In this document: piece after piece, positions 1 to 64,000 of the stretch
How the letters are laid out: every line of letters begins with the position of its first letter
Numbering within the stretch: the stretch's first letter is position 1
DNA from: a phage
Reading direction: 5' to 3' (one strand)
Length of the DNA stretch: 64,000 bases
Assembly: GCA_036253495.1 (NCBI GenBank)
Contig: GCA_036253495.1_4125.1
Notes under the pieces: generated by a model
What the model was told of the DNA's origin: nothing
Database searches by the model: none
The model's input: only the letters and a program-made list of their open reading frames with translations
Made by a program: the position numbers and the translations under genes

Positions 1-48
1 TATGTCGTAAAGATCATTAATGCGACACAACGTAGACAAGAATACAAG

Positions 49-390
49 ATGGAAATTCTACGCGGAGATAGTGAAATTCGTCTATATAATGTATCACGCT
101 ACACTAAGATACTGGTAAAACATTCTTATGAAGATGACGAGAAGTTAGCTGTAGCTAAAATTGATTCAAACACTTTCAAAGAACAAATGTTCATGGCTGC
201 TATGTCATATGATCAATTAACTTATAATAAGCTAGAAATGGGTTATAAATTACTTAGGTTATTAGAAGATCATTATGAAATTACAATTATGGACAAATTG
301 CTTACCAAAAGCCAAGAGGAACTAGAGAAAATGCATTTGTTATTAAAAAAATATATTGATGATAATTTAAATTATGGAGAAGTACGTTGA
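49..390 (+). CDS. hypothetical protein (113 aa from first ATG; frame is open to the window start, so the true start may lie upstream)
   Basis: ORF track; stop overlaps TTG start of next gene; no recognisable motif. Confidence 0.55.
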
Positions 391-1799
391 AAAGTAATTT
401 AGAAAATATACGCAAAAAAGCCGATAATTTAGTACTATGTTGTATAGGGGCTTTATTCGCTGTTACTTTAGTTTCCGGTGTTGTTCATGGTAGTTTTATT
501 ATTGCACTAATCGGTGCAGTTTTATTATTAGTAATGCTAACTCCTTTACTATTTGTTGAAAGTAATGCGTTCACTCGAACGTTGTTAAGTATAAATGTGA
601 TGTGCTGGAGTGCGTTACTAATACATCTTGGCTTAGGGATGGTGGAATGGCACTTTACAGTTTTTGTCTTTTTAAGTTTATTGATTGTATGGCGTGACTG
701 GCGTTGTGTATTAGCAGGTTCAGTACTGATTGCTATACATCATTTATTATTTGGATTGTTACAGGGTGCTGGAATTCCAATATTATTCGTGTTTTCTTTT
801 CACCATATTTCGTTATGGCACATTATAGAGCACGCAATATATGTAGTAGTACAGGCAATAGTTCTGATGTACGTAGCGTACATTATGGAGAAAGATGCAA
901 ATGAAGCAGATGAAATTCAACGAATTGCAAGATCAGTGAATTCTGAAGACGGCAATATTACTTTAGAAATACAAAATAATCATTTCAACTCCGAATTTGC
1001 ACAGACTTTTAGTAAAACAATATCAGCTATGCGTGAGGCAATTGAACAAGTACAAATTACAGTTCAGTCAATGAAAAGCAACTCCTATCATCTCGAAAGT
1101 AAAAGTAATGATTTAGCTTTCAGAACTGAAACACAAGGACAGGCACTTACTCAAATCGCTGCTGCTATGGAAGAATTAAGTGCTACATCTGCAAATACAT
1201 CTGATAACTCCAATACTGCAAAAAGTATGGTTAAAACTACAAAAGAATCCAGTACTAATGCAATTGAAAGTATCAATAATTGCAAAGAGCAGATGGATAG
1301 AATTAAAGAAGATTCTAATGCTATAGTTGCTATACTCAAAAATATAGAAACTATTGCTTTCCAGACTAATATTCTTTCTTTAAATGCCAGTATTGAAGCT
1401 GCTAAAGCTGGTGAACATGGACGTGGATTCTCTGTTGTTGCACAGGAAGTTCGTAACTTAGCAATGAAATGTGATGCATGTAGTAAAGAAATTAAAGAAA
1501 TCGTTGATAACTCCGTAAAAAACAACAACCAAGGAATAGAACAAATCAACGAAACTGCAAGTGATATTGATTCTATTGTAAAAAATGTTGATTCACTCTT
1601 GCAGTTCATTGATGATTTAGCTATAATGGCTGAACAACAAAGCATTGCAATCCTTCAGGTTACTGAGAGTGTTAATATGATGGACCGTTCAGTACAGCAA
1701 AATGCGGAGCATGTAAAGGACACAATGATGATGGTAGACAATCAACAGTCTGAAGTACATGCTTTACAAAAAGCCACTTCGATTTTTAACGTGAAATAA
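387..1799 (+). CDS. methyl-accepting chemotaxis protein-like membrane protein
   Basis: 470 aa; TTG start with GGAGA about 7 nt upstream; N-terminal ~150 aa strongly hydrophobic (several predicted TM helices); C-terminal region carries the MCP signalling-domain core [33 protein letters not shown]; intrinsic terminator immediately downstream. Confidence 0.85.
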
Positions 1800-1806
1800 T
1801 TTTAAA

Positions 1807-1832
1807 GCCAGGGTATTGACTCTGGCTTTTTT
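1807..1832 (+). terminator. rho-independent terminator
   Basis: GC hairpin gccagg..tctggc followed by TTTTTT. Confidence 0.7.
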
Positions 1833-1872
1833 CTTTGCTATTATTTTAATATTATTTAACCGAGGATATCAT

Positions 1873-2427
1873 ATGGACAATTACCTATTAATCTTACAAA
1901 TTTACAACGAACTGGGAAAACTTCTTGAAACGTGTAATTCACAGGGACGTAAATTAAGAATCGGTTTCGATTATGAAATTGAATACACAGGAGAGGGTAT
2001 TGCAACGCAGCAGATGTTCACAGAAGAAAATAAAACTATTCTGTGCGTTTACCCACATGAAGGTGATGAGGAAGACTGTGTTGTTGATTTTTCATATGAC
2101 AGTTCTTGGGCTTTTATTTCACGTAATCCTCGAATGAAAGAGGCAGTGGATTACAAAGAACCATCATATGATCCTATTGCGTTGTTCAGTACTGAGAATT
2201 TAGAAGAACAAAATTTCCAGAGTTCTGTAACTCACGATAAATTAATCACTGATGCACTTACGATTGAAGCTTTAGCACGTAACTATAAATTTGATTTCAA
2301 TCTCAATAATTATTATATGTCATATAGTGCAACAGCATCATTACTCACTGATGATCAATTAGTAGTATTACTCAAGGACTTGAAAAACTACGCACAAACG
2401 AGAAAAGAACATGAAAACACTAATTGA
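1873..2427 (+). CDS. hypothetical protein, FQ-motif paralog family
   Basis: Track ORF 1816..2427 trimmed to first ATG at 1873 (GAGGA RBS; upstream part overlaps the terminator); motif EEQNFQSS. Confidence 0.65.
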   Translation: MDNYLLILQIYNELGKLLETCNSQGRKLRIGFDYEIEYTGEGIATQQMFTEENKTILCVYPHEGDEEDCVVDFSYDSSWAFISRNPRMKEAVDYKEPSYDPIALFSTENLEEQNFQSSVTHDKLITDALTIEALARNYKFDFNLNNYYMSYSATASLLTDDQLVVLLKDLKNYAQTRKEHENTN

Positions 2428-2983
2428 TATTTTTAAAGTACTAGAAGAACTTACTCATAAGTTAGATGAACAAAAAAGAACTGAGAATATTTTTCATTAC
2501 TTCAACAATCCAATGTACCGATTAGTTTTTGATTGCAGTACTTTGTATCGTTATGCTAATATCCAAATACAACACTGCATTCAACATAAAACCAAAAATA
2601 TATGGTCAGTTGATGCTTCTTATGTGGCATCAGGCAGAGAGAGTAAATTTTTGGGTTCAGTTTCTGATTGTAGTCTTACTGTGAATAAACTCAAAGAAAC
2701 TAACGAATTAATCGTCAGAAATTTGTACGATGATTATTATGATGATGAAGAATATCTTCATATTGCACCTGAGCTACAAAATCCAGAAGAGCGAGAAGCA
2801 TATCTTTTCCAGTTGTCGTTGCTCCCAGGTTATGATATGATAGCTAAAGCTGATTTTGTATATCAACTATCAATGCAACTTGGTAGTGGGGAGTGTTCTG
2901 CTTTCAATAATCTATACAATGAAAGTACTGAAACACAAGAAGAATTATTGGAGGAATTAAATGCATTTCTCAAATCTTTATAA
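2411..2983 (+). CDS. hypothetical protein, FQ-motif paralog family
   Basis: ORF track; motif AYLFQLSL; short overlap with neighbours. Confidence 0.65.
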   Translation: MKTLIDIFKVLEELTHKLDEQKRTENIFHYFNNPMYRLVFDCSTLYRYANIQIQHCIQHKTKNIWSVDASYVASGRESKFLGSVSDCSLTVNKLKETNELIVRNLYDDYYDDEEYLHIAPELQNPEEREAYLFQLSLLPGYDMIAKADFVYQLSMQLGSGECSAFNNLYNESTETQEELLEELNAFLKSL

Positions 2984-3539
2984 TTACATGTCCGAAGAGT
3001 ATCAATATTACACTAAGATGGTTTTGAAAGTGAATGCTATTCTTAATAGTGATTTATGTAAAACTAAAAAGACATTTAATCTCCCATATATGCGTTTGGC
3101 GATTACTAAAGACCAGGAAGGTATGTATGATCATGCAGTAGTTTCGATGAATGATCTACGTGTCTTTCTGATAATTAAGTACAATAAAGAAGATTTAACC
3201 AACAACGATGGGTACATTAACTACGATTATATTATTGGAGGAAATGCTGAAGTTCCAGGGACAAGTGAATTTGCAGGGATTGTTATTTCAGGTAAAAAAA
3301 TTCCAAAGATTAATCTTAACAGTAGTACTATAGAAGAAGAACTATTCCAGTTAAGTACTATGTACAGTACTAACGAATTGGATTTATTACTTTTCAGTAC
3401 AATCGTCAATCATGAACTGGATAAGAAAGACAAATACTGTCCATTGCAACAAATTGTTCATCGTTTCAAACGTAGTGAATTTAAAAGAATTCATGAAGGT
3501 CTGGACAGTCTTATTAACAATACTGGGGATTTCTCATGA
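2961..3539 (+). CDS. hypothetical protein, FQ-motif paralog family
   Basis: ORF track; motif EEELFQLST. Confidence 0.65.
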   Translation: MHFSNLYNYMSEEYQYYTKMVLKVNAILNSDLCKTKKTFNLPYMRLAITKDQEGMYDHAVVSMNDLRVFLIIKYNKEDLTNNDGYINYDYIIGGNAEVPGTSEFAGIVISGKKIPKINLNSSTIEEELFQLSTMYSTNELDLLLFSTIVNHELDKKDKYCPLQQIVHRFKRSEFKRIHEGLDSLINNTGDFS

Positions 3540-4096
3540 AATATAGTCTTTACTATAGAGGGAAGTTCCTTGAGAAGTTTATTGAAGATTGTGTAGCTGC
3601 ACTGAGTTTAATTCGTGAAGGTGAATACATTAAAGTCAATCACACTGTACTAAGAGATCTTAATTTTTTTCTGAGTGGTGATTTGAATAATGATATGCAC
3701 TTCACAATAACGTACAACCACAAAGATATCATTGAAATCAATACACAACAACGACACATAAAAGAATACACCCGATTACGCAATACCAAGACAAAGCGTG
3801 TAGTAATTAAAAAAGGTGATGTAGAGTTGATGTGTAAAGATAGTACTGCAATAGATATCAGTACTTACTTCGATAATGAAGAAGATATGGATTGTGATTG
3901 CTTCCAGAAGAGTTTAATTATTGATGATCCGTATGTACTGTACGGTGCAGTACTGGCTCCGTTCTGTCAGAAGAACTTACCAGATGGATGTACGGTTGAA
4001 TTGAACTTGACAGAACTCATGAATGATGATATATTTGAGTACATGAGTACTAACTCCAAGGCAATGATTGAACATATTAAGGCAATCCAATGTTAA
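3536..4096 (+). CDS. hypothetical protein, FQ-motif paralog family
   Basis: ORF track; ATGA overlap; motif DCDCFQKSL. Confidence 0.65.
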   Translation: MKYSLYYRGKFLEKFIEDCVAALSLIREGEYIKVNHTVLRDLNFFLSGDLNNDMHFTITYNHKDIIEINTQQRHIKEYTRLRNTKTKRVVIKKGDVELMCKDSTAIDISTYFDNEEDMDCDCFQKSLIIDDPYVLYGAVLAPFCQKNLPDGCTVELNLTELMNDDIFEYMSTNSKAMIEHIKAIQC

Positions 4097-4575
4097 ATCC
4101 AGCAGACGTTATTAAATTTTGTAAAATTCTTGAGAAGTATTCTCATAAATTTGTGCACGAAGTACAGATAATGATTGATGGCATTCCCTTTAACTTCGTG
4201 AAAAACAACGACATTATCGCTGTGTTCTGTGGCTCATGGACATTTTGTGAACTCAACTGTCAAGAATCTCAAAATGTTATTGTGAAACGAAACATGATCC
4301 TATCAAGGGAAAGTTCAGTATTCATTGAACCAAGTGGTGAAATCATATACGAGAAAAAGAACGGCGACAGAACTTTAGATGATTTTATGGCTGAATTGAG
4401 CCTTGATAATGAGTTTCATAGAAATGCAGTACTGATACATAGTGCTATGGTGCATGAAACTAATTTAAATTCTATATCAATTAATTTCGGTGTTTATTCT
4501 TATTACAAATTTACATTTGATATGATATTTCAAACACTTAACAAACATCCTATATTCTGGAAATGCAATGAATAA
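4090..4575 (+). CDS. hypothetical protein
   Basis: ORF track; tight packing. Confidence 0.6.
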   Translation: MLNPADVIKFCKILEKYSHKFVHEVQIMIDGIPFNFVKNNDIIAVFCGSWTFCELNCQESQNVIVKRNMILSRESSVFIEPSGEIIYEKKNGDRTLDDFMAELSLDNEFHRNAVLIHSAMVHETNLNSISINFGVYSYYKFTFDMIFQTLNKHPIFWKCNE

Positions 4576-5026
4576 AGACGATTACGAATTACTGAAAAAG
4601 TTAATCCAGTACTGCCTCAATGAACTGGATAATGGTAAAGCTCGAAAATCAGGTTCATGGTTTGATGTAAGCTATCCATCAGACGGCGATGATATGATGA
4701 CATTATGGTCAAATGAAAGATACATTGATTATAGTGTAATGGATAATACTACTATAGATTATGTCAATGACAATGTATGGTATTTCAATACACAGTTAAT
4801 CATTGATATTAAAAGTATAGATTTAAGTACTGAGATTGATGAAGCAACCATATTTCAATTAAGTACTTTGTATTCTGATGAAGTGATATATCCGTTATTA
4901 CTTCTCCTACAGTTGCGAGCCATTGCAGCAGAACGTGGTTTCACATCCATATCATTTGCTCATGACATTGATGTACGAAGAGCTGAAATTACAAAATTAG
5001 TTGAGGGATATGATGGAACACTTTAG
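4568..5026 (+). CDS. hypothetical protein, FQ-motif paralog family
   Basis: ORF track; motif DEATIFQLST. Confidence 0.65.
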   Translation: MNKDDYELLKKLIQYCLNELDNGKARKSGSWFDVSYPSDGDDMMTLWSNERYIDYSVMDNTTIDYVNDNVWYFNTQLIIDIKSIDLSTEIDEATIFQLSTLYSDEVIYPLLLLLQLRAIAAERGFTSISFAHDIDVRRAEITKLVEGYDGTL

Positions 5027-5504
5027 TACTAAAGACTTTGTGGAATTGCATAAAATTCTTGAAGAAAAATATATCAATGAACAATATGGTCGATTCGAAC
5101 TGGCTCCAGATATTATTCTTAAAATACAAAAAGATGGTATGATCCGAGTTGTATTTGAGCAGAAAAGAGGTTTAGACCATGACATTTTCATGCTCTTTGA
5201 TAGCAATAGTCCTATCTATGATGCACCAAGTTTCGATACAAGCACCATTGGTTCACAATCCGCAGTCTTTCATCCAGGAACTACTGTTGTAAAAATCGAT
5301 GGTGTAGATTGCAACATGCGACCTGTATCATTGGATGAAATTGATGAAGTTGAATTTCAGAACAGTACTGTGAATAATTATAGTGCAATGTTCACCTACA
5401 TGTGCTATCTTAACAGTACTTGTTGCAAATTTCTTATGTACACATCGTATGTAAATGAAGATGAAGTACTACACTATGTATTGAAAAAACTAAGAGAATT
5501 ATGA
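5001..5504 (+). CDS. hypothetical protein, FQ-motif paralog family
   Basis: ORF track; motif EVEFQNST. Confidence 0.65.
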   Translation: MRDMMEHFSTKDFVELHKILEEKYINEQYGRFELAPDIILKIQKDGMIRVVFEQKRGLDHDIFMLFDSNSPIYDAPSFDTSTIGSQSAVFHPGTTVVKIDGVDCNMRPVSLDEIDEVEFQNSTVNNYSAMFTYMCYLNSTCCKFLMYTSYVNEDEVLHYVLKKLREL

Positions 5505-5505
5505 T

Positions 5506-6108
5506 ATGATCATTGACATGCCTATTCTTAATAAAATGCTTAACCCTGTCATTACGTTAGCTAAAAGTATTTCTAATAATGAAAAGTTGCATCTCCCATA
5601 CTCTATGTTAACGTATGCAACTGATTTTTACAGGATTGAAATCTCGGCATGTGAACAACGAATTACACTAGCATTCAAACGCCTTGGTGCTGGACTTGCA
5701 AATGATTTTGATATTTCACTGATACTTCATGGTGAATTAGAAGATAGTAAAATTCTGTCCTATGAAAGAATTCTTCGCAGTACAAATGAAATAAAATTAT
5801 TCAAAACATTTTCACATTATAATGGTTCTGATGTTTCATATTATTTTGATAAGGATTCATTTAAGAATATCAAAAGTGTTGAAGTGAAAGATTTCAGCGA
5901 AGAATGGTATTTTCAAAATACATTAATTCATTCTTTACCTTCATATGAAGAAATGAAGATGAACATTGATCTTTATGAAAAATTAAAATCAGAACTGAAA
6001 TGTAATTTTCTATTATCAATGAACTACAAAAAGATCAGTACTGATGTGGTATTGGAAGATGAACTAATGAAACGAATTTGGTCTGCTATACCAGTTATTA
6101 AGGAATAA
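5506..6108 (+). CDS. hypothetical protein, FQ-motif paralog family
   Basis: ORF track; motif EEWYFQNTL. Confidence 0.65.
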   Translation: MIIDMPILNKMLNPVITLAKSISNNEKLHLPYSMLTYATDFYRIEISACEQRITLAFKRLGAGLANDFDISLILHGELEDSKILSYERILRSTNEIKLFKTFSHYNGSDVSYYFDKDSFKNIKSVEVKDFSEEWYFQNTLIHSLPSYEEMKMNIDLYEKLKSELKCNFLLSMNYKKISTDVVLEDELMKRIWSAIPVIKE

Positions 6109-6110
6109 TA

Positions 6111-6650
6111 ATGCACATTGCAACATTATCAAATACTAAAGAATTTGAGCTATGGCCTGAGAAAGTTAACAGCTTAAGACAGCGTTATGTGAATTTCTGC
6201 CGTGGTATCAGGAAAGCCAGTAGAATGTCACATTCACTAAGCATGTCAATTGATGGTTGTGTTATGAATGCAGATAAGAACCGTTTGTACGTTGAATCAT
6301 ACAGTTCGCAAGCTCTGTACATTATGCTTCATGCTGGTACACAAATCCCACAGAATTCGATTGGTTGTTATTCAATTACATGGTCTGGACGAAAGTCTAC
6401 TAAATTATATCCGTGCAAAAGAAACGACCAATCGTTCAGTGTTGATATTAATTACTGTGAGTACACTGAAGAAGAACACTTTCAGCACAGTACTCTTCAT
6501 GATATCATTGAGTACAATGAATGCATCAATGTACTGGATAAATGTTATGATTTAGAACATAATACTGGTATCGTTGTAGTTAATAATTGCTTTTTTGATA
6601 GTGATGTACTTGATACATTAGATTATTTTTTAGAGGGTTACAATGACTAA
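6111..6650 (+). CDS. hypothetical protein, FQ-motif paralog family
   Basis: ORF track; motif EEEHFQHST. Confidence 0.65.
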   Translation: MHIATLSNTKEFELWPEKVNSLRQRYVNFCRGIRKASRMSHSLSMSIDGCVMNADKNRLYVESYSSQALYIMLHAGTQIPQNSIGCYSITWSGRKSTKLYPCKRNDQSFSVDINYCEYTEEEHFQHSTLHDIIEYNECINVLDKCYDLEHNTGIVVVNNCFFDSDVLDTLDYFLEGYND

Positions 6651-7260
6651 CATTAGAACAGAGTATGTTAAGTACGAGAAAGCACTACGTGATTTACTAA
6701 ACATTGCACCGGATTTAATTAGAGCTAAACAAACACTATTTGACAAGTACGGTCCGAAAAGTGAACTCAAGCTATCAAAAAAGGGAAAACCCACACAATA
6801 TACAACGCTGTATAATAGATATAGCGTTGGGATTTGTAATATCTATACAGATGAATTAGTACTGGAATTAACCCAAGACGATGATGAAGAAGCACATGAT
6901 TTATTTCCTGAATTTGAAGAGTGCATGTTTAGTCCAGGTAATCCAGTGTTTTTAACCTTAAATGATGGAAGAAAAACGCTAAAAGAATCGTTCATCACAT
7001 ATGATGCCAAAACTAAAACACTAATGGATATTGAATCTGGGTATAAGACTGATCTGAAATCACTTGAAGATTGTAAGGGTGCATTGTTTCAGATGGGTGT
7101 AATCACAGAGGTTACCACTACACCAGAAGAATTATGGCTTATGGTTTCAGTACTGAATGATTGGTACAAAGTGAAGAGTCTACGAAATATGTTCATTTAT
7201 ATCAAGCCTGATTGCATCAAGAAAGAAACACTAATTAACAATATGGTAATACCTGAATGA
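6643..7260 (+). CDS. hypothetical protein, FQ-motif paralog family
   Basis: ORF track; motif GALFQMGV. Confidence 0.65.
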   Translation: MTNIRTEYVKYEKALRDLLNIAPDLIRAKQTLFDKYGPKSELKLSKKGKPTQYTTLYNRYSVGICNIYTDELVLELTQDDDEEAHDLFPEFEECMFSPGNPVFLTLNDGRKTLKESFITYDAKTKTLMDIESGYKTDLKSLEDCKGALFQMGVITEVTTTPEELWLMVSVLNDWYKVKSLRNMFIYIKPDCIKKETLINNMVIPE

Positions 7261-7856
7261 AAAAAGATCCAAATGAAGACTTAATCAATTCTTTAAGTAC
7301 TATCAAAGATTTGTGGTTACGATATCGTGGATTGTATAGTGTTAAAGATACAGAAAATAACATACTCCAAAGTCTTAAAATCACGATTCGAATGCAATTC
7401 AAAAATGGAATGGCAGTTGATGTTGAGATGAACAAAACTGGAGTTTATGTATATGATGGTTCTCGAACTGCAATCTTTATGGCAGAATTCATAGATGAAG
7501 ACTGTAATCTATATTGTTCATACGACATTGAAAGTGGTGATATCGAAATGTTCGCTAATGAACCTATCCTGCTCCGTTTCACTAAATCATGGAATGAAGA
7601 TTACATTATATATCAAAATGGAGGCTTCTTAAATTCCGATGAGGAACCCATCGATAACATAGAAGAAATGGCATTCCAGAGTAGTACTGTTAATGATGAT
7701 GCATTATCTTATCAAGAAATCCTTGACACAGTGAATGGTTATGATAAGATACAGGCTGCAATGAAAGAGAACGGTATCTGTTACCTTACAGTACTGGACA
7801 AACTCTTCTACGATGAACTGTGTTCGTACCTGAACTGTATTCTCACTGAGGATTGA
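7257..7856 (+). CDS. hypothetical protein, FQ-motif paralog family
   Basis: ORF track; motif IEEMAFQSST. Confidence 0.65.
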   Translation: MKKDPNEDLINSLSTIKDLWLRYRGLYSVKDTENNILQSLKITIRMQFKNGMAVDVEMNKTGVYVYDGSRTAIFMAEFIDEDCNLYCSYDIESGDIEMFANEPILLRFTKSWNEDYIIYQNGGFLNSDEEPIDNIEEMAFQSSTVNDDALSYQEILDTVNGYDKIQAAMKENGICYLTVLDKLFYDELCSYLNCILTED

Positions 7857-8272
7857 TGATGATTCTATACCATGCAAGTACTGTTAAAATTGACAACTTC
7901 TACATTCCTTATGGTGGTTTACATATGGGAGGGAAGCATAGTGCTCTTGAGGCTGCGTTACGCAAGCTGAGAAGCCCACTGAACGTTGTTGATGCTGACA
8001 CGGTGTACTTGCATACCTTAGAAGTTGACGTTGATAACGTGCTTCTGTGTGAGGATATGGGTAGTGATGACGAATGGCGATCACTTATTGAGTATTGTGA
8101 TACTGAAGGTTACGATGCAGTTCAGTACAAGAATGAATACGAGCCGGACAATGTTCCTAGTTATATGATTTGGGATACATCTAAAGTTCGTATTGTTGAA
8201 GTTGATGCTATGCATATGGATGAAGCTGAAATGATTATCGAAGATTTTCTTGATGAATATGAAGGTGTATAA
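7856..8272 (+). CDS. hypothetical protein
   Basis: Track ORF 7853..8272 (TTG) trimmed to ATG at 7856 overlapping upstream stop (TGATG). Confidence 0.6.
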   Translation: MMILYHASTVKIDNFYIPYGGLHMGGKHSALEAALRKLRSPLNVVDADTVYLHTLEVDVDNVLLCEDMGSDDEWRSLIEYCDTEGYDAVQYKNEYEPDNVPSYMIWDTSKVRIVEVDAMHMDEAEMIIEDFLDEYEGV

Positions 8273-8796
8273 TGACTGATTCAATGACAGTACTGGTACG
8301 TACTAAGTTACTATTGAAGATTGGTGAGATTTTCACAGATCTTATGCACAATCAAATTGATATTACAGAACTAGATATTAAGCAACCGTGGGAAATTACA
8401 AGGTTCTCGGCGTTCCACCGATTGTCATATAAAGGTGAAACTGTTCTTGATTTTAATCACAAAGCAAAATTCATGGATTATGCCGCGTTGTACCGAAATA
8501 ATTATTCAGGTTGTATAACCAATAACTTCAAAGGAATAAAAGTACAGATTGAATCAATTGAATTTAACGAATTACTATATCCAGAATTTAAGTTAACTGA
8601 AGAATCTATGTTTCAGTACTCACTAATTCTAAAAGATCTAGAAACTCTAGAGTACTACAGAGAGTTAGTAGATATTTTTATGAATGTTCGTCTTTCAAAA
8701 GATATTGTGATATTCTGGTATACAGAGCGTATTACAGAGGAAGTACTTGAAGAATTTCTCGTAAATATGACAGCTATTAAGGAGAATTTATGTTAG
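8272..8796 (+). CDS. hypothetical protein, FQ-motif paralog family
   Basis: ORF track; motif EESMFQYSL. Confidence 0.65.
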   Translation: MTDSMTVLVRTKLLLKIGEIFTDLMHNQIDITELDIKQPWEITRFSAFHRLSYKGETVLDFNHKAKFMDYAALYRNNYSGCITNNFKGIKVQIESIEFNELLYPEFKLTEESMFQYSLILKDLETLEYYRELVDIFMNVRLSKDIVIFWYTERITEEVLEEFLVNMTAIKENLC

Positions 8797-9254
8797 ACAT
8801 TTTAGGAAACATTGATACGGTAAACTTTTTTATTCAAGACGCAATTATCAATATCACATCAAAGCCAATCCAAGTTAGAAGTAACTTTTATAGTGGGGAT
8901 GGTTATATGGTTGATATTGTTGAAGTTAAGAAAAATGTTTTCCAAATCAATATTCTCACACAAACGAGAACACAGATTTCTCGTATCATCATCAATAAAG
9001 ATGAAGCCGTCATTCGTTATAATTCAAAATTCATGATGTTCTTTAAAAAGAAAACTGGTATGTTCAGTACTAATCTCTTTGATGAATCATTTTATTCAAC
9101 CGATGTGGAATCTACCTTCTTCACACAAAGTACATTTATCAAATTTGATAGTATTGAGTTCGATTCAAATATCATGTCAGAAACATTACAATGCCTAAAG
9201 GTATTACATAATGAATTTACCAACTTTATCGATAGCCGAAACAAGATTAACTAA
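8790..9254 (+). CDS. hypothetical protein, probable FQ-family member
   Basis: ORF track; degenerate motif FFTQSTF. Confidence 0.6.
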   Translation: MLDILGNIDTVNFFIQDAIINITSKPIQVRSNFYSGDGYMVDIVEVKKNVFQINILTQTRTQISRIIINKDEAVIRYNSKFMMFFKKKTGMFSTNLFDESFYSTDVESTFFTQSTFIKFDSIEFDSNIMSETLQCLKVLHNEFTNFIDSRNKIN

Positions 9255-9669
9255 TATAAATGAATTAGTTAATGCTATCTTATCATGCAAATTAAAAATT
9301 GATACCAAATGTAAGTACAATGGTATTAATTTATACAAATTAAAATATTCACGAATACATAATTCAGTAAAATACATTTACGGTACTAGTCAAATCATCT
9401 TTGAAACGGTTACAGTGAACAGTAAATTACTTATTGATGTTTATATCAGTAATAAGATTAAAAATTCACAAAAAGTGTTGACAGTTTCTTCTGATAATGT
9501 TACTATGTTTGATACCAACAATAAGAAGTTAGATATTGATTTAGATGTTATTCTTGATGGTGACTTATTCCAGTACGAGTGTATTGGTCTAAATAATCCA
9601 TTTGATAAATCAGTACTAGTCAATTTAATCAAACATATTAAGGGTATTTTAGATGAAACTAACAACTGA
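9211..9669 (+). CDS. hypothetical protein, probable FQ-family member
   Basis: ORF track; motif GDLFQYEC; 44 nt overlap with upstream ORF, start uncertain. Confidence 0.55.
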   Translation: MNLPTLSIAETRLTNINELVNAILSCKLKIDTKCKYNGINLYKLKYSRIHNSVKYIYGTSQIIFETVTVNSKLLIDVYISNKIKNSQKVLTVSSDNVTMFDTNNKKLDIDLDVILDGDLFQYECIGLNNPFDKSVLVNLIKHIKGILDETNN

Positions 9670-10153
9670 TATGAAACTTTGCATTTCTTTGATTATGCGT
9701 TCATTCGATGACAAAAGGACAAGTAAAGTTACTATCACCAATGACCATTTACAATGCAGTACACTCAATAGTACTGTAGTTTTCGGATTACATAGCCTCC
9801 GTTTGACGATAGTAAATAATATTGACAATACGGCGATGTGTATTACCCCCTGCCACGTTCAGGATGAACATGGTGTTTATCTTCACCACATGGGGACTTC
9901 GTATTTCATTTTCAATGAAGAAAAGGGAGTACAAAAAGACTTTAACACGTTGTGCGTAGACGGCGGTGAATTGTTCCAGATGGGAACTTTATATCAGTGT
10001 GATTTTACTGATACATCTGAAGTACTTCCATTATTTCTTGATCTCATTAAGAATTTAGGTTCATTTACTGGTCGCTATAACAAATCATTAAAGGCACAGG
10101 CAATTCAAAATATCTCGGAAGCAATAGAATATTACGAAAACGCTGTGTCGTAA
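9653..10153 (+). CDS. hypothetical protein, FQ-motif paralog family
   Basis: ORF track; motif GELFQMGTL. Confidence 0.65.
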   Translation: MKLTTDMKLCISLIMRSFDDKRTSKVTITNDHLQCSTLNSTVVFGLHSLRLTIVNNIDNTAMCITPCHVQDEHGVYLHHMGTSYFIFNEEKGVQKDFNTLCVDGGELFQMGTLYQCDFTDTSEVLPLFLDLIKNLGSFTGRYNKSLKAQAIQNISEAIEYYENAVS

Positions 10154-10193
10154 CACCAGCACATGGATGTGCGATGACGATCAAGGATAGATC

Positions 10194-10667
10194 ATGGAGA
10201 TTAAAACTGTTGAAAACGGAAAGATTGATGACATTTTAGAGTTGGACGCTTTCAAAGTGCATGATATAATGTTTAACGTAAGAGACATTATCCAATGCCT
10301 TTTCTTGTGCAGCAAGTCAATGTATGAACATTTCCATTGCCCACGTACTAATATTTTTATACTAACTATCAGTACTGAAAACTCATTTATAATGGGTATA
10401 CCAATGAATACGAATGAAGAATATATTGATTGTGTTGTTCGTAATGATCCTTCTATCACACCACAGAGTGAAGTGCATAAGAAGAAAAATACATATACTA
10501 TTAAAGACGATAAAATTATGATGTGCGTTACCAAGGGTTTTCTACTTGACAACTTCATAATCAAAGATAGTTATCATGACTTTAAAGTATCTGAGAAGCA
10601 AGTCAACGTAGTTCTATATGCAAGTGATATCGAGAGCCTTACAGTGAAAGATCCAGACCTGGAGTAA
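10194..10667 (+). CDS. hypothetical protein
   Basis: ORF track; AGGATAG RBS before ATG. Confidence 0.65.
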   Translation: MEIKTVENGKIDDILELDAFKVHDIMFNVRDIIQCLFLCSKSMYEHFHCPRTNIFILTISTENSFIMGIPMNTNEEYIDCVVRNDPSITPQSEVHKKKNTYTIKDDKIMMCVTKGFLLDNFIIKDSYHDFKVSEKQVNVVLYASDIESLTVKDPDLE

Positions 10668-10669
10668 TT

Positions 10670-10807
10670 ATGGCTAAGAAATCTAAAGTAAACAACTTTG
10701 TTGCAAAGCACTGTAATGAGTTTAATAAGGCTCAAGTGCACGTGGACCGCAAGAAAGCTGCAAAAAATGGAAAAATTAAACACCAGTCGAGATTTTATCT
10801 CGACTAA
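10670..10807 (+). CDS. small basic protein (45 aa), hypothetical
   Basis: ATG 2 nt after upstream stop with GGAG RBS; MAKKSKVNNF...; below track size cut-off; terminator hairpin overlaps its 3-prime end. Confidence 0.4.
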   Translation: MAKKSKVNNFVAKHCNEFNKAQVHVDRKKAAKNGKIKHQSRFYLD

Positions 10808-10813
10808 TTTTTT
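10785..10813 (+). terminator. rho-independent terminator
   Basis: Hairpin agtcgagat/atctcgact followed by T-run. Confidence 0.65.
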
Positions 10814-10829
10814 GTCCGAGGAAATGTAA

Positions 10830-11666
10830 ATGTTCTTAAACTTCAAAGAGTATTCAGTACTTGATCATATCAAGATTCTATCTGAGAATCCTGAAACATT
10901 TGGTGCAGTAAAAACAGCAAATGGAGAATCTTATGATGTTTATAACATTACAGGACATACTGTTTCTGTAAAAAACAATATCCGTCCTTCGACACTAGAT
11001 ATTAATATTCGTAATAATGAAACTTATGAAACTTCACTATCATACGAATATGATTCAGATCTTAAGTCTGAAATATTCAACACACCATCAGTCCATTATT
11101 ACAAGTCAGAAGATACAATTCGTTACCGAGATACCACGATTAATGATATAGTTTTTAATCGTAGAATTAATGCCAGTGGTATAGTTTCAGTTCGTAGTAC
11201 TGATAGATTTGCAAAATATACTGTCGAAAATAATGTACGATCATTTGAAACAACTTTCCGTCTAACACAAGGTACAGAAGAAAGCAACATCACACTCCAA
11301 GAACGTTTGTCATCAGACGGGATTATTATGCGTAGTGTTGCTTTTTTCAGATATAACACCGAAGATGGGCGTCCAGTGATGTGTGATTTGGATATCACTC
11401 GTACAGGTGATAAAACAATTGCCACTATAACCTCTGGATACCGACATTCGTTTACATTAGAACTGGATGTACCTGATGCATCATTACTTGGTATTTTTGA
11501 TCCGCTGGCAGCATTTCAAGCAGAGTTAGTACTGAACCCTAAGCAGTACGAGATTCTTGATATCTTACGTAAAGGCATAGTTAATAAGTTGAAAACTTAC
11601 CAACAGTTAGGTGGTAAGATGAGTATAGTTAATACTATTCTCGAAAATATTGAAAGAGTAAGTTAA
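10830..11666 (+). CDS. hypothetical protein (278 aa)
   Basis: ORF track; GAGGAAATG RBS context. Confidence 0.7.
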   Translation: MFLNFKEYSVLDHIKILSENPETFGAVKTANGESYDVYNITGHTVSVKNNIRPSTLDINIRNNETYETSLSYEYDSDLKSEIFNTPSVHYYKSEDTIRYRDTTINDIVFNRRINASGIVSVRSTDRFAKYTVENNVRSFETTFRLTQGTEESNITLQERLSSDGIIMRSVAFFRYNTEDGRPVMCDLDITRTGDKTIATITSGYRHSFTLELDVPDASLLGIFDPLAAFQAELVLNPKQYEILDILRKGIVNKLKTYQQLGGKMSIVNTILENIERVS

Positions 11667-11686
11667 TACATGGAGATAGATTTAGT

Positions 11687-11989
11687 ATGGATACTAAATT
11701 TGAAATTAAATTCTTGACACAACCATATACTCCTAATACTGGGAAACGTTTTATTCCTGAAGGAGCAGTAGAGGTTGTTCACCCTGATGGTACTAAATTG
11801 TATTTGAATCCATGTTCATATGAGCGTGCTGTTGAAATGCTTATCATGAACTGTAAGCACAATACAAAGACAGAGGACAGTAAGTACATCAGTTATCTAT
11901 ATAGCGAGCACATCCTCGACTTCCAAGACGAGAATATGTTCATCCTTGCAATTCAAGACTTTGAAAATTGGATTGAAAATATTGTCTAA
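11687..11989 (+). CDS. hypothetical protein
   Basis: ORF track; GGAGATAG RBS. Confidence 0.65.
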   Translation: MDTKFEIKFLTQPYTPNTGKRFIPEGAVEVVHPDGTKLYLNPCSYERAVEMLIMNCKHNTKTEDSKYISYLYSEHILDFQDENMFILAIQDFENWIENIV

Positions 11990-11996
11990 AATCATC

Positions 11997-12024
11997 TGGA
12001 CATATGACAATTCAATGATATAAT
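11997..12024 (+). promoter_or_regulatory. sigma70-like early promoter (TGGACA-16-TGnTATAAT)
   Basis: -35-like TGGACA, 16 nt spacer, extended -10 TGATATAAT, about 30 nt upstream of the ATG at 12056. Confidence 0.5.
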
Positions 12025-12055
12025 GTTCGCATCTTTTTGATAAACGGAGATAAAG

Positions 12056-12442
12056 ATGAATACAAGTTCTATTCTAAAAGCAATTGGTGGTGTACTTCTC
12101 ATCGAGGTACAAGGTGAACCAAAACTATGTTGTTTAGAAGATATGAAACAAACTAAATTCTTTGGTACTGGTCAGATTTTCAATGCAATTCGTGTTTTGA
12201 ATGATAAAACAGTAGGTGACTACGGTCGTGCATGGCCTAACTATCGCAATGACGAAGGTGAAATCAGTACTGACTGGAAAACAATTGAAGCTGTTCGTCA
12301 GAATTGTGATTCAGATTGGGATTTCATTGTTGAAGTGTGTAATCAACTTCAAGAAGAAGTACCAGAGATTGTTGAACGTAAAGAAGTACTATCACAGCTA
12401 GAGAAGTTCCGTCACGGAACACTACAATACGAAGTACTGTAA
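12056..12442 (+). CDS. hypothetical protein
   Basis: ORF track; RBS ACGGAGATAAAG; preceded by promoter-like element. Confidence 0.7.
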   Translation: MNTSSILKAIGGVLLIEVQGEPKLCCLEDMKQTKFFGTGQIFNAIRVLNDKTVGDYGRAWPNYRNDEGEISTDWKTIEAVRQNCDSDWDFIVEVCNQLQEEVPEIVERKEVLSQLEKFRHGTLQYEVL

Positions 12443-12496
12443 TATCTCCGATTATTAAAACAAACTAATTAAACATTATATAAAAAGGAATTTAAA

Positions 12497-12805
12497 ATGG
12501 AAGACAACGGAATGAAATTTGATATGTTTGAAGGTGTACCAGAGTTTGATTTCAACAAGCTTGAAAATGGCGAAGAAGCAGAACTCGTAAGTGTTACCTT
12601 AAAATCGGATACTAAGAAGAAATACTCTTCAGCAGTTCGTGCTCGTTCACAAGAAGAATATGAAACGTTCATTGAAAGTATTCATTATGAAACAATGACT
12701 CGTGCAGATGGAAGTACTTATGAAGTTCGCGTTACAGTACTGAAACCTGAAGTTAATCCTCTTGAGAATTTGAAACCAGTCTACTGCTGGGGAACCTCAA
12801 ACTAA
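12497..12805 (+). CDS. hypothetical protein
   Basis: ORF track; RBS AAAAGGAA; followed by strong terminator. Confidence 0.7.
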   Translation: MEDNGMKFDMFEGVPEFDFNKLENGEEAELVSVTLKSDTKKKYSSAVRARSQEEYETFIESIHYETMTRADGSTYEVRVTVLKPEVNPLENLKPVYCWGTSN

Positions 12806-12820
12806 TACATAATAAAAAAA

Positions 12821-12846
12821 GGTCGGGAATATTCTCGGCCTTTTTG
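12821..12846 (+). terminator. rho-independent terminator
   Basis: Hairpin ggtcggg..ctcggcc followed by TTTTTG. Confidence 0.7.
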
Positions 12847-12859
12847 TCTATGAGGCACT

Positions 12860-13699
12860 ATGAAATTAAATTTTATTATCAACTTTAATGTTAAAGAAAC
12901 CGATCATTACGCATCAGAAGATGACCGTGTTGCACCAGCTTCGTCTGAATACATCAGAAATGAAAATGTCCATATGCATGAAAATTATTTCGACTTTGGT
13001 AATTTTATTATCTACCGTGGATTTAAGGATGTTGTATTCCGTTCCAGATATGAAGACTTTGAACATGCACTCATTGATGTACCAGATGAATTAGTATTCC
13101 AGTTCATGTTACTTGGTATTAAAGATTATGACTTTATAGTTTATAACCATTATACTAAGCGTATTATGATTGGTAATGATTCATATGATCTTACTTATTA
13201 TTCCAGTACTGATGAAGATTTAGAAAATATTAAACGCCGTTCTGGTGGTATACGTAATTGTTCATCTTCAAACTCCAGTAGAATGAGTGAAAGGTTTTTT
13301 GATTTCAAAAATAGCAATAATAACGACTGTGAAGACGCGGACAATACTGAACATGTAATGTTTGAAATTGACCACAATAATGGATATAATGACTTCCTTA
13401 ATGTTCTGAAGCCTTATATCAATCATAAATTCATCAAAGATGTAAATCTGGTAGCTCGTGACTTACAGTACAGTGATCGTACTGGTGGTATGCCTGTACC
13501 AATGGATCGTGTATGTACGAACAATACAGTGTTTAATGTACCACGAGAAGATGTTGCATTTGTATTTCTGGCATTTTTGAATTCAGATGCACTATGGGAC
13601 GATAATGAAAGACAATTTAGTTCAAGACATATTGAAATAATTCGTCAAAATACATTACTACTGTGGAAGAAATTTACTGAAAATACCCAGGACAAATAA
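12860..13699 (+). CDS. hypothetical protein (279 aa)
   Basis: ORF track; followed by terminator. Confidence 0.7.
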   Translation: MKLNFIINFNVKETDHYASEDDRVAPASSEYIRNENVHMHENYFDFGNFIIYRGFKDVVFRSRYEDFEHALIDVPDELVFQFMLLGIKDYDFIVYNHYTKRIMIGNDSYDLTYYSSTDEDLENIKRRSGGIRNCSSSNSSRMSERFFDFKNSNNNDCEDADNTEHVMFEIDHNNGYNDFLNVLKPYINHKFIKDVNLVARDLQYSDRTGGMPVPMDRVCTNNTVFNVPREDVAFVFLAFLNSDALWDDNERQFSSRHIEIIRQNTLLLWKKFTENTQDK

Positions 13700-13719
13700 A
13701 TTCTTGGTGATATAATGAT

Positions 13720-13752
13720 GAGTGGCAATATATCTTTGTCACTCTTTTTTTT
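13720..13752 (+). terminator. rho-independent terminator
   Basis: 9 bp stem gagtggcaa/ttgtcactc (one G-U) followed by a run of 8-9 T. Confidence 0.7.
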
Positions 13753-13760
13753 AATCCTGA

Positions 13761-14391
13761 AAGGTTCCATATGGAAATGATTAAGAGCCTAATCCACTCG
13801 AAAATGTAGAGGGTAGATGAGTAGTCCTTTCAGTACGAACAGCAGATGAAACCCGTCAGATGTGGGCATATTATGAACCCCTCACGGCAATGCGGCTGTA
13901 TAAAGAACTCCGATAAGCACACAGAGAGTTCCTAGATAGACATATAAGGATCGCACCTTACCAGATTTGCTAAGGGAGATTTCATTAGAAATTGCGGTCA
14001 ACTATTTGTACAAGATAGTTGCGTCCAAAATTTGGTGAAATCAAATACCAGTACTGTTCATATGGTACTCGTATTATGTGTCGGGATGTTTAAGACCGAC
14101 GACCGTTGCTACAAGAACCGCGATAGAGAGAAACAGAGCAACCCGCTTTCGCCTCGTTAAGAGAATTCGTGATATGAAATATGTGAAGACCACCAGCGTC
14201 AAATTTTAATTCTTTCCCCCAGTGGGGGGATGAAATATGCTCTTCCAAACCTCGTCAATATTAATTAAAACCATTTAGTACTATTAGAATTATTCAGAGC
14301 GTAGCGATGAATTAATTCTACTGATGTTGATTGAGTGCTAACGAAATCAATATCGAGTACATTATTTGATGTTTCCTAAAAAGGAATAATA
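13761..14391. other. ORF-free, GC-enriched intergenic island; candidate structured RNA, origin/packaging signal or decayed gene
   Basis: No ORF of 60 aa or more on either strand in a genome that is otherwise densely coding; local GC visibly higher than flanks (e.g. 14101-14160 about 50 percent); contains the hairpin cccccagtgggggg; only tiny peptide ORFs without credible RBS. Confidence 0.35.
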
Positions 14392-14934
14392 ATGCCTGTA
14401 TTTTCAAAGAACAAAACAACAGAGATCATTTATAAATCAAAAGAATTTGAAGTACTAGAAGAATTTGATAGAGATTCATTTGATGGATATAAAATAGTAA
14501 AAGAAAAAGGAACTATCAATCATATTGTTGAGTACATGGGAGGTGTAGAACTAGCAAAAATCACTTGTAGACCTACAAAAAACCCAGTAATTTTTTCTGT
14601 TCGCTATGGACATTACGGAGAAGAGCGATATAATTCTAATACAGTATCAAGGAAATTCCATGTTGTAGATGGGAAATTAGAAGGGGAATCCAGACAATAT
14701 AGTGTTCTTGGACTTCCTTTGTCAGTGAAGTACTTCCATCAAGGACATGATGTTACTATTGAAATTATGGATTTTATTGGGTTCAATGGTACAGTAGATG
14801 ACTTCAACTTCTATGTATTAGCAGAAGATGAAGCATTCAATATAATGATGAAGTACGGTTCTAGATTTAAATTTTTATATGAGTACAACCTGGACAGTAA
14901 ACTGTTCGATAATATCTTACAGAACTGTCTATAA
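14392..14934 (+). CDS. hypothetical protein
   Basis: ORF track; RBS AAAAAGGAA. Confidence 0.7.
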   Translation: MPVFSKNKTTEIIYKSKEFEVLEEFDRDSFDGYKIVKEKGTINHIVEYMGGVELAKITCRPTKNPVIFSVRYGHYGEERYNSNTVSRKFHVVDGKLEGESRQYSVLGLPLSVKYFHQGHDVTIEIMDFIGFNGTVDDFNFYVLAEDEAFNIMMKYGSRFKFLYEYNLDSKLFDNILQNCL

Positions 14935-14951
14935 TTAAAGGACTTAATGAT

Positions 14952-15479
14952 ATGGGGAAAAAGGATAATCCCACAAAAAACAAACATTCGGTACACTTCA
15001 GTACTGGAAAAGATAACTGGACTACTCCAAAGGAATTCTTTGAAGATTTGGATGAAGTCTGGGGATTTACACTTGATGCAGCATGTGTTAAAGAAACTGC
15101 ATTATGTGACAAGTTTTTTACACCGGAAGATGATAGTCTTTCACAGGATTGGGGAAACAATATCGTCTTTCTTAACCCACCATACAGCGACCTGAAACCT
15201 TGGCTATCTAAGGCAGTTGATGCTTATAATAATGGTGCAACAGTACTGATACTTGTTCCATCACGTACTGATACAATTGCATTTCAGGAATATGCATCTA
15301 AGCTTTGTGACTGTATTTGTTTTATTAAAGGACGTTTAAAATTTGGCATCCCTGAAGAACCAGATAAAAAGACTGATAGTGCTCCATTCCCTAGCTGTTT
15401 AATAGTACTGGATAAGTACTTAACACCAGCTAAAATCAACCATCTTAAATCTATCGGTCAGGTGATGAAGAATATATGA
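14952..15479 (+). CDS. dam: DNA N6-adenine methyltransferase, phage Dam family
   Basis: 175 aa; catalytic NPPY motif (FLNPPYSD); N-terminal WTTPKEFFEDL...FTLDAAC typical of small phage Dam-family enzymes. Confidence 0.8.
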   Translation: MGKKDNPTKNKHSVHFSTGKDNWTTPKEFFEDLDEVWGFTLDAACVKETALCDKFFTPEDDSLSQDWGNNIVFLNPPYSDLKPWLSKAVDAYNNGATVLILVPSRTDTIAFQEYASKLCDCICFIKGRLKFGIPEEPDKKTDSAPFPSCLIVLDKYLTPAKINHLKSIGQVMKNI

Positions 15480-16015
15480 AAGACACTTGTATAGTAACGT
15501 ATGGACGTATAAATCCAGTGCATTTGGGACATGGGTTAATTTTTGATAAAGCCGTATCGATGAAAGAACAATACAATGCTGATTTAAAAATATACCTTAG
15601 TACTACACAAGATTGTATTAAGAATCCATTACCACCTGAATTGAAAATGTATTACACTGAGGGTTTCTATCCAAGAATTCAACACAACATCAGTACTGAA
15701 GATAATCTTTTTGATATTATGCAGGAATTGAATGGTAAGTACAGTGATGTTCTTTTCATATGTGGTTCAGACAGGATAGAAAACTTTCAAAATGTACTTG
15801 ACAGATACAATGGAAACTTGTATAATTTTCGTAATATAAAAGCAATCCAAGCTGGTATAGACCGAACCGTTAGCAAGTACAGTTCAACTGAAATGCGTTC
15901 TTTTGCTAAGCGTGATGATTTTGAAAGCTTCAGTTCTTATCTACCAGGTGATGATAATGACTTGAAAATAAAACTTTTTAAAGATGTAATAAAATACATG
16001 AGGAAAGAACCATGA
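15476..16015 (+). CDS. HxGH nucleotidyltransferase (cytidylyltransferase fold; possible NMN adenylyltransferase)
   Basis: 179 aa; N-terminal GRINPVHLGH signature of the (H/T)xGH nucleotidyltransferase superfamily; ATGA overlap with dam. Confidence 0.6.
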   Translation: MKDTCIVTYGRINPVHLGHGLIFDKAVSMKEQYNADLKIYLSTTQDCIKNPLPPELKMYYTEGFYPRIQHNISTEDNLFDIMQELNGKYSDVLFICGSDRIENFQNVLDRYNGNLYNFRNIKAIQAGIDRTVSKYSSTEMRSFAKRDDFESFSSYLPGDDNDLKIKLFKDVIKYMRKEP

Positions 16016-16305
16016 CAGTACTCTTCAAAACTAACCCAGTACTATGGGAACAAAATGAAAGTTCAGGATATCGTAATATCCAAGTAGAATACAAAGGTAA
16101 CACTATTGTATCGGTTGTTGCGAACAAAACCCTAGGTGAATGGACATGTCAAGTGGTTCCAATGGGTTATTCATATCGTCTGGATGAAGTTGAATTTCTC
16201 GCTAATCTTTATTCACAAATGCAGTTCATTATGAACTTCCTTTGTACTGATACTGAACTTACACACGATGATGTAATCAACTTACTGGACAATTTACATG
16301 TCTGA
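16012..16305 (+). CDS. hypothetical protein
   Basis: ORF track; ATGA overlap. Confidence 0.65.
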   Translation: MTVLFKTNPVLWEQNESSGYRNIQVEYKGNTIVSVVANKTLGEWTCQVVPMGYSYRLDEVEFLANLYSQMQFIMNFLCTDTELTHDDVINLLDNLHV

Positions 16306-16588
16306 AATAAATGATATCACTTCTATCATATTGGATGAGTGTATTTTAGGATCATACGAAACATTTTCAGTACTAGACGGTATAGAACTATGGCACATTA
16401 AATGCCGTGGTATCAATGGCTTCAGTACTGAATGCAAAAAACTCTTGACTTCGTGCAGTACTGAAGGTAAACTGTGTACAGTGAGGTCATCACCGAGTCT
16501 TTCATATACTGGATATATAATTTATCTTGGAAGTGATCATTTATTCTATCTCACCAAGGAGAACTATTTTGACAAATACAAACAGTAA
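16298..16588 (+). CDS. hypothetical protein
   Basis: ORF track. Confidence 0.6.
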   Translation: MSEINDITSIILDECILGSYETFSVLDGIELWHIKCRGINGFSTECKKLLTSCSTEGKLCTVRSSPSLSYTGYIIYLGSDHLFYLTKENYFDKYKQ

Positions 16589-17186
16589 TACATATTTTCG
16601 TTACCTACGCCTTGGGCTATCACTTCGTCCAATTCGAGGTAAATGTGATTCTCTTGCTGATTTAGATTATGCATATTCCATTTATGATGATGGTGTACAG
16701 TATGTTCTGGGTGACTTCGGTGAGTTTGAAGAAACCAATGACAGTACTGGTATTATGGACGGCATTGAGAATCTAGATTGCATCGTAAACAGTTCAAGAC
16801 ATGATGTAATCAAAGAAATTCATAAATTTATTGAAACTAACACAGCAAAAACTACATGGTGTTTAGTAGGTACAGATCCACAAATGGCAATTGCTTTTGG
16901 TAATGAAGATGGATATGTAGCACAACTTATCATGGATTTTGCATCTAAAGAGAAATTTGAAGAATTCAAAGCAAAGATGGTTCAATCACTTCTTCAGATG
17001 GGTATCCCTGAAGATAAGATGCCAGAGATTCAAGATATTGAAGAATTTGTCTTAATTCCTTCAGATGAAAAATATGACGTATTATTCAGTACTCTGAACA
17101 TTCCAGGTGTTATCGTTGAAAGCTTTGATGACGATGATGGTGAAATCTACATCGAACTGGATGATGATGACGACGACGATGAATAA
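16527..17186 (+). CDS. hypothetical acidic protein with poly-Asp C-terminal tail
   Basis: 219 aa; ends ...IELDDDDDDDE; 62 nt overlap with upstream ORF so start uncertain; terminator downstream. Confidence 0.55.
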   Translation: MEVIIYSISPRRTILTNTNSNTYFRYLRLGLSLRPIRGKCDSLADLDYAYSIYDDGVQYVLGDFGEFEETNDSTGIMDGIENLDCIVNSSRHDVIKEIHKFIETNTAKTTWCLVGTDPQMAIAFGNEDGYVAQLIMDFASKEKFEEFKAKMVQSLLQMGIPEDKMPEIQDIEEFVLIPSDEKYDVLFSTLNIPGVIVESFDDDDGEIYIELDDDDDDDE

Positions 17187-17191
17187 TAATT

Positions 17192-17220
17192 ATGCCCGAC
17201 TTTGTTCGGGCATCTTTTTA
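17192..17220 (+). terminator. rho-independent terminator
   Basis: Hairpin atgcccga/tcgggcat followed by CTTTTTA. Confidence 0.7.
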
Positions 17221-17231
17221 AGGAAAAGTAA

Positions 17232-17504
17232 ATGGACTATCGAGTACTGAATAGAACATATAAAGCTTTATACAAAACATATATTGAAAGTAAAGTACAT
17301 AATCCTATCATTTATAAAAATCCAGTTTATATTATATGGAATGAATATTTTACAATGATTCAAAATTACTTTTACTCTAACGAAATCTTTATAGATGGTG
17401 AAATGCGTAAGCTAACACGCGTTGATAGTATAGGTGGTGAAATTGTGTTATTCTATACTGATTCTATTATTGGACAACAATCTATAAATTTAGAGATATT
17501 ATAA
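17232..17504 (+). CDS. small protein, IG-motif paralog family
   Basis: 90 aa; N-terminal MDYRVLNRTYK and central SNEIFIDGE. Confidence 0.65.
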   Translation: MDYRVLNRTYKALYKTYIESKVHNPIIYKNPVYIIWNEYFTMIQNYFYSNEIFIDGEMRKLTRVDSIGGEIVLFYTDSIIGQQSINLEIL

Positions 17505-17770
17505 TGAATTATAAGGATTTACATTTCACCTATAAACTAACATTTTATATGTATCGTTATGCTGATAACAACTTCATGGATAATGCATTTTATCATCGTT
17601 TGTGGAGTGATTATATAAATTCTTTACGTGAACATTTTATAGGTACTATAATTCAATACGAAGGTAAAACAGTAAAAATATTTCAAGTTGATAGTTACAA
17701 CGGGGATCTATGCTTCAAGGGTAGAGATTCTAGTGATGGATTACATGAGATTTATATCTATGAATTATAA
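17504..17770 (+). CDS. small protein, IG-motif paralog family
   Basis: 88 aa; MNYKDLHFTYK...LREHFIGTII. Confidence 0.65.
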   Translation: MNYKDLHFTYKLTFYMYRYADNNFMDNAFYHRLWSDYINSLREHFIGTIIQYEGKTVKIFQVDSYNGDLCFKGRDSSDGLHEIYIYEL

Positions 17771-18035
17771 GGATTTACAATTCACGTACAAAATTCTTCA
17801 TGAACAATATGAACGTGGTGAAGGAATATTAACTTACGATGAACGAGATTTTTTTCTTACATTGTGGTGTGAATATTTGGCAATGATTAACGAGATTTTT
17901 GTTGATAAAGAATATATGATTGACGACATGACTGTACGTATTATCAGAATTAAAAGTTATAATGGAAGTCTTGTTGGAATTTACTATAACAATGAAAAGG
18001 CGAAAAGCGGATTTGTTGATTTGGAGTATCTATGA
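17760..18035 (+). CDS. small protein, IG-motif paralog family
   Basis: Track ORF 17688..18035 trimmed to the ATG giving MNYKDLQFTYK, matching paralog N termini. Confidence 0.65.
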   Translation: MNYKDLQFTYKILHEQYERGEGILTYDERDFFLTLWCEYLAMINEIFVDKEYMIDDMTVRIIRIKSYNGSLVGIYYNNEKAKSGFVDLEYL

Positions 18036-18295
18036 ACTATAATGATTTACAATTCACGTATCAACTTTTATATGATGATATGAATAACGAATTAGGTTTC
18101 TACTATGAAGTACGTAATAAAATATGGTCAAATTATCTATCTGAGATACAACATCATTTTATAGGACTTCCAATACGTAGAAATAATAAAAACTATCGTT
18201 GTACTGATGTAGTAAGTCATAGAGGTAGGTTGCGTTTAGAATTCTACCGCAGAGACGGGGACTTCATTGGTATAAATTTACTGGATTTTAAATGA
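18032..18295 (+). CDS. small protein, IG-motif paralog family
   Basis: 87 aa; MNYNDLQFTYQ...IQHHFIGLPI. Confidence 0.65.
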   Translation: MNYNDLQFTYQLLYDDMNNELGFYYEVRNKIWSNYLSEIQHHFIGLPIRRNNKNYRCTDVVSHRGRLRLEFYRRDGDFIGINLLDFK

Positions 18296-18358
18296 TGAAA
18301 AACAACTTAAAGGAAATACAAGTATTTTATAGATTCTTATACTTGTCATATGTAACAG

Positions 18359-18580
18359 ATGAGTACTATGAAAGTGTGTATTATTTTTTTATGGCAACAT
18401 TACCGTACTATAGTAAGAGATTTATATATAGGAAAATCTATCATATCCAATGGTGAAAAATGTACCTGTACAGATGTTGTTAGTTTTAATGGTTCTTTAA
18501 CACTGTGTTTCAGATGCGATAATAATAGTGGGTCATTTTCATTAAACGTATATCAGTTAGAAGGAATAAATTTTGAATAA
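18359..18580 (+). CDS. small protein, IG-motif paralog family
   Basis: 73 aa; RDLYIGKSII...CTCTDVVSFNGSL resembles neighbours. Confidence 0.55.
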   Translation: MSTMKVCIIFLWQHYRTIVRDLYIGKSIISNGEKCTCTDVVSFNGSLTLCFRCDNNSGSFSLNVYQLEGINFE

Positions 18581-18773
18581 GTGTCCATATTGTAACAGTA
18601 CTCAATTAGCTCGTTTCCGCTTAGATTCAGACTGGGCCACTGGTGCTGGGGATTTCTTTCCCATCAATGATGATGCGGAATACACTGAAGAACAGCACAA
18701 AGATTTTGATAAATCATGGCGACCTGACATTGAGTGCATTTATTGCCTTAATTGTGAGCGTGTACATGACTAA
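18573..18773 (+). CDS. small zinc-ribbon protein
   Basis: 66 aa; CPYCN ... CIYCLNC cysteine pairs. Confidence 0.55.
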   Translation: MNKCPYCNSTQLARFRLDSDWATGAGDFFPINDDAEYTEEQHKDFDKSWRPDIECIYCLNCERVHD

Positions 18774-19029
18774 AGCTGAACTAATAGTTCATACATATAA
18801 AATGATATACAGTACTGAGTTATCCTGTGGTGCAGATAATCCAGTACTGGACTATTTTATAGAATCTTTGAAAGAACATTATATTGGTAAATCACTGATT
18901 CTTAATAATATTAATTTCACTGTAAAGGATGTAGCACCTGGAAAAAACGTACTAATAGTATGTGTTACTTCATCTGATAACCCAGTATACCCAATAACAA
19001 TAATTTTTGAGGTATTAGGTGATTTATGA
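18766..19029 (+). CDS. small protein, IG-motif paralog family
   Basis: Track ORF 18643..19029 trimmed to ATG overlapping upstream stop; LKEHYIGKSLIL. Confidence 0.6.
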   Translation: MTKAELIVHTYKMIYSTELSCGADNPVLDYFIESLKEHYIGKSLILNNINFTVKDVAPGKNVLIVCVTSSDNPVYPITIIFEVLGDL

Positions 19030-19316
19030 ATATCATTTTAATACAGAAAACATATGCTATATTGGTGAAAGATTATTCCATTACATTCGATTCACAAGAA
19101 AGTGCTCTACATAACCTATACAAAAACGTAACACAAGAATACAGAAATATGTTTTCTGACTTAGTAGTAGGAAGATATTTCAGTACTAGAAAATATCCAA
19201 AACTTCAAGCAGAGGATGTTTCTTTTTATTTCAATGGTCATATTACTATTCATAGTTTAGACCAAAATTCACCAACGTACTTAAACTTTTCATTCGATGA
19301 GGTAACCTTTTTATGA
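19026..19316 (+). CDS. hypothetical protein
   Basis: ORF track; ATGA overlap. Confidence 0.6.
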   Translation: MNIILIQKTYAILVKDYSITFDSQESALHNLYKNVTQEYRNMFSDLVVGRYFSTRKYPKLQAEDVSFYFNGHITIHSLDQNSPTYLNFSFDEVTFL

Positions 19317-19495
19317 GAACATTATTTTTTATCTGGAGTCTTTTTTCTCTTGCAGTACTGACAGTTGCAGGTGCTTATTCATTTTTAACAATGAATACAT
19401 GGTATATCAATTTACTATTTCCAATTGTCGGTGTAGGTTTAGGATTTACTTTACATAGTGTATGTAAGGATTTCAATGACAAATCAAACAAATGA
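19313..19495 (+). CDS. small hydrophobic (membrane) protein
   Basis: 60 aa, two hydrophobic segments. Confidence 0.5.
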   Translation: MRTLFFIWSLFSLAVLTVAGAYSFLTMNTWYINLLFPIVGVGLGFTLHSVCKDFNDKSNK

Positions 19496-19760
19496 AGTAC
19501 TTATTGCTGAAACAATGAAGATGATTTATAGTATTACTACAGCACAGAATATGCCCTATCCCATTAAGTCTTTATTGAGGACCGTGTATCTTGTGACTGT
19601 GCAGGAATACTATAAATCCAAGCACAAAAGCATTATTAGTGTTTATCGTGATTATGAAAGGATTCGTATTTTGTACTGGAACAAGAACCGAGTACGTTCT
19701 GAATGTGACCTTGCGGACTTCAAATTAGAGAATCTTTATTGTTATAAAGCGGGACAGTAG
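19476..19760 (+). CDS. hypothetical protein
   Basis: Track ORF 19458..19760; start placed at internal ATG, uncertain. Confidence 0.5.
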   Translation: MTNQTNEVLIAETMKMIYSITTAQNMPYPIKSLLRTVYLVTVQEYYKSKHKSIISVYRDYERIRILYWNKNRVRSECDLADFKLENLYCYKAGQ

Positions 19761-19818
19761 TATAAGTAGTGATATAATTGTTGGTATGGAATAATAACTA
19801 ACACAAGGAGCGTGTAGA

Positions 19819-20547
19819 GTGATTGACCGTATCAGATTTGCCAGCGAGTTAGCAAACCAATTAAACATTGCAAATTTCCAAATGCTAACATCCGTAATGG
19901 CAGAACATGCAACTGCATATTCAGTAAGTGGTGTCCAATGCGGACAAGAGAATTTACTAGCTGATGTATACAGTGAAGTGCAAGGTAAACAATATTCAGT
20001 CAAAACATACAAGGATAAGTTTGTTAGTCTGTATATGAACGGCGATATTGAAGAAGAACGTAAGTTTACCGATTTTATTATTGAACGTCGTGTATCAGGT
20101 GTGTCAAACCCGAATGCTGCAAGTGATGTAGTATTTGATGAAGTACTGAAAGATATATACGAAAATGAAGCGAAAAGTAAGAATCATTACAATGTACGTG
20201 AAACTAACACAGTGCTCTTGGGATATGATGAAGACGAATTTTTCTATTATTTCCGTATAACTGAAGTACCTTTTGATTATAAAAAACCACATACCACATG
20301 TGCTCGTGAATTTACTGAAAAGAGTAAAAACTACAAAAAGCACGAAGGCAATCGTTGTAGTGTAAATGGTTATGATGAGAATGGTGTACACATTTATGAA
20401 TGGGTACATCCGAACTGTCAGACTTACACACGTTGCCTTAAAAAGAGATATAATTTAGAAGAACATGAGTCTTTCTACTTCAAAGTTAAGAAGCAAGATT
20501 ATAACAGACCAGACGATTCTGAATTACTTGGTATGATTTACTTCTAA
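19819..20547 (+). CDS. hypothetical protein (242 aa)
   Basis: ORF track; GTG start with AAGGAG RBS. Confidence 0.65.
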   Translation: MIDRIRFASELANQLNIANFQMLTSVMAEHATAYSVSGVQCGQENLLADVYSEVQGKQYSVKTYKDKFVSLYMNGDIEEERKFTDFIIERRVSGVSNPNAASDVVFDEVLKDIYENEAKSKNHYNVRETNTVLLGYDEDEFFYYFRITEVPFDYKKPHTTCAREFTEKSKNYKKHEGNRCSVNGYDENGVHIYEWVHPNCQTYTRCLKKRYNLEEHESFYFKVKKQDYNRPDDSELLGMIYF

Positions 20548-20555
20548 GGTAAGTT

Positions 20556-20834
20556 ATGAATTTACAAAGAGATGTGTGGACATATGAATATCTTTTAGAA
20601 CTTTATGGTGATATGTATATTAAAAATAAACCATACATAGACGATATAAGGGCTATGATAGATGATTTTTCTTCTGAGTTTATTCCACTTTATACTAATA
20701 AAGAAGTTACACATAAATCAATGAATAAATCAGGTATCATTGATGAAATTGATTTTGATACACATGGTGTGTATTTTTATATTATTTTCTCCAATGATAC
20801 TGTTGGTATATACACGTATAAAGAATTAAAATAA
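20556..20834 (+). CDS. hypothetical protein
   Basis: ORF track; terminator downstream. Confidence 0.65.
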   Translation: MNLQRDVWTYEYLLELYGDMYIKNKPYIDDIRAMIDDFSSEFIPLYTNKEVTHKSMNKSGIIDEIDFDTHGVYFYIIFSNDTVGIYTYKELK

Positions 20835-20839
20835 GTACA

Positions 20840-20867
20840 GGCCAGCATGGATTGCTGGTCTTTTTTG
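20840..20867 (+). terminator. rho-independent terminator
   Basis: Hairpin ccagca/tgctgg followed by TTTTTT. Confidence 0.6.
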
Positions 20868-20877
20868 TAGGTACATT

Positions 20878-21177
20878 ATGGACAAAATACAATTAGTTAG
20901 TAGTACTATAACAATGCTTGCTGATGTTGCCAGATGGAGCAGTGGTGGTTCCGTTAGTACTATGCTCGGTATACTCACGCAATACACCTATACATGCAAT
21001 GGAATGTTATATGGTAAGGAGGTTGAAATTGATGATCCCTATGGAATTCCCATATCATATGACCGAGGTGTAATAAAAAGGGTTACTCTGAGACTAACAT
21101 ATCATCCATATTTTGTAGTAGAACTTCCAGATGGAAAATTAAGAGAATATGTTGCTAAAAGGTTAAAACTAAAATGA
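20878..21177 (+). CDS. hypothetical protein
   Basis: ORF track. Confidence 0.65.
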   Translation: MDKIQLVSSTITMLADVARWSSGGSVSTMLGILTQYTYTCNGMLYGKEVEIDDPYGIPISYDRGVIKRVTLRLTYHPYFVVELPDGKLREYVAKRLKLK

Positions 21178-21752
21178 ATATTGTAGAATTAAGTACTAAG
21201 CTGATTACTATGCGTAACGAGTGGTACAATTGGTATTATAACGGTACTGACATGGATTTTTCAAAATATCCATTTATGGAATCAGGATGTGATTCAAGAT
21301 ACCGCTGGTTGAGTAAAGATGATTCTGGTTTACATATTCGAGTTGATGATAGTGGTCAGGGAATTATAAAAGATTTACTTCAAGTTGAAGAACTCGTCCA
21401 TGATGAGTGGTGTGATAATGATCCATACCTAGGAAATATAATTTATGTAACTGAAGATGATTGTATATTCGTCATTCAGCGTCATGGTGATTCTATGTTT
21501 TATATAGCAGACAGCAGTACACCTGAAGGTGCAGCATCAGATGGTCTTATTCCTAAGATTAATATATTAGATTTTGGCTTACCTGAGCACTTCCAGATGA
21601 GTACTCTATTCGATATTCCACCGTTTGAGTTCTTTGACGAATTTAAATTGTACTACAGTGATCTTCAGAAATTGAGTACAGAGAGTCGTATTGAAATAAC
21701 TGTCAGGTACATGGACGGGGCAAAATTAACCGACACGGGGATAGAATTTTGA
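21174..21752 (+). CDS. hypothetical protein, FQ-motif paralog family
   Basis: ORF track; motif PEHFQMSTL. Confidence 0.65.
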   Translation: MNIVELSTKLITMRNEWYNWYYNGTDMDFSKYPFMESGCDSRYRWLSKDDSGLHIRVDDSGQGIIKDLLQVEELVHDEWCDNDPYLGNIIYVTEDDCIFVIQRHGDSMFYIADSSTPEGAASDGLIPKINILDFGLPEHFQMSTLFDIPPFEFFDEFKLYYSDLQKLSTESRIEITVRYMDGAKLTDTGIEF

Positions 21753-22438
21753 TTAAAGATTTAGATAGAATTTTATATGTACTAAGGGGTGTAATTACTT
21801 TACAACCACAGATTAACCGCATGGAGAGAGCCTTTGAATTAAAATCAAGAGAAACTCCATATTCACATATATCAAATGTAGTTGGCTCATTCTGCTCTGA
21901 AGACTCTGCATATGATATATATGTGTGTGAAGTACAGCCCAGTAATGATCTTGGTTTTGCAATCTTCGATAAAAATCAAGTACTGGTCAGTATGTTTCAG
22001 TGCAATAATCCTTTCTGGAAAACATGCCTGTACCCTGATTGGGCTATGCTTGACCCTACGAAGAGTAAGATTAAAGTATATGACTCTAAGAATGAAGAAG
22101 TTGTTATTGATTTGGATGAATCAATGACAGAGGAAGAACACTTCCAGCTTATGATGATGCGTGCGATGCCAGACTATGAAGCAATGATTAACACAGTACA
22201 ATACATTAAGGATACGATGAGATCATTGTGTAATCATGAGTTTTGTCATCCAGTATCTTATGAACATTTGGATTTAGATTTCAGTACTATCAAGTTTAAA
22301 GATAGTGTTATTGAATATATCCAAGAGAACACTAAATTTGATTTTATTAGTACAATGACAAATAATCCAAATACTAATTTCAGGCATCAGTACAATGAAT
22401 CTTTGTCTAATGGTCGAGATACCAGTTGGTGGAAATAA
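21749..22438 (+). CDS. hypothetical protein, FQ-motif paralog family
   Basis: ORF track; motif TEEEHFQLMM. Confidence 0.65.
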   Translation: MIKDLDRILYVLRGVITLQPQINRMERAFELKSRETPYSHISNVVGSFCSEDSAYDIYVCEVQPSNDLGFAIFDKNQVLVSMFQCNNPFWKTCLYPDWAMLDPTKSKIKVYDSKNEEVVIDLDESMTEEEHFQLMMMRAMPDYEAMINTVQYIKDTMRSLCNHEFCHPVSYEHLDLDFSTIKFKDSVIEYIQENTKFDFISTMTNNPNTNFRHQYNESLSNGRDTSWWK

Positions 22439-22439
22439 T

Positions 22440-22703
22440 ATGAATATCCAAGATAGATTGCAATTGTTGCACACACTTGAAGAAGCTGCTTTTGAACTTG
22501 TTAATAAAATTGCACAAGAACTCCCAAAAGGAACCAACATTCGTGTTCGTGAAATGGATTATTTAACGGGAGAAATTGAAGAAAAAGTTCTAACAGTGAT
22601 CAAAGTAACATACTATGAATCAGAGTTATCAATTCAATGTAAGTCAGATAATGGTTACGTTTCCTACTATGGCACAGATGTAGATATAGAGGTAATTAGA
22701 TGA
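22440..22703 (+). CDS. hypothetical small protein
   Basis: Track ORF 22395..22703 trimmed to ATG just after upstream stop. Confidence 0.55.
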   Translation: MNIQDRLQLLHTLEEAAFELVNKIAQELPKGTNIRVREMDYLTGEIEEKVLTVIKVTYYESELSIQCKSDNGYVSYYGTDVDIEVIR

Positions 22704-23845
22704 GTAATTTACGAGAAATATACAATGATTTAATGGAACTATGTGAATCTAATGATGCATTTTTCTATATAGATCACACAAGCCCTGGTGGTGGTTTATA
22801 CCGTGTATTCACCTATCGTCTGGCATCTTATACCGATTTCACAAATAAAAATGCACTAGAAACTCGTGGTTCTATGTGGGAAATTGATTCCAACGGAATT
22901 ATGATTCGTTGTGCAGCACGTACAATGAAAAAGTTCTTCAATGCATATGAAAACCCGTACACAATGTTCAGTACTGATACTACCTGTGATGATATTGCGG
23001 TTGTAATGCCTAAGCTAGATGGATCTATCATCAGCACATTCCGTGATAATGATGGTGAAATCCGTTGCAAATCACACACTTCGTTATCTTCTGACCATGC
23101 TATTAACAGTACTCGACTTTTGAACGAGAACCAAAATCTCTATCAATACATTGATGAAGCAGACCGTTTGGGCTATACTGTGAATCTGGAATACACAAGC
23201 CCAGAGTATCGAATTGTGTTACCATATCAGGTGGAACAGTTATTTGTTCTTAACGTTCGTCATCGTATTAGTGGTGAGTTGTTATGCGGTAAAGCACTAC
23301 GTGATAAGTTTCCATGCCTTTCACAGTACAGTACTAATATGACAGGTAATGACATTCATCATACATTCCCGATTATGCCTACATTTAAAGAGTCAATCGA
23401 TAAAGTACGTTCTATGATTGACATTGAAGGTTTTGTGTGTATAATGAAAGATGGTACAATGTGCAAAATCAAAACTGACTGGTATTGCTCTTTGCATTTA
23501 ACAAAAGATTCCATTCTTATTGATTCCCATTTATATGAAGCTGTACTGACTGGTGCAAGTGATGACTTAAAACAATTGTTCAGTACTGATACATATGCTA
23601 TGGATAAGATATTAAGAATGGAACAATTGGTATTTTCGTGCTATAATGCTTTACAAGATGAGGTAGAAAGCTTCGTCCATGCATACAAGCACTTAGAGCG
23701 AAAGGAATTCGCACAAAAGGTTCAGCAAGATTTACCGAATGTATTGAACCGACAAGGCTTGGCCTTTGCGTTGTACAATGGCAAAAGTGTCGATTATAAA
23801 GAGACTTTACTAAAGTACTACAAAGATGTACTAAAGGATTTTTAG
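22700..23845 (+). CDS. rnlA: RNA ligase 1 (T4 RnlA-like)
   Basis: 381 aa; nucleotidyltransferase motif I KxDG (VMPKLDGSI); N-terminal and C-terminal blocks (EIYNDLMELCE, IMKDGTMCKIKTDWY, GASDDLKQLF) colinear with T4 RNA ligase 1 as recalled. Confidence 0.85.
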   Translation: MSNLREIYNDLMELCESNDAFFYIDHTSPGGGLYRVFTYRLASYTDFTNKNALETRGSMWEIDSNGIMIRCAARTMKKFFNAYENPYTMFSTDTTCDDIAVVMPKLDGSIISTFRDNDGEIRCKSHTSLSSDHAINSTRLLNENQNLYQYIDEADRLGYTVNLEYTSPEYRIVLPYQVEQLFVLNVRHRISGELLCGKALRDKFPCLSQYSTNMTGNDIHHTFPIMPTFKESIDKVRSMIDIEGFVCIMKDGTMCKIKTDWYCSLHLTKDSILIDSHLYEAVLTGASDDLKQLFSTDTYAMDKILRMEQLVFSCYNALQDEVESFVHAYKHLERKEFAQKVQQDLPNVLNRQGLAFALYNGKSVDYKETLLKYYKDVLKDF

Positions 23846-23874
23846 TACTAACTAGCCCAGCACAAGGAGAAGTG

Positions 23875-24129
23875 ATGGCTAAACCTAAGTATAAAAATGA
23901 TGGTTCCCTTTCTCCTACTGAGTTCAGGAAAATACAACAAGAAATCGATGATTTACAGCACAAACGCTCAATGAAAGGTGTGAAGATTAGTAAGAAGCGA
24001 ATCGAGAATACTTTTGGGTGTAGTAGTACTGAATATAAGAAGAAAAGGAAACCAAAGGATGTTAAGCCGAGAATACATGATGTAACTCGCTATACATCAA
24101 AACGTGAAAATAAATTCGATCCACTATAA
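23875..24129 (+). CDS. small basic protein, hypothetical
   Basis: Track ORF trimmed to ATG with AAGGAGAAG RBS; Lys/Arg-rich. Confidence 0.6.
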   Translation: MAKPKYKNDGSLSPTEFRKIQQEIDDLQHKRSMKGVKISKKRIENTFGCSSTEYKKKRKPKDVKPRIHDVTRYTSKRENKFDPL

Positions 24130-24138
24130 GGAGTTCAT

Positions 24139-24375
24139 ATGAAAGTTGAAGTTCAGCATAGTATTGTTCAGGATATGTCAGTGGTTAAGTTTCTTTCTCT
24201 GAAAGATTACTTCAGATGTATCAAGTTCCTTGAAGAATCTCAATTACAGTGGACCCCCTTAAAGTACAGTTCATCCAATGACACTGCTAGTATTCGTTGT
24301 GATGAAGCTGTACTTGTAAAAATCTCCAAGCGATTTGGAGTTGGGAAATACAATGAAAAACAATCATTCAAGTGA
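24139..24375 (+). CDS. hypothetical protein
   Basis: ORF track. Confidence 0.6.
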   Translation: MKVEVQHSIVQDMSVVKFLSLKDYFRCIKFLEESQLQWTPLKYSSSNDTASIRCDEAVLVKISKRFGVGKYNEKQSFK

Positions 24376-24607
24376 TTTGTTATATTATAAAGTACTATCA
24401 GAATGTTTGACAGATGTATTGTACCGTGAGAGTAATACTCTACGTGCAAAATATATTAACAAAAGAGTACGTTATAAATCATCTTATGATGGGATGAATG
24501 TTTATGGTAAAATCACTAATGTATATGTAGATGATGATTTTACATTGAATATCACTGTCGATAATTGTATTGGTATCTCAATTGATGATATTATTGAGGT
24601 AATCTAA
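24353..24607 (+). CDS. small protein, IG-motif paralog family
   Basis: Track ORF 24335..24607 trimmed to internal ATG; LRAKYINKRVRY. Confidence 0.55.
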   Translation: MKNNHSSDLLYYKVLSECLTDVLYRESNTLRAKYINKRVRYKSSYDGMNVYGKITNVYVDDDFTLNITVDNCIGISIDDIIEVI

Positions 24608-24918
24608 TGAATAAAGCATTAAAAGAACTTCATAATTTAATGAATGCAGAAATTGAATTAACTAATACTATTTCTGAAATTGTTCATGATATGATTACAC
24701 AATACAAGAAATCACTCATTGGTAAGAAAGTTGAATGCTGGGATTACAACACTAAAACATGGTTCGAAACTATCATTAGTGATGTTAATGTTAAATTTCA
24801 TGTAGTTACTCATCACATTTCTGACGAGTGCTATGTAGAAGTAACTATAGGACACAACACGCGACATGAACGTTTTTCGTGGTACAATCTAAAGAATGTG
24901 AAATTTATTGAGGATTAA
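24607..24918 (+). CDS. small protein, IG-motif paralog family
   Basis: 103 aa; KKSLIGKKVEC. Confidence 0.6.
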   Translation: MNKALKELHNLMNAEIELTNTISEIVHDMITQYKKSLIGKKVECWDYNTKTWFETIISDVNVKFHVVTHHISDECYVEVTIGHNTRHERFSWYNLKNVKFIED

Positions 24919-25851
24919 ATGCCAACTATTACACTAACAGTTGGATTGCCAGGATGTGGTAAAACCACGTGGGCAGTGCAAGAAATTAAAAAAGCAAAGT
25001 CCAAGACTATCAACATCAACCGTGATGATATTCGAGAGTCTATGGCTGGGTCACATGATGCTTATAAATTCACTGATGCGAACGAGAAGTACGTAACTAA
25101 TCAACAGTTCAGTGCAGCAAACGCCGCAGCAGCGAATGGATGGAACATTATTGTGTCCGATACGAACCTGAAACAAGGTTTTCGTGATGAATGGAAACGT
25201 TGGGCTAAAGATAATGGCTACGACTACAAAGAAAAGAACTTCTACGAAGATTTTGTACCGAATGAAGACCGTGGTGCAGATGTTCATGAATTCTTTAAGA
25301 TTAAGGAATTCGTGAAGCTCTGTAAGAAACGCAACCTTCTTCGTGAGCGTTCAGTACAAGATGAAATCATTGACACTATGGCAGATACGTACTATTATAG
25401 TAAGGCGATGCACATTGGTTACTATGGTAATGCACGTGAAGCTGCTATCATTGTTGATATCGACGGTACTCTTGCTCATAAGTGGGGACGTAACCCGTTT
25501 GATGAAAGTACTGTCCTTCAGGATACACCAGATGAAGAAGTAATTCTGTCTGTCATTGCTGAGGCTGTTTTCCATAAGCGTAAGGTAATCGTCATGAGTG
25601 GGCGTACTGAAGGGTGTCGTGCTGATACTGAACAGTGGCTTAAGAATTGGGGCATTCCCTACGATGTATTGTTAATGCGAGCTATCGATGATAAACGTCC
25701 TGATGATGTTGTCAAATTCGAGTTGTATATGAATAACGTTGTTAATCATTACGATGTTAAGAAAGTATTTGATGACAGGGCCGCCGTTGTATTCATGTGG
25801 CGTAAGCTACTAGGCTTGAAAGTATTTCAGGTGGAACCTGGACTATTTTGA
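24919..25851 (+). CDS. pseT: polynucleotide 5-prime kinase / 3-prime phosphatase (T4 Pnk-like)
   Basis: 310 aa; N-terminal P-loop GLPGCGKTT; C-terminal HAD phosphatase motif IVDIDGTLA; colinear with T4 Pnk as recalled. Confidence 0.85.
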   Translation: MPTITLTVGLPGCGKTTWAVQEIKKAKSKTININRDDIRESMAGSHDAYKFTDANEKYVTNQQFSAANAAAANGWNIIVSDTNLKQGFRDEWKRWAKDNGYDYKEKNFYEDFVPNEDRGADVHEFFKIKEFVKLCKKRNLLRERSVQDEIIDTMADTYYYSKAMHIGYYGNAREAAIIVDIDGTLAHKWGRNPFDESTVLQDTPDEEVILSVIAEAVFHKRKVIVMSGRTEGCRADTEQWLKNWGIPYDVLLMRAIDDKRPDDVVKFELYMNNVVNHYDVKKVFDDRAAVVFMWRKLLGLKVFQVEPGLF

Positions 25852-25857
25852 TTATTA

Positions 25858-25892
25858 CAAAGGGATCAGTACTGATCCCTTTTCTTTTAATT
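25858..25892 (+). terminator. rho-independent terminator built on a perfect 20 nt palindrome
   Basis: agggatcagtactgatccct (perfect inverted repeat with CAGTACTG core and two GATC sites) followed by a T-rich tract. Confidence 0.7.
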
Positions 25893-25903
25893 TAGGTGAT
25901 ATA

Positions 25904-26164
25904 ATGGATAATAGTTATGATGTACATTTCAAACAATGCCAGTTGGTTTTACACTCCCTAATGGAAGAGTTGCGAATCAAGTACATAGGCAAAATTGCTA
26001 CATGTTTATCAACTGGAAGACGTGGGCAAATTGTAGAGATTTATTATTCTCCACTTAGTGATGAAATTAAAATAAAAGCTAAAATATTCCTAACTGGATC
26101 TAACAATTTCTTGGGTGAACATATGGTAAAAATTATCTCTGAATTATCGATAACGGATGAATAA
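25904..26164 (+). CDS. small protein, IG-motif paralog family
   Basis: 86 aa; LRIKYIGKIATC. Confidence 0.65.
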   Translation: MDNSYDVHFKQCQLVLHSLMEELRIKYIGKIATCLSTGRRGQIVEIYYSPLSDEIKIKAKIFLTGSNNFLGEHMVKIISELSITDE

Positions 26165-26166
26165 AC

Positions 26167-26433
26167 ATGGATATTAATAAAGATTTTAGATTTATCAATT
26201 CGCATATACAAGTACTGAAAACATTAGTAAAACAAGTATCAGAAAAATACACAGGAACTTATGTTAGATGTGCTTTTGATGCAAATGACTGGCAACGAAT
26301 TATAAAAATAGATTCAGTTTATCTTGATACAAATAATAGTATTACAGTTTCAGGTATTGATATGTATGGTCATCGATATCAATTTACTACAAGAGCCACA
26401 ATAACTACAGTGGATGGATATGAATACGAATGA
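26167..26433 (+). CDS. small protein, IG-motif paralog family
   Basis: 88 aa; VSEKYTGTYVRC. Confidence 0.65.
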   Translation: MDINKDFRFINSHIQVLKTLVKQVSEKYTGTYVRCAFDANDWQRIIKIDSVYLDTNNSITVSGIDMYGHRYQFTTRATITTVDGYEYE

Positions 26434-26719
26434 ATTCCAAGCATTATTGAAAACATTATATCTTCTTAAAGAAGAATCTCTTGCAATGTATAATGAAAAA
26501 CAATACAAGTTTGAAGAACAACTCATTCATTTTCATGATGAATATCTTGACTTTTTGAATAAAAAATACTCAAATGTTCAGTGCAAATATCGAGGTAGTG
26601 ATGTTATTATTACCGAAATCGAATCCAGTACTTACGGATATCCATACCTTTGTTGCAAATATATCCCAAGTAATATAACATTTCGCTCAAGAATGTATTC
26701 GAGGTTTATTTTTTCATGA
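26414..26719 (+). CDS. small protein, probable family member
   Basis: 101 aa; ORF track. Confidence 0.6.
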   Translation: MDMNTNEFQALLKTLYLLKEESLAMYNEKQYKFEEQLIHFHDEYLDFLNKKYSNVQCKYRGSDVIITEIESSTYGYPYLCCKYIPSNITFRSRMYSRFIFS

Positions 26720-26997
26720 ATAATGATTCATTGAAGTTTTTTTATTATCATTATCGTATTTTACGTAGTTTATATTTTTCAGAATCCGATGAAAGATTAC
26801 TAACATCATTATCAGTACTGATGGATAATTACGAGAACGAATTATCAAAAGTGGTTTTTGGTGTCAATGTTCTAGATGATACCGATTTAACATGGACAAT
26901 TATTGAAGTGGCGACCTGGAATGGTAATATTTTGTACAGGTGCGAACGAGCAGGTTTTTTATGGGATGCAACATATGACGAGATTAGAATTGTATGA
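26716..26997 (+). CDS. small protein, probable family member
   Basis: 93 aa; ATGA overlap. Confidence 0.6.
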   Translation: MNNDSLKFFYYHYRILRSLYFSESDERLLTSLSVLMDNYENELSKVVFGVNVLDDTDLTWTIIEVATWNGNILYRCERAGFLWDATYDEIRIV

Positions 26998-27274
26998 CAG
27001 GCAAGTGAAATTGATAAGAGATACTCGTCGTTTCTTTCATACTCAATTAGTAGACCCATGTTATGATATTTCCGATTTCCTTGAAACCTATCTCCTTGAT
27101 CTAACTACACCACTGCTTAAAAAATACGTAGGAACAAAAGCTATATATCTTGGAAGAGAAGTTGAAATTACCAACATATCATATTCTTATGGGGCATACA
27201 TGTATACGGCAAAATCTGATAATGGACAAAGATATTATGCAATACGATCAAGAGAACTTACTATTATTGGATAG
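26975..27274 (+). CDS. small protein, IG-motif paralog family
   Basis: Track ORF 26903..27274 trimmed to internal ATG; LKKYVGTKAIYLGREVEI. Confidence 0.55.
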   Translation: MTRLELYDRQVKLIRDTRRFFHTQLVDPCYDISDFLETYLLDLTTPLLKKYVGTKAIYLGREVEITNISYSYGAYMYTAKSDNGQRYYAIRSRELTIIG

Positions 27275-27302
27275 GCATCTTGCTATTCTTATCGACCTTG
27301 TG

Positions 27303-27566
27303 ATGGAAAGTGATGTAAAAATTTTTGAAAGTAGATTTCTTGAGGATTATAAAACTGAATTGCAAGAACTGTACAAAGGTAAAAAAGTATTACTTAGTAC
27401 TGGTGACTATGGTAAAATTGAGTACGTGTATTATGAATGGAAAAAGGTTATATATTTTATAAAAACCAAAATAAAATACCAAAATAAAACAAGAACCTAT
27501 AAAGCATATTACGATTCAAATGAGATAGAGATTATATATGACCAACACGTTAATAACAAAAAGTGA
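27303..27566 (+). CDS. small protein, IG-motif paralog family
   Basis: Track ORF 27150..27566 trimmed to first ATG after upstream stop; ELYKGKKVLL; start uncertain. Confidence 0.5.
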   Translation: MESDVKIFESRFLEDYKTELQELYKGKKVLLSTGDYGKIEYVYYEWKKVIYFIKTKIKYQNKTRTYKAYYDSNEIEIIYDQHVNNKK

Positions 27567-27861
27567 ATTAGATTATTTGAATTATATAAACAGATACTTT
27601 CTGATTCTATATAATATACTTCTTGAAGAACAATGCACTAAATCAAACCATCAGTTATATAACTATATTAACTGTATAATTAGTGAAATATATGAATCAT
27701 TGGAAAAGAGATTTAAGTACAGAACTATTAAGTGCGAAGATGATATTGTATATATTCATGGTGTTTTTGGTACAGGATATGGAATATTCGTTGATTATAA
27801 AATACACCCATTTGATCCGTACATAGAAAATAGTATGTACATAGAAGAGATTGAACTATGA
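27538..27861 (+). CDS. hypothetical small protein
   Basis: ORF track. Confidence 0.6.
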   Translation: MTNTLITKSELDYLNYINRYFLILYNILLEEQCTKSNHQLYNYINCIISEIYESLEKRFKYRTIKCEDDIVYIHGVFGTGYGIFVDYKIHPFDPYIENSMYIEEIEL

Positions 27862-28175
27862 CACAAGAAGAATATAATAAATTAATAATGTACGAGAATC
27901 ATTTTAATTATTGTCTGAAATGGTTATTGTACATTGATAACGTTGAGATGGATATGTACAGAAAAGAGGTGAATAAACGTGTTAAAGATTTCTATTACGA
28001 ATTGACTGATCTTTTTTATAATAATGTAGTATATGAAGCAAATACCAGTCGTGATTATGACCTTTATATCAAGCAAATATGGGGTACTGACTACGGTCTG
28101 ATGATTGATTGCAGTACTGATGTTAATACAGACAGACCCAGTACTACATTGTATCTGGATGAGATTTTCATATGA
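27858..28175 (+). CDS. hypothetical small protein
   Basis: ORF track; ATGA overlap. Confidence 0.6.
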   Translation: MTQEEYNKLIMYENHFNYCLKWLLYIDNVEMDMYRKEVNKRVKDFYYELTDLFYNNVVYEANTSRDYDLYIKQIWGTDYGLMIDCSTDVNTDRPSTTLYLDEIFI

Positions 28176-28474
28176 ATGAACTATTACTTTGTCATAAAAC
28201 ATACATTATGCTATTCAGAACGTGCCATGATATGCGAATTGAGGGGATACTAGACTACCCAACTATGATGATTAACTTCAGGGTGTTAATGGATTCATAT
28301 TCACAATCTGTTATTGATGCATTTGAAGGTAGAGAAATAAAGTTCAAAAATGCCAGGACAAATAATGAGCTATGTGATACAATTAAATCAGTGGGGATTT
28401 CGGTTCCAAATGTGTACGTAATCCCATTGATGTACGGAAAAGTAGTATCCACTAACGAAATTATTAGTATATGA
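28172..28474 (+). CDS. hypothetical small protein
   Basis: ORF track. Confidence 0.6.
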   Translation: MNELLLCHKTYIMLFRTCHDMRIEGILDYPTMMINFRVLMDSYSQSVIDAFEGREIKFKNARTNNELCDTIKSVGISVPNVYVIPLMYGKVVSTNEIISI

Positions 28475-28770
28475 TTAAAACATTATATGAAGCAGAAGAA
28501 ACATATAAACTTCTGTGGGAAACTTTTATTTTTGACAAATACTATAATAGAACTGAATGGTTAGAGGTAAGTAAAATATATCTTCAAATTTTAAATGATT
28601 ATTTTTGTCCGTTCGTTGCTGAATGTAAAAATAATCCAATTGAAGAAATTAATATAATCGAAATAGTAGATGGGTTTGGTGCGTGGTTGATATACCAAGA
28701 CAACTATCACTTTTCTAATTATATCGAAGATATCGGTAAAATAATTGTAATTAAAGGAGTCATACTATGA
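28471..28770 (+). CDS. hypothetical small protein
   Basis: ORF track. Confidence 0.6.
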   Translation: MIKTLYEAEETYKLLWETFIFDKYYNRTEWLEVSKIYLQILNDYFCPFVAECKNNPIEEINIIEIVDGFGAWLIYQDNYHFSNYIEDIGKIIVIKGVIL

Positions 28771-29384
28771 TTTATGCACTATACGTACTATACGTACTTG
28801 GTCTGGTTATTGGTTGGTTTTTGGCAAAATCTTACAACCGTAATGCACTGGCATACACAGTATTTGGTATTATTTTTACGCCAGTACTAGAACTAGGTTT
28901 ACTAATTATTATGGGTCGCCGTGACATGACACCAGTCATTGACGATAATCGTGATAAAGCAGTACATGATGTACCAGTTTTTGAAGGATATACGCCAACT
29001 TTAACTGTTGATGACGTTTACATTGATGGTGCTGCTGAAGAAGTTAAATCAGTTCAGGAAGAAGTTGAAGAAGTTCCAGTAAAAGAAGAACCACAACCAA
29101 AAGCATCAACAACTAAAACAAAAGCAAAAACTTCTAAGAAAACAAAAGGTCGCAAGACTAGCACTAAAAATACCAAAAAAACCAGTACAACTCGCAAAAG
29201 CACTAAAACTGATAAGGAAGCATCTTCCAGTACTACCAGTACTGATGATGGTACAAGCACTGTTCTACTGACAGCAGCAACAACTGCCGCAATTATCAGT
29301 ACTTCATCCTATAGCGACTCATCTTCCTCTTATGACAGTGGCTCTTGTGATAGTTCAAGCTCAAGTTCAGGAAGCTGTGATTAA
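28767..29384 (+). CDS. membrane-anchored protein with Lys/Thr/Ser-rich low-complexity tail
   Basis: 205 aa; two N-terminal hydrophobic helices, acidic linker, then KASTTKTKAKTSKKTKGRKTSTKNTKK... and Ser/Cys-rich C terminus. Confidence 0.6.
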   Translation: MIYALYVLYVLGLVIGWFLAKSYNRNALAYTVFGIIFTPVLELGLLIIMGRRDMTPVIDDNRDKAVHDVPVFEGYTPTLTVDDVYIDGAAEEVKSVQEEVEEVPVKEEPQPKASTTKTKAKTSKKTKGRKTSTKNTKKTSTTRKSTKTDKEASSSTTSTDDGTSTVLLTAATTAAIISTSSYSDSSSSYDSGSCDSSSSSSGSCD

Positions 29385-29728
29385 TGGTTCCGTTATCATC
29401 TGAACTAAGGTACTTCGAATCTCTCCTTGATCTTCAATCAGAATTCGTTAGTACCTTAAAAAATAAATTAATAGGCAAAAAAGTAAAATTCACTCAAGAG
29501 TATATTGACCACATCAATAAGGCTAAGGAGGATGAAGTAGATTCTGACTGGATTTATTGTGATGATGAAGCTTCTCATATCAACGAAAATACAGTTATGT
29601 TTATTACTTTGTTGCGAGTAAAGAATTCATCAATCTATGTTGATGTTGAATATGAAAATCCAAAAAGTTCTGAATGGTACGGATTCACTTACCGTTTAGA
29701 TCGTTTAGAACTAATAGAAGAGGAATAA
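29384..29728 (+). CDS. small protein, IG-motif paralog family
   Basis: 114 aa; LKNKLIGKKVKF. Confidence 0.6.
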   Translation: MVPLSSELRYFESLLDLQSEFVSTLKNKLIGKKVKFTQEYIDHINKAKEDEVDSDWIYCDDEASHINENTVMFITLLRVKNSSIYVDVEYENPKSSEWYGFTYRLDRLELIEEE

Positions 29729-29971
29729 ATGATTTTATTTTTTGCTTTGTATGGTGTAGGAGTACTGAGTACATTTATCAGTACTTTTCTTATCATCAAT
29801 TGGGGTTCTTTTAAAGATACCCCTACCACAATGATTAATATTAGTACCTGCTCTATGTTATCAGTACTGTGGCCTGTGTCGTTGGTGTATCTTTTCATTT
29901 CAATCTGTAAAGATTTTTACGATACACTAACAAAATTCAAGAAGAAGAAACATGACAAAGACGGAAATTGA
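29729..29971 (+). CDS. small membrane protein
   Basis: 80 aa; two hydrophobic segments. Confidence 0.55.
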   Translation: MILFFALYGVGVLSTFISTFLIINWGSFKDTPTTMINISTCSMLSVLWPVSLVYLFISICKDFYDTLTKFKKKKHDKDGN

Positions 29972-30206
29972 ACAGTTAAAGATGTTACAATCGTTATCTG
30001 ATGATTTTGTCCAACGTGCTAAGCACAAATATATTGGTCAAGAAATTCTTCTTAAACACTCCAGAGGTTGGCAAAAAATATGCATAAGAGATATGGGAAC
30101 ATATTATGGTGATGTGCGATATTACGTAGATTGCTATGTTAATGACCAAATTGCCAATACTCAAGTTGTCACCTATGATAAAATTATATGGATTAAAGAA
30201 CAATGA
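29952..30206 (+). CDS. small protein, IG-motif paralog family
   Basis: 84 aa; AKHKYIGQEILL. Confidence 0.6.
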   Translation: MTKTEIEQLKMLQSLSDDFVQRAKHKYIGQEILLKHSRGWQKICIRDMGTYYGDVRYYVDCYVNDQIANTQVVTYDKIIWIKEQ

Positions 30207-30946
30207 AACATTTCTTAGAAGTAACAGTTCCTGATGAAAAAGATTTGTATATAGTAGGAGACATTCACGGTAATGCAAAACTATGGGAACATACCAAGAA
30301 AGAATTTGGTATTACTCCTGAAGATTATGTATTCAGTTTAGGCGATTTAATTGACAGAGGTGAGCAAAGTGCTCACCTTTTGTTTGAGTTTTTATTCGCT
30401 GAGAATCGATATATGATCATGGGCAATCATGAATCGATGTGTATTGATTCTGCAACTCATCGTGACTGGTATCATTGCTGGACACAGAATGGGGGCGATA
30501 AGTTCCTGGAAGAAGTTGGTGTATCAGGAGTGGAATTCTTCCGTCAGTACTTGAACCAGCTACCTATGATTATCCAAATCAATCACAGAGGACTCAAGAT
30601 TGGCCTCGTACATGCAAGTGTAGACCTTAAGCACACTGACTGGAATAAGTTCATTACTGGGACAAAATCAATGTCCAGTGATACAATTGAGTCATGCCTA
30701 TGGGACAGAAAGACATTTGATTTCTGTAAAGCTAACAACGTCTTTAATGCACCACGTATTGCTAACGTCGATTACGTTCTTAGTGGTCATACCGCTGTGT
30801 TTGATCCCCTAATTTATGGAAACCGTATCTGGATTGACAGTCAGTTCCTTACTGGTGATTTGACTATTGCTACCCCACAAGGTGGTAAGATGCGTTATTT
30901 GCGTAAAGAAAAAGACGAATATTCATTCAGTCGATTCAAAAGGTAA
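30203..30946 (+). CDS. serine/threonine protein phosphatase (PPP-family metallophosphatase)
   Basis: 247 aa; motifs GDIHGN, GDLIDRG, GNHE. Confidence 0.85.
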   Translation: MKHFLEVTVPDEKDLYIVGDIHGNAKLWEHTKKEFGITPEDYVFSLGDLIDRGEQSAHLLFEFLFAENRYMIMGNHESMCIDSATHRDWYHCWTQNGGDKFLEEVGVSGVEFFRQYLNQLPMIIQINHRGLKIGLVHASVDLKHTDWNKFITGTKSMSSDTIESCLWDRKTFDFCKANNVFNAPRIANVDYVLSGHTAVFDPLIYGNRIWIDSQFLTGDLTIATPQGGKMRYLRKEKDEYSFSRFKR

Positions 30947-30951
30947 TTATT

Positions 30952-31230
30952 ATGCATGACATGATTGATAGTGCATTAACCGAATTTAACTTTTTTAAAA
31001 AATCACTCGATACAATAATCAATGATACCAACCAACAAATGAAAGACCATTTAAGTGATAAATTGGTTGGTCGTTGGGTTGAGCTACCATATATAGATGG
31101 AACTACTGTTGGTGTGATTCATAGAATTGTAACAATTCATGAAGTGAAGGTGTATGTTGAAATTTTGGTTGACAATGAAACTAACAAATGTTTTGTACAA
31201 TTAAGCACTGAAGATTTAACTTTTTTATAA
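30952..31230 (+). CDS. small protein, IG-motif paralog family
   Basis: 92 aa; LSDKLVGRWVEL. Confidence 0.6.
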   Translation: MHDMIDSALTEFNFFKKSLDTIINDTNQQMKDHLSDKLVGRWVELPYIDGTTVGVIHRIVTIHEVKVYVEILVDNETNKCFVQLSTEDLTFL

Positions 31231-31239
31231 GGATATAAA

Positions 31240-31467
31240 ATGAAAGTAATTTATGTTCAGGTTGAAAAATATCAAACTGAAGATGGTCGCATTTTTGATT
31301 CAGCTAAACAAGCTGAGCATCATGAACGTATTATTTCTGGTGTTCGTCGCATTTGTCCTAAATGTAACGGAACACAACAAGTTCCCGATGAAGAATTTCG
31401 TCGCTATTATGCATGTCCAGATTGTGATGGTAAAGGATATGTAGAAAAACAAGAGGTATGGAAGTGA
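31240..31467 (+). CDS. small DnaJ-type zinc-finger protein
   Basis: 75 aa; two CxxCxGxG repeats (CPKCNGTQ, CPDCDGKG). Confidence 0.6.
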   Translation: MKVIYVQVEKYQTEDGRIFDSAKQAEHHERIISGVRRICPKCNGTQQVPDEEFRRYYACPDCDGKGYVEKQEVWK

Positions 31468-31877
31468 AACTATATTGCTTAACAAACATGTACTGTCAGG
31501 GTGTTCAGGCTGGCATTCAGGCATTTCATGCTGGTATTAAACTCGTCAAAGATTATGAAGGTTCAGTATTCAGTACTCTAATCGATGAATGGTATAATGA
31601 GCACGAAACTATTGTAATTCTCAATGCTGGCAACCAAGATAAATTAACCACTCATTACGAGAATCTATCCAAACAGGGCAAGGTTCCATTTGCTAAATTC
31701 AATGAACCAGGTTTGAACGATACCCTCACTAGTGTAGCAGTACTATGCACTGAAGAAATGATTGATGACATGGCACTGATGCGTACTAACGACCCAATGA
31801 CTGATTTACAGCTATGTCACAAATACGGTCATATGTACGAAACACTAAAAGCTATGAGTACAATGAGGACTATTTGA
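31458..31877 (+). CDS. hypothetical protein
   Basis: ORF track. Confidence 0.6.
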   Translation: MEVKLYCLTNMYCQGVQAGIQAFHAGIKLVKDYEGSVFSTLIDEWYNEHETIVILNAGNQDKLTTHYENLSKQGKVPFAKFNEPGLNDTLTSVAVLCTEEMIDDMALMRTNDPMTDLQLCHKYGHMYETLKAMSTMRTI

Positions 31878-33073
31878 TGAATTTTCCTGAAAAGATTTTC
31901 GTCGCAAGACGTTTTGTTAGTGGGGATCAGGTTGACGGATATATTATCGACGCAACTAAAATGCACACTAAAGCATTTGAAACTAAGAAAGAACGTGTTG
32001 AGTACTGGGCAAGAACCAATAATATGCCGTCACTTATACTCGACAATGAACCGAAAAAAGGTTTTGCTATTGTTCAAAAATTGATTCACAGTGGGCGTGA
32101 TACCTATTTTGTTTGTCGTCACCCAGAAGGATTTGAGTTCAATATCACTGCAAACAATATGCTGGACTTAATCACACACAATGATATCGTTAATGGTGTA
32201 TTCCAAGATGCTATGTTCTTTAATAATAATCTTGAACTCATCAATGGTAATACAAAAACATTTGCTAAGATGCAAGAGAAGCAAGAAAAAGCTGAAGAAC
32301 GTAAAAGCGTTGTTGGTGAGTTGAAAGTTGGTGATGGATTCCTTTATAACAAAAAAGAGTACTACTATTGTGGTCGCGTTCATGCTCTTTGTTTGAAGAA
32401 AACTAAAGAATTCTCTTTACCTAACAAAAGTTCTTTCTATCATATGGTGTATTGTATCGCTGATGGTACATATGGTGTATGTGCAAGCCTTGACCGATAC
32501 GAATTAACACCCAGAGCACTCCATAACGTTAAAACAACAATGGAAGCTGAAATTGTTAAAGCAAATGCGTATTTCAATACGTACCGAATGCGAACTGAGA
32601 ACGCATTAGGTGAATGCAATAGACCAGTACTGATCAGTACTAAATCATTTAAAAGTACTGATATGAAAGTAAAATACACTGAAATCACTAAAGATGTTCT
32701 TGTTAATGGTCGTTTCAATGAAAACGTATTATTCATGACTGAACAGAATGGTCAAAAATATCGTGTATTCTTTGGTATTTCAGATAACAACAGCAGAAAT
32801 TCCTATGGATATTATCGCCATGATTATTCTATAGCGTACAAGGGTGATTTTGAAAAATACTGCGGATACCCAGTGGAAGTTGATGCGAATGGTGTAATGT
32901 CAATGGATGTTGATATCGATGAACATACATCTTTCAATACATGGCGTGGTTATAATTCACCTTTCTATCCACCAACCAAACGATACAGTAATAATACATC
33001 AGAATCTAATAAAAAACCTATGGTTCATATTAGCACTGACTGTCCTATTTTTTATGGAACCTATTATCTATAA
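31877..33073 (+). CDS. hypothetical protein (398 aa)
   Basis: Track ORF 31814..33073 trimmed to ATG overlapping upstream stop (ATGA). Confidence 0.6.
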   Translation: MNFPEKIFVARRFVSGDQVDGYIIDATKMHTKAFETKKERVEYWARTNNMPSLILDNEPKKGFAIVQKLIHSGRDTYFVCRHPEGFEFNITANNMLDLITHNDIVNGVFQDAMFFNNNLELINGNTKTFAKMQEKQEKAEERKSVVGELKVGDGFLYNKKEYYYCGRVHALCLKKTKEFSLPNKSSFYHMVYCIADGTYGVCASLDRYELTPRALHNVKTTMEAEIVKANAYFNTYRMRTENALGECNRPVLISTKSFKSTDMKVKYTEITKDVLVNGRFNENVLFMTEQNGQKYRVFFGISDNNSRNSYGYYRHDYSIAYKGDFEKYCGYPVEVDANGVMSMDVDIDEHTSFNTWRGYNSPFYPPTKRYSNNTSESNKKPMVHISTDCPIFYGTYYL

Positions 33074-33082
33074 GGGAATATA

Positions 33083-34501
33083 ATGAGCATTTTAGCAATT
33101 CTGGAACAAATCAAAAAGACTTCAAGTACACTTGGTAAGAAAGCAATCCTTGAAGAAAACAAAAACAATGAAACACTCAAAAAAGTACTGAAATATACGC
33201 TAGACCCTACTATCGTAAGTGGCTATAAGAAGCTACCAGACGCTACTGACGTGTATCAACATATGACGTTAGATGAAGCTATTGATAAGCTAGAATGCAT
33301 CTATAAGCGTGGTGTGACGGGTAATACAGGGCGTGATTTCATTGCTTCAGTACTAGGTTCTGTTTCCGACGATGACCAGGAAGTTCTCCGTAAAATGCTC
33401 ACGAAGAACCTTGATTGTGGTATTCAGGAAAAGAACTGTAATGATGTATTCGGTAAAGGCTTCATTAAAGATGAACCTTATATGCGTTGTTCATTGATTG
33501 ACAAGAAAACTGCTAAGAACATCAACTTCAAAGATTATGGTTATGCAGTCGCTGAGCATAAATTAGATGGGATGTATATGAACCACGTTGTTATCAATGC
33601 ATCATTAACATCCACTTCCCGTAATGGTAAGATTTATGACTTCCTCGGTTGTCGTGATGCTGAAATGGCTGGCCTTGCTCATCATATCCAAAGTACAGAT
33701 GAACGTTTCAGTAGTGGTGTAGTCTTTATGGGTGAGGGTTTAGTACTGGATACTGATGGGGAAACTATTCTTCCACGTACAACTGGTAACGGCATCATTC
33801 AGAAAGCTGGTAAGGATACTATCACCCAAAACGAAGCAATGCGTACTGTATTTGTACTATGGGATGTAGTGCCATACGATGCATATTGTGATGGTATCTG
33901 GGATGTAAAACGTAAGGAACGTCGCGAGATTCTCGAAGGTGCAATCAATGCATTAGGTAGTGAATTCGTGCGTATGGTTGGATATCGTAAGGTGAAGGAT
34001 CTCAAAGAAGCCTTTGCTTACAACTCTGAACTCATGAGTTCAGGTGAAGAAGGTTCAGTACTGAAATGTGAAGATGGTATCTGGAAATCTCATACTTCTC
34101 CTAAGCAGTTGAAAATGAAATTGAAAATGCAACTGGACTTGCGTATTGTTGGTTTCAATGAAGGTGAAGGTAAGCGTAAAGGTATGCTTGGTTCTTTACA
34201 ACTCGAAAGTGCTTGTGGTACACTGAAAGTAAGTGTTGGAACAGGCATTAAAGAGAAAGACGCTGAATGGACATTTAAAACCATTTGGGAAAGAATGCAA
34301 GAACTCATTGGCAAAGTTGTTACAATAGAGTGCAATGACGTAGTATATGATAAGCGTACTGGTGAGCCATCACTATTTTTACCAGTGTTTATTGAATTTA
34401 GATTTGACAAAAACACGTGTGACGATTATACTCGTATTTTAGAAATTCGCGAGAGTGCAGTTGAAGTGTTCTCTAACAGTATTATTGAATCAATTTCGTA
34501 A
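33083..34501 (+). CDS. ATP-dependent DNA ligase (T4 gp30-like)
   Basis: 472 aa; ligase motif I KxDG (AEHKLDGMY); N terminus ILEQIKKTSSTLGKKAILEENKNNE resembles T4 DNA ligase. Confidence 0.85.
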   Translation: MSILAILEQIKKTSSTLGKKAILEENKNNETLKKVLKYTLDPTIVSGYKKLPDATDVYQHMTLDEAIDKLECIYKRGVTGNTGRDFIASVLGSVSDDDQEVLRKMLTKNLDCGIQEKNCNDVFGKGFIKDEPYMRCSLIDKKTAKNINFKDYGYAVAEHKLDGMYMNHVVINASLTSTSRNGKIYDFLGCRDAEMAGLAHHIQSTDERFSSGVVFMGEGLVLDTDGETILPRTTGNGIIQKAGKDTITQNEAMRTVFVLWDVVPYDAYCDGIWDVKRKERREILEGAINALGSEFVRMVGYRKVKDLKEAFAYNSELMSSGEEGSVLKCEDGIWKSHTSPKQLKMKLKMQLDLRIVGFNEGEGKRKGMLGSLQLESACGTLKVSVGTGIKEKDAEWTFKTIWERMQELIGKVVTIECNDVVYDKRTGEPSLFLPVFIEFRFDKNTCDDYTRILEIRESAVEVFSNSIIESIS

Positions 34502-34515
34502 CGGATGATAATATC

Positions 34516-35592
34516 ATGATTGACAATGCTATTATACAAAGTGTGAATTTATTTTTATCAAGTGATGCATTGTCAATCTCTAATACTATTTGGAAAGAGA
34601 AATACAAATGGCTTCCAGAAAATTTTAGTTTTGATATGCTGGAAACTGATTCGTATAGTGAAAATAATAACAATATTCATGGTTTTGTCCGAACTGGTAA
34701 AAATGGATATACAAAAATGTATTTTCATAGTTGTGATGTTTGTAAACAAGATTCGTCATTGCACGGTCTTGGTATTTTCGCATCTGTACGAAGTAATTTG
34801 GAAAAAGGTATAGTTGCATGTGATTGTTCCATAACTTCAAAACTAACAAAATATCAATATATTGCTAAAATTTATAAAAAATGTTTGGAACTTGGATACG
34901 AATTTATTGGATTTAATGAGGATTGGGAATCAACACAGCCAAAAGGACTAATCCATCTAAAATTATCATGTAATATTCATGGATTATGGAATACAACAAC
35001 AATTGATAATTTACTGTTCCACTCTAAAGGTTGTAAGGAATGTGGGAGACGTAAAATCAGCCAAGCTAGAACAATTGGAGATGAATTCCATATAAATGAG
35101 TTTTTCAAAACAGGTAAATTTAGTAAAGGTAGTAAGTTTTGGCGTTCTGACCGTTTGAATACTTATGGTTACAAGAATTATTGGTTTTATGAATGTTCAG
35201 TATGTCATATGGTAGTTGAATCACAGATTGGTAACCTAAAGGATGGAAAAGTACCATGTTTATGTAATGGAAACATCCAACAACAATGCTATATAAATTT
35301 AGTACTTGACAATAATATTCCAATTGCATTAAAATATGGTATAGCAAACAACTTCACAACGAGAGAAAAATCTCAAAATAAGCATTCAATCTATGATATT
35401 GTAAACAGTGGTGTTTGGGAATTTGAAACAGTATCATTGTGTAAATCAGCAGAAGCGGAATGTAAGAGAATTTTCTCACCAGTACTTGAAGCTCGTGAAA
35501 TGAAAGATGGATATACGGAAACTACATCACCATTAGATATTGACAAAATCATTGAAATATATGAGAATTGGGGTGGTGTGCGAATAAAATAA
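34516..35592 (+). CDS. Cys-rich hypothetical protein
   Basis: 358 aa; several Cys pairs (CDVC, CKEC, CSVC); no confident family assignment. Confidence 0.6.
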   Translation: MIDNAIIQSVNLFLSSDALSISNTIWKEKYKWLPENFSFDMLETDSYSENNNNIHGFVRTGKNGYTKMYFHSCDVCKQDSSLHGLGIFASVRSNLEKGIVACDCSITSKLTKYQYIAKIYKKCLELGYEFIGFNEDWESTQPKGLIHLKLSCNIHGLWNTTTIDNLLFHSKGCKECGRRKISQARTIGDEFHINEFFKTGKFSKGSKFWRSDRLNTYGYKNYWFYECSVCHMVVESQIGNLKDGKVPCLCNGNIQQQCYINLVLDNNIPIALKYGIANNFTTREKSQNKHSIYDIVNSGVWEFETVSLCKSAEAECKRIFSPVLEAREMKDGYTETTSPLDIDKIIEIYENWGGVRIK

Positions 35593-35604
35593 CTGGAGGT
35601 GATT

Positions 35605-36396
35605 ATGAAATTTGTTGTAACGTCAGACGTACACGGTGGCACTGATTACCTCCATAGTGGTGATTACAGTGATACAGTACTGATCATTGCAGGGGACTTT
35701 GATGAAGCTAAACGCAGTCGTTATCGTACTGGTATCGAATCCCTGTGCAAGCAGTTCAAGAATGTAGTACTGGTTCCTGGCAACCACGAGTACTACGGTT
35801 CAAACATTCACAAGACTAATAAAGTTCTGTCCGATATGCAAGATGAGATTCCAAATTTCATCTTTTTGCAAAACAAATTTGTATGGCTGGATGGTGTCCT
35901 GCTCGTTGGTAGTACTCTGTGGACAGACTTTGACAAAGGTAATTCCATGACGAAGTTTGATGCTCGTCAGAAGATGAACGATTACAAACATATTCGTCAT
36001 GGAACAACATCCGAGCCTTGGCGTAAGAAACTGACACCCGAAGATACTGAGTTCATGCATCACAAAGATAAACAATTTATCAAAAATTCAGTTGACACAG
36101 TACGCTTAATGCAGGATAATGATTTCAAGGTCATCGTGATTACCCATCACGCACCGAGTTTTCAAAGTGTTTCGCCAAAATATAAAAACGATTCACTGAA
36201 TGGTTGTTACTGTTCAGACATGGATCAGTACATTGAAGATTTGGGTGCTGATGTTTGGATTCATGGTCATGTTCATAGTAGCTTTGATTACCACATCGGT
36301 AAGACACGTATCATTTGTAATCCAAGAGGTTACGAATCTTATAGTGGAGCTTGTGAGAATTTCGATTACAATCCCAAATTGGTATTCGAAATCTAA
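35605..36396 (+). CDS. calcineurin-like metallophosphoesterase
   Basis: Track ORF trimmed to ATG with GGAGG RBS; motifs SDVHGG, AGDFDE, GNHEYYG, GHVHSS. Confidence 0.8.
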   Translation: MKFVVTSDVHGGTDYLHSGDYSDTVLIIAGDFDEAKRSRYRTGIESLCKQFKNVVLVPGNHEYYGSNIHKTNKVLSDMQDEIPNFIFLQNKFVWLDGVLLVGSTLWTDFDKGNSMTKFDARQKMNDYKHIRHGTTSEPWRKKLTPEDTEFMHHKDKQFIKNSVDTVRLMQDNDFKVIVITHHAPSFQSVSPKYKNDSLNGCYCSDMDQYIEDLGADVWIHGHVHSSFDYHIGKTRIICNPRGYESYSGACENFDYNPKLVFEI

Positions 36397-36404
36397 GGAT
36401 TACT

Positions 36405-36800
36405 ATGATATATACATTGCATACAAAAGACAAAATGATCGTAATCAATGGAAGTACTCGTATGTTCCAAAGATATGGTATGCGTCTAGTGACTTATTGT
36501 GATAAAGTTCAATTCTATGATGATAAGAAAGGAATCAATTCAGTACTGAAAGATAGGTATCACTATAGTCGTGATATCCAGAGAGCAGATGATTTGGATT
36601 CTTTTAGTGGTAAAGTGTACGTTGTTGTTTGTGATGATAGTAAAGGTGATGTGTTACCTTTCAGTACTTTTGCATGTAATATGTTCTTTAGAAATGAACT
36701 CCCTGATTCATTCAGAATGATTGAGGTTGATTTTGATACCATACCGTGTGGAATTCGTTTAGAATTTCTTAACGCACTGGTATCAATTAGGGAGTACTGA
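36405..36800 (+). CDS. hypothetical protein
   Basis: ORF track; AAGGA RBS. Confidence 0.65.
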   Translation: MIYTLHTKDKMIVINGSTRMFQRYGMRLVTYCDKVQFYDDKKGINSVLKDRYHYSRDIQRADDLDSFSGKVYVVVCDDSKGDVLPFSTFACNMFFRNELPDSFRMIEVDFDTIPCGIRLEFLNALVSIREY

Positions 36801-37183
36801 TGAAACTTATTACTGTGTACACAATTGTATATAATAACGAAATCAAGTACGTGTTAAATGCAAACTTACACCACACTAGAGGTGAAACAAAGTTACAACA
36901 GAACAGTACAGAAATCTCTCACTACTGGCTGGATGATGATTCAGTTGAAGTGTATATTGATGGTCGTGCTGAATACTATGATGCAGTTTTCTTTGAAGAT
37001 TTAGATAAATCGAACGAATTCTTCATTTATGTCAGTACTGACCAATATTATACGCATTCTTTGTTTGACATTACCAACACTTCTGTGTATGATACAGGTA
37101 TGGTTAGGTTACTGAAGATAGACCCAACTCTGTACAACAAAGAAACAATTTACGGTTTACTAGATTTTACAAGAAAATTGTAG
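36800..37183 (+). CDS. hypothetical protein
   Basis: ORF track; ATGA overlap. Confidence 0.65.
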   Translation: MKLITVYTIVYNNEIKYVLNANLHHTRGETKLQQNSTEISHYWLDDDSVEVYIDGRAEYYDAVFFEDLDKSNEFFIYVSTDQYYTHSLFDITNTSVYDTGMVRLLKIDPTLYNKETIYGLLDFTRKL

Positions 37184-37208
37184 ACAAATACGAACACTGT
37201 GATATAAT
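37181..37208 (+). promoter_or_regulatory. sigma70-like early promoter (TAGACA-16-TGnTATAAT)
   Basis: TAGACA, 16 nt spacer, GTGATATAAT; about 36 nt upstream of the ClpP-like gene. Confidence 0.5.
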
Positions 37209-37243
37209 ACTCACATCAATGAAACAATAGAGGAAAATATACA

Positions 37244-37939
37244 ATGACTCAACAATTTATGTTTGGTGGTTATGCGAATGGTGAAACAACTAACATTTCA
37301 ATTCCATATGTAGTTGAAAAAGTTAATGGCAACGAACGTACTTATGATCTAGCATCTCGTATGATGCAAGACCGTATCATTTTCCTTGATACTGATTTCA
37401 ACGACCAGATGGCACATATCATCAAGCAACAATTGGTGTGGTTGGATTCTCAAGGTTCTGAACCAATTACTCTTTATATTTCCTCGCCGGGTGGTAGTGT
37501 TCATGCAGGTTTGGGTATTTCTGATATTGCTAAATCTTGTGTATCACCAATCCGCACAGTAGTGATGGGTTATGCAGCATCAATGGGTTGCTACACACAA
37601 TCAGTAGTTGGTACTAAAGGTTATCGTCTTGGTGGTAAACGCTCGTACTTTATGTGTCACCAAGTAAGTTCTGGTACACAAGGTCTGATCACTGATCAGA
37701 AAATTGCACTAAAACACTCTGATGCATTGAACACATTGCTGACGAAAGAAATCGCTGAAGCTGTAGGTGTTTCTCATGAAAAACTACTAGAAGATGCGGA
37801 CCGCGATTTGTGGTTGAGTGCAGATGAAGCACTTGAGTATGGTGAACTTGGATTTATCGATGGTATTATCCTTGGTCCACGTAATGAAAAAGGTCAATAC
37901 CTAGTTAAACGTCGCGGTGGCGTGGAAGAGTGGGTATAA
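37244..37939 (+). CDS. clpP: ClpP-family serine peptidase
   Basis: 231 aa; ClpP signature blocks ISSPGGSV.AGLGI and MGYAASMG (catalytic Ser), His in MCHQ, Asp in DADRDLW. Confidence 0.85.
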   Translation: MTQQFMFGGYANGETTNISIPYVVEKVNGNERTYDLASRMMQDRIIFLDTDFNDQMAHIIKQQLVWLDSQGSEPITLYISSPGGSVHAGLGISDIAKSCVSPIRTVVMGYAASMGCYTQSVVGTKGYRLGGKRSYFMCHQVSSGTQGLITDQKIALKHSDALNTLLTKEIAEAVGVSHEKLLEDADRDLWLSADEALEYGELGFIDGIILGPRNEKGQYLVKRRGGVEEWV

Positions 37940-37965
37940 TTCAGTACTAAAACTTAAAATATATT

Positions 37966-37990
37966 ATGCCTCACTATGTGGGGCATTTTC
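37966..37990 (+). terminator. rho-independent terminator
   Basis: Hairpin tgcctca/tggggca followed by TTTTC. Confidence 0.55.
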
Positions 37991-38002
37991 TAAGGAGTTA
38001 AA

Positions 38003-38296
38003 ATGTCAAAGAAACTTGTACGAAACTCTAGCACTGAAGAAGTTGAAATTCTTGATGATTCGGAATTCATCAGTACTGCACTAGAGCAGATCAGTACTCA
38101 AGCGTTAGCACTAAAAGACATTAAAGAATCAGAAGACCTACTGGTTGGTATGGCTGAAATTCTTGAATTGATGCAAGAAGTTCTTATGAAGAACAATATT
38201 AAACCAATTGATGCGGTGCAATATGCTGCAAATTTGCGAGCCGAACACGGTTCATTCAACGAGAAAAAAGCTGTCAGCACAGAAGATAAGGAATAA
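38003..38296 (+). CDS. hypothetical acidic protein
   Basis: ORF track; AGGAG RBS. Confidence 0.65.
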   Translation: MSKKLVRNSSTEEVEILDDSEFISTALEQISTQALALKDIKESEDLLVGMAEILELMQEVLMKNNIKPIDAVQYAANLRAEHGSFNEKKAVSTEDKE

Positions 38297-38300
38297 TACA

Positions 38301-38747
38301 ATGGCTAATGAACAACACAAAGAAGGTTATGACGCGTTTAAAAACAAAGTAGTTTTTAACAATGAACAGCTAAAATCACAGCACCCACTATTCCGTCAAG
38401 GCTATCGTGCTGCACAAGCTGACGCAATGAAGAAAAACAATGTAACCTTCCCAACTACATTGTTTGATATTCCTAAACGTCCTGAAGTGTTTAAGGCTGA
38501 TTGGACTGATATTATGGCAGCAACTAAACGACCACGTTTTGCAAAACTACATACCGACGAAGGTAAATGGCTGCTAATGGGTATCATGAAAGCTGTTGAA
38601 AAACGTGCACATACTATTGTCCGTTATCGTGATGTTGTTACTATGGTAGATGAAGCATTTGATATTGTACTTCAGTACGGCTACGATGAAGGTGTATTAA
38701 CTGTTGAAGATTGTCAACAATATAACTATACACCGACCGAAAAGTGA
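38301..38747 (+). CDS. hypothetical protein
   Basis: Track ORF 38208..38747 trimmed to ATG with AAGGA RBS. Confidence 0.65.
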   Translation: MANEQHKEGYDAFKNKVVFNNEQLKSQHPLFRQGYRAAQADAMKKNNVTFPTTLFDIPKRPEVFKADWTDIMAATKRPRFAKLHTDEGKWLLMGIMKAVEKRAHTIVRYRDVVTMVDEAFDIVLQYGYDEGVLTVEDCQQYNYTPTEK

Positions 38748-38757
38748 TTAAATAAAT

Positions 38758-38780
38758 GGGAGTCATTGTACTCCCTTTTC
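38758..38780 (+). terminator. rho-independent terminator
   Basis: Hairpin gggagt/actccc followed by TTTTC. Confidence 0.6.
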
Positions 38781-38795
38781 GCATAGGTAAATTAT

Positions 38796-39149
38796 ATGAG
38801 TAAAGTTTACATTTCTGTTGATATGGATTATTCATCTGATCCTATATGGACTTCTAAAACAGGAGACTATTGGATTAATGATGATCTTGATGGATACAAA
38901 AAACTTTTTAGTGCAGGTTTAATGCATAGCTTGTATGTTTACCAGCAAATTTGGGAGGCATCCAATTGGAGTTCATATCTGTCACCATCGGATATGATAA
39001 ATGTGGAAGCACCTGGGATGTTTATGATCCAACAAGCATCACATATATTAAGTCAAGCTTGTGCAGTACAAATAAAGAAGGAGTTTCCTGACTGGCACGT
39101 CTTTTATTGGTGCGACGCAAGTAACACTAGGAAGGAGGTAATACTTTAA
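38796..39149 (+). CDS. hypothetical protein
   Basis: ORF track. Confidence 0.65.
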   Translation: MSKVYISVDMDYSSDPIWTSKTGDYWINDDLDGYKKLFSAGLMHSLYVYQQIWEASNWSSYLSPSDMINVEAPGMFMIQQASHILSQACAVQIKKEFPDWHVFYWCDASNTRKEVIL

Positions 39150-39658
39150 TGATCTTTAAAATCACTAAAGAAAGCAGTATTGAGTTCTCAAAAAATATGT
39201 TTTTAATAAATGAGTACGCAAAAAATATCAGTACTGAAGCAATAGAAATAACCAAGAAATGGTACGATAATTATTTGAATACAAGAAAATGGTATCATAA
39301 AATTAATGATTACCAGTGGTTTCTTACTACTATAACTGAGGGAGATGGACTAGTATTAAGATATAATTGTATGAATTTTAATTACATTGGACTTGATTTC
39401 AATTCAACAATTGTTGGTATGGATATTAAAAAAATTAGAAAATTAACATCAATCAATACTAAGGAAATATATGAAGAATCGGGTAAAGTTTGGGAAGCTG
39501 TAACATTTATGATTAAGCACTCGTCATTTATGTATAGAAATTATGATATTAGTATGGATTTACAAGGTCGTAATATCCCATATACTTTAGATGAAAAACA
39601 ATATCATCACATGAAAATGTGTGAAGAGATGGTTGAATCTTTAAAATTAAAGGAGTGA
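39149..39658 (+). CDS. hypothetical protein
   Basis: ORF track; ATGA overlap. Confidence 0.65.
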   Translation: MIFKITKESSIEFSKNMFLINEYAKNISTEAIEITKKWYDNYLNTRKWYHKINDYQWFLTTITEGDGLVLRYNCMNFNYIGLDFNSTIVGMDIKKIRKLTSINTKEIYEESGKVWEAVTFMIKHSSFMYRNYDISMDLQGRNIPYTLDEKQYHHMKMCEEMVESLKLKE

Positions 39659-39659
39659 T

Positions 39660-40181
39660 ATGAACTATAATCAATTATCACAAGAAGATACTGATATTTG
39701 GCTAAAGAACGTAAACAATACGTTGGAACTTGTGCGACAATGTATTTCGGAAGCTGACCGTGTATCAGACGAAGCTAAAGAAAAAACATACAAACACTTT
39801 CACCGTAATATCTTCATGAAAATTTATGCACTTACTATGTATAATATGTACAAACCATCTGATATTTTTATTGGGTTGTATAGTGGGGCGATGTTCACAT
39901 TAGGTGGGATTTTTTCAGATACTGGTCGTACATTAGAACAAAACGAAAAAGATGTTATCGTGGCAGTTGATAAGATTATGAATAAGGAAGTGGATTTCAT
40001 TCTGGAAATCGTTCGTTGCTGGAATGTTTATAGCTCAAAACCATTTGACATTACACAGAAAGATATAGTAGACTATATGCGTATTTTACGTACACATCAG
40101 ATCTGTAAAGAACTATTAACCAATTTAGGGACATATGATGAAACATACAACGTGGTTGAAGATAGCCAGTGTCGTTGCTGA
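39660..40181 (+). CDS. hypothetical protein
   Basis: ORF track. Confidence 0.65.
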   Translation: MNYNQLSQEDTDIWLKNVNNTLELVRQCISEADRVSDEAKEKTYKHFHRNIFMKIYALTMYNMYKPSDIFIGLYSGAMFTLGGIFSDTGRTLEQNEKDVIVAVDKIMNKEVDFILEIVRCWNVYSSKPFDITQKDIVDYMRILRTHQICKELLTNLGTYDETYNVVEDSQCRC

Positions 40182-40617
40182 GGAAAGTAAGTGTCTTTCC
40201 CAGAAAGTAGGTTGTGTTATTGTAAAGAATAACCGAGTATTGAGTACTGGATATAACGGTACACCATCAAAGCAACCTAACTGTTGTGATGTTAATAAAC
40301 ATCTCGTAAACAATGGTCAATTTCAAAATTGGATTGATGAAGATGCAAAACACTTACATCACGAGTGGAGCAACATTCATGAGATCCATGCGGAAATGAA
40401 TGCATTACTATATAGTTCACCACAAGAACGTCAGGGTGCAACACTTTACACCACACTCCAACCGTGCTATACTTGTTCTAAGTTAATCGCTGGTAGTGGT
40501 ATTTCTCGTGTAATTTACGAAAAATCGTATCCTCGCACTCCACCAGAAGCTATTAAAGTACTGGAAGATGCTGGGATTATTGTAAATTGTATCTATGATA
40601 ATGGACTCAATAAATGA
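40135..40617 (+). CDS. cd: dCMP deaminase
   Basis: 160 aa; zinc-binding deaminase motifs HAEMNAL and PCYTCS. Confidence 0.85.
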   Translation: MMKHTTWLKIASVVAEESKCLSQKVGCVIVKNNRVLSTGYNGTPSKQPNCCDVNKHLVNNGQFQNWIDEDAKHLHHEWSNIHEIHAEMNALLYSSPQERQGATLYTTLQPCYTCSKLIAGSGISRVIYEKSYPRTPPEAIKVLEDAGIIVNCIYDNGLNK

Positions 40618-40874
40618 CAATGGTATATTTGTTTCTAGGTTGTATTGTTATATTTGTATTGTTTGCTATCTATTGTTTAGTTGATACTGATTATTCAATG
40701 CGTGGTAATAAGAATTATCAAGTACGTTTTTCCCCGCATAATAACAAGTACTACATTGTGAATGTTAGCCACACTACTGGTCGTGAAATGAAAGTAACTG
40801 GTAGATTTGGCTTTACAATTTACTATGATAACCAAATTGATGTTGATTATGTTGTTGAAAAGTTAAATAAATGA
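40614..40874 (+). CDS. small membrane protein
   Basis: 86 aa; N-terminal hydrophobic helix; ATGA overlap. Confidence 0.6.
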   Translation: MTMVYLFLGCIVIFVLFAIYCLVDTDYSMRGNKNYQVRFSPHNNKYYIVNVSHTTGREMKVTGRFGFTIYYDNQIDVDYVVEKLNK

Positions 40875-40875
40875 G

Positions 40876-40901
40876 AAAAGGAGCCTATGGCTCCTTTTTT
40901 A
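40876..40901. terminator. bidirectional rho-independent terminator between convergent genes
   Basis: aaaaggagcctatggctcctttttt: symmetric hairpin flanked by A-run and T-run. Confidence 0.7.
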
Positions 40902-41276
40902 TTATGCTTTTTTACGTAGGATGTATTGTCCATTATGTAATTTAATTTTGTGAATCATGTACATAGTGCAAAACCCTTCAATACCTGCTTCTTCATCTTT
41001 CAATTTAATGAAGAAAGTATTATCTCTTAGGCTTTCTACAAGGCTTTCATCTGAATCTTCGAAATTCATGATATATGAATCTTTATTTCTATACACCATC
41101 TGAACATATTCATAAACCTTACCGCTTTCATCGATTAGATCATAAGTATGTGCTGAACGTTGTTTTAAAATATATAGTTTACCAAGAATAGCTGCTCCAT
41201 TAATTTTAGCACCAGTAATTTCGATACCATTAATAGAAAAAGGAAGTCTTCCGGTTAATGCAATTGGTTTACCCAT
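40902..41276 (-). CDS. hypothetical protein, paralog of the N-terminal domain of the Ig-like repeat protein
   Basis: Track ORF 40902..41318 trimmed to internal ATG giving MGKPIALTGRLPF..., matching the N termini of its two paralogs; GGAGAAG RBS. Confidence 0.6.
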   Translation of the reverse strand: MGKPIALTGRLPFSINGIEITGAKINGAAILGKLYILKQRSAHTYDLIDESGKVYEYVQMVYRNKDSYIMNFEDSDESLVESLRDNTFFIKLKDEEAGIEGFCTMYMIHKIKLHNGQYILRKKA

Positions 41277-41336
41277 TATTATTATACTTCTCCAAGTAAA
41301 GTGCATGATAATTTTCATGCACTATATTATTAAAAA

Positions 41337-43763
41337 TTAAGCACTGATTGTTACAGTTGCAGTATCAGTTTTATTGCCATTCGCAGTAGTCACTGTAATG
41401 ACTACAGTACCTTCTTCTAGAGCAGTTACTAATCCATCATCACTAATAGATACTTTAGTAGGTTCATCTGCACTATAAGTTACTGATTTGTTAGTTGCGT
41501 TAGCTGGAAGAACTTCTGGAACTAGTTGAACTGTTTTAGTACCTGATAGTGAAAGATCAGTGGCTTTAGGTGTTAAACCAACGCTGGATACTGGTACTGG
41601 AATATTAACAGTTACAGCACATTTTGCAGTTTTTGCACCATCAGTAGTTTTTACAGTGATATCAGCAGTACCGTTTGCAACAGCAGTGATTAAACCACTT
41701 GCACTAACAGTTGCGACCCCAGCAGCAGAAGTACTATAAGTTACTGCTTTGTTAGTTGCATTAGCTGGTAGTACAGTTGGTGTTAGTTGTTGAGTTGCAC
41801 CAACAGATGTTAAAGTTGCTGTTGTTGGAGAAACAGAAACACTAGCTACAGGAACTGGGATTGACACAGTAATGACACCTTGACCTGTTTTACCACTTCC
41901 ATCAGCGGCAGTTGCGATAATGTTTGCAGTACCGTTAGTTAACGCAGTTACAACACCAGTACTAGCATCAACTTTCGCTACAGCAGGTGCACTAGAAGAC
42001 CATGTTACAGCTTTATTAGTTGCGTTAGCTGGAAGAACTTCAGCAGCCATTGCTTGAGTTGCGTTAACAGCAGTCAATGTTTTAGTTGCTGGTGTAACAT
42101 TAATAGTTGTTACTGGAACTGGAATTGCTACAGTTACTGCACAAACCGCAGTTTTTGCACCATCAGCGGTTGTTACGGTGATGTTAGCAGTGCCATTTGC
42201 TACAGCAGTTATCAATCCTGAAGTGCTAACAGTTGCTACACCCGCATTAGAAGTACTATAAGTTACTGCTTTATTGGTTGCATTAGTTGGTGCAACCGAT
42301 GGTGTTAGTTGTTGTGTTGCACCAACAGATCTTAAAGTTGCTGTTGTTGGAGAAACAGAAACACCAGTTACTGGTACTGGAATATTAACAGTTACAGCAC
42401 AAACTTTACTAAAGCCACCATCAGCAGTAGTAGCCGTGATATTAGCAGTGCCATTCGCTACCGCAGTGATTAAACCACTTGTACTAACGGTTGCAACACC
42501 AGCAGCAGAAGTTGCGTATGTTACTGCTTTGTTACGAGCATTAGCTGGTAGAACAGTTGCAGTTAATTGCTGTGTTGCACCAACAGAAGTTAATGAAGCG
42601 GTTGCAGGTGTTAGGTTAATACCAGTTACTGGGATCGTCACATCAATAATTGATTGTGCGGTTTTTTCACCATCAATAGTTGTTACGGTAATAGTGGCAG
42701 TACCATTATTAACAGAAGTTACTAAACCGTCATCATCAACTTCTGCTACTGTAGGTGCAGAAGATTCATAACGAACTTCCTGATTTGATGCAGTTCTTGG
42801 TAGTACCGTTGCTGTTAATGGTTCATTTGCACCAATAGTAGTGAATGTATATGTTTCAGGTGTTAACGTAACACCAGTTACTGCTGTTTGAACTTTAATA
42901 GAAGAAGTATCAGTAAATGAACCATCTTCAGATGTTGCAGTAATAGTAACATCACCATTGGATACACCTGTTACCAACCCAGAATCTTTATCAACTGTTG
43001 CAACGGATGGAGCAGATGAAGTCCATATAACTTTCTTGTCTGTTGCTGAGGCCGGAGTAACTTCAGCTAACAATTGTTGAGTTGACCCAACGTTTACAGT
43101 TGCAGATTTAGGAGAAACGGTAACACCAGTAACACCAGTACTGACAACGATAGAACACACATCTGTGAAATCACCATCGTGAGTTGTTACGGTTACATCA
43201 GCATTGCCATTTGCAAGTGCAGTTGCTAGACCTGTTTGAGCATCAACTTCAACGATTGTAGGAGCAGATGAAGAGTAGGTTACTGCCTTGTCTTTTGCAT
43301 TAGATGGAACTACTTGGGCTGATAGTTGTTTTGTTGCACCAACTTTAAGAGATGCATCTTTGGGTGTAATTACAACACCAGTTACGGGGATATCAGCATT
43401 AACATAATCGCGTTTTACGATACGACCATTATTTAATTTAATAACACGACCCATATAAAGCATAGTATACCCCATGCTAATACCATCATCAACATAGATC
43501 ATGAATGAATTGTCTTGAACCATATTAATTGCGTCTGCTGGTTCAACAGAATTTGGAATGTCGATACCACGAGTATCATACCAACGCATGGAAACTTTGT
43601 AATAGATATCACCATTATCATTGATGAGATCATACACGTTACCGGAACGTTGACGGTTAATATATAAAGTTTCCGTTAACACCTTACCATCGATTTTAGC
43701 GACAGAAACTTTAATACCACCAATACCAAAAGGCAATTTACCTTCACTAGATATTGCTTTCAT
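41337..43763 (-). CDS. virion-associated Ig-like (Big_2-type) repeat protein, Hoc-like decoration/adhesin candidate
   Basis: 808 aa; N-terminal ~130 aa domain shared with flanking ORFs, then about seven tandem ~90 aa repeats with VTGV..P.......G.TQQL...V.P.NATNK.VT..SS....ATV...GL.TAV.NGTA.IT pattern; late promoter upstream. Confidence 0.75.
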   Translation of the reverse strand: MKAISSEGKLPFGIGGIKVSVAKIDGKVLTETLYINRQRSGNVYDLINDNGDIYYKVSMRWYDTRGIDIPNSVEPADAINMVQDNSFMIYVDDGISMGYTMLYMGRVIKLNNGRIVKRDYVNADIPVTGVVITPKDASLKVGATKQLSAQVVPSNAKDKAVTYSSSAPTIVEVDAQTGLATALANGNADVTVTTHDGDFTDVCSIVVSTGVTGVTVSPKSATVNVGSTQQLLAEVTPASATDKKVIWTSSAPSVATVDKDSGLVTGVSNGDVTITATSEDGSFTDTSSIKVQTAVTGVTLTPETYTFTTIGANEPLTATVLPRTASNQEVRYESSAPTVAEVDDDGLVTSVNNGTATITVTTIDGEKTAQSIIDVTIPVTGINLTPATASLTSVGATQQLTATVLPANARNKAVTYATSAAGVATVSTSGLITAVANGTANITATTADGGFSKVCAVTVNIPVPVTGVSVSPTTATLRSVGATQQLTPSVAPTNATNKAVTYSTSNAGVATVSTSGLITAVANGTANITVTTADGAKTAVCAVTVAIPVPVTTINVTPATKTLTAVNATQAMAAEVLPANATNKAVTWSSSAPAVAKVDASTGVVTALTNGTANIIATAADGSGKTGQGVITVSIPVPVASVSVSPTTATLTSVGATQQLTPTVLPANATNKAVTYSTSAAGVATVSASGLITAVANGTADITVKTTDGAKTAKCAVTVNIPVPVSSVGLTPKATDLSLSGTKTVQLVPEVLPANATNKSVTYSADEPTKVSISDDGLVTALEEGTVVITVTTANGNKTDTATVTISA
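41500..43300 (-). repeat. in-frame tandem coding repeats (Ig-like domain array)
   Basis: Near-identical DNA segments recur at about 270 nt spacing; these also create the spurious antisense ORF 42274..42771. Confidence 0.6.
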
Positions 43764-43799
43764 ATACTTTCCTTTATAAATTGTATTGTAGTGTTATAT

Positions 43800-43807
43800 T
43801 ATTTATA
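43800..43807 (-). promoter_or_regulatory. T4-type late promoter TATAAATA
   Basis: Reverse complement of tatttata, about 36 nt upstream of the minus-strand start at 43763. Confidence 0.55.
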
Positions 43808-43831
43808 TTATACCAAAAGTATTTTAGGATT

Positions 43832-43854
43832 AAAAAAAGGAGTCCGAAGACTCC
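43832..43854 (-). terminator. rho-independent terminator (minus strand)
   Basis: Hairpin ggagtc cgaa gactcc; the A-run on + reads as a T-run on minus. Confidence 0.65.
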
Positions 43855-43867
43855 TTAAAATATAAAG

Positions 43868-44383
43868 TTATTGGAAACGAGCATACGGTGGGAATCTGGT
43901 TTGGTCAGGCCAATCTTTCGGAGAGAAGTAAGCAGTGAATTGCATTTTATCATTTGAATAAAGAACAAAATCATCTGGCTTTATTATAACTTTAGACAAC
44001 GAATTTGGCTCCACGTTCGTTCTTCTGAAAATTATTTCACCATTATGTAATTTTATTTTATTACTTTGATATTGAATACCAAAACCATACTTATTATTAA
44101 TAGCATCAGCTTCTTTTATGCAAAATGTATTATTTGCTAAAGATTTAGCAATTTCAGCATCGTCATCATCATACAACAATGTTGATTTATCTTTATTTCT
44201 ACCTGTGATTTTTATATCTTTGTAAATCTTGAAATTTTCAGATATTAAATCATATGAATCGAATGTTCTTTGTTTTATAACATACAATTCTTTAACAAAT
44301 ACTTGCCCTTCTATCTTTGCAGCAGTAACCTGCAATCCACCTATAACAAATGGAAATTGATCTAAGCCAGCTATTGGTTTCAT
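43868..44383 (-). CDS. hypothetical protein, paralog of the N-terminal domain of the Ig-like repeat protein
   Basis: 171 aa; MKPIAGLDQFPFVIGGLQVTAAKIEGQV...IKLHNGEII parallels the other two paralogs. Confidence 0.65.
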   Translation of the reverse strand: MKPIAGLDQFPFVIGGLQVTAAKIEGQVFVKELYVIKQRTFDSYDLISENFKIYKDIKITGRNKDKSTLLYDDDDAEIAKSLANNTFCIKEADAINNKYGFGIQYQSNKIKLHNGEIIFRRTNVEPNSLSKVIIKPDDFVLYSNDKMQFTAYFSPKDWPDQTRFPPYARFQ

Positions 44384-44517
44384 AACATCTCCTTACCTTA
44401 AAAATGGGATTGTAAACTGCCTCCCAATATGATACCATAGTTCAAATGGTCAATTGGTAAATCAATGAACTTAACAAAAACACTTGATACTACAGTCATA
44501 ATTGTTCAGTTTTGCAC

Positions 44518-44546
44518 TTGACATAATTGATCAATTATTGTACTAT
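44518..44546 (+). promoter_or_regulatory. sigma70-like promoter (TTGACA-17-TACTAT)
   Basis: Consensus -35 TTGACA, 17 nt spacer, -10 TACTAT, about 35 nt upstream of 44582. Confidence 0.5.
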
Positions 44547-44581
44547 TATTTATGTTCCTTAACTCAAATCCGAGGTAATCA

Positions 44582-45187
44582 ATGAAACGAATCTTGAAAG
44601 AGATTGTACAAACCGTTGTTTTAATCGCTGCATTAAACTTTCCGGCAGCGGCAGAAGTTTCAAAAAAATCATCTGTTTTTCTATTAAATGAACATGTTGT
44701 GTCAATTGATGGTGAACTAAATGATGAAACTGTACAAGAAGTGAAGAAGTTGTGGAAAGAAACAAGATTTAAAATTTTAACAATTACATCACCTGGTGGA
44801 GATTTTGATGCAGGATTAGATTTGGGATTGTTTGTGGCTGCTAAAAAGTTAACTGTTTATGTCCCAAAGCAATGTAATTCGTCTTGTAGTCTGGTTTTTT
44901 TCTCTGCATCATCTGAACGTAGGGATATGAGTGATACCGCAGTGATGGGTTTACATAACATCTCACTAGTATCTACGAATGGTGCAGATCCAGATACGAC
45001 ATTCGTTTCAGTTAGACAGTTGATGGAGTTTACACATCAAGTCTCAACTAAAGTTGGGTATCTTTTTACACTGTACGCACATAACGGTATCCCCGCTGAA
45101 ACACTCATTGATATCAGTACTAAACATGGTGAGGATATCGTTGTCTTACGAAGATCAGATCTCGTTAAATGGGGAATCATTCAATAA
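44582..45187 (+). CDS. secreted ClpP/S49-like (crotonase-fold) protein, possibly a divergent or inactive peptidase
   Basis: 201 aa; N-terminal signal-peptide-like segment; ITSPGGDFDAGLDLGLFV resembles the ClpP SPGG block, but the catalytic Ser context is not canonical. Confidence 0.4.
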   Translation: MKRILKEIVQTVVLIAALNFPAAAEVSKKSSVFLLNEHVVSIDGELNDETVQEVKKLWKETRFKILTITSPGGDFDAGLDLGLFVAAKKLTVYVPKQCNSSCSLVFFSASSERRDMSDTAVMGLHNISLVSTNGADPDTTFVSVRQLMEFTHQVSTKVGYLFTLYAHNGIPAETLIDISTKHGEDIVVLRRSDLVKWGIIQ

Positions 45188-45314
45188 AAAGTTGTATTTT
45201 TTATGAAGCAATGATATAATCCTAATACTAATTCATGATTTTGGTTAAGGGTGGTGTACTGCCACCCGATTTTAAGATATAATGGTTGTACATTATCAAC
45301 CAAGGAAACAAAAA

Positions 45315-45578
45315 ATGACAGAATTATCACATCTTCAAGGCTGGACAGAGTTCATCTTCTATGCTACTATAGTTACATATGGAATCATTGTTCTTTTATC
45401 AGTGATTATGGCAAGTGATTTCAAGAGTGGTTTTCTTGAAGAAAATGGTGAGTTTTCTTCTAAAACTGAAAAGTACTTTTATTATTTCTTTAAAATTTCG
45501 TATACAATTTTACTCATAATTTTGGGTTTACTATTGTATTTCATGTACACAATCTTAGATGTAATGCATCTTTTATAA
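45315..45578 (+). CDS. small membrane protein
   Basis: Track ORF 45282..45578 trimmed to ATG with AAGGA RBS; two hydrophobic helices. Confidence 0.55.
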   Translation: MTELSHLQGWTEFIFYATIVTYGIIVLLSVIMASDFKSGFLEENGEFSSKTEKYFYYFFKISYTILLIILGLLLYFMYTILDVMHLL

Positions 45579-45589
45579 CGGAGATATCA

Positions 45590-46192
45590 ATGACTTGTAT
45601 TATTGCTTACACTGATGGTAACACATCTTTTATCGCGGGTGACAAACTGGGTAGTAATGGTTTCACTAAAGCAATTCAAACTGAACCAAAAGTGTTTGAA
45701 AAAGAATTCATCAAAATCGATGAAAGTGGATTGAATCGCACCAAAGAAGTTATGGCAATGGGATACACGTCGAGCTTCCGCATGGGACAATTGCTGACGT
45801 ATAAACTTGATTTACCTGAACAGCAATCAAACCAAACATTCTCACAGTACTTAGTACTTGAGGTAATCCCACGTATTCGCACACTCTTCAAAGAAGAATG
45901 GGGTGCTCGTGATACAACTCAAGACGTTGGTGGTGGACAGTTTATTATTCTCCACAATCATACAATTTATGAAGTTCAAGAGGATTTTTCAGTACTCCAA
46001 CCTAAGACACAAATTACATCTGTTGGTAGTGGTACATATCATGCAATTGCAGCTATGCAAGCATATATTGAAGTTCAAAAAGAAACAGGTGTTAAGATGG
46101 TTGATCGCACCGATTCTATCTTCAAAATTGTAAGTGATAATGTTACCAGCGTTAGTGCTGAGTATGATTTACTAAGCTATCCTAAGCTGTAA
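45590..46192 (+). CDS. HslV/proteasome-like Ntn-hydrolase peptidase candidate
   Basis: 200 aa; Met-Thr N terminus then CIIAYTDG.TSFIAGD and later SVGSGTYHAIAAMQAY, resembling HslV blocks. Confidence 0.5.
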   Translation: MTCIIAYTDGNTSFIAGDKLGSNGFTKAIQTEPKVFEKEFIKIDESGLNRTKEVMAMGYTSSFRMGQLLTYKLDLPEQQSNQTFSQYLVLEVIPRIRTLFKEEWGARDTTQDVGGGQFIILHNHTIYEVQEDFSVLQPKTQITSVGSGTYHAIAAMQAYIEVQKETGVKMVDRTDSIFKIVSDNVTSVSAEYDLLSYPKL

Positions 46193-46200
46193 TACAAAAA

Positions 46201-46228
46201 AGGGGATTCTTATAATCCCCTATATTAA
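46201..46228 (+). terminator. probable rho-independent terminator
   Basis: Perfect 8 bp hairpin aggggatt/aatcccct; downstream tract is AT-rich rather than a clean T-run. Confidence 0.4.
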
Positions 46229-46252
46229 TTTAATAAGGAGAGTATTATAACT

Positions 46253-46465
46253 ATGATAACTATCAATTACTTTTCACTATGCTTTGTTTATTTTGTTGTT
46301 GTATTTCTAGCAGTTGTAGCGTACAATAATATTAAATGTATATATAAAATTATCAAAAACAAAGAGAAATTCAATGGATGGATGATATATCACATTGTCA
46401 TCTCGGTTGTGTGTATCTTATTTGTATACGATTTGAGTTCATTAGGTACAGTAGGTAAGCTATGA
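46253..46465 (+). CDS. small membrane protein
   Basis: 70 aa, two hydrophobic helices. Confidence 0.55.
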   Translation: MITINYFSLCFVYFVVVFLAVVAYNNIKCIYKIIKNKEKFNGWMIYHIVISVVCILFVYDLSSLGTVGKL

Positions 46466-47214
46466 TTTCTGACTCTTTTATAAAAAATAAAGGTAATAAA
46501 CGTGTATTGGTTATTTCCGGTGCAGGTCTATCCGTTGAAAGTGGGATGGAACCGTTTCGCATGGACGATGGCCTATGGGATCAATTTCAAATAAATGATG
46601 TATGTAACATTGCACGTCTTAGTACTAAGTATCATTTAGTACACACTTTCTATAATACATTACGTGTTAAAATGAAAGATTGTGTTCCTAATGATATGCA
46701 TTATTATATCAAATCTATAGAAGATACATACGGTGATAACTTTTTACATATGACTTCGAATATGGATGATCTCTATACTCGTATTGGTGGCAATGAATTA
46801 AAGTTACATGGTAATTTAAAAGAAGTTATTGAGAATTTTACAATTGGTGGTGACGATTATAGTATTGTGGATTGTGGTTATGAACCGTACATTCCGAAAG
46901 AAGGTGTCTTTGCGAAACCAAACGTAGTGTTCATTGGTGAATATTATCGTTATGTTGATGGTGAAAAACTCCCAATATACGATGAGCGTAATTTAGTATT
47001 GCAATCCTTAACAGAAGATGATACAGTTGTAGTCATTGGTAGCAGTGACACAGTACTGAAATGGTCACATCTGGTTGCGTGTTTACCATGCTTTAGTGTT
47101 AATATCAACATCAGAAAAAATGATAACGATTTCATGTTCAATGAAAAAATTATAAAACCAGCTACAAAAGCGATTCCAGTACTGGAAACTATCATTAAGG
47201 ATAGAATGAAATGA
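46462..47214 (+). CDS. Sir2-family NAD-dependent protein (deacylase/ADP-ribosyltransferase/NADase family)
   Basis: 250 aa; Rossmann motif ISGAGLSVESGMEPFR and catalytic-region LHGN; ATGA overlaps at both ends. Confidence 0.75.
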   Translation: MISDSFIKNKGNKRVLVISGAGLSVESGMEPFRMDDGLWDQFQINDVCNIARLSTKYHLVHTFYNTLRVKMKDCVPNDMHYYIKSIEDTYGDNFLHMTSNMDDLYTRIGGNELKLHGNLKEVIENFTIGGDDYSIVDCGYEPYIPKEGVFAKPNVVFIGEYYRYVDGEKLPIYDERNLVLQSLTEDDTVVVIGSSDTVLKWSHLVACLPCFSVNINIRKNDNDFMFNEKIIKPATKAIPVLETIIKDRMK

Positions 47215-47759
47215 TTCGAGAAGTACCTCTAGGTGAGTATGGTAAACGAGCAAACTTTGTATTCTGTTACTTCTTTGCTCGAAATTGTAACCCATATAAA
47301 GGTTATGATTTAAATGATATCCCTGTTGTGAATCTGGTATTACTCCAGCTTCGTTGGGATGGTTTACTGGGTGGTTGTGGTGGAACAGTTGAAGATACCG
47401 ATGCCACCTTAGAAGATGCACTATTCCGTGAAATTCAGGAAGAGATGGATTATAATATTTTCATCGAACAACTGAAACCATTGAAAACTTACGAACTATA
47501 TCCAGGAGCACATACTCATAGCTATAGTTATGAAGTTACTTACGAAGAATTGAAAGCGATTCGCGATGGATACTGTACTGCTAAACATGCAAGTGCAGAA
47601 GTGGCTGGTGTTAATTTATGTCACATTTCTCGTTATTCAAAGGGACAAAACCGAGAAGCAGGATATAATAATCTTATGACACAAAACTTCATAGGAACTG
47701 CTAAAATGGAATTAGAACATCTTGTTCAATCCGAGAATTTACTGATTAGTTACTTATAA
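47211..47759 (+). CDS. Nudix hydrolase-like protein
   Basis: 182 aa; Nudix-box-like GGCGGTVED...REIQEEMD with slightly non-canonical spacing. Confidence 0.55.
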   Translation: MIREVPLGEYGKRANFVFCYFFARNCNPYKGYDLNDIPVVNLVLLQLRWDGLLGGCGGTVEDTDATLEDALFREIQEEMDYNIFIEQLKPLKTYELYPGAHTHSYSYEVTYEELKAIRDGYCTAKHASAEVAGVNLCHISRYSKGQNREAGYNNLMTQNFIGTAKMELEHLVQSENLLISYL

Positions 47760-47770
47760 GGTGAATTATA

Positions 47771-48103
47771 ATGTCTTACTCAATGTTTCTGGATGATATT
47801 CGTGATCCTGAAAAGTATTATCCAAATCAAAACATGGTTTTATGTCGTGATTATGAAAGTGCATGTGCTTATGTAAATGAACATGGTTTACCACAATTTA
47901 TTAGCTTCGATCATGACTTAGGTGATGTTGGGGAGGATGAAAAAACAGGGTATTCATTTGCAAAATTTCTAATTGATTATATGGTCGAAAACAATATCAG
48001 TACTGGATTCGATTATATTATTCATAGCAGTAATCCTGTAGGGAAGGTCAACATTGACACATACTTACAGAATGGTTTTAGATTTTTGAGAGGGGACAAT
48101 TGA
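47771..48103 (+). CDS. hypothetical protein (conserved-looking FLDDIRDP / DHDLG / HSSNPVG motifs)
   Basis: 110 aa; immediately downstream of the Sir2-Nudix pair. Confidence 0.6.
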   Translation: MSYSMFLDDIRDPEKYYPNQNMVLCRDYESACAYVNEHGLPQFISFDHDLGDVGEDEKTGYSFAKFLIDYMVENNISTGFDYIIHSSNPVGKVNIDTYLQNGFRFLRGDN

Positions 48104-48399
48104 CAAAACATCATATACAAAGCTTTATAATCACAAGTGTTATATTTCTTGTTGTGTTTTGGTTCTTCTATCATCAAGATCAAACCAAGCACCGAAATAT
48201 ATACTACCGTACTGCTGTTGTTACTGACATAGGGCAGTGTGAAGAAAATACATGTTCATTTACTTATAAGACTGAAGATGGGTCTATTAAGTATGGAGCA
48301 TCAAGGAAACCAGTTTCAGTTGGGCAAATTGTTTACAATGAATGCTGGACAGAAAAGGCTCGCGGTCACCGCTGCTACGTTGACTATGAGCCACAATAA
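48100..48399 (+). CDS. small membrane protein
   Basis: 99 aa; N-terminal hydrophobic helix; ATGA overlap. Confidence 0.55.
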   Translation: MTKHHIQSFIITSVIFLVVFWFFYHQDQTKHRNIYYRTAVVTDIGQCEENTCSFTYKTEDGSIKYGASRKPVSVGQIVYNECWTEKARGHRCYVDYEPQ

Positions 48400-48463
48400 G
48401 AAGTGTCTGAGTCTATAATCTACCGTAGAGCACAAGGATGTGCTCATAACTCAAGGATGTTTT

Positions 48464-49903
48464 ATGAAAAAATACACAATTGACACAAACGTACTACTAT
48501 CCGATCCAAATGCAACCGTAGCATTTGATGGGGCAGCAGTGATTCTACCATTCACTGTTCTTGAAGAACTTGATTCAATCAAGAGCCGTAATGTTGACGT
48601 ATCACGTGATGCACGTTTCGCAATCCGTAACATCGATGCAATTCTGAAAGATGCTACTCATGAAGAAATCAGCAGTACTGGTGTTAATATTGCCAATATC
48701 CACAAAAATATGGATGCATCCAGTAAGCTATTCGTTATGACGAATGAAGAAGCTGAAGCACTTATTCGTATGGGCGGCAGTGAAGATAAAGTAGAAACTC
48801 TACTTAAAAGTACTGTACCAGATGACAAAATCATTCTAGTGGCTTTGGCATCACAATCAGTACTGGTAACTCGCGACATTAACATGCGTATCAAAGCAAT
48901 GAGCTACGGTGTTGAGGTACAAGATTACCGTCATGACGTTGCAATCGAAGATAGTGAGTTGATTCATATTGGTCAGCACCACCTTGATATTGATTTCTGG
49001 AAAACATTCAGTGAAGTTAATAATGCTGAAATTAAATCCCAACAAGAAGGTCGCCGTCTATATCACTATATTCCAACCGCATTGATTCAAGATGTTCTAC
49101 CAGATAATCTATGTATTGGTGATTATCTATATGATAATGCTGATGTACTATTCGTATACGAAGGTCAATCTGCTATCGAAGAAGAAGACGGTTCACTAAC
49201 ACCTGAAGATATTTTGGTATTCCAGGATATTGGTCAAAGTATCGCTCTTCGTGCTAAAGTTTGGGATATTAAAGCAAAGAATATTCAACAGGCACTAGCA
49301 ATTAACAGTATTCTTGACCCTGATGTACATTTGACAGTACTACTCGGTTCAGCAGGTACTGGTAAAACATTGATTACTGTTGCTACTTCACTCGAATTAG
49401 TGCTGGAAAAACGTAAATACGATCGTATAATCTTCTCCAAAACACAAGATTCTCAATTTGAAGAAATTGGTTTCTTGCCTGGTTCTGAAGCTGAAAAGGT
49501 CATCCCATTCTGTGGGGCTGCAATCGATGCTCTAGAGTATCTACACAAAGATGATGCTAACCCACAAGGTAGCATTGAAGAGATTCTCAAACGTAACGTA
49601 ATGCAGTTTAAAGCATTGAACTTTATTCGTGGTCGTTCTTTCACTAATACAATTCTAATTGTAGATGAATTCCAGAACATCACCCCTGCACAGGCAAAGA
49701 CTATTCTTACCCGTGCTGGACAAAACTGTAAGGTTATCATTATGGGTAACTTAGCACAGATTGATAGTAAGTTTATTAGTCCAGTGAACAGTGGTTTGAC
49801 ATATGTAACTGAAAAATTCAAAGATTGGGAAGGTTGCCGTATCATTGAATTGGAAGGTGTAGTACGTTCTGCACTCGCTGAGTTTGCAGAAGAAAATATG
49901 TAA
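48464..49903 (+). CDS. phoH: PIN-domain / PhoH-like P-loop ATPase (PhoH2-type)
   Basis: Track ORF trimmed to ATG with AAGGA RBS; N-terminal PIN-like IDTNVLLSDP, Walker A LLGSAGTGKT, Walker B IVDEFQN. Confidence 0.85.
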   Translation: MKKYTIDTNVLLSDPNATVAFDGAAVILPFTVLEELDSIKSRNVDVSRDARFAIRNIDAILKDATHEEISSTGVNIANIHKNMDASSKLFVMTNEEAEALIRMGGSEDKVETLLKSTVPDDKIILVALASQSVLVTRDINMRIKAMSYGVEVQDYRHDVAIEDSELIHIGQHHLDIDFWKTFSEVNNAEIKSQQEGRRLYHYIPTALIQDVLPDNLCIGDYLYDNADVLFVYEGQSAIEEEDGSLTPEDILVFQDIGQSIALRAKVWDIKAKNIQQALAINSILDPDVHLTVLLGSAGTGKTLITVATSLELVLEKRKYDRIIFSKTQDSQFEEIGFLPGSEAEKVIPFCGAAIDALEYLHKDDANPQGSIEEILKRNVMQFKALNFIRGRSFTNTILIVDEFQNITPAQAKTILTRAGQNCKVIIMGNLAQIDSKFISPVNSGLTYVTEKFKDWEGCRIIELEGVVRSALAEFAEENM

Positions 49904-49910
49904 TCTATTA

Positions 49911-49939
49911 TTGACATTAAATGTGTTCATTGCTATAAT
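49911..49939 (+). promoter_or_regulatory. consensus sigma70 promoter (TTGACA-17-TATAAT)
   Basis: Perfect -35 and -10 hexamers with 17 nt spacer, about 32 nt upstream of 49972. Confidence 0.65.
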
Positions 49940-49971
49940 GAACACACCATTATCGAAGAAGGAAGTAAATC

Positions 49972-50160
49972 ATGGCTAAACAACCTAAGAAAAAAGAACC
50001 AGAAGTTAAAGTTAAAAAAGTGAAAGTTATTCAATCCAAAGAACAACGCACTTATGAGCTACGTAAAGCTGAAACTTTAAGTGGGCTTCAGTCTCTACGT
50101 AAGCAAGGTGTACTAACACGTGCACAATATCGTGAACTGGTTGCACAAAAAGGTTTTTGA
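49972..50160 (+). CDS. small highly basic protein, possible nucleic-acid-binding
   Basis: 62 aa; MAKQPKKKEPEVKVKKVKV...; GGAAG RBS; driven by consensus promoter. Confidence 0.65.
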   Translation: MAKQPKKKEPEVKVKKVKVIQSKEQRTYELRKAETLSGLQSLRKQGVLTRAQYRELVAQKGF

Positions 50161-50263
50161 TTTAACGCGTTTTTTTGGAGTTCTTAATAAATACTTTCAT
50201 AAGAATAATAATACTTTTTATGAATTTAAAAAGAACTCCATGTGTTATTTCAGTAAGTTTTTC

Positions 50264-50291
50264 ATCCCTGTCAATTGGCAGGGATTTTTTA
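50264..50291 (+). terminator. rho-independent terminator
   Basis: Hairpin atccctg/cagggat followed by TTTTTT; preceded by a 9 bp inverted repeat pair (50177-50185, 50231-50239). Confidence 0.6.
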
Positions 50292-50304
50292 TTGGTGGTA
50301 AACT

Positions 50305-51051
50305 ATGGATCTTGAAAAACAAACCGAAGCAATCATCACCGAACTAATCAAAATTGGTTATAAATGCCCATTTATCTATGGTTCGTGGAATACTTTTTGT
50401 TTGTATAAGTATGATGACAAATTACCAAATGATATTGATGTTATTAATATAGTACCAGAAGAGTTTGAAGAAGGTGAGTTCTCTGTAAAATTAGATTGTA
50501 TTGATATACCTGTCAATATTGAATGTATGACTCTCAATCATCTTCGTGTCGAATTAATGCGTGGTGATGTTAAATACTATACCATCGGTTTTGGTACTAT
50601 TGTACCGAAATGTGCAAATCATCTTTTGATGTACCTTGGTCATATCGGTTCGGTTATGATGACACGCCGTAACAGTGAGATTCGTAAAATTTGCAGTACT
50701 GCATCAGATAAAGCCTTTAATAAAGGAAAAAAGAAGTTGACAGTACTGGAAGATTACGATAAGATGTTAGGACTAAAGAACATCTGGCATAGCATTCACT
50801 TCATCTATATCATTACGCATTATTACAATCTGTACAGATCCAACACTGAACATGAAATGAATATTGCGTCAATGAAACAAGAGTTTGATGTGCTTGAAAT
50901 GCTGAACATTCGCGACAACATATATAAGATATATGATGAAACATATGGTGATTATCATGTAAAAGCACAAGCTGTTATTGATTATGCGAAACCGATTCGT
51001 AACAAACTGATGACTGAATTTAGAAAATTATACCCCAAGGAGGATGTATGA
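50305..51051 (+). CDS. hypothetical protein, possible minimal nucleotidyltransferase fold
   Basis: 248 aa; N-terminal YGSW...(13)...NDIDVI resembles the GS...DxD pattern of Pol-beta-type nucleotidyltransferases (weak). Confidence 0.6.
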   Translation: MDLEKQTEAIITELIKIGYKCPFIYGSWNTFCLYKYDDKLPNDIDVINIVPEEFEEGEFSVKLDCIDIPVNIECMTLNHLRVELMRGDVKYYTIGFGTIVPKCANHLLMYLGHIGSVMMTRRNSEIRKICSTASDKAFNKGKKKLTVLEDYDKMLGLKNIWHSIHFIYIITHYYNLYRSNTEHEMNIASMKQEFDVLEMLNIRDNIYKIYDETYGDYHVKAQAVIDYAKPIRNKLMTEFRKLYPKEDV

Positions 51052-51114
51052 AAGATACTTTCAGAGGTCGCATGACTTTCCATTAAGGAACTTTAACTTA
51101 ATGGAGAAAATAAT

Positions 51115-51672
51115 ATGTTCTTTGACCAAACATTTACGTTGTACCATGATTCTGGAAAAGTAGAGATTGTTGATAATCTTCTACAATATATTGCTGACCA
51201 CGAAGGGGTTGATCTATTTCACAGCAAAATGAAATTTGATTTATCCGAGTTCAACAAGAAGAATCGTGAATCATTCTGGAAAAATCGTTTCTATTACGAA
51301 ATGTATCCTGAAAAGTTTGTAGGTTATTATCTCTGTACTGAAAAAGGTTTATTAGTATCGCCTGATTTACTTATGGGTGAATACATGGTTCTCTATAATG
51401 AGTACTGGGAACATAAACGTAAGGCCCGTGACACCGAATGGCGACACAAACGCTCTTACATGTACAAGCATAACCATTCTCGCTACAAACGTCCTAAGAC
51501 CCAACAAGAGCGTCGTATGGCGTGTGCAGTACTGAAGGATGATGGTGAACCTGATATTCGTGGAAAACGCAAGATGCGTTCACTACCGACATATTGGGAC
51601 GATTTTAGAACAAGACACAGTACTGGCTGGAAATACAGTACTAAGCGTAAAAAACAATACAAAGGGAGCTAA
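51115..51672 (+). CDS. hypothetical basic protein
   Basis: 185 aa; Arg/Lys-rich C-terminal half. Confidence 0.65.
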   Translation: MFFDQTFTLYHDSGKVEIVDNLLQYIADHEGVDLFHSKMKFDLSEFNKKNRESFWKNRFYYEMYPEKFVGYYLCTEKGLLVSPDLLMGEYMVLYNEYWEHKRKARDTEWRHKRSYMYKHNHSRYKRPKTQQERRMACAVLKDDGEPDIRGKRKMRSLPTYWDDFRTRHSTGWKYSTKRKKQYKGS

Positions 51673-51687
51673 TGCTCCCTATTTTTA
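51664..51687 (+). terminator. probable rho-independent terminator
   Basis: Hairpin gggagc taat gctccc followed by TATTTTTA; overlaps the stop codon. Confidence 0.5.
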
Positions 51688-51700
51688 TAGGTTAAACGTT

Positions 51701-52030
51701 ATGAGCAAAGTTGATGTTGATGTAGTTATTGGCTATATTGAAATTGAACAGTGTTGTATTGATACATTGATTGACACTCTTAATAAGTACCGTGCAGAGT
51801 ACAAGGGTAACATTAGTCTTTCACCGGACGGTGGTTACGGTGGATTCGATGGATACAATGTAATTTGGACACGAGAAGAAACGGATGAAGAATACAATAT
51901 CCGTTTGCAGTTAGAATCACAACGTCGCGAAGAAATTGAACGTCAAGAAATGAAACATTTAATGAACAAGAAATCATTAAGTGCTGAAGAGAAATCTAAA
52001 CTTCTAAAATATATCAAGGATTACATGTAA
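51701..52030 (+). CDS. hypothetical protein
   Basis: Track ORF 51539..52030 trimmed to first ATG after upstream stop. Confidence 0.6.
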   Translation: MSKVDVDVVIGYIEIEQCCIDTLIDTLNKYRAEYKGNISLSPDGGYGGFDGYNVIWTREETDEEYNIRLQLESQRREEIERQEMKHLMNKKSLSAEEKSKLLKYIKDYM

Positions 52031-52677
52031 TGAAAAATGTAACTCAAGAAAAGATTCTGTATCACGCTAAACATAACGGTTCTTTCAATATTATTAGCCG
52101 AGAATACGTTGGTCATATGGCTAAGTTGATTGATAATTTACTGGAATTTGATTTCCTGAATTGGGAAACTAATGATCTTTGGTATGAATACGCGGGACAG
52201 CAATGGGAACGTGATTATGATAATGCAACACATTCATACACTATCACCAAAGCAGGTGAAGTTCGTTTAGCCATTATGCGTTGTGCATATGCTTACAAAA
52301 ATCACAAAGGTGAAGAAAAACATACTCGTAGAAATGAAGAGCTATTGCTTCTCATGGAATCAGCAAAAATTACAATGCATGATTTGTTCCACCACCCACG
52401 TTGGTATGAAAATCTAACCAAAGCAGAGTACAAAGCGTTGCGTTACATTGATGAACAGAACAAAACGCCAATTTTAGTAGATGAAAGTGACGGTGAACTA
52501 AGCCTCAAATGTGTATTTGACAATTCCAGTACTGAGAGCATTGCTGACATTTCAGTACAAATGGCACTTAAAGCTATGGAACTATTCAAGACGCAATACC
52601 AAGGTACAAATGCCGATGAAATTGAGCGTGAGTTCATTACACGCGTACAGATTGCATTAGCTAAGACCAAAACTTAA
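52030..52677 (+). CDS. hypothetical protein
   Basis: ORF track; ATGA overlap. Confidence 0.65.
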   Translation: MKNVTQEKILYHAKHNGSFNIISREYVGHMAKLIDNLLEFDFLNWETNDLWYEYAGQQWERDYDNATHSYTITKAGEVRLAIMRCAYAYKNHKGEEKHTRRNEELLLLMESAKITMHDLFHHPRWYENLTKAEYKALRYIDEQNKTPILVDESDGELSLKCVFDNSSTESIADISVQMALKAMELFKTQYQGTNADEIEREFITRVQIALAKTKT

Positions 52678-52695
52678 AAACATTGGAAAATAATC

Positions 52696-52881
52696 ATGAA
52701 AAGACTTGCATATGTATTAGTATTAATGTTAATATCATCTTGTTCACTAATGGACTTTAAATACAGTACACAATACTATTCAGTGTTTGAAGAAGCACCA
52801 GATAACTGTTTACTAGAAAGTAATCAGATGTATGTCATTAATGGTGAAACAAAATTACAATACATTTGCAAAGAGGATTAA
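52696..52881 (+). CDS. small putative lipoprotein
   Basis: 61 aa; signal peptide with lipobox-like LISSC. Confidence 0.55.
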   Translation: MKRLAYVLVLMLISSCSLMDFKYSTQYYSVFEEAPDNCLLESNQMYVINGETKLQYICKED

Positions 52882-52884
52882 TTC

Positions 52885-53118
52885 ATGAAAAAGATTATCA
52901 TTTCTTGTTTAGTTGCTGGGGCAACCTTACTCGTAGGCTGTGCACCTAAAGTTAACGAGATGGATGCAGAAATGATCCGTAAGGACTTAACTAAACTGAA
53001 TCATAATGGCACACTCTATGCCTGTCATGAGATGCGACACGGACAGGATCTAAATCTTATGTGTCGCAAAATTGTTAACCGCAAACGCTTAACAACAGTC
53101 CCAAAGGATGCTCAATGA
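52885..53118 (+). CDS. small putative lipoprotein
   Basis: 77 aa; signal peptide with lipobox LLVGC. Confidence 0.6.
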   Translation: MKKIIISCLVAGATLLVGCAPKVNEMDAEMIRKDLTKLNHNGTLYACHEMRHGQDLNLMCRKIVNRKRLTTVPKDAQ

Positions 53119-53140
53119 AAGACGTAATGGGATATAAACT

Positions 53141-53500
53141 ATGAGTGATTATGTTGCATTCCTACATCGTTTTGGTAAAGCTGAAGAAAAGCACATCATT
53201 CGTCTACCAGCTTATGGTGAGAAAGACTGGTACAAAAGTACTATCAGTGTAGGTGCATTCCGTGACCGTGAAGCTGAATTCTTTCTCGGTAAACAACATG
53301 AACGAGAGGTACTTTGCTCCCTTTGGCGTTTAGACGAATGGGATGAAGAGAATGCAAGAACTGCGGTATCAATGCTTAAAATTGTTGGCATTGAGAACTA
53401 TCAGCACCCATATGATCTCTTACCTACGTTTGAACATGCTTCGTTATTTGACTTTTACAAAGCAATAGGGTACGATTATAAAAAGAAACGTTACATTTGA
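53141..53500 (+). CDS. hypothetical protein
   Basis: ORF track. Confidence 0.65.
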   Translation: MSDYVAFLHRFGKAEEKHIIRLPAYGEKDWYKSTISVGAFRDREAEFFLGKQHEREVLCSLWRLDEWDEENARTAVSMLKIVGIENYQHPYDLLPTFEHASLFDFYKAIGYDYKKKRYI

Positions 53501-53507
53501 GGATATC

Positions 53508-54125
53508 ATGACAACATCACAAAAGTACTGGTGGATTTTGGGACACCCTGAATTTATCAATAAAGACTACGTTGATGCTCGCATTGATGTTGAGCCACAC
53601 GATGTATGTCCCATCACCAATCGTATTGAAGATTATCCGGTACTGAATACAAAAACACAGTACTGGATCGAAATGCTAACTCCGTTTTTCGATGAAGACG
53701 AAGGGAAGTTCGTTCGTGGACATGAGTACGAGTTGGATTGTGGTGGTGATACATATGAAGAAGCAATTGATAATTTATACACCAAGATCCTAGAAAAGTA
53801 TGGTGATTACACACAAGAAGAAGCGGAAGCTAAGTATGATGCTGTACATCAGCGTGTAGTGACGAAAAGTGCTTTTCCTTCATCAATGTTCCAACCAGAA
53901 GAACTTCGTAACACATGGGAGAACTCAAAATTATCTGAAATTGAACTTGATTATATTCCAGGTGATATTGAAAACATTAAAGGTACAATAAAAGCCTTGA
54001 AAGAATTCCTCAAAACTTGTACAATAGAAGAACAAGAAGAGGCAAACAAACATTTACAATCAGAGGAATGTAAACTATGGGTGCTTGAGGAATCACTTAG
54101 AAAAGGTATAGACTACAACATATGA
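53508..54125 (+). CDS. hypothetical protein
   Basis: ORF track. Confidence 0.65.
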   Translation: MTTSQKYWWILGHPEFINKDYVDARIDVEPHDVCPITNRIEDYPVLNTKTQYWIEMLTPFFDEDEGKFVRGHEYELDCGGDTYEEAIDNLYTKILEKYGDYTQEEAEAKYDAVHQRVVTKSAFPSSMFQPEELRNTWENSKLSEIELDYIPGDIENIKGTIKALKEFLKTCTIEEQEEANKHLQSEECKLWVLEESLRKGIDYNI

Positions 54126-54490
54126 ACCCGAAATTGCTTAAACTGGTAGAAGAACTCCGTGAGATGCCGCCGATTGAACAAGTCGGTAATTACAAACGGT
54201 ATAGAGTAATTGCTCGTGCACTGGATAAGAAAGGTCGAGTACTGGCTACTCGTACCAACTCTTACACACAGACTCACCCTAAGCAGAAAGGCTTTGCAAT
54301 TCGTGCGGGTCGCCCTCAAGGGGAATTTTTACACGCTGAAATTTCGTGTCTTCTTGCTGCTCGTGCTGAAGTACATACTCTTCTTATCGCTCGTGTAAGT
54401 AAAGATGGAATTCCAGTTCCAGCAAAACCTTGTGAGATTTGTACATTAGCAATTCAGGAGTACGGGGTAAAAGAGATTATCCATACATGA
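54122..54490 (+). CDS. small cytidine/deoxycytidylate deaminase-like zinc-binding protein
   Basis: 122 aa; HAE (LHAEISCLL) and PCxxC (PCEIC) zinc-deaminase motifs. Confidence 0.6.
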   Translation: MNPKLLKLVEELREMPPIEQVGNYKRYRVIARALDKKGRVLATRTNSYTQTHPKQKGFAIRAGRPQGEFLHAEISCLLAARAEVHTLLIARVSKDGIPVPAKPCEICTLAIQEYGVKEIIHT

Positions 54491-54708
54491 AAATTGAACG
54501 ATATCAGCACCATACTGTACTGTTTGGTGAATCAATAATGTACTATTATATTTTTGAGCCAAAACATTCGTTACAAATAACTATATACGAAAATGGTAAA
54601 TTTAAAGATACCAATTTCCCATTACATGAATTGGCATTATATTCCAGTACTGATCACTTTAAGCATTTAGTATTTGTATATTGTATTCCAAATGAAAACG
54701 AGGAATAA
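54487..54708 (+). CDS. hypothetical small protein
   Basis: Track ORF 54439..54708 trimmed to ATG overlapping upstream stop. Confidence 0.55.
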   Translation: MKIERYQHHTVLFGESIMYYYIFEPKHSLQITIYENGKFKDTNFPLHELALYSSTDHFKHLVFVYCIPNENEE

Positions 54709-54710
54709 CT

Positions 54711-55121
54711 ATGTTAGAAGATGAGTTTCTAAAATTAAGTAGAAAGATATTTGATATACTAGGTGATGAAACAGATTTCAATCTAAGCGATAAAGATATC
54801 CCATTGGAAGATGGTGGTTTCTTTTTCGCATTTGGATCTACGTATAATCTGGATATTTCAAAGCCTATCAGTGATGATAGTGATTATACTGCAACAACAT
54901 ATTTTGATTTCCAGCTTAATGGACACAAAGAGCGTTTACTAACGTACAGACGTAAAGGTAGTTTCAATAGAACCGAGATTACATTAATGGATTTTGAGAA
55001 ACGCATCGAACTCGCGAAGAAACATCCATTCATCAGTACTCATGCGTTTAATAGGCTAATCGATCTATTAGACAGTTATCCAGAGACAATACGAGGGTCA
55101 TTACGTTTAAATGCAGATTGA
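54711..55121 (+). CDS. hypothetical protein
   Basis: ORF track. Confidence 0.65.
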   Translation: MLEDEFLKLSRKIFDILGDETDFNLSDKDIPLEDGGFFFAFGSTYNLDISKPISDDSDYTATTYFDFQLNGHKERLLTYRRKGSFNRTEITLMDFEKRIELAKKHPFISTHAFNRLIDLLDSYPETIRGSLRLNAD

Positions 55122-55296
55122 AATTTTAAAAAAAGAATATGATGGTGAAAGTCTATATGATATCCAAAGAGATGTGCATGAAGCTTTTGATTCAAGATTT
55201 AACCCATTAGCTGAACAAATCCCACAAGATGAATATGGCTTCCAACAAGGTACATTTACTGTAACTATTACATGGAGTCCAGATAAGACTAATTAA
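55111..55296 (+). CDS. hypothetical small protein
   Basis: 61 aa; ORF track. Confidence 0.5.
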   Translation: MQIEILKKEYDGESLYDIQRDVHEAFDSRFNPLAEQIPQDEYGFQQGTFTVTITWSPDKTN

Positions 55297-55396
55297 ACTA
55301 TTCATTGGTTGCAGTGCAATTGCAATTTATATGTTATGCCCAGCACCAATTAACACTGTTATGCTAATATGGTCAGTTGTTATTTTGTCTATTCTA

Positions 55397-55421
55397 TAAA
55401 GCACCCAAGTGGTGCTTTTTG
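55397..55421 (+). terminator. rho-independent terminator
   Basis: Hairpin agcacc/ggtgct followed by TTTTT. Confidence 0.65.
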
Positions 55422-55554
55422 TGTTTGTACAGTACTTAATCAATTGCACTTTTCCTTGATTTAGGTCAAGAGAAAAAGGCCAATATGAGGCTATAATGCT
55501 CTTTGTTGAAGTTAAATAAATTCACCCAAACGAATAACATACAAGGAATGTGAA

Positions 55555-56496
55555 ATGCAAATAGATAAATTATATACGGACGTAACTAACTTCCTCAACC
55601 AGAGTAACGCTGATTTAACAAATGAAAATGCAAATAAAGACGCTAAATGTGTTAATACACATCGTGATTTATTGGCAGGTATTCTTTCTAAACATTATTC
55701 CCAAGATGTGATTCCTGATGAATTGATGAAGTGGCATAATGAAGGTTACGGTCATATTCATGATTTAGACTATTACATTAGCCCATTAACAAACTGTTGT
55801 TTAGTTAATTATCCTGATATGCTTGCTAATGGCTTCATGATTGGTTGTGCCAAGATTGAAGAACCAAAAAGCTTTGGGGTAGCTTGTACAGTACTAACAC
55901 AGATTGTTCAGGCTGTGGCAAGTTCACAGTACGGTGGTCAGTCGTTGGCTCACATTGACACTGGCCTTGCACCATATGTACAAAAGTCATGGGATAAACT
56001 TCTAGAAAAACAAAAGAAATACAATCTTAGTACTGAATTCATCGAAGATGAGTTGCGTAAGGAAGTTTATGACGGTTGTCAAACAATTCTATATCAAACA
56101 AACTCAATGATCAGTACTAATGGTCAGGCTGCGTTCATTTCTTTGAGTTTAGGATTAGGTACATCTAAATTTGAAAAACTAATCACTGAACAATATTTGA
56201 AAGTACATGAAAATGGACTAGGTAAAGATAAGATTACTCCAGTATTTCCTAAAGTAATATTCTTTCTTCAGGATGGAATTAATATGAATACCAATGATAC
56301 TAACTATGATCTTAAACAGTTAGCTATGCGTTGTGCATCAAAAAGAATCTATCCAGACTTTGTTTCTGTACCATTGAACCATAAAGTAACTGGAAGTACC
56401 AGTACTGCTGTTACTCCTATGGGATGCAGAAGCTTCTTAGGTAAATGGGAAGATGAAAATGGCAACGAACAGTACAATGGCCGTTTCAATTTGGGT
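55555..56496 (+). CDS. nrdD: anaerobic ribonucleoside-triphosphate reductase NrdD, exon 1
   Basis: N-terminal 314 codons of a class III RNR; the frame runs into the interruption and stops at 56523; proposed 5-prime splice site after ...GRFNLG (exon ends in U). Confidence 0.75.
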
Positions 56497-57666
56497 AGAC
56501 ATACATGCCCCATTGCTGAGTGATCAGTAATTGCAAACACGTTAACATGCTGGAACCCCCTAAAGCCATAAACACTACAACGCAATCTTAATAGATAAAC
56601 GTGAATGTTACGAGAGTAGAAAAAAGTTTTATGGATATATAATAAGTTGTAAATCATATTATATGTACAATGGGAAATCAGCAGCCAAGCCATCATTAAT
56701 ATAATGGTGGAAGGTTCAACGAGTATAATACGTGACTCTAATATTAAAACTTCCATAAATAATATTTTATGGAGGATATATAATGAGAAAAGGAAGTATA
56801 TATAAAATAGAATGTATAGTAACTAATAAAGTTTATATTGGACAAACCGTTTTATATCCACCGATGAAAAGATGGGTGGAACACTGCCAAAACAATGATG
56901 AAAAATCATGTATTAGTAAAGCTATTAAAAAATTTGGTTTTGAAAATTTCACATTTCAAATTTTAAAAACTAATATTGATTTAAATAATCTTAATGATGA
57001 AGAAATAAAATATATTGAAATTTATGATAGTTATAAGAATGGTTACAACTCAACATTAGGTGGTCACCAAACCTTTAATGGAAGTAAAATAACTGAACTT
57101 GATGCTATAAAAATTATAGAATATATTAAATCATATAAAGATCTTTCATTCGTAGAAATAGCAAAAACTTTAAATGTTCCATACGGCTGTGTAAGTGATA
57201 TAAATTGTGGCGAAACTTGGTATCAAATAAATGAAACATACCCTATTAGAGATAACAAAAGAAATAAGATTGAAGATAATATAGATTCAATTTATGAGTT
57301 ATTGAGAAATGGTGTTTCTAGTATAGAAATTGCAAAAATATATAATGTTTCAAATGTCACCATTTGTAACGTTAATAATGGAACAATCTATCGAAACGAA
57401 TCAGTTGAATACCCAATTTTTAAACCACAAAATTCATCAAAACGACATTCTATTGAAATAGTTTCTAAGATTATTGATATGTTAATTAATACAGATAAAA
57501 ATTATTCTGAAATTGCAAAATGTTTAAATGTAGGAAGAAAAACTGTTGCAAATATCAATAACGGTTCTGGATATAAAGAACTATCAAATGAACTTGGTTA
57601 TATATCATTTCCTCTTCGTTAGAGTATGGTGTACTCTAATCCTTCATGAAAGTGAAGGTACAAATG
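56497..57666 (+). mobile_element. probable group I intron interrupting nrdD, carrying a GIY-YIG homing endonuclease ORF
   Basis: 1.17 kb separating two halves of nrdD; exon 1 ends in T, the interruption ends in G (candidate omega-G); GCCCC a few nt inside the 5-prime end can pair with exon GGGU (P1 with U-G wobble); ~285 nt structured segment precedes the ORF, as in the T4 nrdD intron. Confidence 0.6.
56783..57622 (+). CDS. GIY-YIG homing endonuclease (I-TevII-like)
   Basis: 279 aa; N-terminal GIY-YIG module (GSIYKIECIVTNKVYIGQT); repeated helix-turn-helix-like segments downstream; lies within the nrdD interruption. Confidence 0.8.
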   Translation: MRKGSIYKIECIVTNKVYIGQTVLYPPMKRWVEHCQNNDEKSCISKAIKKFGFENFTFQILKTNIDLNNLNDEEIKYIEIYDSYKNGYNSTLGGHQTFNGSKITELDAIKIIEYIKSYKDLSFVEIAKTLNVPYGCVSDINCGETWYQINETYPIRDNKRNKIEDNIDSIYELLRNGVSSIEIAKIYNVSNVTICNVNNGTIYRNESVEYPIFKPQNSSKRHSIEIVSKIIDMLINTDKNYSEIAKCLNVGRKTVANINNGSGYKELSNELGYISFPLR

Positions 57667-58530
57667 GTTGTCTCAATCAACCTACCGCTAATTGCTCTTG
57701 AAAGCACTACTGATGGTGATTTCTTTGATAAGATAGATGAGCATATGAACATTGCATACAGAGCACAGATGAACCGTGTAGAGCGTTTAAAAGGTACTAA
57801 GGCTAAACAGAACCCGATTCTGTTCATGGAAGGTGCTCTTGCACGTCTTGATGCAGAAGAAACTATTGACAAACTCTTCTACGATGGTTATGCTAGTATT
57901 AGTATTGGTTATGTAGGATTAGTTGAATGTTCAGAGATTTTGACTGGTTCAATCAGTAAAGAGTTCTGTATGTCAGTACTGAATTATATGAAAGTCAAAT
58001 GCGATGAGTTCAAAAAAGAGAGTAACATAGCTTTTAGTCTATATGGAACCCCAGCAGAGTCACTTTGCTACAAATTTGCACGTTGCATCGAATCTAAGTA
58101 CCCTTCAGTACTAAAACGTGATTACATCACAAATTCCTTCCATCAACCAGTATGGGTAGAAAGTTCACCATTTGATAAGTGGAGTTACGAAGAGGGCTTT
58201 GCTTACCTCAGCAATGGAGGAAACATCAGTTATGTGGAATCACCCAACCTAAGTAACAATATTCAAGCACTTGAGACTTTAGTCAATTACGCTTACACAA
58301 AGATTCCATATTTTGGCATCAACCAGCCAATTGACCAGTGTTTCGAGTGTGGGTATAAAGGTGAGTTCAGTGTAGATAAACACGGTTTTCATTGTCCAGT
58401 ATGTGATAATCGCAATGAGAAGACAATCTCAGTGATTCGTCGTGTTTCTGGATATTTGGGGAACCCATCGTCTCGTGGATTCAACAAAGGCAAACAACAA
58501 GAATGTTGTGAGCGTATACAACACAAATAA
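57667..58530 (+). CDS. nrdD: anaerobic ribonucleoside-triphosphate reductase NrdD, exon 2
   Basis: C-terminal part with zinc ribbon CFECGY...CPVCDN and glycyl-radical motif RRVSGYLG; exon junction reads ...FNLG|VVSINLPLIALE. Confidence 0.75.
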   Translation, partial: VVSINLPLIALESTTDGDFFDKIDEHMNIAYRAQMNRVERLKGTKAKQNPILFMEGALARLDAEETIDKLFYDGYASISIGYVGLVECSEILTGSISKEFCMSVLNYMKVKCDEFKKESNIAFSLYGTPAESLCYKFARCIESKYPSVLKRDYITNSFHQPVWVESSPFDKWSYEEGFAYLSNGGNISYVESPNLSNNIQALETLVNYAYTKIPYFGINQPIDQCFECGYKGEFSVDKHGFHCPVCDNRNEKTISVIRRVSGYLGNPSSRGFNKGKQQECCERIQHK

Positions 58531-58538
58531 GGTACATT

Positions 58539-58871
58539 ATGGATTTAAAGCCAATTGTAGTTAACAAATATAAAGAACCATATGATGTGTATATTGGTCG
58601 TGGGTCTAAATGGGGAAATCCATTTACCCACATTAATGACAAACAAACAAAGGCAGAGTTTATAGTTCCGACACGAGAAGAGTCGATTGAGAAGTTCAGA
58701 GAGTATCTTATCCAAAGAATTGAAAATGGTGAGGTTACTATCGAAGAACTACTTGAATTGGCTGGGAAGCGTCTTGGGTGCTTTTGTAAGCCAAAATCAT
58801 GTCATGGTGATGTTCTTGTAGAAATAGTGAGTGCAATATTAGATGAATTACCAGACGATAATCAAGGATGA
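58539..58871 (+). CDS. conserved phage protein of unknown function
   Basis: 110 aa; motifs YDVYIGRGSKWGNPF and GCFCKPKSCHGDVL. Confidence 0.65.
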   Translation: MDLKPIVVNKYKEPYDVYIGRGSKWGNPFTHINDKQTKAEFIVPTREESIEKFREYLIQRIENGEVTIEELLELAGKRLGCFCKPKSCHGDVLVEIVSAILDELPDDNQG

Positions 58872-59322
58872 TTTAGTCAATGGAGAGGGAGTTAGATGCT
58901 CCCTTTTTGTTTCAGGGTGTAGCCACGGATGTGAAGAATGCTTCAACGAAAAAGCATGGGATTATCGCAGTGGGGAAGTATTCAGTACTGAAACAGTTGA
59001 AATCATCCTGAATGAACTTAACAAGCCATATGTACAAGGATTATCCCTTTTAGGTGGTGATCCATTGATGCCAAAGAATATCAGTACTGTTATTGAGTTA
59101 TGTAAAGTAGTAAAAGAAAAATATCCAAATAAAGATATTTGGTGCTGGAGTGGTTATACTTTAGAGGAAATAATAAATAATCATGCCTCCGCAATACTAG
59201 AGTACATTGATGTATTAGTTGATGGTAAATTTATTCTTGAAGAAAAGAATTTAGAATTACCATTTAGAGGCTCTAATAATCAACGTATTCTTCGTAAAGG
59301 AGTAGATTATGCGTTATCTTGA
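58843..59322 (+). CDS. nrdG: anaerobic ribonucleotide reductase activating protein (radical SAM)
   Basis: 159 aa; N terminus MNYQ...VNGEGVRCSLFVSGC and cysteine cluster CSHGCEEC typical of NrdG. Confidence 0.85.
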   Translation: MNYQTIIKDDLVNGEGVRCSLFVSGCSHGCEECFNEKAWDYRSGEVFSTETVEIILNELNKPYVQGLSLLGGDPLMPKNISTVIELCKVVKEKYPNKDIWCWSGYTLEEIINNHASAILEYIDVLVDGKFILEEKNLELPFRGSNNQRILRKGVDYALS

Positions 59323-59467
59323 TATTATTTCTGAAAAGATACAGAAACGTGGAAATGAGTGGGTTGTTACTGACCACACAGGGAAGAAAGTTCTCGGTCG
59401 TCACCCAACCAGAAAAGAAGCACTTAAACAATTAAGAGCAGTTGAATTTTCTAAACACGGCGGTTAA
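59309..59467 (+). CDS. small hypothetical protein (52 aa)
   Basis: ATG overlapping the end of nrdG; below track size cut-off; terminator downstream. Confidence 0.35.
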   Translation: MRYLDIISEKIQKRGNEWVVTDHTGKKVLGRHPTRKEALKQLRAVEFSKHGG

Positions 59468-59474
59468 TATGAAG

Positions 59475-59500
59475 AAGCACCCTTTGGGTGCTTTTTTTAT
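59475..59500 (+). terminator. rho-independent terminator
   Basis: Hairpin agcaccc ttt gggtgct followed by TTTTTTT. Confidence 0.75.
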
Positions 59501-59505
59501 ACTAT

Positions 59506-59513
59506 TATAAATA
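59506..59513 (+). promoter_or_regulatory. T4-type late promoter TATAAATA
   Basis: Exact TATAAATA about 32 nt upstream of the tail-fibre-like gene start. Confidence 0.6.
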
Positions 59514-59544
59514 CACTATGGATATCTAGATAAAAGGGATATAT

Positions 59545-62244
59545 ATGGCAAAGAAAATATATGGTGGCATTGATGTTACACATAATGTAACAGTCAAAGG
59601 TAAGAGAAGTGTTCAGAGCATCAATGATAACGTATTTGATGAAAATGGCAATCTCACAATAGATGCATATACACAAGATGATATGCTGGAAATGGTTGGT
59701 ATGTTACCCATTTCTCGTTATGGTACACAAAACTATCTACCTGCTGGTGTCAATGGTACAACAGTTGGTTCTTCAGAAAATGCTAGTTCCAGAAATACAA
59801 AATTATTTTTGGAAGATGATAACACTTTAGTAATGTTACGTCCGGGTACTAATGGAAGTTCACAGGGGATTTATTATAGTTATATGACCCAGGCGGTTGG
59901 TACAACAAATACAAGTCGTATGGTTAATACTACTCGTGCATATAAACCAAATTATTTTGGTGCTGGGTATGCAGTTTATTTGTATCCAAGCAGTGATGAT
60001 ATTACTTGTGGTTTGGTGAGAACTGAAAATTCTGATGGTACATATATTGATAGAGTTTTTGTTTCAGTCAATAATGGTACTATGAATGATACAATGCACA
60101 CTGGTATTATTCTATCAGACCATACAGCCGTACAACCTTTTGGTGCAATACAATTTGTTATTCGTGCTGAAGATGGTTCATTATACTTTTTCAGTTTAGA
60201 TACACCAAGCAATACTCTTAAAATATCCGTTACTAAAGTTACTTTTAGTCCAAGTAATAACCCAGGTGGTGGTACTTATAGTGTTACTAGAATTACTGGT
60301 TGGGCCACAAGAACTTTTTATAATGCAATGGTATATGATGACAATATTGTTCCAACTATGAAAATAAATTCAACAAATACCAATGATAATCCATACGTTT
60401 TAATTCCAAGTGGTATTATTGGGTTTGGTGTTTATATGACAGATCCAGATTTATATGTTGCACAGAAATCTGGTACATCCGAATTCAGATTTAGATTATG
60501 TGGTGATATGTGGATGACAAATGGACGATATGACACACGCCCACAACATGGTTTTAGTATGACTTTTGATGTTGTGACAAAACAATGTAAATTAGATAAT
60601 ATGTTAACGACTACACCAGTTGCTGTTAATGACACGGGTTCAAGTATGAATGTAACGGGTCAATGCATAACAAAAGATCCATTTTATCTTCACGCGGGTC
60701 TGCGTAATATTTTTAGTAATTATTGCTATGTACCATCAACTGGTGATGCATTTTGTTCATTCTCACCAAACCTCGCAGAAGCATTGAACTTATCATATGC
60801 GAAATATCCACCACAGTCATTGTTTAATTTAATGAATGTTAGAAGTGTATCAGCAACTAATTTTATTAATGGTGTAGTATCACCAAGATTTGGTTCAGCA
60901 GTTGGTTCATACCAAGTAGGTGTAGAGTTATTACCAAATAACAGTACTAAACAATATTCAAGACGTTCTGGTGATGGTCGTTTTTATCCATCCTATGCTG
61001 TACATAAAGCTACACCGAACTTCACATTTAAGTCTCTAGACTATGGTACTGTTCCTGGTTATGAACCAACACCAGACCGAGCGTTTATAACTACACCAGA
61101 ATCTAGAATTTTTATAAGTTCAATTTCTGGATCAACGGTAACGACTAATGGTGGTGTTTTGGTGGCTGATAATAGAACATCAACTCCTATTAGTTTTGAT
61201 TATAAAGGTAATGTACTGAATAATGGTACAATCAGTATGTCTCAAGATATAATGAATGCTATTCGAAATTCCGAATTTGCTAAAGTTGCTAGTTCATGGA
61301 ATATATCACCAGAATCAATAAAAACATTATCTGTATTTGTTCCACAACAAACTGATATTCCTGTTTTTGGTGTTCTTGCAGCATCTACTACAGCCCGTGG
61401 TCTATATATTCGAGTTGTTGAATTGAATGTCAATACAAGAACTGGTGATATTACAACGTGGTCGTTCAAACGTTTAGTACATGAAAGTGTTCAAGCTGGG
61501 GATTACAAAACAGATACCGCATATCATCTTGATAGTGGAAGTATTGGTATTACTATATATGATGCGGGTTCTTTCTACTTCATTGGTGGTGGTATTCCTG
61601 GTTTCTTTAATACAGTTGGTAATACAAACTCTCCATTTTTCCGTGCTACAGTGGATAAAGCGACAGCCCAATTTAATAATTTCCATATAGCTGGTGGACG
61701 TCCGATCTATGCATTAGATGGTCAACCATTCGCTTTACCTAACATTGGGTTTGGTATTCTTCAAAGTATAGATAATAATAACAAAACAATTTTTAGAACA
61801 TATGGTACAACATTAGCGGATTATAATGCATGGACTGATAAAGGAAATCCAGTTATATGTCTTGTTTCCCAAGATGTTGCTCAAGGTTTTATTATATACT
61901 TCACCGAAGAGACACCAGTACTGATATCCGGTAAACACTATACATTACCAATATCAAATATAGATTTAACAACTGTGAAAGCAAATCCTGCCAATACTAC
62001 ATTTTATGTGTATATTAAATTAGTACAGGGTATTGCAAACTATCATATATCAACAACTGAATTAGCTGAAACTCATTCAATATTCTGGATTGGTACAGTG
62101 AAAACTGATAATTTACAAATAACCGAAATTAATATAGAAAAACGTTCTCGTTTAGACCTGTTTGGTTCATCATTCAACGCTGCCGGAAGTTCCTTCCCAG
62201 TAAGTTCTGGGTTCCCTTCAAGTTCTGGTAATGTGAATTGGTAA
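59545..62244 (+). CDS. tail fibre / receptor-binding protein candidate
   Basis: 899 aa; Gly/Ser/Thr/Asn-rich; late promoter; N-terminal block MLPISRYGTQNYLPAGVNGT shared with the ORF at 62856; C-terminal block shared with 62255..62845. Confidence 0.6.
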   Translation: MAKKIYGGIDVTHNVTVKGKRSVQSINDNVFDENGNLTIDAYTQDDMLEMVGMLPISRYGTQNYLPAGVNGTTVGSSENASSRNTKLFLEDDNTLVMLRPGTNGSSQGIYYSYMTQAVGTTNTSRMVNTTRAYKPNYFGAGYAVYLYPSSDDITCGLVRTENSDGTYIDRVFVSVNNGTMNDTMHTGIILSDHTAVQPFGAIQFVIRAEDGSLYFFSLDTPSNTLKISVTKVTFSPSNNPGGGTYSVTRITGWATRTFYNAMVYDDNIVPTMKINSTNTNDNPYVLIPSGIIGFGVYMTDPDLYVAQKSGTSEFRFRLCGDMWMTNGRYDTRPQHGFSMTFDVVTKQCKLDNMLTTTPVAVNDTGSSMNVTGQCITKDPFYLHAGLRNIFSNYCYVPSTGDAFCSFSPNLAEALNLSYAKYPPQSLFNLMNVRSVSATNFINGVVSPRFGSAVGSYQVGVELLPNNSTKQYSRRSGDGRFYPSYAVHKATPNFTFKSLDYGTVPGYEPTPDRAFITTPESRIFISSISGSTVTTNGGVLVADNRTSTPISFDYKGNVLNNGTISMSQDIMNAIRNSEFAKVASSWNISPESIKTLSVFVPQQTDIPVFGVLAASTTARGLYIRVVELNVNTRTGDITTWSFKRLVHESVQAGDYKTDTAYHLDSGSIGITIYDAGSFYFIGGGIPGFFNTVGNTNSPFFRATVDKATAQFNNFHIAGGRPIYALDGQPFALPNIGFGILQSIDNNNKTIFRTYGTTLADYNAWTDKGNPVICLVSQDVAQGFIIYFTEETPVLISGKHYTLPISNIDLTTVKANPANTTFYVYIKLVQGIANYHISTTELAETHSIFWIGTVKTDNLQITEINIEKRSRLDLFGSSFNAAGSSFPVSSGFPSSSGNVNW

Positions 62245-62254
62245 TGGAGATAAT

Positions 62255-62845
62255 ATGGCTTATAAATTTAGATCTGATGTGGAAGCGTATGCTTCCGTTA
62301 AATCACAAGGAAAAAATACTGGGACCACGATAACTGATCGTTCTGGTAATGTGTATCAAGCTGATGCTAATGGGAATGTTGATGTACCACTCATGAGTAC
62401 AGATGATGTGAATTACATTACCAGTTCCTTTCCGTTATCACAATTTGGTTCACTTTACAGTACTGAACCATTGGGTATTTCTGCTGCTGGTTTCAATTTA
62501 ACTTTCAGCAAAGAATTACCGTTATTCATGGCGGGAGCGGCGTATACCCTCCCAGCTAAAACAATAACGGACCCAGGAGTTACTGGAACTAATATTGAAA
62601 CACATTATGTATATGTTATATTAGATGTTGGGGTAGCTGACTACCTCATTTCTAAAACTCAACGCCCTGAAAGTAGTGTTAATATGTACATAGGACAACT
62701 GACAGTTTTCCCAGATGGCATTACAGGGGTCAGTATAAATAAAGTGTCAAGATTTGACGACTTCAGAGTAAGTGCTACAAAAATTGGTTCAGCTATCCCT
62801 ATCAGTTCTGGTACACCAGATGTGAATAGTGGGACAGAATGGTAA
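62255..62845 (+). CDS. tail-fibre-associated protein (shares C-terminal module with the upstream fibre gene)
   Basis: 196 aa; YTLPAKTITDP...HYVYVILDVG...SINKVSRFDDF parallels HYTLPISNIDL...FYVYIKLVQG...NIEKRSRLDLF; both end in SSG..W. Confidence 0.55.
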   Translation: MAYKFRSDVEAYASVKSQGKNTGTTITDRSGNVYQADANGNVDVPLMSTDDVNYITSSFPLSQFGSLYSTEPLGISAAGFNLTFSKELPLFMAGAAYTLPAKTITDPGVTGTNIETHYVYVILDVGVADYLISKTQRPESSVNMYIGQLTVFPDGITGVSINKVSRFDDFRVSATKIGSAIPISSGTPDVNSGTEW

Positions 62846-62855
62846 AGGAATATAT

Positions 62856-64000
62856 ATGGCTTCGAGACGAATTATAGGAAACGCAGAAATACTAGGGAAT
62901 TTGAAAATTAATGGAAAGTATGCATTACGTTCCTTTAATGGATTCCCTGCTGATTCTGCTGGTAATATCACTTACCAATATTATGACAAAGCGGAAGTGG
63001 ATCAAATGTTTGATATGCTTCCTGTTTCAAGGGTAGGTGATCAAGATTACCTACCGATGAGTATTAACGGTACATTTGAAGGTGCTTCTTCCTTTTCATT
63101 TGCAAAAATAATGCAACCTTGTATCATTGAAAATGATGGTACTGGTGTAATTTTACGTGCAGGTACAAATGGAAGTTCTTATGGTTTCTATTATGCTTAT
63201 ATAAAAAATATAAGAGATATAGAAACATTAACTCAAGATAATATAATTACAACCAACACGATGTATAGACCTTCTGTGCTACCAAGTACTGATTACATTT
63301 ATGAATTTTATGGGTCAAATGCATATGAATTACTATTTTGGGAATCGACTGATAGAGCATCATACTACCTTACATTAACAAATGAAACATTAAATGAATC
63401 TGCTCATAAACACTGTAGAATTCCAAAAACAGCAATAACAAATAAACCAATCTATGCACACATCGTAAATGATTCAGTTTATATATGGTGTATGGATTCA
63501 AGTGTATTGAGTAGTGTTCGCGGGTGTGCATTTATCATATACACAGTACCTTTAACTGCATTTAATACTGGTTCAGTTTCGACAGTAACACAGATTAGTG
63601 GTTATTCAGGAAGAACTATAAGAAATGTAACATACACTGCATCTAATAATATTCGTGTTTATGATAGTTATTCAGTGTTGGGTTCAGGTGGTGATGCACT
63701 AATAGCATATGATAATGGTGTTTCCAGAATAGATTATTGGGAAAATAACGCATTTAATACCCAAGCAGTTCTTAGCCCTGATGGTACAAAAATAAGAGTA
63801 GCGATATATCCAGGGTTTCGTGTCTTTACCGCAACAAAAACATCTAGTGTATATGCACTTGGTATCAGCTTTACATATGATATCAGTACTAAAACAATGA
63901 CACTTGACGGTTCTGAACGTGGTCCAATCAGAGTATCAGCTAATACATCAACTGGTAGTATAACAGTGAGTAACCCGTTTTCAATCAATATGGAAAACTT
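62856..64000 (+). CDS. second tail-fibre-like protein, 3-prime truncated by window end
   Basis: ATG 10 nt after upstream stop with AAAGGAA RBS; frame open to position 64000; N terminus paralogous to 59545 ORF (MLPVSRVGDQDYLPMSINGT; LRAGTNGSSYGFYYAY). Confidence 0.6.
   Translation, partial: MASRRIIGNAEILGNLKINGKYALRSFNGFPADSAGNITYQYYDKAEVDQMFDMLPVSRVGDQDYLPMSINGTFEGASSFSFAKIMQPCIIENDGTGVILRAGTNGSSYGFYYAYIKNIRDIETLTQDNIITTNTMYRPSVLPSTDYIYEFYGSNAYELLFWESTDRASYYLTLTNETLNESAHKHCRIPKTAITNKPIYAHIVNDSVYIWCMDSSVLSSVRGCAFIIYTVPLTAFNTGSVSTVTQISGYSGRTIRNVTYTASNNIRVYDSYSVLGSGGDALIAYDNGVSRIDYWENNAFNTQAVLSPDGTKIRVAIYPGFRVFTATKTSSVYALGISFTYDISTKTMTLDGSERGPIRVSANTSTGSITVSNPFSINMEN

What the first reader, a model, noticed from the sequence alone, without database searches (positions are those of the whole stretch)
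22700..25851. tRNA-repair pair: RNA ligase 1 and polynucleotide kinase/phosphatase about 1 kb apart
In T4 these two enzymes together repair tRNAs cleaved by host anticodon nucleases. Their presence here, separated by four small ORFs, implies this phage meets similar defences. Well-established biology; noted for context.
Basis: established knowledge. Interest (0 to 1): 0.35.

Follow-up and report, generated by a model that had tools for sequence, protein, structure and literature searches.

The report
Known phage tRNA-repair gene pair
This jumbo E. coli phage carries intact copies of the two T4-type enzymes that mend host-cut tRNAs (RNA ligase 1 and polynucleotide kinase/phosphatase); the pair is already annotated and discussed for this phage group, so it is ordinary apart from two small conserved genes of unknown function that always sit between them.

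Summary
ORF 22700-23845 (+, 381 aa) is a T4 RnlA-family RNA ligase 1. ORF 24919-25851 (+, 310 aa) is a bifunctional polynucleotide kinase/3'-phosphatase. They lie 1,073 nt apart with four small ORFs between them.

KxDG (K105-L-D-G108) and DxDGT (D180-I-D182-G-T) are intact. All 12 T4 Pnkp essential residues are conserved, as are 11 of the 12 T4 Rnl1 residues I checked. Both genes are under purifying selection (dN/dS 0.11).

The window is an Asteriusvirus jumbo coliphage, 98% identical to phage A4. There the same genes are already annotated, and the Rnl1 protein is 100% identical. An anti-Prr role has been published for the sister phage phAPEC6, so the finding is already known.

Three smaller points go beyond the finding:
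- The order rnl1 then pnk, on the same strand, held in 53 of 53 linked loci from jumbo and T4-like phages.
- In the Rak2-like jumbo clade the conserved unit is a four-gene module, rnl1-ORF A-ORF B-pnk, usually ending in a terminator-like hairpin. ORF A (basic, 85 aa) and ORF B (78 aa) are clade-restricted and of unknown function.
- T4 motif Ia Lys119 is His, Gln or Asn throughout this clade.

The parts
22700..23845 (+). [quoted passage not shown]
   Evidence: Pfam, NCBIfam and PHROG hits. PDB sequence hit to T4 Rnl1 at E about 1e-55. 40% identity to T4 RnlA. 100% identical to A4_427 'RNA ligase'. AF2 model pLDDT 94.6, best fold match 2C5U at E 4e-32 over 388 columns.
23012..23023 (+). Ligase motif I, K105-L-D-G108 (AMP-attachment lysine; equivalent to T4 K99-E-D-G102)
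   Evidence: Alignment A1. K, D and G are invariant in 119 homologues. Residue map.
23072..23077 (+). Ligase motif Ia, S125-H126 (T4 S118-K119): the T4 lysine is replaced by His
   Evidence: At this column the 119 aligned sequences have H 46, K 41, Q 18 and N 14.
23426..23473 (+). Ligase motifs IV and V: E243-G244 ... K256-x-K258 (T4 E227-G228, K240, K242)
   Evidence: Invariant in 119 homologues. Residue map.
23872..24129 (+). ORF A: 85-aa very basic protein (pI 10.1, 24 K/R) of unknown function, conserved between rnl1 and pnk across the Rak2-like jumbo clade
   Evidence: PHROG 15306, unknown function. Found in 16 of 17 jumbo-clade loci at the same position, 57-63% identity in the 15 loci beyond the close Asteriusvirus L005. 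96% identical to the PBECO4 ortholog, dN/dS 0.06. Alignment and pI. No Pfam or NCBIfam family.
24139..24375 (+). ORF B: 78-aa small alpha/beta protein (strand-strand-helix-strand-strand-helix) of unknown function, conserved between rnl1 and pnk and directly abutting pnk in most of the clade
   Evidence: PHROG 14730. Found in 17 of 17 jumbo-clade loci, 60-71% identity. 30 homologues, all from this clade. Only 3 true clusters in the exhaustive search. 18 invariant columns. AF2 pLDDT 82. No significant PDB fold neighbour; BFVD gave only the RaK2 ortholog.
24353..24607 (+). ORF C: 84-aa lineage-specific small ORF found in A4 and this window only
   Evidence: Annotated as A4_430. No tblastn hit in 80 loci. 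Only marginal similarity to PBECO4 gp126 (E 0.03).
24607..24918 (+). ORF D: 103-aa Asteriusvirus-specific small ORF whose stop codon abuts the pnk start codon
   Evidence: PHROG 31355. Ortholog of PBECO4 gp126 (tblastn 1e-18, 37.5% identity). Absent from the other jumbo-clade loci.
24919..25851 (+). pnk: bifunctional polynucleotide 5'-kinase / 3'-phosphatase (310 aa), with an N-terminal P-loop kinase and a C-terminal HAD phosphatase
   Evidence: Pfam HAD_PNKP 5.5e-42 (residues 175-310) and AAA_33 (residues 5-156). T4 Pnkp 1LTQ at 3e-36 and Pnkp1 4XRP at 1e-29. 37% identity to T4 PseT. Annotated as A4_432.
24943..24966 (+). Kinase P-loop G9-L-P-G-C-G-K15-T16
   Evidence: K15 is invariant; position 16 is S or T in 51 homologues.
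25456..25470 (+). Phosphatase motif D180-I-D182-G-T184 (equivalent to T4 D165-V-D167-G-T)
   Evidence: Invariant in 51 homologues.
25859..25882 (+). Intrinsic-terminator-like hairpin (10-bp stem followed by a T-run) 8 nt after the pnk stop codon; probable 3' end of the module's transcript
   Evidence: A GC-rich hairpin followed by a T-run sits in the same place in 9 of 13 jumbo-clade loci examined, with different stem sequences. It is absent after pseT in T4-like phages.

Best explanation
The region encodes a working T4-type RNA 'heal-and-seal' pathway.

- Healing: Pnkp removes the 2',3'-cyclic or 3'-phosphate through its C-terminal DxDxT acyl-phosphatase domain, and phosphorylates the 5'-OH through its N-terminal P-loop kinase.
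- Sealing: Rnl1 joins the resulting 3'-OH and 5'-PO4 ends in three steps: lysine-AMP formed on K105, then AppRNA, then phosphodiester bond formation.
- Substrate: the C-terminal helical domain, by analogy with T4, directs the ligase to breaks in tRNA anticodon loops.

The likely physiological role is counter-defence: restoring tRNAs cut by host anticodon nucleases of the PrrC or RloC type, or by similar abortive-infection RNases.

In this jumbo-phage clade the two genes are inherited as a compact co-oriented module, rnl1-ORF A-ORF B-pnk. It is probably co-transcribed and ends in an intrinsic terminator.

What is shown: family membership, fold, intact active-site residues, purifying selection and conserved linkage. 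What is inferred: enzyme activity, tRNA as the substrate, the defence context, and any role for ORFs A and B.
For: Family and fold.

Active sites: Rnl1 residues R56, K78, F80, K105, D107, G108, E164, E243, G244, K256, K258 and Y262 match T4 R54, K75, F77, K99, D101, G102, E159, E227, G228, K240, K242 and Y246. All are invariant or nearly so in 119 homologues. Pnkp residues K15, T16, D36, R39, R142, D180, D182, R191, R229, D262, D285 and D286 match all 12 T4 essential positions and are conserved in 51 homologues.

C-terminal domain: Pfam T4_Rnl1_C at 7e-15. It is all-helical in a pLDDT 94.6 model that aligns over its full length to 2C5U. PMC6379707 states that this domain gives T4 Rnl1 its anticodon-loop specificity.

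Selection: dN/dS is 0.108 for both genes against PBECO4.

Linkage: 53 of 80 Rnl1 loci have a Pnkp within 10 kb. In every case it is downstream on the same strand, 0.5-4.2 kb away, including 17 of 17 jumbo-clade loci. T4 has the same layout.

Transcription unit: the genes overlap or abut, and a terminator-like hairpin follows pnk in the window and in 9 of the 13 jumbo-clade loci examined.

Literature: an anti-Prr role is proposed for the Asteriusvirus phAPEC6. The rnlA homologue of the relative CBB is proposed to act in tRNA repair. Rnl1 plus PNK-HAD are described as a jumbo-phage RNA-repair system.

An Asteriusvirus relative carries only 6 tRNA genes, none for Lys, so it cannot simply replace PrrC's target tRNA.
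Against: - No biochemical or genetic data exist for any Asteriusvirus enzyme.
- T4 motif Ia Lys119 is His126 here and H/Q/N throughout the clade. From my memory of Wang, Ho, Pei and Shuman, JBC 2003, this residue is essential for step 2, RNA adenylylation.
- The window holds no tRNA genes or other RNA-repair genes that would add context.
- Which host nuclease is countered, if any, is unknown.
- T4 gp63 also has a ligase-independent tail-fibre-attachment activity, and that cannot be excluded here.
Confidence: 0.8

Rival explanations
1. The pair repairs RNA, but the physiological substrate is not PrrC-cut tRNA-Lys. It could be other tRNAs, or mRNA or rRNA cleaved by other host RNases that leave 2',3'>P and 5'-OH ends, such as RloC, HEPN or toxin-antitoxin RNases, or colicin-like anticodon nucleases. 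It could also be the phage's own RNA processing.
For: The jumbo-phage comparative study argues that different phage RNA ligases specialise against different RNase effectors. The motif Ia change (K to H/Q/N) and insertions in both enzymes relative to T4 could reflect a shifted substrate: a 17-aa insert in Rnl1 and a roughly 20-aa insert in the Pnkp kinase domain. ORFs A and B are clade-specific additions.
Against: The C-terminal tRNA-specificity domain of T4 Rnl1 is retained. Nothing in the sequence points to a different substrate. This is a refinement of the main explanation rather than a contradiction of it.
Confidence: 0.3
2. The ligase homologue is kept mainly for the non-catalytic tail-fibre-attachment activity known for T4 gp63. 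Pnkp acts mainly as a DNA 3'-phosphatase in phage DNA metabolism. On this reading the adjacency is inherited synteny, not a functional pair.
For: PHROG 562 and several GenBank records name the protein 'RNA ligase and tail fiber protein attachment catalyst'. The neighbourhood also holds DNA ligase and dCMP deaminase, as in T4.
Against: Eleven of the 12 T4 ligase catalytic residues examined are invariant or nearly so across 119 homologues, and dN/dS is 0.11. That would not be expected if catalysis were dispensable. Order and orientation with Pnkp are conserved in 53 of 53 loci while the flanking genes turn over. All kinase-domain residues are also conserved, and a DNA 3'-phosphatase role alone does not need them.
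Confidence: 0.07
3. The ligase is catalytically impaired or has a changed reaction, because the motif Ia lysine (T4 K119) is missing. It would stall at or skip the RNA-adenylylation step, so the pair would not perform T4-type sealing.
For: H126 replaces K119. The motif Ia basic side chain is thought to engage the RNA 5'-PO4 in step 2 (PMC6379707). From memory, and not verified here, T4 K119 mutants lose overall ligation.
Against: The substitution (H, Q or N) is shared by 78 of 119 homologues, which keep every other catalytic residue, keep the Pnkp linkage and evolve under purifying selection. These sequences pass the curated equivalog cutoff. K124 (T4 K117) is invariant in this segment and R122 (T4 L115) is conserved in most of the clade, so either could supply the charge (inference).
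Confidence: 0.05

Closest known systems
Bacteriophage T4 RnlA (gp63, RNA ligase 1) and PseT (Pnkp), the tRNA-Lys repair pathway that counters the PrrC anticodon nuclease
   Same: Both enzymes have the same families and domain architectures. Identity to T4 is 40% for Rnl1 and 37% for Pnkp. Active-site residues are conserved, including KxDG and DxDGT. The gene order is the same (ligase upstream, kinase/phosphatase downstream, same strand), with a spacer of four small ORFs in both.
   Different: The spacer ORFs are unrelated to T4 alc, pseT.3, pseT.2 and pseT.1 (BLASTP and hhalign). Motif Ia Lys119 is His. Rnl1 has a 17-aa insertion after T4 residue ~190, and Pnkp has a ~20-aa insertion in the kinase domain. 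A terminator follows pnk here but not in T4-likes. The host phage is a 350-kb Asteriusvirus, not a Straboviridae member.
Annotated orthologues in Asteriusvirus and Rak2-like jumbo phages (A4_427/A4_432, PBECO4 gp129/gp125, phAPEC6, CBB_83, GAP32)
   Same: These are the same genes. Rnl1 is 100% identical to A4_427, and the region is 98.1% identical at the nucleotide level to phage A4. Identity to PBECO4 is 83% for Rnl1 and 89% for Pnkp. An anti-Prr or tRNA-repair role has already been suggested in print.
   Different: Nothing material. PBECO4-type genomes have three spacer ORFs rather than four, lacking ORF C.
Fungal and plant tRNA ligase Trl1 (Rnl6-clade ligase domain plus kinase and CPD healing domains)
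   Same: Trl1 shares the Rnl1-like adenylyltransferase domain, including the N-terminal subdomain. It is the second-best fold match (E about 1e-12). It follows the same heal-and-seal logic.
   Different: Trl1 is a single polypeptide. It has a different C-terminal domain and requires a 2'-PO4 end. Its healing domains are a GTP-dependent kinase and a 2H phosphodiesterase, not a HAD phosphatase.
Clostridium thermocellum / Capnocytophaga-type bacterial Pnkp (e.g. Pnkp1, PDB 4XRP)
   Same: Same kinase-plus-HAD-phosphatase bifunctional architecture, with a full-length hit at E 1.4e-29.
   Different: It is a bacterial RNA-repair context with different partner proteins. It is less similar to the window protein than T4 Pnkp is.

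Membership tests
T4 RnlA-family RNA ligase 1 (Rnl1) | Passes the curated family models (NCBIfam equivalog TIGR02308; Pfam PF09511) | tested here: met
   TIGR02308 scores 284.7 bits against a cutoff of 242.25. PF09511 scores 57.8 bits against a cutoff of 28.3.
T4 RnlA-family RNA ligase 1 (Rnl1) | Motif I KxDG with the AMP-accepting lysine | tested here: met
   K105-L-D107-G108 aligns with T4 K99-E-D101-G102. K, D and G are invariant in 119 homologues.
T4 RnlA-family RNA ligase 1 (Rnl1) | Rnl1-specific N-terminal subdomain residues (T4 R54, K75, F77) and motifs III, IV and V (E159; E227-G228; K240, K242; Y246) | tested here: met
   The window has R56, K78, F80, E164, E243, G244, K256, K258 and Y262, all invariant or nearly so in the family.
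T4 RnlA-family RNA ligase 1 (Rnl1) | Motif Ia lysine (T4 S118-K119). This is an essential residue of the T4 enzyme, but the family alignment shows it is not family-defining. | tested here: not met
   The window has S125-H126. Across 119 aligned sequences that carry both Rnl1 Pfam domains, the column is H 46, K 41, Q 18 and N 14. This marks a clade-level variant and is not grounds for exclusion. The essentiality of K119 is from my memory of Wang et al. 2003, which was not held. The general role of motif Ia is from PMC6379707.
T4 RnlA-family RNA ligase 1 (Rnl1) | C-terminal all-helical domain (the tRNA-specificity domain of T4 Rnl1) | tested here: met
   Pfam PF20819 T4_Rnl1_C at 7.2e-15, residues 269-367. 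Model residues 260-378 are all helical at pLDDT >85. The model aligns over its full length (388 columns) to 2C5U at E 4e-32, TM 0.62.
T4 RnlA-family RNA ligase 1 (Rnl1) | ATP-dependent sealing of 3'-OH/5'-PO4 RNA with preference for tRNA anticodon-loop breaks | not testable with these tools
   Needs biochemistry.
T4-type polynucleotide kinase/phosphatase (Pnkp) | N-terminal P-loop 5'-kinase with T4 K15, S16, D35, R38 and R126 | tested here: met
   The window has K15, T16 (S to T, both found in the family), D36, R39 and R142. These are conserved in 51 homologues. Pfam AAA_33 at 3.7e-14.
T4-type polynucleotide kinase/phosphatase (Pnkp) | C-terminal HAD/DxDxT 3'-phosphatase with T4 D165, D167, R176, R213, D254, D277 and D278 | tested here: met
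   The window has D180, D182, R191, R229, D262, D285 and D286, invariant in 51 homologues. Pfam HAD_PNKP scores 143.7 bits against a cutoff of 27.6.
T4-type polynucleotide kinase/phosphatase (Pnkp) | Both domains in one polypeptide, kinase first, colinear with the solved T4 enzyme | tested here: met
   Residues 2-309 align to residues 2-300 of 1LTQ at E 3e-36.
T4-type polynucleotide kinase/phosphatase (Pnkp) | Homotetramer; kinase, 3'-phosphatase and 2',3'-cyclic phosphodiesterase activities | not testable with these tools
   Needs biochemistry or structure determination.
Phage tRNA heal-and-seal counter-defence system (T4 rnlA + pseT versus PrrC) | Both enzymes encoded together, co-oriented, with the ligase upstream | tested here: met
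   True in the window and in T4. True in 53 of 53 linked IMG/VR loci, with gaps of 510-4184 nt.
Phage tRNA heal-and-seal counter-defence system (T4 rnlA + pseT versus PrrC) | A cognate host anticodon nuclease restricts phage mutants that lack either enzyme | not testable with these tools
   Needs phage genetics on prr+, rloC+ or similar hosts. I did not survey host genomes for such nucleases.

The most novel reading that the evidence does not exclude
In Rak2-like jumbo phages the repair unit is a four-gene module, and ORF A (basic, possibly nucleic-acid-binding) and ORF B (a clade-restricted small alpha/beta protein with 18 invariant columns, 12 of them polar) are unrecognised dedicated partners of the pathway. 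They might hold tRNA halves, target the enzymes, or inhibit the nuclease. On this reading the clade-wide loss of the motif Ia lysine in Rnl1 marks a real mechanistic variant of the RNA-adenylylation step.
Probability: 0.2. Interest if true: 0.55.

Novelty: already known. Interest (0 to 1): 0.18.

Why it matters
As stated, the finding adds little. T4-type Rnl1 and Pnkp are textbook counter-defence enzymes. These exact genes are already annotated in phage A4 and its relatives, and the anti-Prr idea is in print for this genus.

It is useful as context. It marks the phage as equipped to reverse tRNA cleavage, which matters for host range when Asteriusviruses are considered for therapy against E. 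coli strains carrying tRNA-targeting defences.

The parts that could repay work are the by-products:
- the strictly conserved rnl1-A-B-pnk module, in which two orphan proteins are as conserved as the enzymes;
- a natural, clade-wide replacement of a ligase residue reported as essential in T4.

Both are cheap to test and could refine the mechanistic picture of phage RNA repair.

Tried and rejected
- **Homology of the four spacer ORFs to T4 alc, pseT.3, pseT.2 and pseT.1.** BLASTP found nothing below E 0.01. Profile-profile hhalign gave probabilities below 1%. The 'four ORFs' parallel with T4 is positional only.
- **Function for ORF B.** No Pfam, NCBIfam or PHROG function. A confident AF2 model had no significant PDB neighbour: best E 0.06, TM below 0.55, with weak eIF1/SUI1 and ACT-like hits that I do not trust. 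BFVD returned only the RaK2 ortholog. An exhaustive profile search of 1.84 billion proteins found 3 true clusters and no domain fusions.
- **Function for ORF A.** No family hit even at E up to 10, and only 4 word-index homologues. The 'NTFGVSS..YKK' segment looks HTH-like to my eye, but I have no test supporting that.
- **Internal promoter driving pnk.** A perfect 12/12 sigma-70 consensus at 23418-23445 is not conserved even in PBECO4 and overlaps the motif IV codons. I rejected it as chance. Promoter-like sites overall are not enriched (43 found against 55 expected).
- **tRNA or structured RNA genes in the window.** None found.
- **Other RNA-repair genes in the window (Rnl2, RtcB, RlaP, CCA-adding enzyme).** None are annotated in the corresponding A4 region, which covers all but the first ~2 kb of the window.
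- **ORF C as a paralogue of ORF D or gp126.** The support is only marginal (E 0.03 and 0.13). My earlier global-alignment identity of 34% should not be read as homology.
- **Primary mutational papers on T4 Rnl1 (JBC 2003; RNA 2006).** Neither was held. The K119 essentiality statement therefore rests on my memory.

Full report
**1. The observation**

The + strand carries ORFs at exactly the coordinates given: 22700-23845 (381 aa) and 24919-25851 (310 aa). The 1,073 nt between them hold four small ORFs: A 23872-24129, B 24139-24375, C 24353-24607 and D 24607-24918. The nearest GenBank relative annotates the same four.

The genes are tightly packed. An upstream ORF overlaps the rnl1 start by 4 nt, B and C overlap, C and D overlap by 1 nt, and D's stop codon abuts the pnk ATG.

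**2. What genome this is**

The region is 98.1% identical over 4.5 kb to Escherichia phage A4 (ON286972, 355 kb, genus Asteriusvirus). It is 85-87% identical to about 35 other Asteriusvirus records, including PBECO4, Ecwhy_1, fEgEco12 and phAPEC6-like phages.

A4 annotates the two genes as 'RNA ligase' (A4_427) and '3'-phosphatase, 5'-polynucleotide kinase' (A4_432). The window's Rnl1 is 100% identical to A4_427. PBECO4 annotates gp129 and gp125 in the same way, with three spacer ORFs rather than four.

**3. Identity of the ligase**

- Pfam RNA_lig_T4_1 (1.8e-15) and T4_Rnl1_C (7.2e-15) both exceed their gathering scores.
- The NCBIfam equivalog 'T4 RnlA family RNA ligase' scores 284.7 bits against a cutoff of 242.25.
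- PHROG 562 hits at 3e-106.
- The solved T4 Rnl1 structures (2C5U, 5TT6, 9DO4) hit at E about 1e-55.
- Identity to T4 RnlA is 40%.
- An AF2 model built on 50 homologues has pLDDT 94.6. Its C-terminal third is all helical.
- The model's best PDB matches are the three T4 Rnl1 entries (E 4e-32 to 3e-30, 387-390 aligned columns, TM about 0.62). Fungal Trl1 ligase domains come next. The high global rmsd is what a different inter-domain angle would give.

I then checked residues in an alignment of 119 sequences: T4, the window protein and 117 database homologues.

- T4 R54, K75, K99, D101, G102, K117, E159, E227, G228, K240, K242 and Y246 are invariant.
- F77 has one Tyr exception. S118 has one Thr exception.
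- The window equivalents are R56, K78, F80, K105, D107, G108, K124, S125, E164, E243, G244, K256, K258 and Y262.

**4. One deviation in the ligase**

T4 motif Ia is S118-K119. The window has S125-H126.

The column splits by clade:

- Lys in 41 sequences, all 35-49% identical to the window. These are T4 itself and the more distant homologues.
- His (46), Gln (18) or Asn (14) in the other 78. All but five of those are at least 48% identical to the window. They are the Rak2-like jumbo-phage clade, which includes GAP32, CBB, fHe-Yen9-04, pEa_SNUABM_50 and the Asteriusviruses.
- The change mostly co-varies with T4 Q126 becoming His.

From memory (Wang, Ho, Pei and Shuman, JBC 2003), K119 is essential in T4 and is implicated specifically in step 2. 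That paper was not held, so I flag this as unverified. PMC6379707 does state that the motif Ia basic side chain is thought to engage the RNA 5'-PO4 in step 2, and that it contacts the ATP beta-gamma bridging oxygen.

I read this as a tolerated or compensated clade-level variant, not as loss of function. All 78 variant sequences keep every other catalytic residue, keep the Pnkp linkage, and evolve under purifying selection (sections 6 and 7).

**5. Identity of the kinase/phosphatase**

- Pfam HAD_PNKP (5.5e-42, residues 175-310) and AAA_33 (3.7e-14, residues 5-156).
- PHROG 505 at 4e-95.
- T4 Pnkp structure 1LTQ at 3e-36 over residues 2-309, and bacterial Pnkp1 4XRP at 1e-29.
- 37% identity to T4 PseT.

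In a local-pair alignment of 51 distinct sequences, all twelve T4 essential positions are conserved:

- Kinase: K15, S16 (Thr here; the family uses S or T), D35, R38 and R126.
- Phosphatase: D165, D167, R176, R213, D254, D277 and D278.
- Window numbering: K15, T16, D36, R39, R142, D180, D182, R191, R229, D262, D285 and D286.

DxDGT is D180-I-D182-G-T184. The first MAFFT alignment misplaced R126. HMMER and the larger alignment agree that it is conserved. The jumbo clade has a roughly 20-residue insertion in the kinase domain.

**6. Selection**

| Gene | aa identity to PBECO4 | dN/dS (dN, dS) |
|---|---|---|
| rnl1 | 83% | 0.108 (0.122, 1.12) |
| pnk | 89% | 0.108 (0.066, 0.62) |
| ORF A | 96% | 0.06 |
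| ORF B | 95% | 0.12 |

ORFs A and B also have unusually low dS (about 0.25).

**7. Linkage**

T4 has the same layout on one strand: rnlA, then alc, pseT.3, pseT.2 and pseT.1, then pseT.

I fetched 80 Rnl1-encoding IMG/VR loci with 10-kb flanks and searched them for Pnkp.

- 53 have a Pnkp.
- In all 53 it is downstream of rnl1 on the same strand, 510-4184 nt away.
- That includes 17 of 17 jumbo-clade loci, with gaps of about 715-1190 nt.
- The 27 loci without Pnkp include 26 environmental Rnl1 sequences 35-41% identical to the window and one truncated T4-like contig (L081).

These loci are not phylogenetically independent. Even so, the arrangement persists across two deep phage lineages while the neighbouring genes turn over. 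That supports functional coupling.

**8. The spacer**

ORFs A and B are present at the same position in 16 of 17 and 17 of 17 jumbo-clade loci respectively. Beyond the close Asteriusvirus L005 (96-97%), their identities are 57-63% for A and 60-71% for B, comparable to Rnl1 (58-65%) and Pnkp (53-63%). The immediate upstream and downstream genes and ORFs C and D are not conserved.

In most of the clade, B runs directly into pnk. The conserved unit is therefore rnl1-A-B-pnk.

*ORF A*
- It is strongly basic: pI 10.1, with 24 Lys/Arg in 85 residues. It has a conserved 'NTFGVSS..YKK' stretch.
- No family hit even at lenient thresholds.

*ORF B*
- It has 18 invariant columns in 31 sequences. Twelve of them are polar: H7, S8, Q11, D12, K17, Y24, Y43, S44, S45, S51, R53 and E56.
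- The model is confident, with strand-strand-helix-strand-strand-helix topology (pLDDT 82).
- There is no significant PDB fold neighbour. The viral structure library returned only its RaK2 ortholog.
- An exhaustive search found only three true clusters, with no fusions.

Neither A nor B is related to T4's spacer genes.

ORF D is the ortholog of PBECO4 gp126. ORF C is specific to the A4 lineage and has only marginal similarity to anything.

I cannot assign a function to A or B. Their retention inside the module is the only argument that they belong to the pathway.

**9. Transcription signals**

A terminator-like hairpin (10-bp stem plus T-run) lies at 25859-25882, 8 nt after the pnk stop codon. 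Another lies at 20839-20861.

A GC-rich hairpin followed by a T-run sits directly after pnk in 9 of 13 other jumbo-clade loci. The stem sequences differ, which suggests the structure itself is maintained. T4-like phages lack it. The module therefore probably ends a transcript.

Sigma-70-like promoter matches are not enriched (43 found against 55 expected). The one perfect match, at 23418-23445 inside rnl1, is not conserved.

**10. Context**

- The window has no tRNA genes and no Rfam hits.
- No other annotated RNA-repair genes appear in the corresponding A4 region.
- A close relative, fEgEco12, has six tRNA genes: Ser x2, Met, Asn and Thr x2. None is for Lys.

**11. Comparison with what is known**

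This is the T4 heal-and-seal system in a jumbo phage.

[quoted passage not shown] 1987.
- A 224-genome jumbo-phage survey describes Rnl1-type ligases working with PNK-HAD enzymes as a standard jumbo-phage RNA-repair system.

All defining features of both families that can be tested by sequence are met. The motif Ia lysine is the exception, and the family alignment shows that it is not family-defining.

**12. Verdict**

- Novelty: already known.
- Interest is low (0.18).
- Confidence is about 0.8 that these are active enzymes forming a tRNA/RNA repair pathway used against host RNases.
- The main uncertainty is which nuclease and which substrate. No experiment exists for this clade.
- The most novel reading my evidence leaves open is that ORFs A and B are dedicated pathway components and that the motif Ia change is mechanistically meaningful. 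I put that at about 0.2.

Noticed in passing
window 23872-24375 (ORF A, ORF B); loci L005-L021: Two small orphan proteins are conserved between rnl1 and pnk in essentially every Rak2-like jumbo phage, at identities matching the enzymes, while the flanking genes turn over. Against PBECO4 they also have about 4-fold lower synonymous divergence (dS 0.24-0.27) than rnl1 (1.12). That could mean recent recombination or a constraint at the nucleotide level.
   Followed up: partly
window 23075-23077 (H126 of Rnl1): T4 motif Ia Lys119 is His, Gln or Asn in 78 of 119 Rnl1 homologues (the jumbo-phage clade) and Lys in the rest. It mostly co-varies with T4 Q126 becoming His (window H133).
   Followed up: partly
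window 17232-19316 and 26716-26997; also 27538-28175: A tandem family of eight paralogous small ORFs (about 75-120 aa) was detected by iterative HMM search. Seven lie in a row upstream and one downstream of pnk. A separate paralogous pair lies at 27538-28175. Rnl1 and Pnkp sit within long runs of small genes of unknown function.
   Followed up: partly
window 23418-23445 (+): A perfect 12/12 sigma-70 consensus (TTGACA-16-TATAAT) lies inside rnl1, over the codons of ligase motif IV. It is present only here and in phage A4 and is lost in PBECO4 and beyond, so it is probably coincidental.
   Followed up: yes
window 25220-25340 (Pnkp residues ~102-140): A roughly 20-residue insertion in the kinase domain of Pnkp, between T4 residues ~118 and 119, is specific to the jumbo clade. 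Rnl1 likewise has a 17-residue insertion after T4 residue ~190.
   Followed up: no
window 22700-39522 compared with T4 127-137.5 kb (L004): There is loose synteny with T4's early region. In both genomes rnl1, pnk, a DNA ligase (A4_451, window about 33071-34489) and a dCMP deaminase (A4_461, window about 39043-39522) lie on one strand within about 17 kb, as with T4 rnlA, pseT, cd and gene 30. The position of T4 gene 30 is from my own knowledge. The order of ligase and deaminase is swapped.
   Followed up: no
loci L022, L024-L026, L029-L034, L036, L039, L041-L043, L045-L047, L049, L058, L062, L065, L071-L074: Twenty-six environmental Rnl1 loci (35-41% identical, Lys at motif Ia where sampled) have no T4-type Pnkp within 10 kb. 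They may use a different end-healing enzyme. One further locus without Pnkp, L081, is a truncated T4-like contig.
   Followed up: no
window 28767-29384 (+): A 205-aa ORF has a hydrophobic N-terminus and a long Ser/Thr/Lys-rich low-complexity tail ending in repeated SSSS/CD motifs. It is annotated as hypothetical in A4.
   Followed up: no
window about 45093-45845 and nearby (A4_471, A4_446, A4_455/467/469): The same + strand block carries a Sir2-like protein, a Ser/Thr phosphatase, and ClpP-like protease genes. These may be further host-takeover or counter-defence functions.
   Followed up: no

What the first reader, a model, noticed from the sequence alone, without database searches (positions are those of the whole stretch)
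25858..25892. Perfect 20-nt palindrome terminator centred on CAGTACTG and containing two GATC sites
agggatcagtactgatccct is a perfect inverted repeat followed by a T-rich tract immediately after pnk. It combines the enriched AGTACT core with two Dam-type GATC sites, so it may be both a terminator and a protein-binding site.
Basis: seen in the sequence. Interest (0 to 1): 0.35.

Follow-up and report, generated by a model that had tools for sequence, protein, structure and literature searches.

The report
Ordinary terminator hairpin after pnk
The palindrome is an ordinary transcription-terminator hairpin after the polynucleotide kinase gene of a jumbo coliphage. Its AGTACT centre and second GATC are quirks of this lineage, although AGTACT is strikingly over-represented across this whole phage clade.

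Summary
The perfect palindrome is 24 nt (25859-25882, AAAGGGATCAGTACTGATCCCTTT). It starts 7 nt after the pnk stop codon, is followed by TCTTTT, and is the longest perfect palindrome in the window.

The window is an Asteriusvirus jumbo coliphage, 96.9% identical to phage A4. Every relative examined across Asteriusvirus, Alcyoneusvirus and Mimasvirus has a hairpin right after pnk, followed by a T tract in all but TH47. The stem is kept through a U-A to U.G change and compensatory double changes, or replaced by an unrelated stem. The loop varies freely: GUAC, UAUAU, UAUGU, GUAUA, AUGUA, UUCG. The orthologous element is already annotated as a terminator in phages G17 and UE-S1.

AGTACT occurs at this site only in the window and A4. 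The second GATC is lost in most relatives, and both GATC sites are absent in others. The terminator reading is therefore well supported and the protein-binding reading is not.

Separately, AGTACT/CAGTACTG is a clade-wide highly iterated palindrome. It is 8-11x enriched (about 90x for the 8-mer), occurs in all codon frames and in non-coding DNA, and is conserved above background. It is absent from T2, and I found no description of it in the literature searched. One copy inside a terminator is about what its density predicts.

The parts
24919..25851 (+). pnk (pseT-type polynucleotide 5'-kinase/3'-phosphatase). It is the last gene of the rnlA - small ORFs - pnk block.
   Evidence: ORF list. Pfam HAD_PNKP 5.5e-42 and AAA_33. 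99.7% aa identity to the A4 pnk.
25859..25868 (+). 5' arm of the hairpin (AAAGGGATCA). It contains the GATC at 25864-25867.
25869..25872 (+). Loop GUAC. Together with the closing A-U pair it makes AGTACT (25868-25873). The 12-nt stretch ATCAGTACTGAT at 25865-25876 matches the consensus of the iterated palindrome.
   Evidence: The loop differs in every other lineage.
25873..25882 (+). 3' arm of the hairpin (TGATCCCTTT). It contains the GATC at 25874-25877, which is GGTC (a U.G wobble) in G17-type relatives.
25880..25888 (+). T tract TTTTCTTTT (U-rich tail; its first three T also close the stem).
25894..25906 (+). Shine-Dalgarno AGGTGA, TATA spacer and ATG of the next ORF. The string TGATATAAT (25897-25905) looks like a -10 box but is read here as ribosome-binding-site context.
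25904..26164 (+). 86-aa ORF of unknown function. It is the first of a run of small ORFs downstream.
   Evidence: ORF list. No Pfam match. 28% identical to G17_00480, with a shared MD start.

Best explanation
This is a rho-independent (intrinsic) transcription terminator that closes the rnlA - small ORFs - pnk transcription unit of an Asteriusvirus jumbo coliphage.

On the + strand RNA, AAAGGGAUCA and UGAUCCCUUU form a 10-bp stem with a GUAC tetraloop, followed by a U-rich tail (UUUUCUUUU). By established knowledge of intrinsic terminators, such a hairpin forming in the RNA exit channel while RNA polymerase sits on the weak rU:dA hybrid releases the transcript.

No recognisable promoter lies between the hairpin and the next ORF, whose ribosome-binding site starts 12 nt after the stem. 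I therefore infer that termination is partial, and that the hairpin also protects the 3' end of the pnk message.

The perfection of the palindrome, its AGTACT centre and its second GATC are features of the A4 lineage that are not needed for this function.

Shown: the structure, its position, its strand, and its conservation with covariation. Inferred: actual termination, its efficiency, and read-through.
For: - **Structure:** hairpin of -13.5 to -14.2 kcal/mol, z = -4.15 against shuffles. It is picked up by the terminator scan on the + strand only.
- **Position:** 7 nt after the pnk stop codon, on the coding strand.
- **Strand:** the reverse strand has only UUUG after the stem.
- **Conservation:** a hairpin directly after pnk occurs in A4, G17, PBECO4, Turkey3, Sharanji, SD-6_S16, phAPEC6, 121Q, ph0011, UE-S1, CMSTMSU, JNE01, Turkey5, TH47, fENko-Kae01, RaK2, GAP32 and XbC2. 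All but TH47 (A/T-rich tail) follow it with a T tract.
- **Covariation:** the stem is kept through U-A to U.G in the G17 and phAPEC6 types. This change pairs only in + strand RNA. Two pairs show compensatory double changes (C-G/A-U to A-U/C-G in GAP32 and XbC2). JNE01 has G-C to C-G when folded on its own. The loop differs in almost every lineage.
- **Replacement:** fENko-Kae01, RaK2 and TH47 have unrelated stems at the same place.
- **Prior annotation:** the orthologue is annotated as a terminator in G17 (ARNOLD, -10.9) and UE-S1.
- **Clade context:** predicted rho-independent terminators are common in this clade, with 74 reported in CBB (PMC5259590), 12 in the 50-kb syntenic stretch of G17, and about 13 intergenic + strand candidates in this window.
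Against: - There are no transcript 3'-end data for any phage of this clade at this site.
- The stem has only 4 G-C pairs out of 10, and the U tract is interrupted by a C, so efficiency may be modest.
- Because the palindrome is perfect, the hairpin folds as well on the - strand (-14.0). Strand assignment therefore rests on the T tract, the gene orientation and the U.G wobble in relatives.
- The small ORFs downstream have no evident promoter of the nGGACA-N13-TGATATAAT family before 37200. A strong terminator here would leave them unexpressed, so read-through or promoters I did not recognise must be assumed.
Confidence: 0.8

Rival explanations
1. Dual-purpose element. Besides terminating transcription, the 24-bp double-stranded palindrome is bound or modified by a dimeric protein. 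Candidates are the unknown factor that reads the iterated AGTACT/CAGTACTG motif, or a Dam/SeqA-type system acting on the two GATC sites 10 bp apart. Such binding would modulate termination or local DNA transactions.
For: - The centre ATCAGTACTGAT is a perfect 12-nt match to the consensus of a strongly enriched motif. TCAGTACTGA occurs 18 times and the 12-mer 3 times in the window.
- AGTACT sites in general are conserved above background: 55 of 78 sites (70%) against 37% for background hexamers. Something therefore reads them.
- The phage encodes a PF05869 Dam-family N6-adenine methyltransferase at 14952-15479.
- The two GATC sites are one helical turn apart.
Against: - AGTACT at this site occurs only in the window and A4. 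Nine other lineages have other loops.
- The 3' GATC is lost in most Asteriusvirus genomes, and both GATC sites are absent in five lineages.
- One AGTACT in about 290 nt of terminator hairpins is what the density of one per 362 nt predicts.
- GATC is under-represented in the genome (0.6x).
- No terminator-specific association of the motif was seen.
Confidence: 0.1
2. The element is an RNA hairpin that does not terminate transcription. Instead it acts only as a 3' stabiliser, a processing site (RNase III/RNase E barrier) within a long polycistronic transcript, or as a spacer structure between pnk and the next ORF.
For: - No promoter is recognisable between the hairpin and the downstream ORFs. 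These ORFs must therefore be transcribed through it.
- Stem stability is moderate, at -13.5 kcal/mol.
Against: - The T tract is conserved together with the hairpin even where the stem sequence is completely replaced (fENko-Kae01, RaK2, GAP32, JNE01). A stabiliser or processing site would not require that.
- The Shine-Dalgarno sequence of the next ORF is not sequestered by the hairpin.
Confidence: 0.07
3. The palindrome is a chance occurrence with no function.
For: 3 of 200 Markov simulations give a palindrome of 24 nt somewhere in 64 kb.
Against: Its position directly after a stop codon, the T tract, and conservation with covariation across three genera.
Confidence: 0.02

Closest known systems
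Rho-independent terminators annotated in related jumbo phages (G17 terminator at MK327931 299197-299215; UE-S1 terminator after UES1_394; 74 predicted in CBB)
   Same: It occupies the same position after pnk. The stem is homologous (AAAGGGAUCA / UGAUCCCUUU against UGGUCCCUUU), the T tract is the same (CUUUU) and the strand is the same.
   Different: The loop is GUAC instead of UAUAU, UAUGU or AUGUA. This makes the DNA a perfect 24-nt palindrome with AGTACT at its centre and a second GATC. The downstream neighbour also differs: G17-type phages have an extra 58-aa ORF.
HIP1 (GCGATCGC), the highly iterated palindrome of cyanobacteria
   Same: This comparison concerns the AGTACT/CAGTACTG motif, not the terminator. 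Both are octameric palindromes occurring once every few hundred bp, in coding and non-coding DNA, far above expectation. HIP1 contains methylated sub-motifs (PMC6105098 and PMC6604393, listed).
   Different: The sequence differs and the setting is a phage clade, not a cellular genome. No methylation data exist here. One-mutation neighbours are not depleted, so no repair-drive signature was seen.
SlmA-binding site of E. coli (GTGAGTACTCAC; PMC3020112)
   Same: Both are palindromes with the same AGTACT core.
   Different: The phage motif prefers C/G at the flanking positions (C in 104 of 177 copies at -1). The G/C flanks needed for the SlmA consensus are the rarest: GAGTACTC occurs once and the full site never. 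The enrichment persists in XbC2, a Xanthomonas phage.
PeSL (promoter-early stem-loop) cassettes of T4-type phages (Arbiol et al. 2010; cited from my own knowledge, not read here)
   Same: It is an intergenic stem-loop at a boundary where gene content differs between relatives. Nucleotide homology with 32 genomes ends at about 25890, and the 58-aa ORF is present in some relatives and absent in others.
   Different: There is no adjacent early promoter, because TGATATAAT is ribosome-binding-site context. The element is single-copy in the window.

Membership tests
Intrinsic (rho-independent) terminator | Stable stem-loop of about 5-14 bp with a short loop | tested here: met
   10-bp stem, 4-nt loop, -13.5 to -14.2 kcal/mol, z = -4.15
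Intrinsic (rho-independent) terminator | U-rich tract immediately 3' of the stem on the transcribed strand | tested here: met
   UUU closes the stem and is followed by UCUUUU. The - strand has only UUUG.
Intrinsic (rho-independent) terminator | Located downstream of a gene end, in the same orientation | tested here: met
   Starts 7 nt after the pnk stop codon on the + strand
Intrinsic (rho-independent) terminator | Structure rather than sequence conserved among relatives | tested here: met
   One-sided U-A to U.G change and two pairs with compensatory changes. Loops are variable. Unrelated stems with T tracts occupy the same site in RaK2 and fENko-Kae01; TH47's unrelated stem has an A/T-rich tail instead.
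Intrinsic (rho-independent) terminator | Transcript release at the U tract by RNA polymerase alone | not testable with these tools
   Needs Term-seq or in vitro transcription
Palindromic operator / protein-binding site | Recognition bases conserved among relatives that keep the element | tested here: not met
   AGTACT is present in 1 of 10 lineages. The centre of the palindrome is its most variable part.
Dam/SeqA-type GATC pair | Two GATC sites on the same helical face | tested here: met
   Sites at 25864 and 25874, 10 bp apart
Dam/SeqA-type GATC pair | Both GATC sites conserved | tested here: not met
   The 3' site is GGTC in the G17 and phAPEC6 types. There is no GATC in GAP32, XbC2, RaK2, fENko-Kae01 or TH47.
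PeSL-type promoter/stem-loop cassette | Early promoter adjacent to the stem-loop | tested here: not met
   TGATATAAT at 25897 lacks the GGACA -35 element of the window's promoter family and overlaps the conserved ATG. TATAATG start contexts occur in 7 of 111 genes.
PeSL-type promoter/stem-loop cassette | Many similar copies in the genome | tested here: not met
   Single match in the window with up to 3 mismatches allowed
Copy of the clade-wide iterated palindrome (T)CAGTACTG(A) | Exact match to the consensus | tested here: met
   ATCAGTACTGAT at 25865-25876
Copy of the clade-wide iterated palindrome (T)CAGTACTG(A) | This particular copy retained in relatives, as 70% of alignable copies are | tested here: not met
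   Absent in G17 and all other non-A4 relatives

The most novel reading that the evidence does not exclude
The A4 lineage remodelled the terminator loop (TATAT/GTATA to GTAC, and G to A in the 3' arm). The result is a perfect 12-nt copy of a selected, clade-wide, apparently undescribed highly iterated palindrome with consensus TCAGTACTGA. This motif occurs about once per 360 bp, in all codon frames and in non-coding DNA, and is conserved across Asteriusvirus, Alcyoneusvirus and Mimasvirus whatever the host.

On this reading, the same 24 bp would serve as an RNA terminator and as a double-stranded DNA site for whatever reads AGTACT, be it a dimeric phage protein or a methyltransferase. The terminator would then be a handy natural test case with matched with-motif and without-motif alleles (A4 versus G17).
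Probability: 0.2. Interest if true: 0.55.

Novelty: already known. Interest (0 to 1): 0.15.

Why it matters
As a terminator it matters only for annotation. It marks the 3' end of the rnlA-pnk unit and the last conserved sequence before a hypervariable run of small ORFs.

The wider point is the motif at its centre. AGTACT/CAGTACTG is enriched 8-11x (about 90x for the 8-mer) in every RaK2-like jumbo phage sampled, but depleted in T2. It is strong enough to bias amino-acid sequences, and it is conserved above background. If a factor reading it exists, it would be a genome-wide feature of a whole clade of giant phages that I did not find described in the literature searched.

Tried and rejected
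**Promoter reading of TGATATAAT (25897-25905).**
- The same 9-mer is the -10 element of a promoter family, nGGACA-N13-TGATATAAT, at 12016, 13708, 19770 and 37200.
- Here there is no GGACA, and the hexamer overlaps the ATG of an ORF whose MD start is shared by its homologues.
- TATA-ATG is the commonest start context in the window, in 7 of 111 genes.
- I read it as a ribosome-binding site.

**Very-short-patch-like repair drive as the cause of AGTACT enrichment.** One-mutation neighbours, including the deamination products AGTATT/AATACT, are not depleted (0.8-2x).

**AGTACT sites as SlmA sites.** The flanks are wrong and the enrichment is independent of host.

**The hairpin as a repeated or mobile element.** It is single-copy in the window. 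The exact 18-mer occurs in IMG/VR only in three unrelated contigs without a T tract.

**Paralogy of the downstream small ORFs.** BLASTP gives only two marginal matches, so no claim is made.

**Database and literature searches.**
- Rfam and tRNA scans of the window found nothing.
- Literature searches for AGTACT/CAGTACTG in these phages, and for iterated palindromes in phages, returned no relevant description.

**MAFFT/RNAalifold alignment of JNE01.** Its alignment is out of register because of a bulged U. The 'broken' pairs for that row are alignment artefacts, and its own fold pairs correctly.

Full report
**What is there.** The window is from an Asteriusvirus jumbo coliphage. The 1.6 kb around the finding is 96.9% identical to Escherichia phage A4 and about 86% identical to some 30 other Asteriusvirus genomes.

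It is the core of a 24-nt perfect palindrome, AAAGGGATCAGTACTGATCCCTTT, at 25859-25882. GATC occurs at 25864 and 25874, and AGTACT at 25868.

The palindrome starts 7 nt after the TGA of a 310-aa ORF (24919-25851). That ORF is a polynucleotide kinase/phosphatase (Pfam HAD_PNKP and AAA_33). The palindrome is followed by TCTTTTAATT.

It is the longest perfect palindrome in the window. Only 3 of 200 first-order Markov simulations produce one of 24 nt.

**Structure and strand.** As RNA, the + strand folds into a 10-bp stem with a GUAC loop. The energy is -13.5 to -14.2 kcal/mol, with z = -4.15 against dinucleotide shuffles. The U-rich tail is UUUUCUUUU, counting the three U that close the stem.

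The - strand folds as well, as any perfect palindrome must. However, it is followed by UUUG only. The consensus scan reports the site on the + strand only. All neighbouring genes are on the + strand.

**Comparative evidence.** I read the sequence after pnk in 18 genomes. All have a hairpin directly after the stop codon, and all but TH47 follow it with a T tract.
- A4 is identical to the window.
- G17, PBECO4, Turkey3, Sharanji, SD-6_S16 and CMSTMSU have the same stem with UGGUCCC in the 3' arm (U-A becomes U.G) and the loop UAUAU.
- phAPEC6 and 121Q have the loop UAUGU.
- ph0011 has the loop GUAUA.
- UE-S1 has the loop AUGUA.
- JNE01 and Turkey5 keep GGAUC but have changed the pairs below it (G-C to C-G, A-U to G-C).
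- GAP32 and XbC2 (Mimasvirus) have AAGGGAUAC-UUCG-GUAUCCCUU. They share the base of the stem, and the two top pairs are changed on both sides.
- fENko-Kae01, RaK2 (Alcyoneusvirus) and TH47 have unrelated stems at the same place.

RNAalifold on the alignable forms gives the same 10 pairs. Two pairs show compensatory double changes and two show one-sided wobble changes.

The U.G wobble pairs only in + strand RNA. The loop, which is the centre of the DNA palindrome, is the least conserved part. This is the signature of an RNA hairpin, not of a protein recognition sequence.

The orthologous element is already annotated as a terminator in G17 (ARNOLD) and UE-S1.

**The AGTACT core and the GATC sites.** At this site, AGTACT occurs only in the window and A4. 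Two GATC sites occur only in the window/A4, ph0011 and UE-S1. One occurs in the G17, phAPEC6 and JNE01 types. None occurs in GAP32, XbC2, RaK2, fENko-Kae01 or TH47.

GATC is under-represented in the window at 0.6x. The phage does encode a PF05869 Dam-family methyltransferase at 14952-15479, and the host has Dam. The GATC sites are therefore probably methylated, but nothing suggests this matters for the element.

My own scan finds about 13 intergenic + strand terminator-like hairpins in the window. Only this one contains AGTACT. At the window-wide density of one AGTACT per 362 nt, about 0.8 copies are expected in roughly 290 nt of such hairpins. The co-occurrence is unremarkable.

**Downstream context.** The string TGATATAAT at 25897-25905 is identical to the -10 element of a promoter family that I noticed in the window, nGGACA-N13-TGATATAAT. 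Three things argue against a promoter here:
- There is no GGACA at the -35 position.
- The hexamer overlaps the ATG of the next ORF, whose MD start is shared with its homologues in G17 and JNE01.
- TATA-ATG is the commonest start context in the window.

I read it as Shine-Dalgarno AGGTGA plus spacer plus ATG.

No promoter is evident before the following small ORFs, so I infer that termination is partial.

Nucleotide homology with most Asteriusvirus genomes ends at about 25890. G17-type phages carry an extra 58-aa ORF there. The terminator is thus the last conserved sequence before a hypervariable block.

**The iterated palindrome, noticed in passing.**
- **Frequency.** AGTACT is the most frequent hexamer in the window: 177 copies against 21.6 expected. 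CAGTACTG occurs 57 times against 0.6 expected, and TCAGTACTGA 18 times.
- **Where it occurs.** It occurs in all three codon frames (82/17/58 on the + strand) and in non-coding DNA.
- **Shuffle controls.** Within genes there are 161 copies. Shuffling synonymous codons gives 41 +/- 5, and shuffling codon order gives 23 +/- 5. The bias therefore reaches into protein sequence.
- **Spacing.** Spacing is random, with a coefficient of variation of 0.96.
- **Conservation.** Of 78 copies alignable to G17 at 83% nucleotide identity, 55 are conserved (70%), against 37% for background hexamers.
- **Distribution across phages.** The enrichment is 9.2x in G17, 8.7x in RaK2, 10.2x in GAP32 and 10.7x in the Xanthomonas phage XbC2. 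It is 0.24x in T2.
- **Controls for simple explanations.** Other palindromes of the same composition are depleted. Single-mutation neighbours are not depleted.
- **Comparison with SlmA.** The core equals that of the E. coli SlmA site GTGAGTACTCAC (PMC3020112), but the flanks are the opposite.
- **Literature.** I found no description of this motif.

**Verdict.** The finding is an ordinary intrinsic terminator of a known and already annotated kind. The idea of a protein-binding site is not supported at this locus. What deserves its own follow-up is the genome-wide AGTACT palindrome, of which this is one recently acquired copy.

Noticed in passing
whole window (e.g. 721, 2187, 6034, 26811, 32626); also L011 (G17), L014 (RaK2), L015 (GAP32), L022 (XbC2): AGTACT/CAGTACTG is a clade-wide highly iterated palindrome. 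It is enriched 8-11x (about 90x for the 8-mer), occurs in all codon frames and in non-coding DNA, and is randomly spaced. 70% of copies are conserved against G17, compared with 37% for background hexamers. It is depleted in T2 (0.24x). I found no description in the literature searched.
   Followed up: partly
window 12016, 13708, 19770, 37200 (also 45212, 10262): There is a promoter-like family, nGGACA-N13-TGATATAAT, in intergenic regions on the + strand. It has an extended -10 element and a GGACA -35 element. TGATATAAT occurs 7 times on the + strand against 1.65 expected.
   Followed up: partly
window 13700-14391: This is a 692-nt stretch without a long ORF. It begins with one of these promoters (13708), followed immediately by a hairpin and T8 (13720-13752). 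It could be a short RNA or a leader. There is no Rfam match.
   Followed up: no
window 32626-32641: The 16-nt perfect palindrome AGTACTGATCAGTACT has two AGTACT around one GATC. This is the mirror arrangement of the terminator's GATC-AGTACT-GATC.
   Followed up: no
window 23418-23445 and 25370-25398: A perfect sigma-70 consensus (TTGACA-16-TATAAT, 12/12) lies inside rnlA, and an 11/12 match (TTGACA-17-TATTAT) lies inside pnk, both on the + strand. They may be internal promoters or chance matches: the scan as a whole finds fewer sites than shuffled sequence does.
   Followed up: no
window 14952-15479: This ORF is a PF05869 Dam-family N6-adenine methyltransferase, 87% identical to G17_00508. It is conserved in the same neighbourhood in RaK2, GAP32 and XbC2. 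Its specificity is unknown, and there is no solved homologue by sequence.
   Followed up: partly
window ~25890 onward versus L001 2484-2660: G17-type Asteriusvirus genomes carry a 58-aa ORF between the terminator and the homologue of the window's 86-aa ORF. The window, A4 and JNE01 lack it. Nucleotide homology with 32 genomes ends right after the terminator.
   Followed up: partly
L007 (TH47) 1545-1625: TH47 has replaced the usual pnk terminator with an unrelated, longer hairpin (AATAGTGCATATA...TATATGCACTATT). It is followed by an A/T-rich stretch rather than a clean T tract.
   Followed up: no

What the first reader, a model, noticed from the sequence alone, without database searches (positions are those of the whole stretch)
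37244..46192. Three peptidase-like genes in one phage region: ClpP-like, secreted ClpP/S49-like, and HslV-like
The ClpP-like ORF (37244-37939) has an intact Ser-His-Asp context and its own promoter. A second ORF (44582-45187) has a signal peptide and a ClpP-like SPGG block but a non-canonical catalytic serine region. A third (45590-46192) begins Met-Thr and shows HslV-like blocks (IAGD, GSG..A.AA). None sits in a head-morphogenesis context, so they may remodel host proteolysis rather than process the capsid.
Basis: partly seen in the sequence, partly recalled or inferred. Interest (0 to 1): 0.55.

Follow-up and report, generated by a model that had tools for sequence, protein, structure and literature searches.

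The report
Three accessory proteases of a jumbo phage
A ~350-kb E. coli jumbo phage of the Rak2/121Q group carries three genuine protease genes (a true ClpP, an exported ClpP-fold enzyme and a proteasome/HslV-like enzyme) that are separate from its capsid-maturation protease. All three are already annotated in related phages, and the ClpP most likely works with the phage's own ClpA-like motor and ClpS-like adaptor, not with host partners.

Summary
All three ORFs are real, conserved genes at the stated coordinates. The window is an Asteriusvirus (Rak2/121Q-like jumbo coliphage) and the three proteins are 99.5-100% identical to phage A4.

- ORF1 is a bona fide ClpP with an intact Ser113-His139-Asp188 triad.
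- ORF2 is a Sec-signal-bearing member of an uncurated ClpP-fold family with an invariant SxGG...CxSxC...H signature. Its Ser and His fall on the ClpP catalytic columns.
- ORF3 is a group-I proteasome homolog (Thr1-Asp17-Lys33, HslV/BPH fold, pLDDT 91).

None is the head protease. Relatives have a T4 gp21-type S77 prohead protease beside portal, scaffold and capsid genes, more than 115 kb from the ClpP.

All three occur in a near-identical set of about 70 genomes, so the phage carries its own ClpSAP machine. No phage HslU or ClpX was found.

All three genes have been annotated as proteases in 121Q since 2014. Phage proteasome homologs and host-directed jumbo-phage ClpP were discussed in 2021. 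The finding is correct but ordinary, and function remains untested.

The parts
37181..37208 (+). sigma-70-like promoter candidate for ORF1 (TAGACA, 16-nt spacer, TG-extended TATAAT); a GAGGA Shine-Dalgarno site follows at about 37230
   Evidence: It scores 11/12 matches, the joint-best in 36700-46600, but the number of sites in the region is not above the shuffled expectation.
37244..37939 (+). ORF1: ClpP (MEROPS S14) proteolytic subunit. Triad Ser113/His139/Asp188, conserved N-terminal axial-loop residues, and a clade-specific basic C-terminal tail (residues ~210-231, ...RRGGVEEWV).
44518..44546 (+). sigma-70-like promoter candidate for the ORF2 / small membrane protein / ORF3 unit (TTGACA-17-TACTAT); a GAGGT Shine-Dalgarno site precedes the ATG
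44582..45187 (+). ORF2: exported ClpP-fold Ser/His peptidase candidate. Signal peptide at about residues 1-24, SPGG 70-73, C98-N-S100-S-C102, H125.
45315..45578 (+). Small conserved two-TM membrane protein (87 aa counted from the conserved Met) lying between ORF2 and ORF3. It is syntenic in 121Q (gp474), UE-S1 and A4.
   Evidence: no Pfam match
45590..46192 (+). ORF3: proteasome-like Ntn hydrolase (HslV/BPH-like, group I). Thr2 becomes Thr1 after Met removal; Asp18, Lys34, Gly58 and G146-S-G148 are present. It has a clade-specific hairpin insertion at residues ~37-56 and a long, low-confidence pore loop at 104-117.
46201..46221 (.). GC-rich hairpin (8-bp stem) immediately after the ORF3 stop codon, a candidate terminator. 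The T-run is better on the minus strand.

Best explanation
The region holds three independent accessory peptidase genes of a Rak2/121Q-like jumbo coliphage. None of them is the capsid-maturation protease.

(1) ORF1 is a catalytically competent ClpP. It most likely forms the proteolytic chamber of a phage-encoded ClpS-ClpA-ClpP machine. The same genomes carry a 762-aa ClpA-like double-ring AAA+ unfoldase that keeps the ClpP-docking [I/L/V]-G-[L/M/V/F] loop, and a ClpS-like adaptor. All three are encoded at dispersed loci. The machine would unfold and degrade selected host or phage proteins in the cytoplasm during infection.

(2) ORF2 is exported through Sec. It is an ATP-independent Ser/His peptidase of the ClpP/NfeD fold that acts in the periplasm or at the envelope. 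Its two invariant cysteines flank the nucleophile (C-x-S-x-C) and plausibly form a disulfide there.

(3) ORF3 is a Thr1 proteasome-type peptidase of a family widespread in phages. It has a long pore loop like BPH, and no phage HslU was found, so it probably works as a self-compartmentalised peptidase without a dedicated phage unfoldase.

Shown: family, fold, catalytic residues, genomic context and clade-wide co-occurrence. Inferred: physical ClpA-ClpP pairing, export, oligomeric state, substrates and timing.
For: Identity of ORF1:
- Pfam, NCBIfam and PDB all give ClpP.
- The triad and the axial-loop residues P21, V23, E25, E31 and R32 are invariant.
- It scores far better against cellular ClpP models (E about 1e-46) than against the ClpP-related head-maturation model (5.9e-14, 52 bits against a cutoff of 120).

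Not the head protease:
- 121Q has a Peptidase_S77 gp21-like protease (E=1e-20) next to portal, scaffold and capsid genes, 119 kb from the ClpP.
- The phAPEC6 virion proteome lists that prohead protease. No other product named as a protease turned up in the text search of that paper (PMC7247149).

Phage partners:
- gp581 has the AAA + AAA_lid_9 + AAA_2 + ClpB_D2-small architecture.
- It is 45% identical to E. coli ClpA, with IGM at the IGL position. The equivalent tripeptide is LGL in A4, IGV in RaK2, VGF in XaC1 and IGF in MIJ3.
- gp48 passes the Pfam ClpS cutoff.

Co-occurrence: the ClpA-like gene is in 72 records, the ClpS-like gene in 72 records, and the ORF1-type ClpP shows the same genus profile (Escherichia 33-34, Klebsiella 10-11, Salmonella 8, Erwinia 8, Yersinia 4, and so on). 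A4, the window's near-identical relative, has the ClpA-like gene.

ORF2:
- The family has 1758 members at E<=1e-3.
- S70, G72, G73, C98, S100, C102 and H125 are invariant, and every member has an N-terminal hydrophobic segment.
- hhalign against ClpP gives probability 96% and E=2.9e-9, with Ser and His on the catalytic columns.
- The only PDB hits are ClpP and NfeD 1510-N.

ORF3:
- The family profile matches E. coli HslV from residue 1 (E=1.5e-9).
- The model has pLDDT 90.9.
- Foldseek top hits are HslV and BPH.
- 198 phage records hold a homolog.

No phage HslU or ClpX: the only hit in 77% of the 121Q genome is the D2 domain of gp581. Only 4 and 15 Escherichia phage records match HslU and ClpX respectively.
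Against: - There are no experimental data on any of these proteins.
- The ClpP, ClpA-like and ClpS-like genes are not adjacent, so pairing rests on co-occurrence and the docking loop alone.
- The phage ClpP clade has changed two conserved docking-pocket residues (E. coli F82 -> S/T/N, L114 -> G/T). It is therefore unclear which unfoldase, phage or host, actually docks.
- The docking tripeptide varies among phage ClpAs with no evident covariation with the pocket.
- The ORF2 structure model was poor (pLDDT 44.7), so its fold assignment rests on profiles only. Export is inferred from sequence features, without a dedicated predictor. The third triad position (D185) is not conserved in the family.
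- ORF3 could still use host HslU. I could not evaluate the interface.
- CBB ClpP was detected in virions by one peptide (PMC5259590).
Confidence: 0.7

Rival explanations
1. ORF1 is the phage's head (prohead) maturation protease, as RefSeq and PHROG-derived annotation labels it in 121Q, PBECO4, JP4 and others.
For: The best PHROG match is phrog_94 'head maturation protease' (E=1.2e-44). RefSeq names gp464 'head maturation protease'. The CBB ClpP homolog was seen in virion MS with a single peptide (PMC5259590).
Against: - It scores 52 bits against NCBIfam Clp_rel_HeadMat (cutoff 120), compared with about 157 bits against cellular ClpP models.
- It lies among nucleotide-metabolism genes, 119 kb from the head module in 121Q.
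- The clade has a dedicated T4 gp21-type Peptidase_S77 protease next to scaffold and capsid genes (PMC7247149, PMC7318152).
- It co-occurs with ClpA-like and ClpS-like genes.
Confidence: 0.05
2. The phage ClpP mainly works with host unfoldases (ClpX and/or ClpA), or mixes with host ClpP rings, redirecting host ATP-dependent proteolysis.
For: The axial N-terminal loop residues that contact the unfoldases are fully conserved with E. coli ClpP. Pocket residues Y62, I90, M92 and L189 are retained or conservatively replaced. Iyer et al. suggest that jumbo-phage ClpP and ClpS act on or with the host system (PMC7824862).
Against: Every genome that has this ClpP also has its own ClpA-like protein with a docking loop. 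Two pocket residues conserved in the cellular ClpPs sampled (F82, L114) are replaced throughout the phage clade, and a conserved C-terminal tail of about 22 residues has been added near the docking face.
Confidence: 0.2
3. ORF3 is a functional HslV that recruits host HslU to form a hybrid HslUV protease.
For: The best sequence and fold matches in the PDB are HslV. The M-T start is the same as in E. coli HslV. The host encodes HslU, and no phage HslU was found.
Against: - It falls far below the HslV equivalog cutoffs (20 bits against 137, 18.8 against 157.75).
- HslV has a short basic linker after H2, whereas ORF3 has a 14-residue loop, as in the unfoldase-independent BPH (PMC5777263).
- The HslV K28 position is not conserved (from the sequence, by ungapped alignment from Thr1).
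- The family also occurs in Geobacillus and Moorella phages, whose hosts are very different.
Confidence: 0.25
4. ORF2 is not a peptidase. It would be a catalytically inert or differently functioning ClpP/crotonase-fold protein, or else an S49 SppA-type signal-peptide peptidase.
For: Pfam and NCBIfam matches are all below threshold. The nucleophile motif is atypical (C-N-S-S-C). The Asp of the triad is not conserved. The structure model was poor. A4 annotates it only as 'ClpP/crotonase-like domain protein'.
Against: The Ser and His that align to the ClpP catalytic residues are invariant across 40 diverse family members down to 18-25% identity, as is the SxGG oxyanion block. ORF2 itself gave no SppA match, and only 1 of 40 family members gave a weak one. 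S49 and NfeD enzymes use Ser/Lys, not Ser/His.
Confidence: 0.1

Closest known systems
Bacterial ClpP / the E. coli ClpS-ClpA-ClpP (ClpAPS) N-degron protease
   Same: ORF1 has the ClpP domain, triad and axial loops. It is about 45% identical to its best cellular ClpP relatives and about 35% identical to E. coli ClpP. The same phage clade has a 45%-identical ClpA homolog with two AAA+ rings, an N-domain and a docking tripeptide, plus a protein with a ClpS domain.
   Different: - The genes are phage-borne and dispersed (in 121Q at 34 kb, 214 kb and 298 kb), not in a clpS-clpA operon.
- ClpP has altered docking-pocket residues (F82S, L114G), a basic C-terminal tail of about 22 residues and a 3-residue insertion.
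- The ClpS-like protein is 181 aa with a long N-terminal extension, whereas E. coli ClpS is 106 aa.
- ORF1 is below the NCBIfam ClpP equivalog cutoffs.
ClpP-related phage prohead (head maturation) proteases (NCBIfam NF045542; PHROG 94)
   Same: Same fold and a Ser/His active site; ORF1 hits PHROG 94 strongly.
   Different: ORF1 is below the NF045542 cutoff and is not in a head module. It is not fused to or adjacent to scaffold or capsid genes. The clade uses a T4 gp21-type S77 protease for head maturation.
HslV and BPH (beta-proteobacterial proteasome homolog)
   Same: ORF3 shares the Ntn fold, Thr1/Asp17/Lys33 and the GSG block. It has no propeptide beyond the initiator Met, and it is compact, lacking H5. 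Its best PDB fold matches have TM 0.6-0.73.
   Different: Sequence identity is 14-18%. It has a clade-specific insertion of about 16-20 residues in the S3/S4 hairpin. The pore loop is long, unlike HslV, but not strongly acidic, unlike BPH. It is encoded by a phage with no adjacent AAA+ gene.
Phage-associated proteasome homologs PPH / AAH / CPH (Fuchs, Alva & Lupas 2021, PMC8665760); PHROG 1040 'peptidase HslV family'
   Same: ORF3 is a group-I-type compact proteasome homolog carried by tailed phages. It matches PHROG 1040 (E=3.6e-21) and has homologs in 198 phage records.
   Different: It is not PPH (about 140 aa, lacking helix H2), because ORF3 is 200 aa with H1-H4. I could not test assignment to AAH or CPH because their reference alignments are not available here.
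NfeD/1510-N membrane proteases and SppA (clan SK, ClpP fold, envelope-located)
   Same: ORF2 has a ClpP fold by profile and is targeted to the envelope. It is ATP-independent in the sense that it has no docking partner. It gives weak hits to NfeD1b_N and to PDB 1510-N.
   Different: ORF2 has an invariant Ser/His pair where NfeD and SppA have a Ser/Lys dyad, and a unique C-x-S-x-C nucleophile motif. It is a single 200-aa domain with a cleavable-looking signal peptide. No stomatin partner gene was identified among the neighbouring genes. It is below every curated cutoff.

Membership tests
ClpP (Pfam PF00574 / MEROPS S14) | Domain match above the curated threshold over the full domain | tested here: met
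   ORF1: 143.7 bits against a cutoff of 20.2, covering profile positions 2-179 of 182. Full-length alignment to solved ClpPs, E=1.4e-37.
ClpP (Pfam PF00574 / MEROPS S14) | Ser-His-Asp catalytic triad at the canonical positions | tested here: met
   S113, H139 and D188 align to E. coli S97, H122 and D171 and are invariant in 19 sequences.
ClpP (Pfam PF00574 / MEROPS S14) | Hydrophobic docking pocket for the unfoldase IGF/IGL loops (E. coli Y60, Y62, F82, I90, M92, F112, L114, L189) | tested here: inconclusive
   Y62, I90 (V), M92, F112 (L) and L189 (I) are kept. F82 -> S and L114 -> G hold throughout the phage clade. Y60 is variable in cellular ClpPs as well.
ClpP (NCBIfam equivalog TIGR00493 / subfamily PRK00277) | Score above the equivalog or subfamily cutoff | tested here: not met
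   156.6 bits against 308.6, and 158.1 against 249. ORF1 is a divergent ClpP and not an equivalog of the cellular enzyme.
ClpP (Pfam PF00574 / MEROPS S14) | Tetradecameric barrel; activation by an AAA+ partner | not testable with these tools
   Needs biochemistry or multimer modelling.
ClpP-related head maturation protease (NF045542) | Score above cutoff, and location in the head module next to portal, scaffold and capsid genes | tested here: not met
   52.4 bits against 120. The neighbours are ligase, phosphoesterase and dCMP deaminase. In 121Q the head module, with its own S77 protease, is 119 kb away.
ClpAPS system (as a phage-encoded set) | Cognate double-ring ClpA with a ClpP-docking tripeptide loop in the same genome | tested here: met
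   121Q gp581 and A4_579: AAA + AAA_2 + ClpB_D2-small architecture, 45% identity to E. coli ClpA, IGM or LGL at the IGL position. The gene lies outside the window.
ClpAPS system (as a phage-encoded set) | ClpS adaptor domain in the same genome | tested here: met
   121Q gp48: Pfam ClpS 24.7 bits against a cutoff of 23. It is present in 72 Rak2-like records. The N-degron pocket residues were only partly assessed (the DD motif is kept).
HslV (NCBIfam TIGR03692 / NF003964) | Score above the equivalog cutoff | tested here: not met
   ORF3: 18.8 bits against 157.75, and 20 against 137; only residues 119-173 match.
HslV (NCBIfam TIGR03692 / NF003964) | Cognate HslU ATPase encoded alongside | tested here: not met
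   There is no HslU-like gene in the window or in the 77% of 121Q examined, apart from the ClpA-like D2 domain. Only 4 Escherichia phage records match HslU.
Proteasome-like Ntn hydrolases (PF00227 superfamily, group I) | N-terminal Thr nucleophile with Asp17, Lys33 and the oxyanion Gly; alpha-beta-beta-alpha sandwich fold | tested here: met
   T2, D18, K34, G146 and G148 are invariant and G58 nearly invariant in 27 sequences. The model has pLDDT 90.9. HslV, BPH and proteasome beta subunits are the top PDB fold hits. Some distant homologs carry PF00227.
[quoted passage not shown] | About 140 residues, lacking helix H2 | tested here: not met
   ORF3 is 200 aa, and its model has helices H1 63-72, H2 84-103, H3 149-166 and H4 170-184. 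The definition is from PMC8665760.
AAH / CPH proteasome homologs | Clustering with the published AAH or CPH reference sets | not testable with these tools
   The reference alignments are on Mendeley and the MPI Toolkit. They are not in the held supplements.
SppA / peptidase S49 | SppA domain match and a Ser-Lys dyad | tested here: not met
   ORF2 has no SppA hit. Only 1 of 40 family members gives a weak SppA_dom hit. The invariant partner of the Ser is His125.
NfeD (PF25145 NfeD1b_N / 1510-N) | Score above cutoff; Ser-Lys dyad; stomatin-operon context | tested here: not met
   14.6 bits against a cutoff of 40. The PDB 1510-N match is only E=5e-3 with the family profile. No stomatin/PHB gene was identified nearby.
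ClpP-fold superfamily (clan SK), for ORF2 | Significant profile-profile similarity, with the nucleophile Ser and general-base His on the catalytic columns | tested here: met
   hhalign of A3 against A4: probability 96.1%, E=2.9e-9, 163 columns; S100 aligns with S113 and H125 with H139. The PDB hits are exclusively ClpP and NfeD.

The most novel reading that the evidence does not exclude
Rak2-like jumbo phages run a self-contained ClpS-ClpA-ClpP degradation machine that is partly insulated from the host. Its ClpP has a rewired docking pocket (F82S, L114G) and an added C-terminal tail, so it would pair preferentially with the phage ClpA and not with host ClpX or ClpA. The phage could then destroy chosen host proteins, for example defence or stress proteins, through its own N-degron-type adaptor. 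In parallel, an exported ClpP-fold peptidase with a disulfide-clamped C-x-S-x-C nucleophile would act on envelope proteins, for example receptors, to give superinfection exclusion. No phage-encoded ClpAPS machine, and no member of the ORF2 family, has been characterised biochemically in the literature I could search.
Probability: 0.3. Interest if true: 0.55.

Novelty: already known. Interest (0 to 1): 0.3.

Why it matters
As it stands, this is a correct reading of genes that are already annotated in public records: 121Q gp464, gp473 and gp475, and A4_455, A4_467 and A4_469. Their general significance has also been discussed before, for host-directed ClpP and ClpS in jumbo phages and for proteasome homologs in phages.

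The practical value is modest.
- It corrects a widespread mislabel, 'head maturation protease', on the Rak2-clade ClpP.
- It shows that ClpP, a ClpA-like unfoldase and a ClpS-like adaptor travel together across about 70 jumbo-phage genomes.
- It defines a sequence signature (signal peptide, SxGG, CxSxC, H) for an uncurated exported ClpP-fold family of roughly 1,700 proteins.

If the phage ClpSAP set proved to be an orthogonal degradation machine aimed at host proteins, it would be a useful model for viral takeover of bacterial proteostasis. That remains untested.

Tried and rejected
- Single-sequence PDB searches for ORF2 and ORF3 gave nothing meaningful. Family profiles were needed.
No fold search was possible for ORF2.
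- The afdb50 fold library was unavailable, so I could not place ORF3 among the bacterial AAH or CPH groups. The supplements of the proteasome-homolog paper hold no sequences.
- I looked for covariation between the phage ClpA docking tripeptide and the altered ClpP pocket. The tripeptide varies (IGM, LGL, IGV, VGF, IGF) without a clear pattern, so I dropped a 'bump-and-hole' argument.
- I considered that ORF2, the small membrane protein and ORF3 might form one functional unit. They are syntenic in Asteriusviruses. However, ORF3 homologs occur without ORF2 in T5-like and other phages, and most Klebsiella Rak2-like phages have ORF2 without ORF3. Obligatory coupling is therefore unlikely.
- Literature searches for functional work on phage-encoded ClpP returned nothing. 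The genome papers on fEgEco12 and UE-S1 do not mention these genes.
- The promoter scan is not enriched over shuffled sequence, so promoter calls are only suggestive.
- The weak Pfam connectase (MJ0548_N) match of ORF3 covers residues 1-19 only (E=0.007), below threshold. I did not pursue it.

Full report
WHAT THE WINDOW IS. Megablast of 37000-46500 finds Escherichia phage A4 (355.5 kb, genus Asteriusvirus) at 98.6% identity over 37000-42329, and about 50 other Rak2/121Q-like jumbo phages at 77-84%. The three proteins are 100%, 99.5% and 100% identical to A4 proteins. The window is therefore a piece of an A4-like jumbo coliphage. G+C is 29-39% throughout.

OBSERVATION CHECK. The three ORFs exist at the stated coordinates. 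Each has a good Shine-Dalgarno site: GAGGA, GAGGT and GGAGA. ORF1 is preceded by TAGACA-16-TGaTATAAT (37181-37208) and ORF2 by TTGACA-17-TACTAT (44518-44546). These are among the best matches in the region, but the total number of promoter-like sites does not exceed the shuffled expectation (41 against 42.9). 'Own promoter' is therefore plausible and not shown. ORF3 starts 11 nt after a small conserved two-TM gene (45315-45578) and is followed by a hairpin at 46201-46221. ORF2, the small gene and ORF3 thus look like one transcription unit.

ORF1 (37244-37939) IS A TRUE ClpP.
- Pfam CLP_protease gives E=7.7e-42, and the NCBIfam cellular ClpP models give about 1e-46.
- It aligns over its full length to solved ClpPs (1y7o, E=1.4e-37).
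- In an alignment with E. coli ClpP, eight Rak2-clade homologs and nine more distant ones, S113, H139 and D188 are invariant. These correspond to E. coli S97, H122 and D171. The axial-loop residues P21, V23, E25, E31 and R32 are also invariant.
- Its relatives are a tight phage clade (60-91% identity). Identity then drops to about 45% with cellular ClpPs.
- The clade has several specific features. The cellular docking-pocket residues F82 and L114 are replaced (S/T/N and G/T). There is a 3-residue insertion before GFIDGI. There is also a conserved basic C-terminal tail ending RRGGVEEWV.

ORF1 IS NOT THE HEAD PROTEASE. RefSeq and PHROG-based pipelines call it 'head maturation protease'. Against the NCBIfam ClpP-related head-maturation model it scores only 52 bits (cutoff 120). 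Its neighbours are DNA ligase, metallophosphoesterase and dCMP deaminase. In 121Q the head module lies at 330.7-336.8 kb, whereas the ClpP is at 214.4 kb. That module comprises portal gp598, the capsid maturation protease gp601 (Pfam Peptidase_S77, E=1e-20), scaffold gp602 and major head protein gp603. The phAPEC6 virion proteome lists this 'prohead core scaffold and protease' next to the capsid protein (PMC7247149), and PA5oct has the same arrangement (PMC7318152). The only contrary hint is one ClpP peptide in CBB virions (PMC5259590).

THE PHAGE CARRIES ITS OWN PARTNERS. Reading the rest of the 121Q record showed gp581 'ClpA-like' (762 aa) and gp48 'ClpS'.
- gp581 has the AAA + AAA_lid_9 + AAA_2 + ClpB_D2-small architecture. 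It is 45% identical to E. coli ClpA (324 of 727 aligned residues). It has IGM where ClpA has the ClpP-docking IGL.
- A4, RaK2, XaC1 and the PA5oct-like MIJ3 have LGL, IGV, VGF and IGF at this position. These proteins are therefore protease-coupled unfoldases and not ClpB-like disaggregases.
- gp48 passes the Pfam ClpS cutoff (24.7 bits against 23).
- The distributions coincide. The ClpA-like gene is in 72 records and the ClpS-like gene in 72 records. The ORF1-type ClpP has the same genus profile: Escherichia 33-34, Klebsiella 10-11, Salmonella 8, Erwinia 8, Yersinia 4, Pectobacterium 2, Cronobacter 2, plus Serratia and Xanthomonas.
- By contrast, E. coli ClpX and HslU find only 15 and 4 Escherichia phage records. 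In the 77% of 121Q that I hold, their only hit is the D2 ring of gp581.

The most economical reading is a clade-wide, phage-encoded ClpS-ClpA-ClpP system. Physical pairing is inferred, not shown. The changed pocket residues leave open whether host unfoldases can also dock.

ORF2 (44582-45187) IS AN EXPORTED ClpP-FOLD Ser/His PROTEIN OF AN UNCURATED FAMILY.
- Curated libraries give only sub-threshold ClpP and NfeD hits. PHROG 26024 'protease' matches end to end (E=2.4e-60).
- The word-indexed search found 6 relatives. The exhaustive profile search found 1758 at E<=1e-3.
- In a 40-sequence alignment reaching down to 18-25% identity, the invariant residues are S70, G72, G73, C98, S100, C102 and H125. 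Every member has an N-terminal hydrophobic segment.
- ORF2's own N-terminus is MKR, then a hydrophobic stretch at 8-20, then AAA|E. C98 and C102 are its only two cysteines.
- hhalign against the ClpP alignment gives probability 96% and E=2.9e-9 over 163 columns. It puts S100 on the ClpP Ser, H125 on the His and D185 on the Asp. D185 is not conserved in the family.
- With the large profile, the PDB hits are only ClpP (2.8e-4) and the NfeD 1510-N protease (5e-3).
- Distant members are bacterial (Aliiglaciecola, Vogesella). Where they are named, they are called 'ClpP class serine protease' or 'membrane-bound ClpP family serine protease'.
- Among phages the family is confined to 48 Rak2-like records. 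It evolves fast: 42% identity between A4 and 121Q, compared with 79% for ORF3 and 90% for ORF1.
- In 121Q, fEgEco12, RaK2 and XaC1 it lies about 3-4 kb downstream of the ClpP gene (coordinates).
The AF2 model was too poor to use.

ORF3 (45590-46192) IS A PROTEASOME-TYPE Ntn HYDROLASE OF A WIDESPREAD PHAGE FAMILY.
- PHROG 1040 'peptidase HslV family' matches at E=3.6e-21. The HslV equivalog models give only 19-20 bits.
- In 27 homologs M1, T2, C3, D18, K34, G146 and G148 are invariant, and G58 is nearly invariant. This is the Thr1/Asp17/Lys33/oxyanion-Gly/GSG set of the proteasome family (PMC8665760).
- The family profile aligns to E. coli HslV from residue 1 (E=1.5e-9). Next come actinobacterial proteasome beta subunits and BPH.
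- The AF2 model is confident (pLDDT 90.9, pTM 0.87). Foldseek ranks HslV and BPH first (TM 0.6-0.73), and many phage proteins match in BFVD (TM 0.7-0.8).
- Homologs occur in 198 phage records, including T5-like Epseptimaviruses and Vibrio, Aeromonas, Geobacillus and Moorella phages.
- Fuchs, Alva and Lupas (2021) already described the phage-borne proteasome homologs PPH, AAH and CPH. ORF3 is not PPH, because it has H1-H4 and 200 aa. Assignment to AAH or CPH could not be tested.
- Local peculiarities are an Asteriusvirus-specific insertion that extends the S3/S4 hairpin (residues ~37-56) and a 14-residue, low-confidence loop after H2 (104-117, WGARDTTQDVGGGQ). In HslV this 'pore loop' is a short basic linker. 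In the unfoldase-independent BPH it is long (PMC5777263). Together with the lack of a phage HslU, this makes a stand-alone peptidase somewhat more likely than a host-HslU hybrid, though the latter is not excluded.

COMPARISON WITH WHAT IS KNOWN, AND NOVELTY. 121Q's original 2014 record annotates gp464 'protease (ClpP-like)', gp473 'protease (ClpP-like)', gp475 'protease (ClpYQ-like)', gp581 'ClpA-like' and gp48 'ClpS'. A4 annotates the same three genes. Iyer et al. (2021) explicitly list ClpP as the most prominent jumbo-phage peptidase likely deployed against the host. They also mention phage ClpS, ClpA and ClpX (PMC7824862). The Atu_ph07 paper notes that ClpA is conserved in Rak2-like phages (PMC6102473). 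I found no functional study. The finding is therefore correct but already known at the level of annotation and hypothesis. This analysis adds four things:
- refutation of the head-protease label;
- the clade-wide ClpP/ClpA/ClpS co-occurrence and the retained docking loop;
- the pocket and tail changes in the phage ClpP;
- a residue-level definition of the ORF2 family.

VERDICT. Observation confirmed; interpretation partly supported; novelty 'already known'; interest 0.3. The most novel reading not excluded is an orthogonal phage ClpSAP machine plus an exported, disulfide-clamped ClpP-fold peptidase. I give that reading a probability of about 0.3.

Noticed in passing
window 55555-58530: The anaerobic ribonucleotide reductase gene nrdD is split into two ORFs (55555-56523 and 57646-58530). 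They correspond exactly to residues 1-314 and 315-601 of the intact 121Q NrdD. The insert of about 1.1 kb between them encodes a GIY-YIG/HTH homing-endonuclease-like ORF (56783-57622). This looks like an intron or mobile insertion, but no Rfam group I intron match was found, even at a permissive threshold.
   Followed up: partly
window 34516-35592: A 358-aa ORF with a CapR homology domain (Pfam E=1.9e-18) sits between the DNA ligase and metallophosphoesterase genes. The insertion is absent from A4 and 121Q, where those two genes are adjacent, but an ORF occupies the same position in UE-S1. It is probably a mobile or accessory gene, and it shows that the window is not identical to A4.
   Followed up: partly
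window 387-1799: A 470-aa ORF (TTG start) carries a methyl-accepting chemotaxis protein signalling domain (MCPsignal, E=7e-37), which is an unusual domain for a phage gene.
   Followed up: no
window 40902-44383 (minus strand): Three consecutive minus-strand genes (138, 808 and 171 aa) share a similar N-terminal domain of about 130 aa. The middle one carries 8 Big_2 Ig-like repeats (Pfam E=4e-134). Nucleotide similarity to phage A4 breaks off inside it (at about 42330), and the locus differs in size among relatives. In 121Q the homolog is annotated as a virion structural protein with an Ig domain. This is a hypervariable surface-decoration locus that separates ORF1 from ORF2.
   Followed up: partly
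window 46462-47759: Immediately downstream of ORF3 is an overlapping gene pair: a Sir2-family protein (46462-47214, Pfam SIR2 E=4.6e-19) and a Nudt16-like Nudix hydrolase (47211-47759). This is an NAD/ADP-ribose-related pair conserved in 121Q, UE-S1 and A4. It is followed by a PIN-PhoH fusion protein (48440-49903).
   Followed up: no
window 22700-25851: A T4-type RNA ligase 1 (22700-23845) and a polynucleotide kinase/phosphatase (24919-25851) lie close together. This is the classical tRNA-repair pair that counters anticodon nucleases.
   Followed up: no
window 45315-45578: A small conserved two-TM membrane protein gene is wedged between the exported ClpP-like gene and the HslV-like gene. It is syntenic in 121Q (gp474), UE-S1 and A4, with 37-38% identity between lineages. 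It has no Pfam match and its function is unknown.
   Followed up: partly
L011:5257-7545 (121Q gp581); L008:34461-35006 (121Q gp48); L013:101-2386 (A4_579): Outside the window, the same phage clade encodes a full-length ClpA-like unfoldase with a ClpP-docking tripeptide and a 181-aa ClpS-domain protein next to a KTSC/DnaJ-like gene. Each is present in 72 Rak2-like records, the same set of genera as the ClpP.
   Followed up: yes
window 59545-62244: An 899-aa ORF has no Pfam match at E<=1e-3. 121Q has two similar-sized hypothetical proteins here (gp499 and gp501). These are large conserved genes of unknown function.
   Followed up: no
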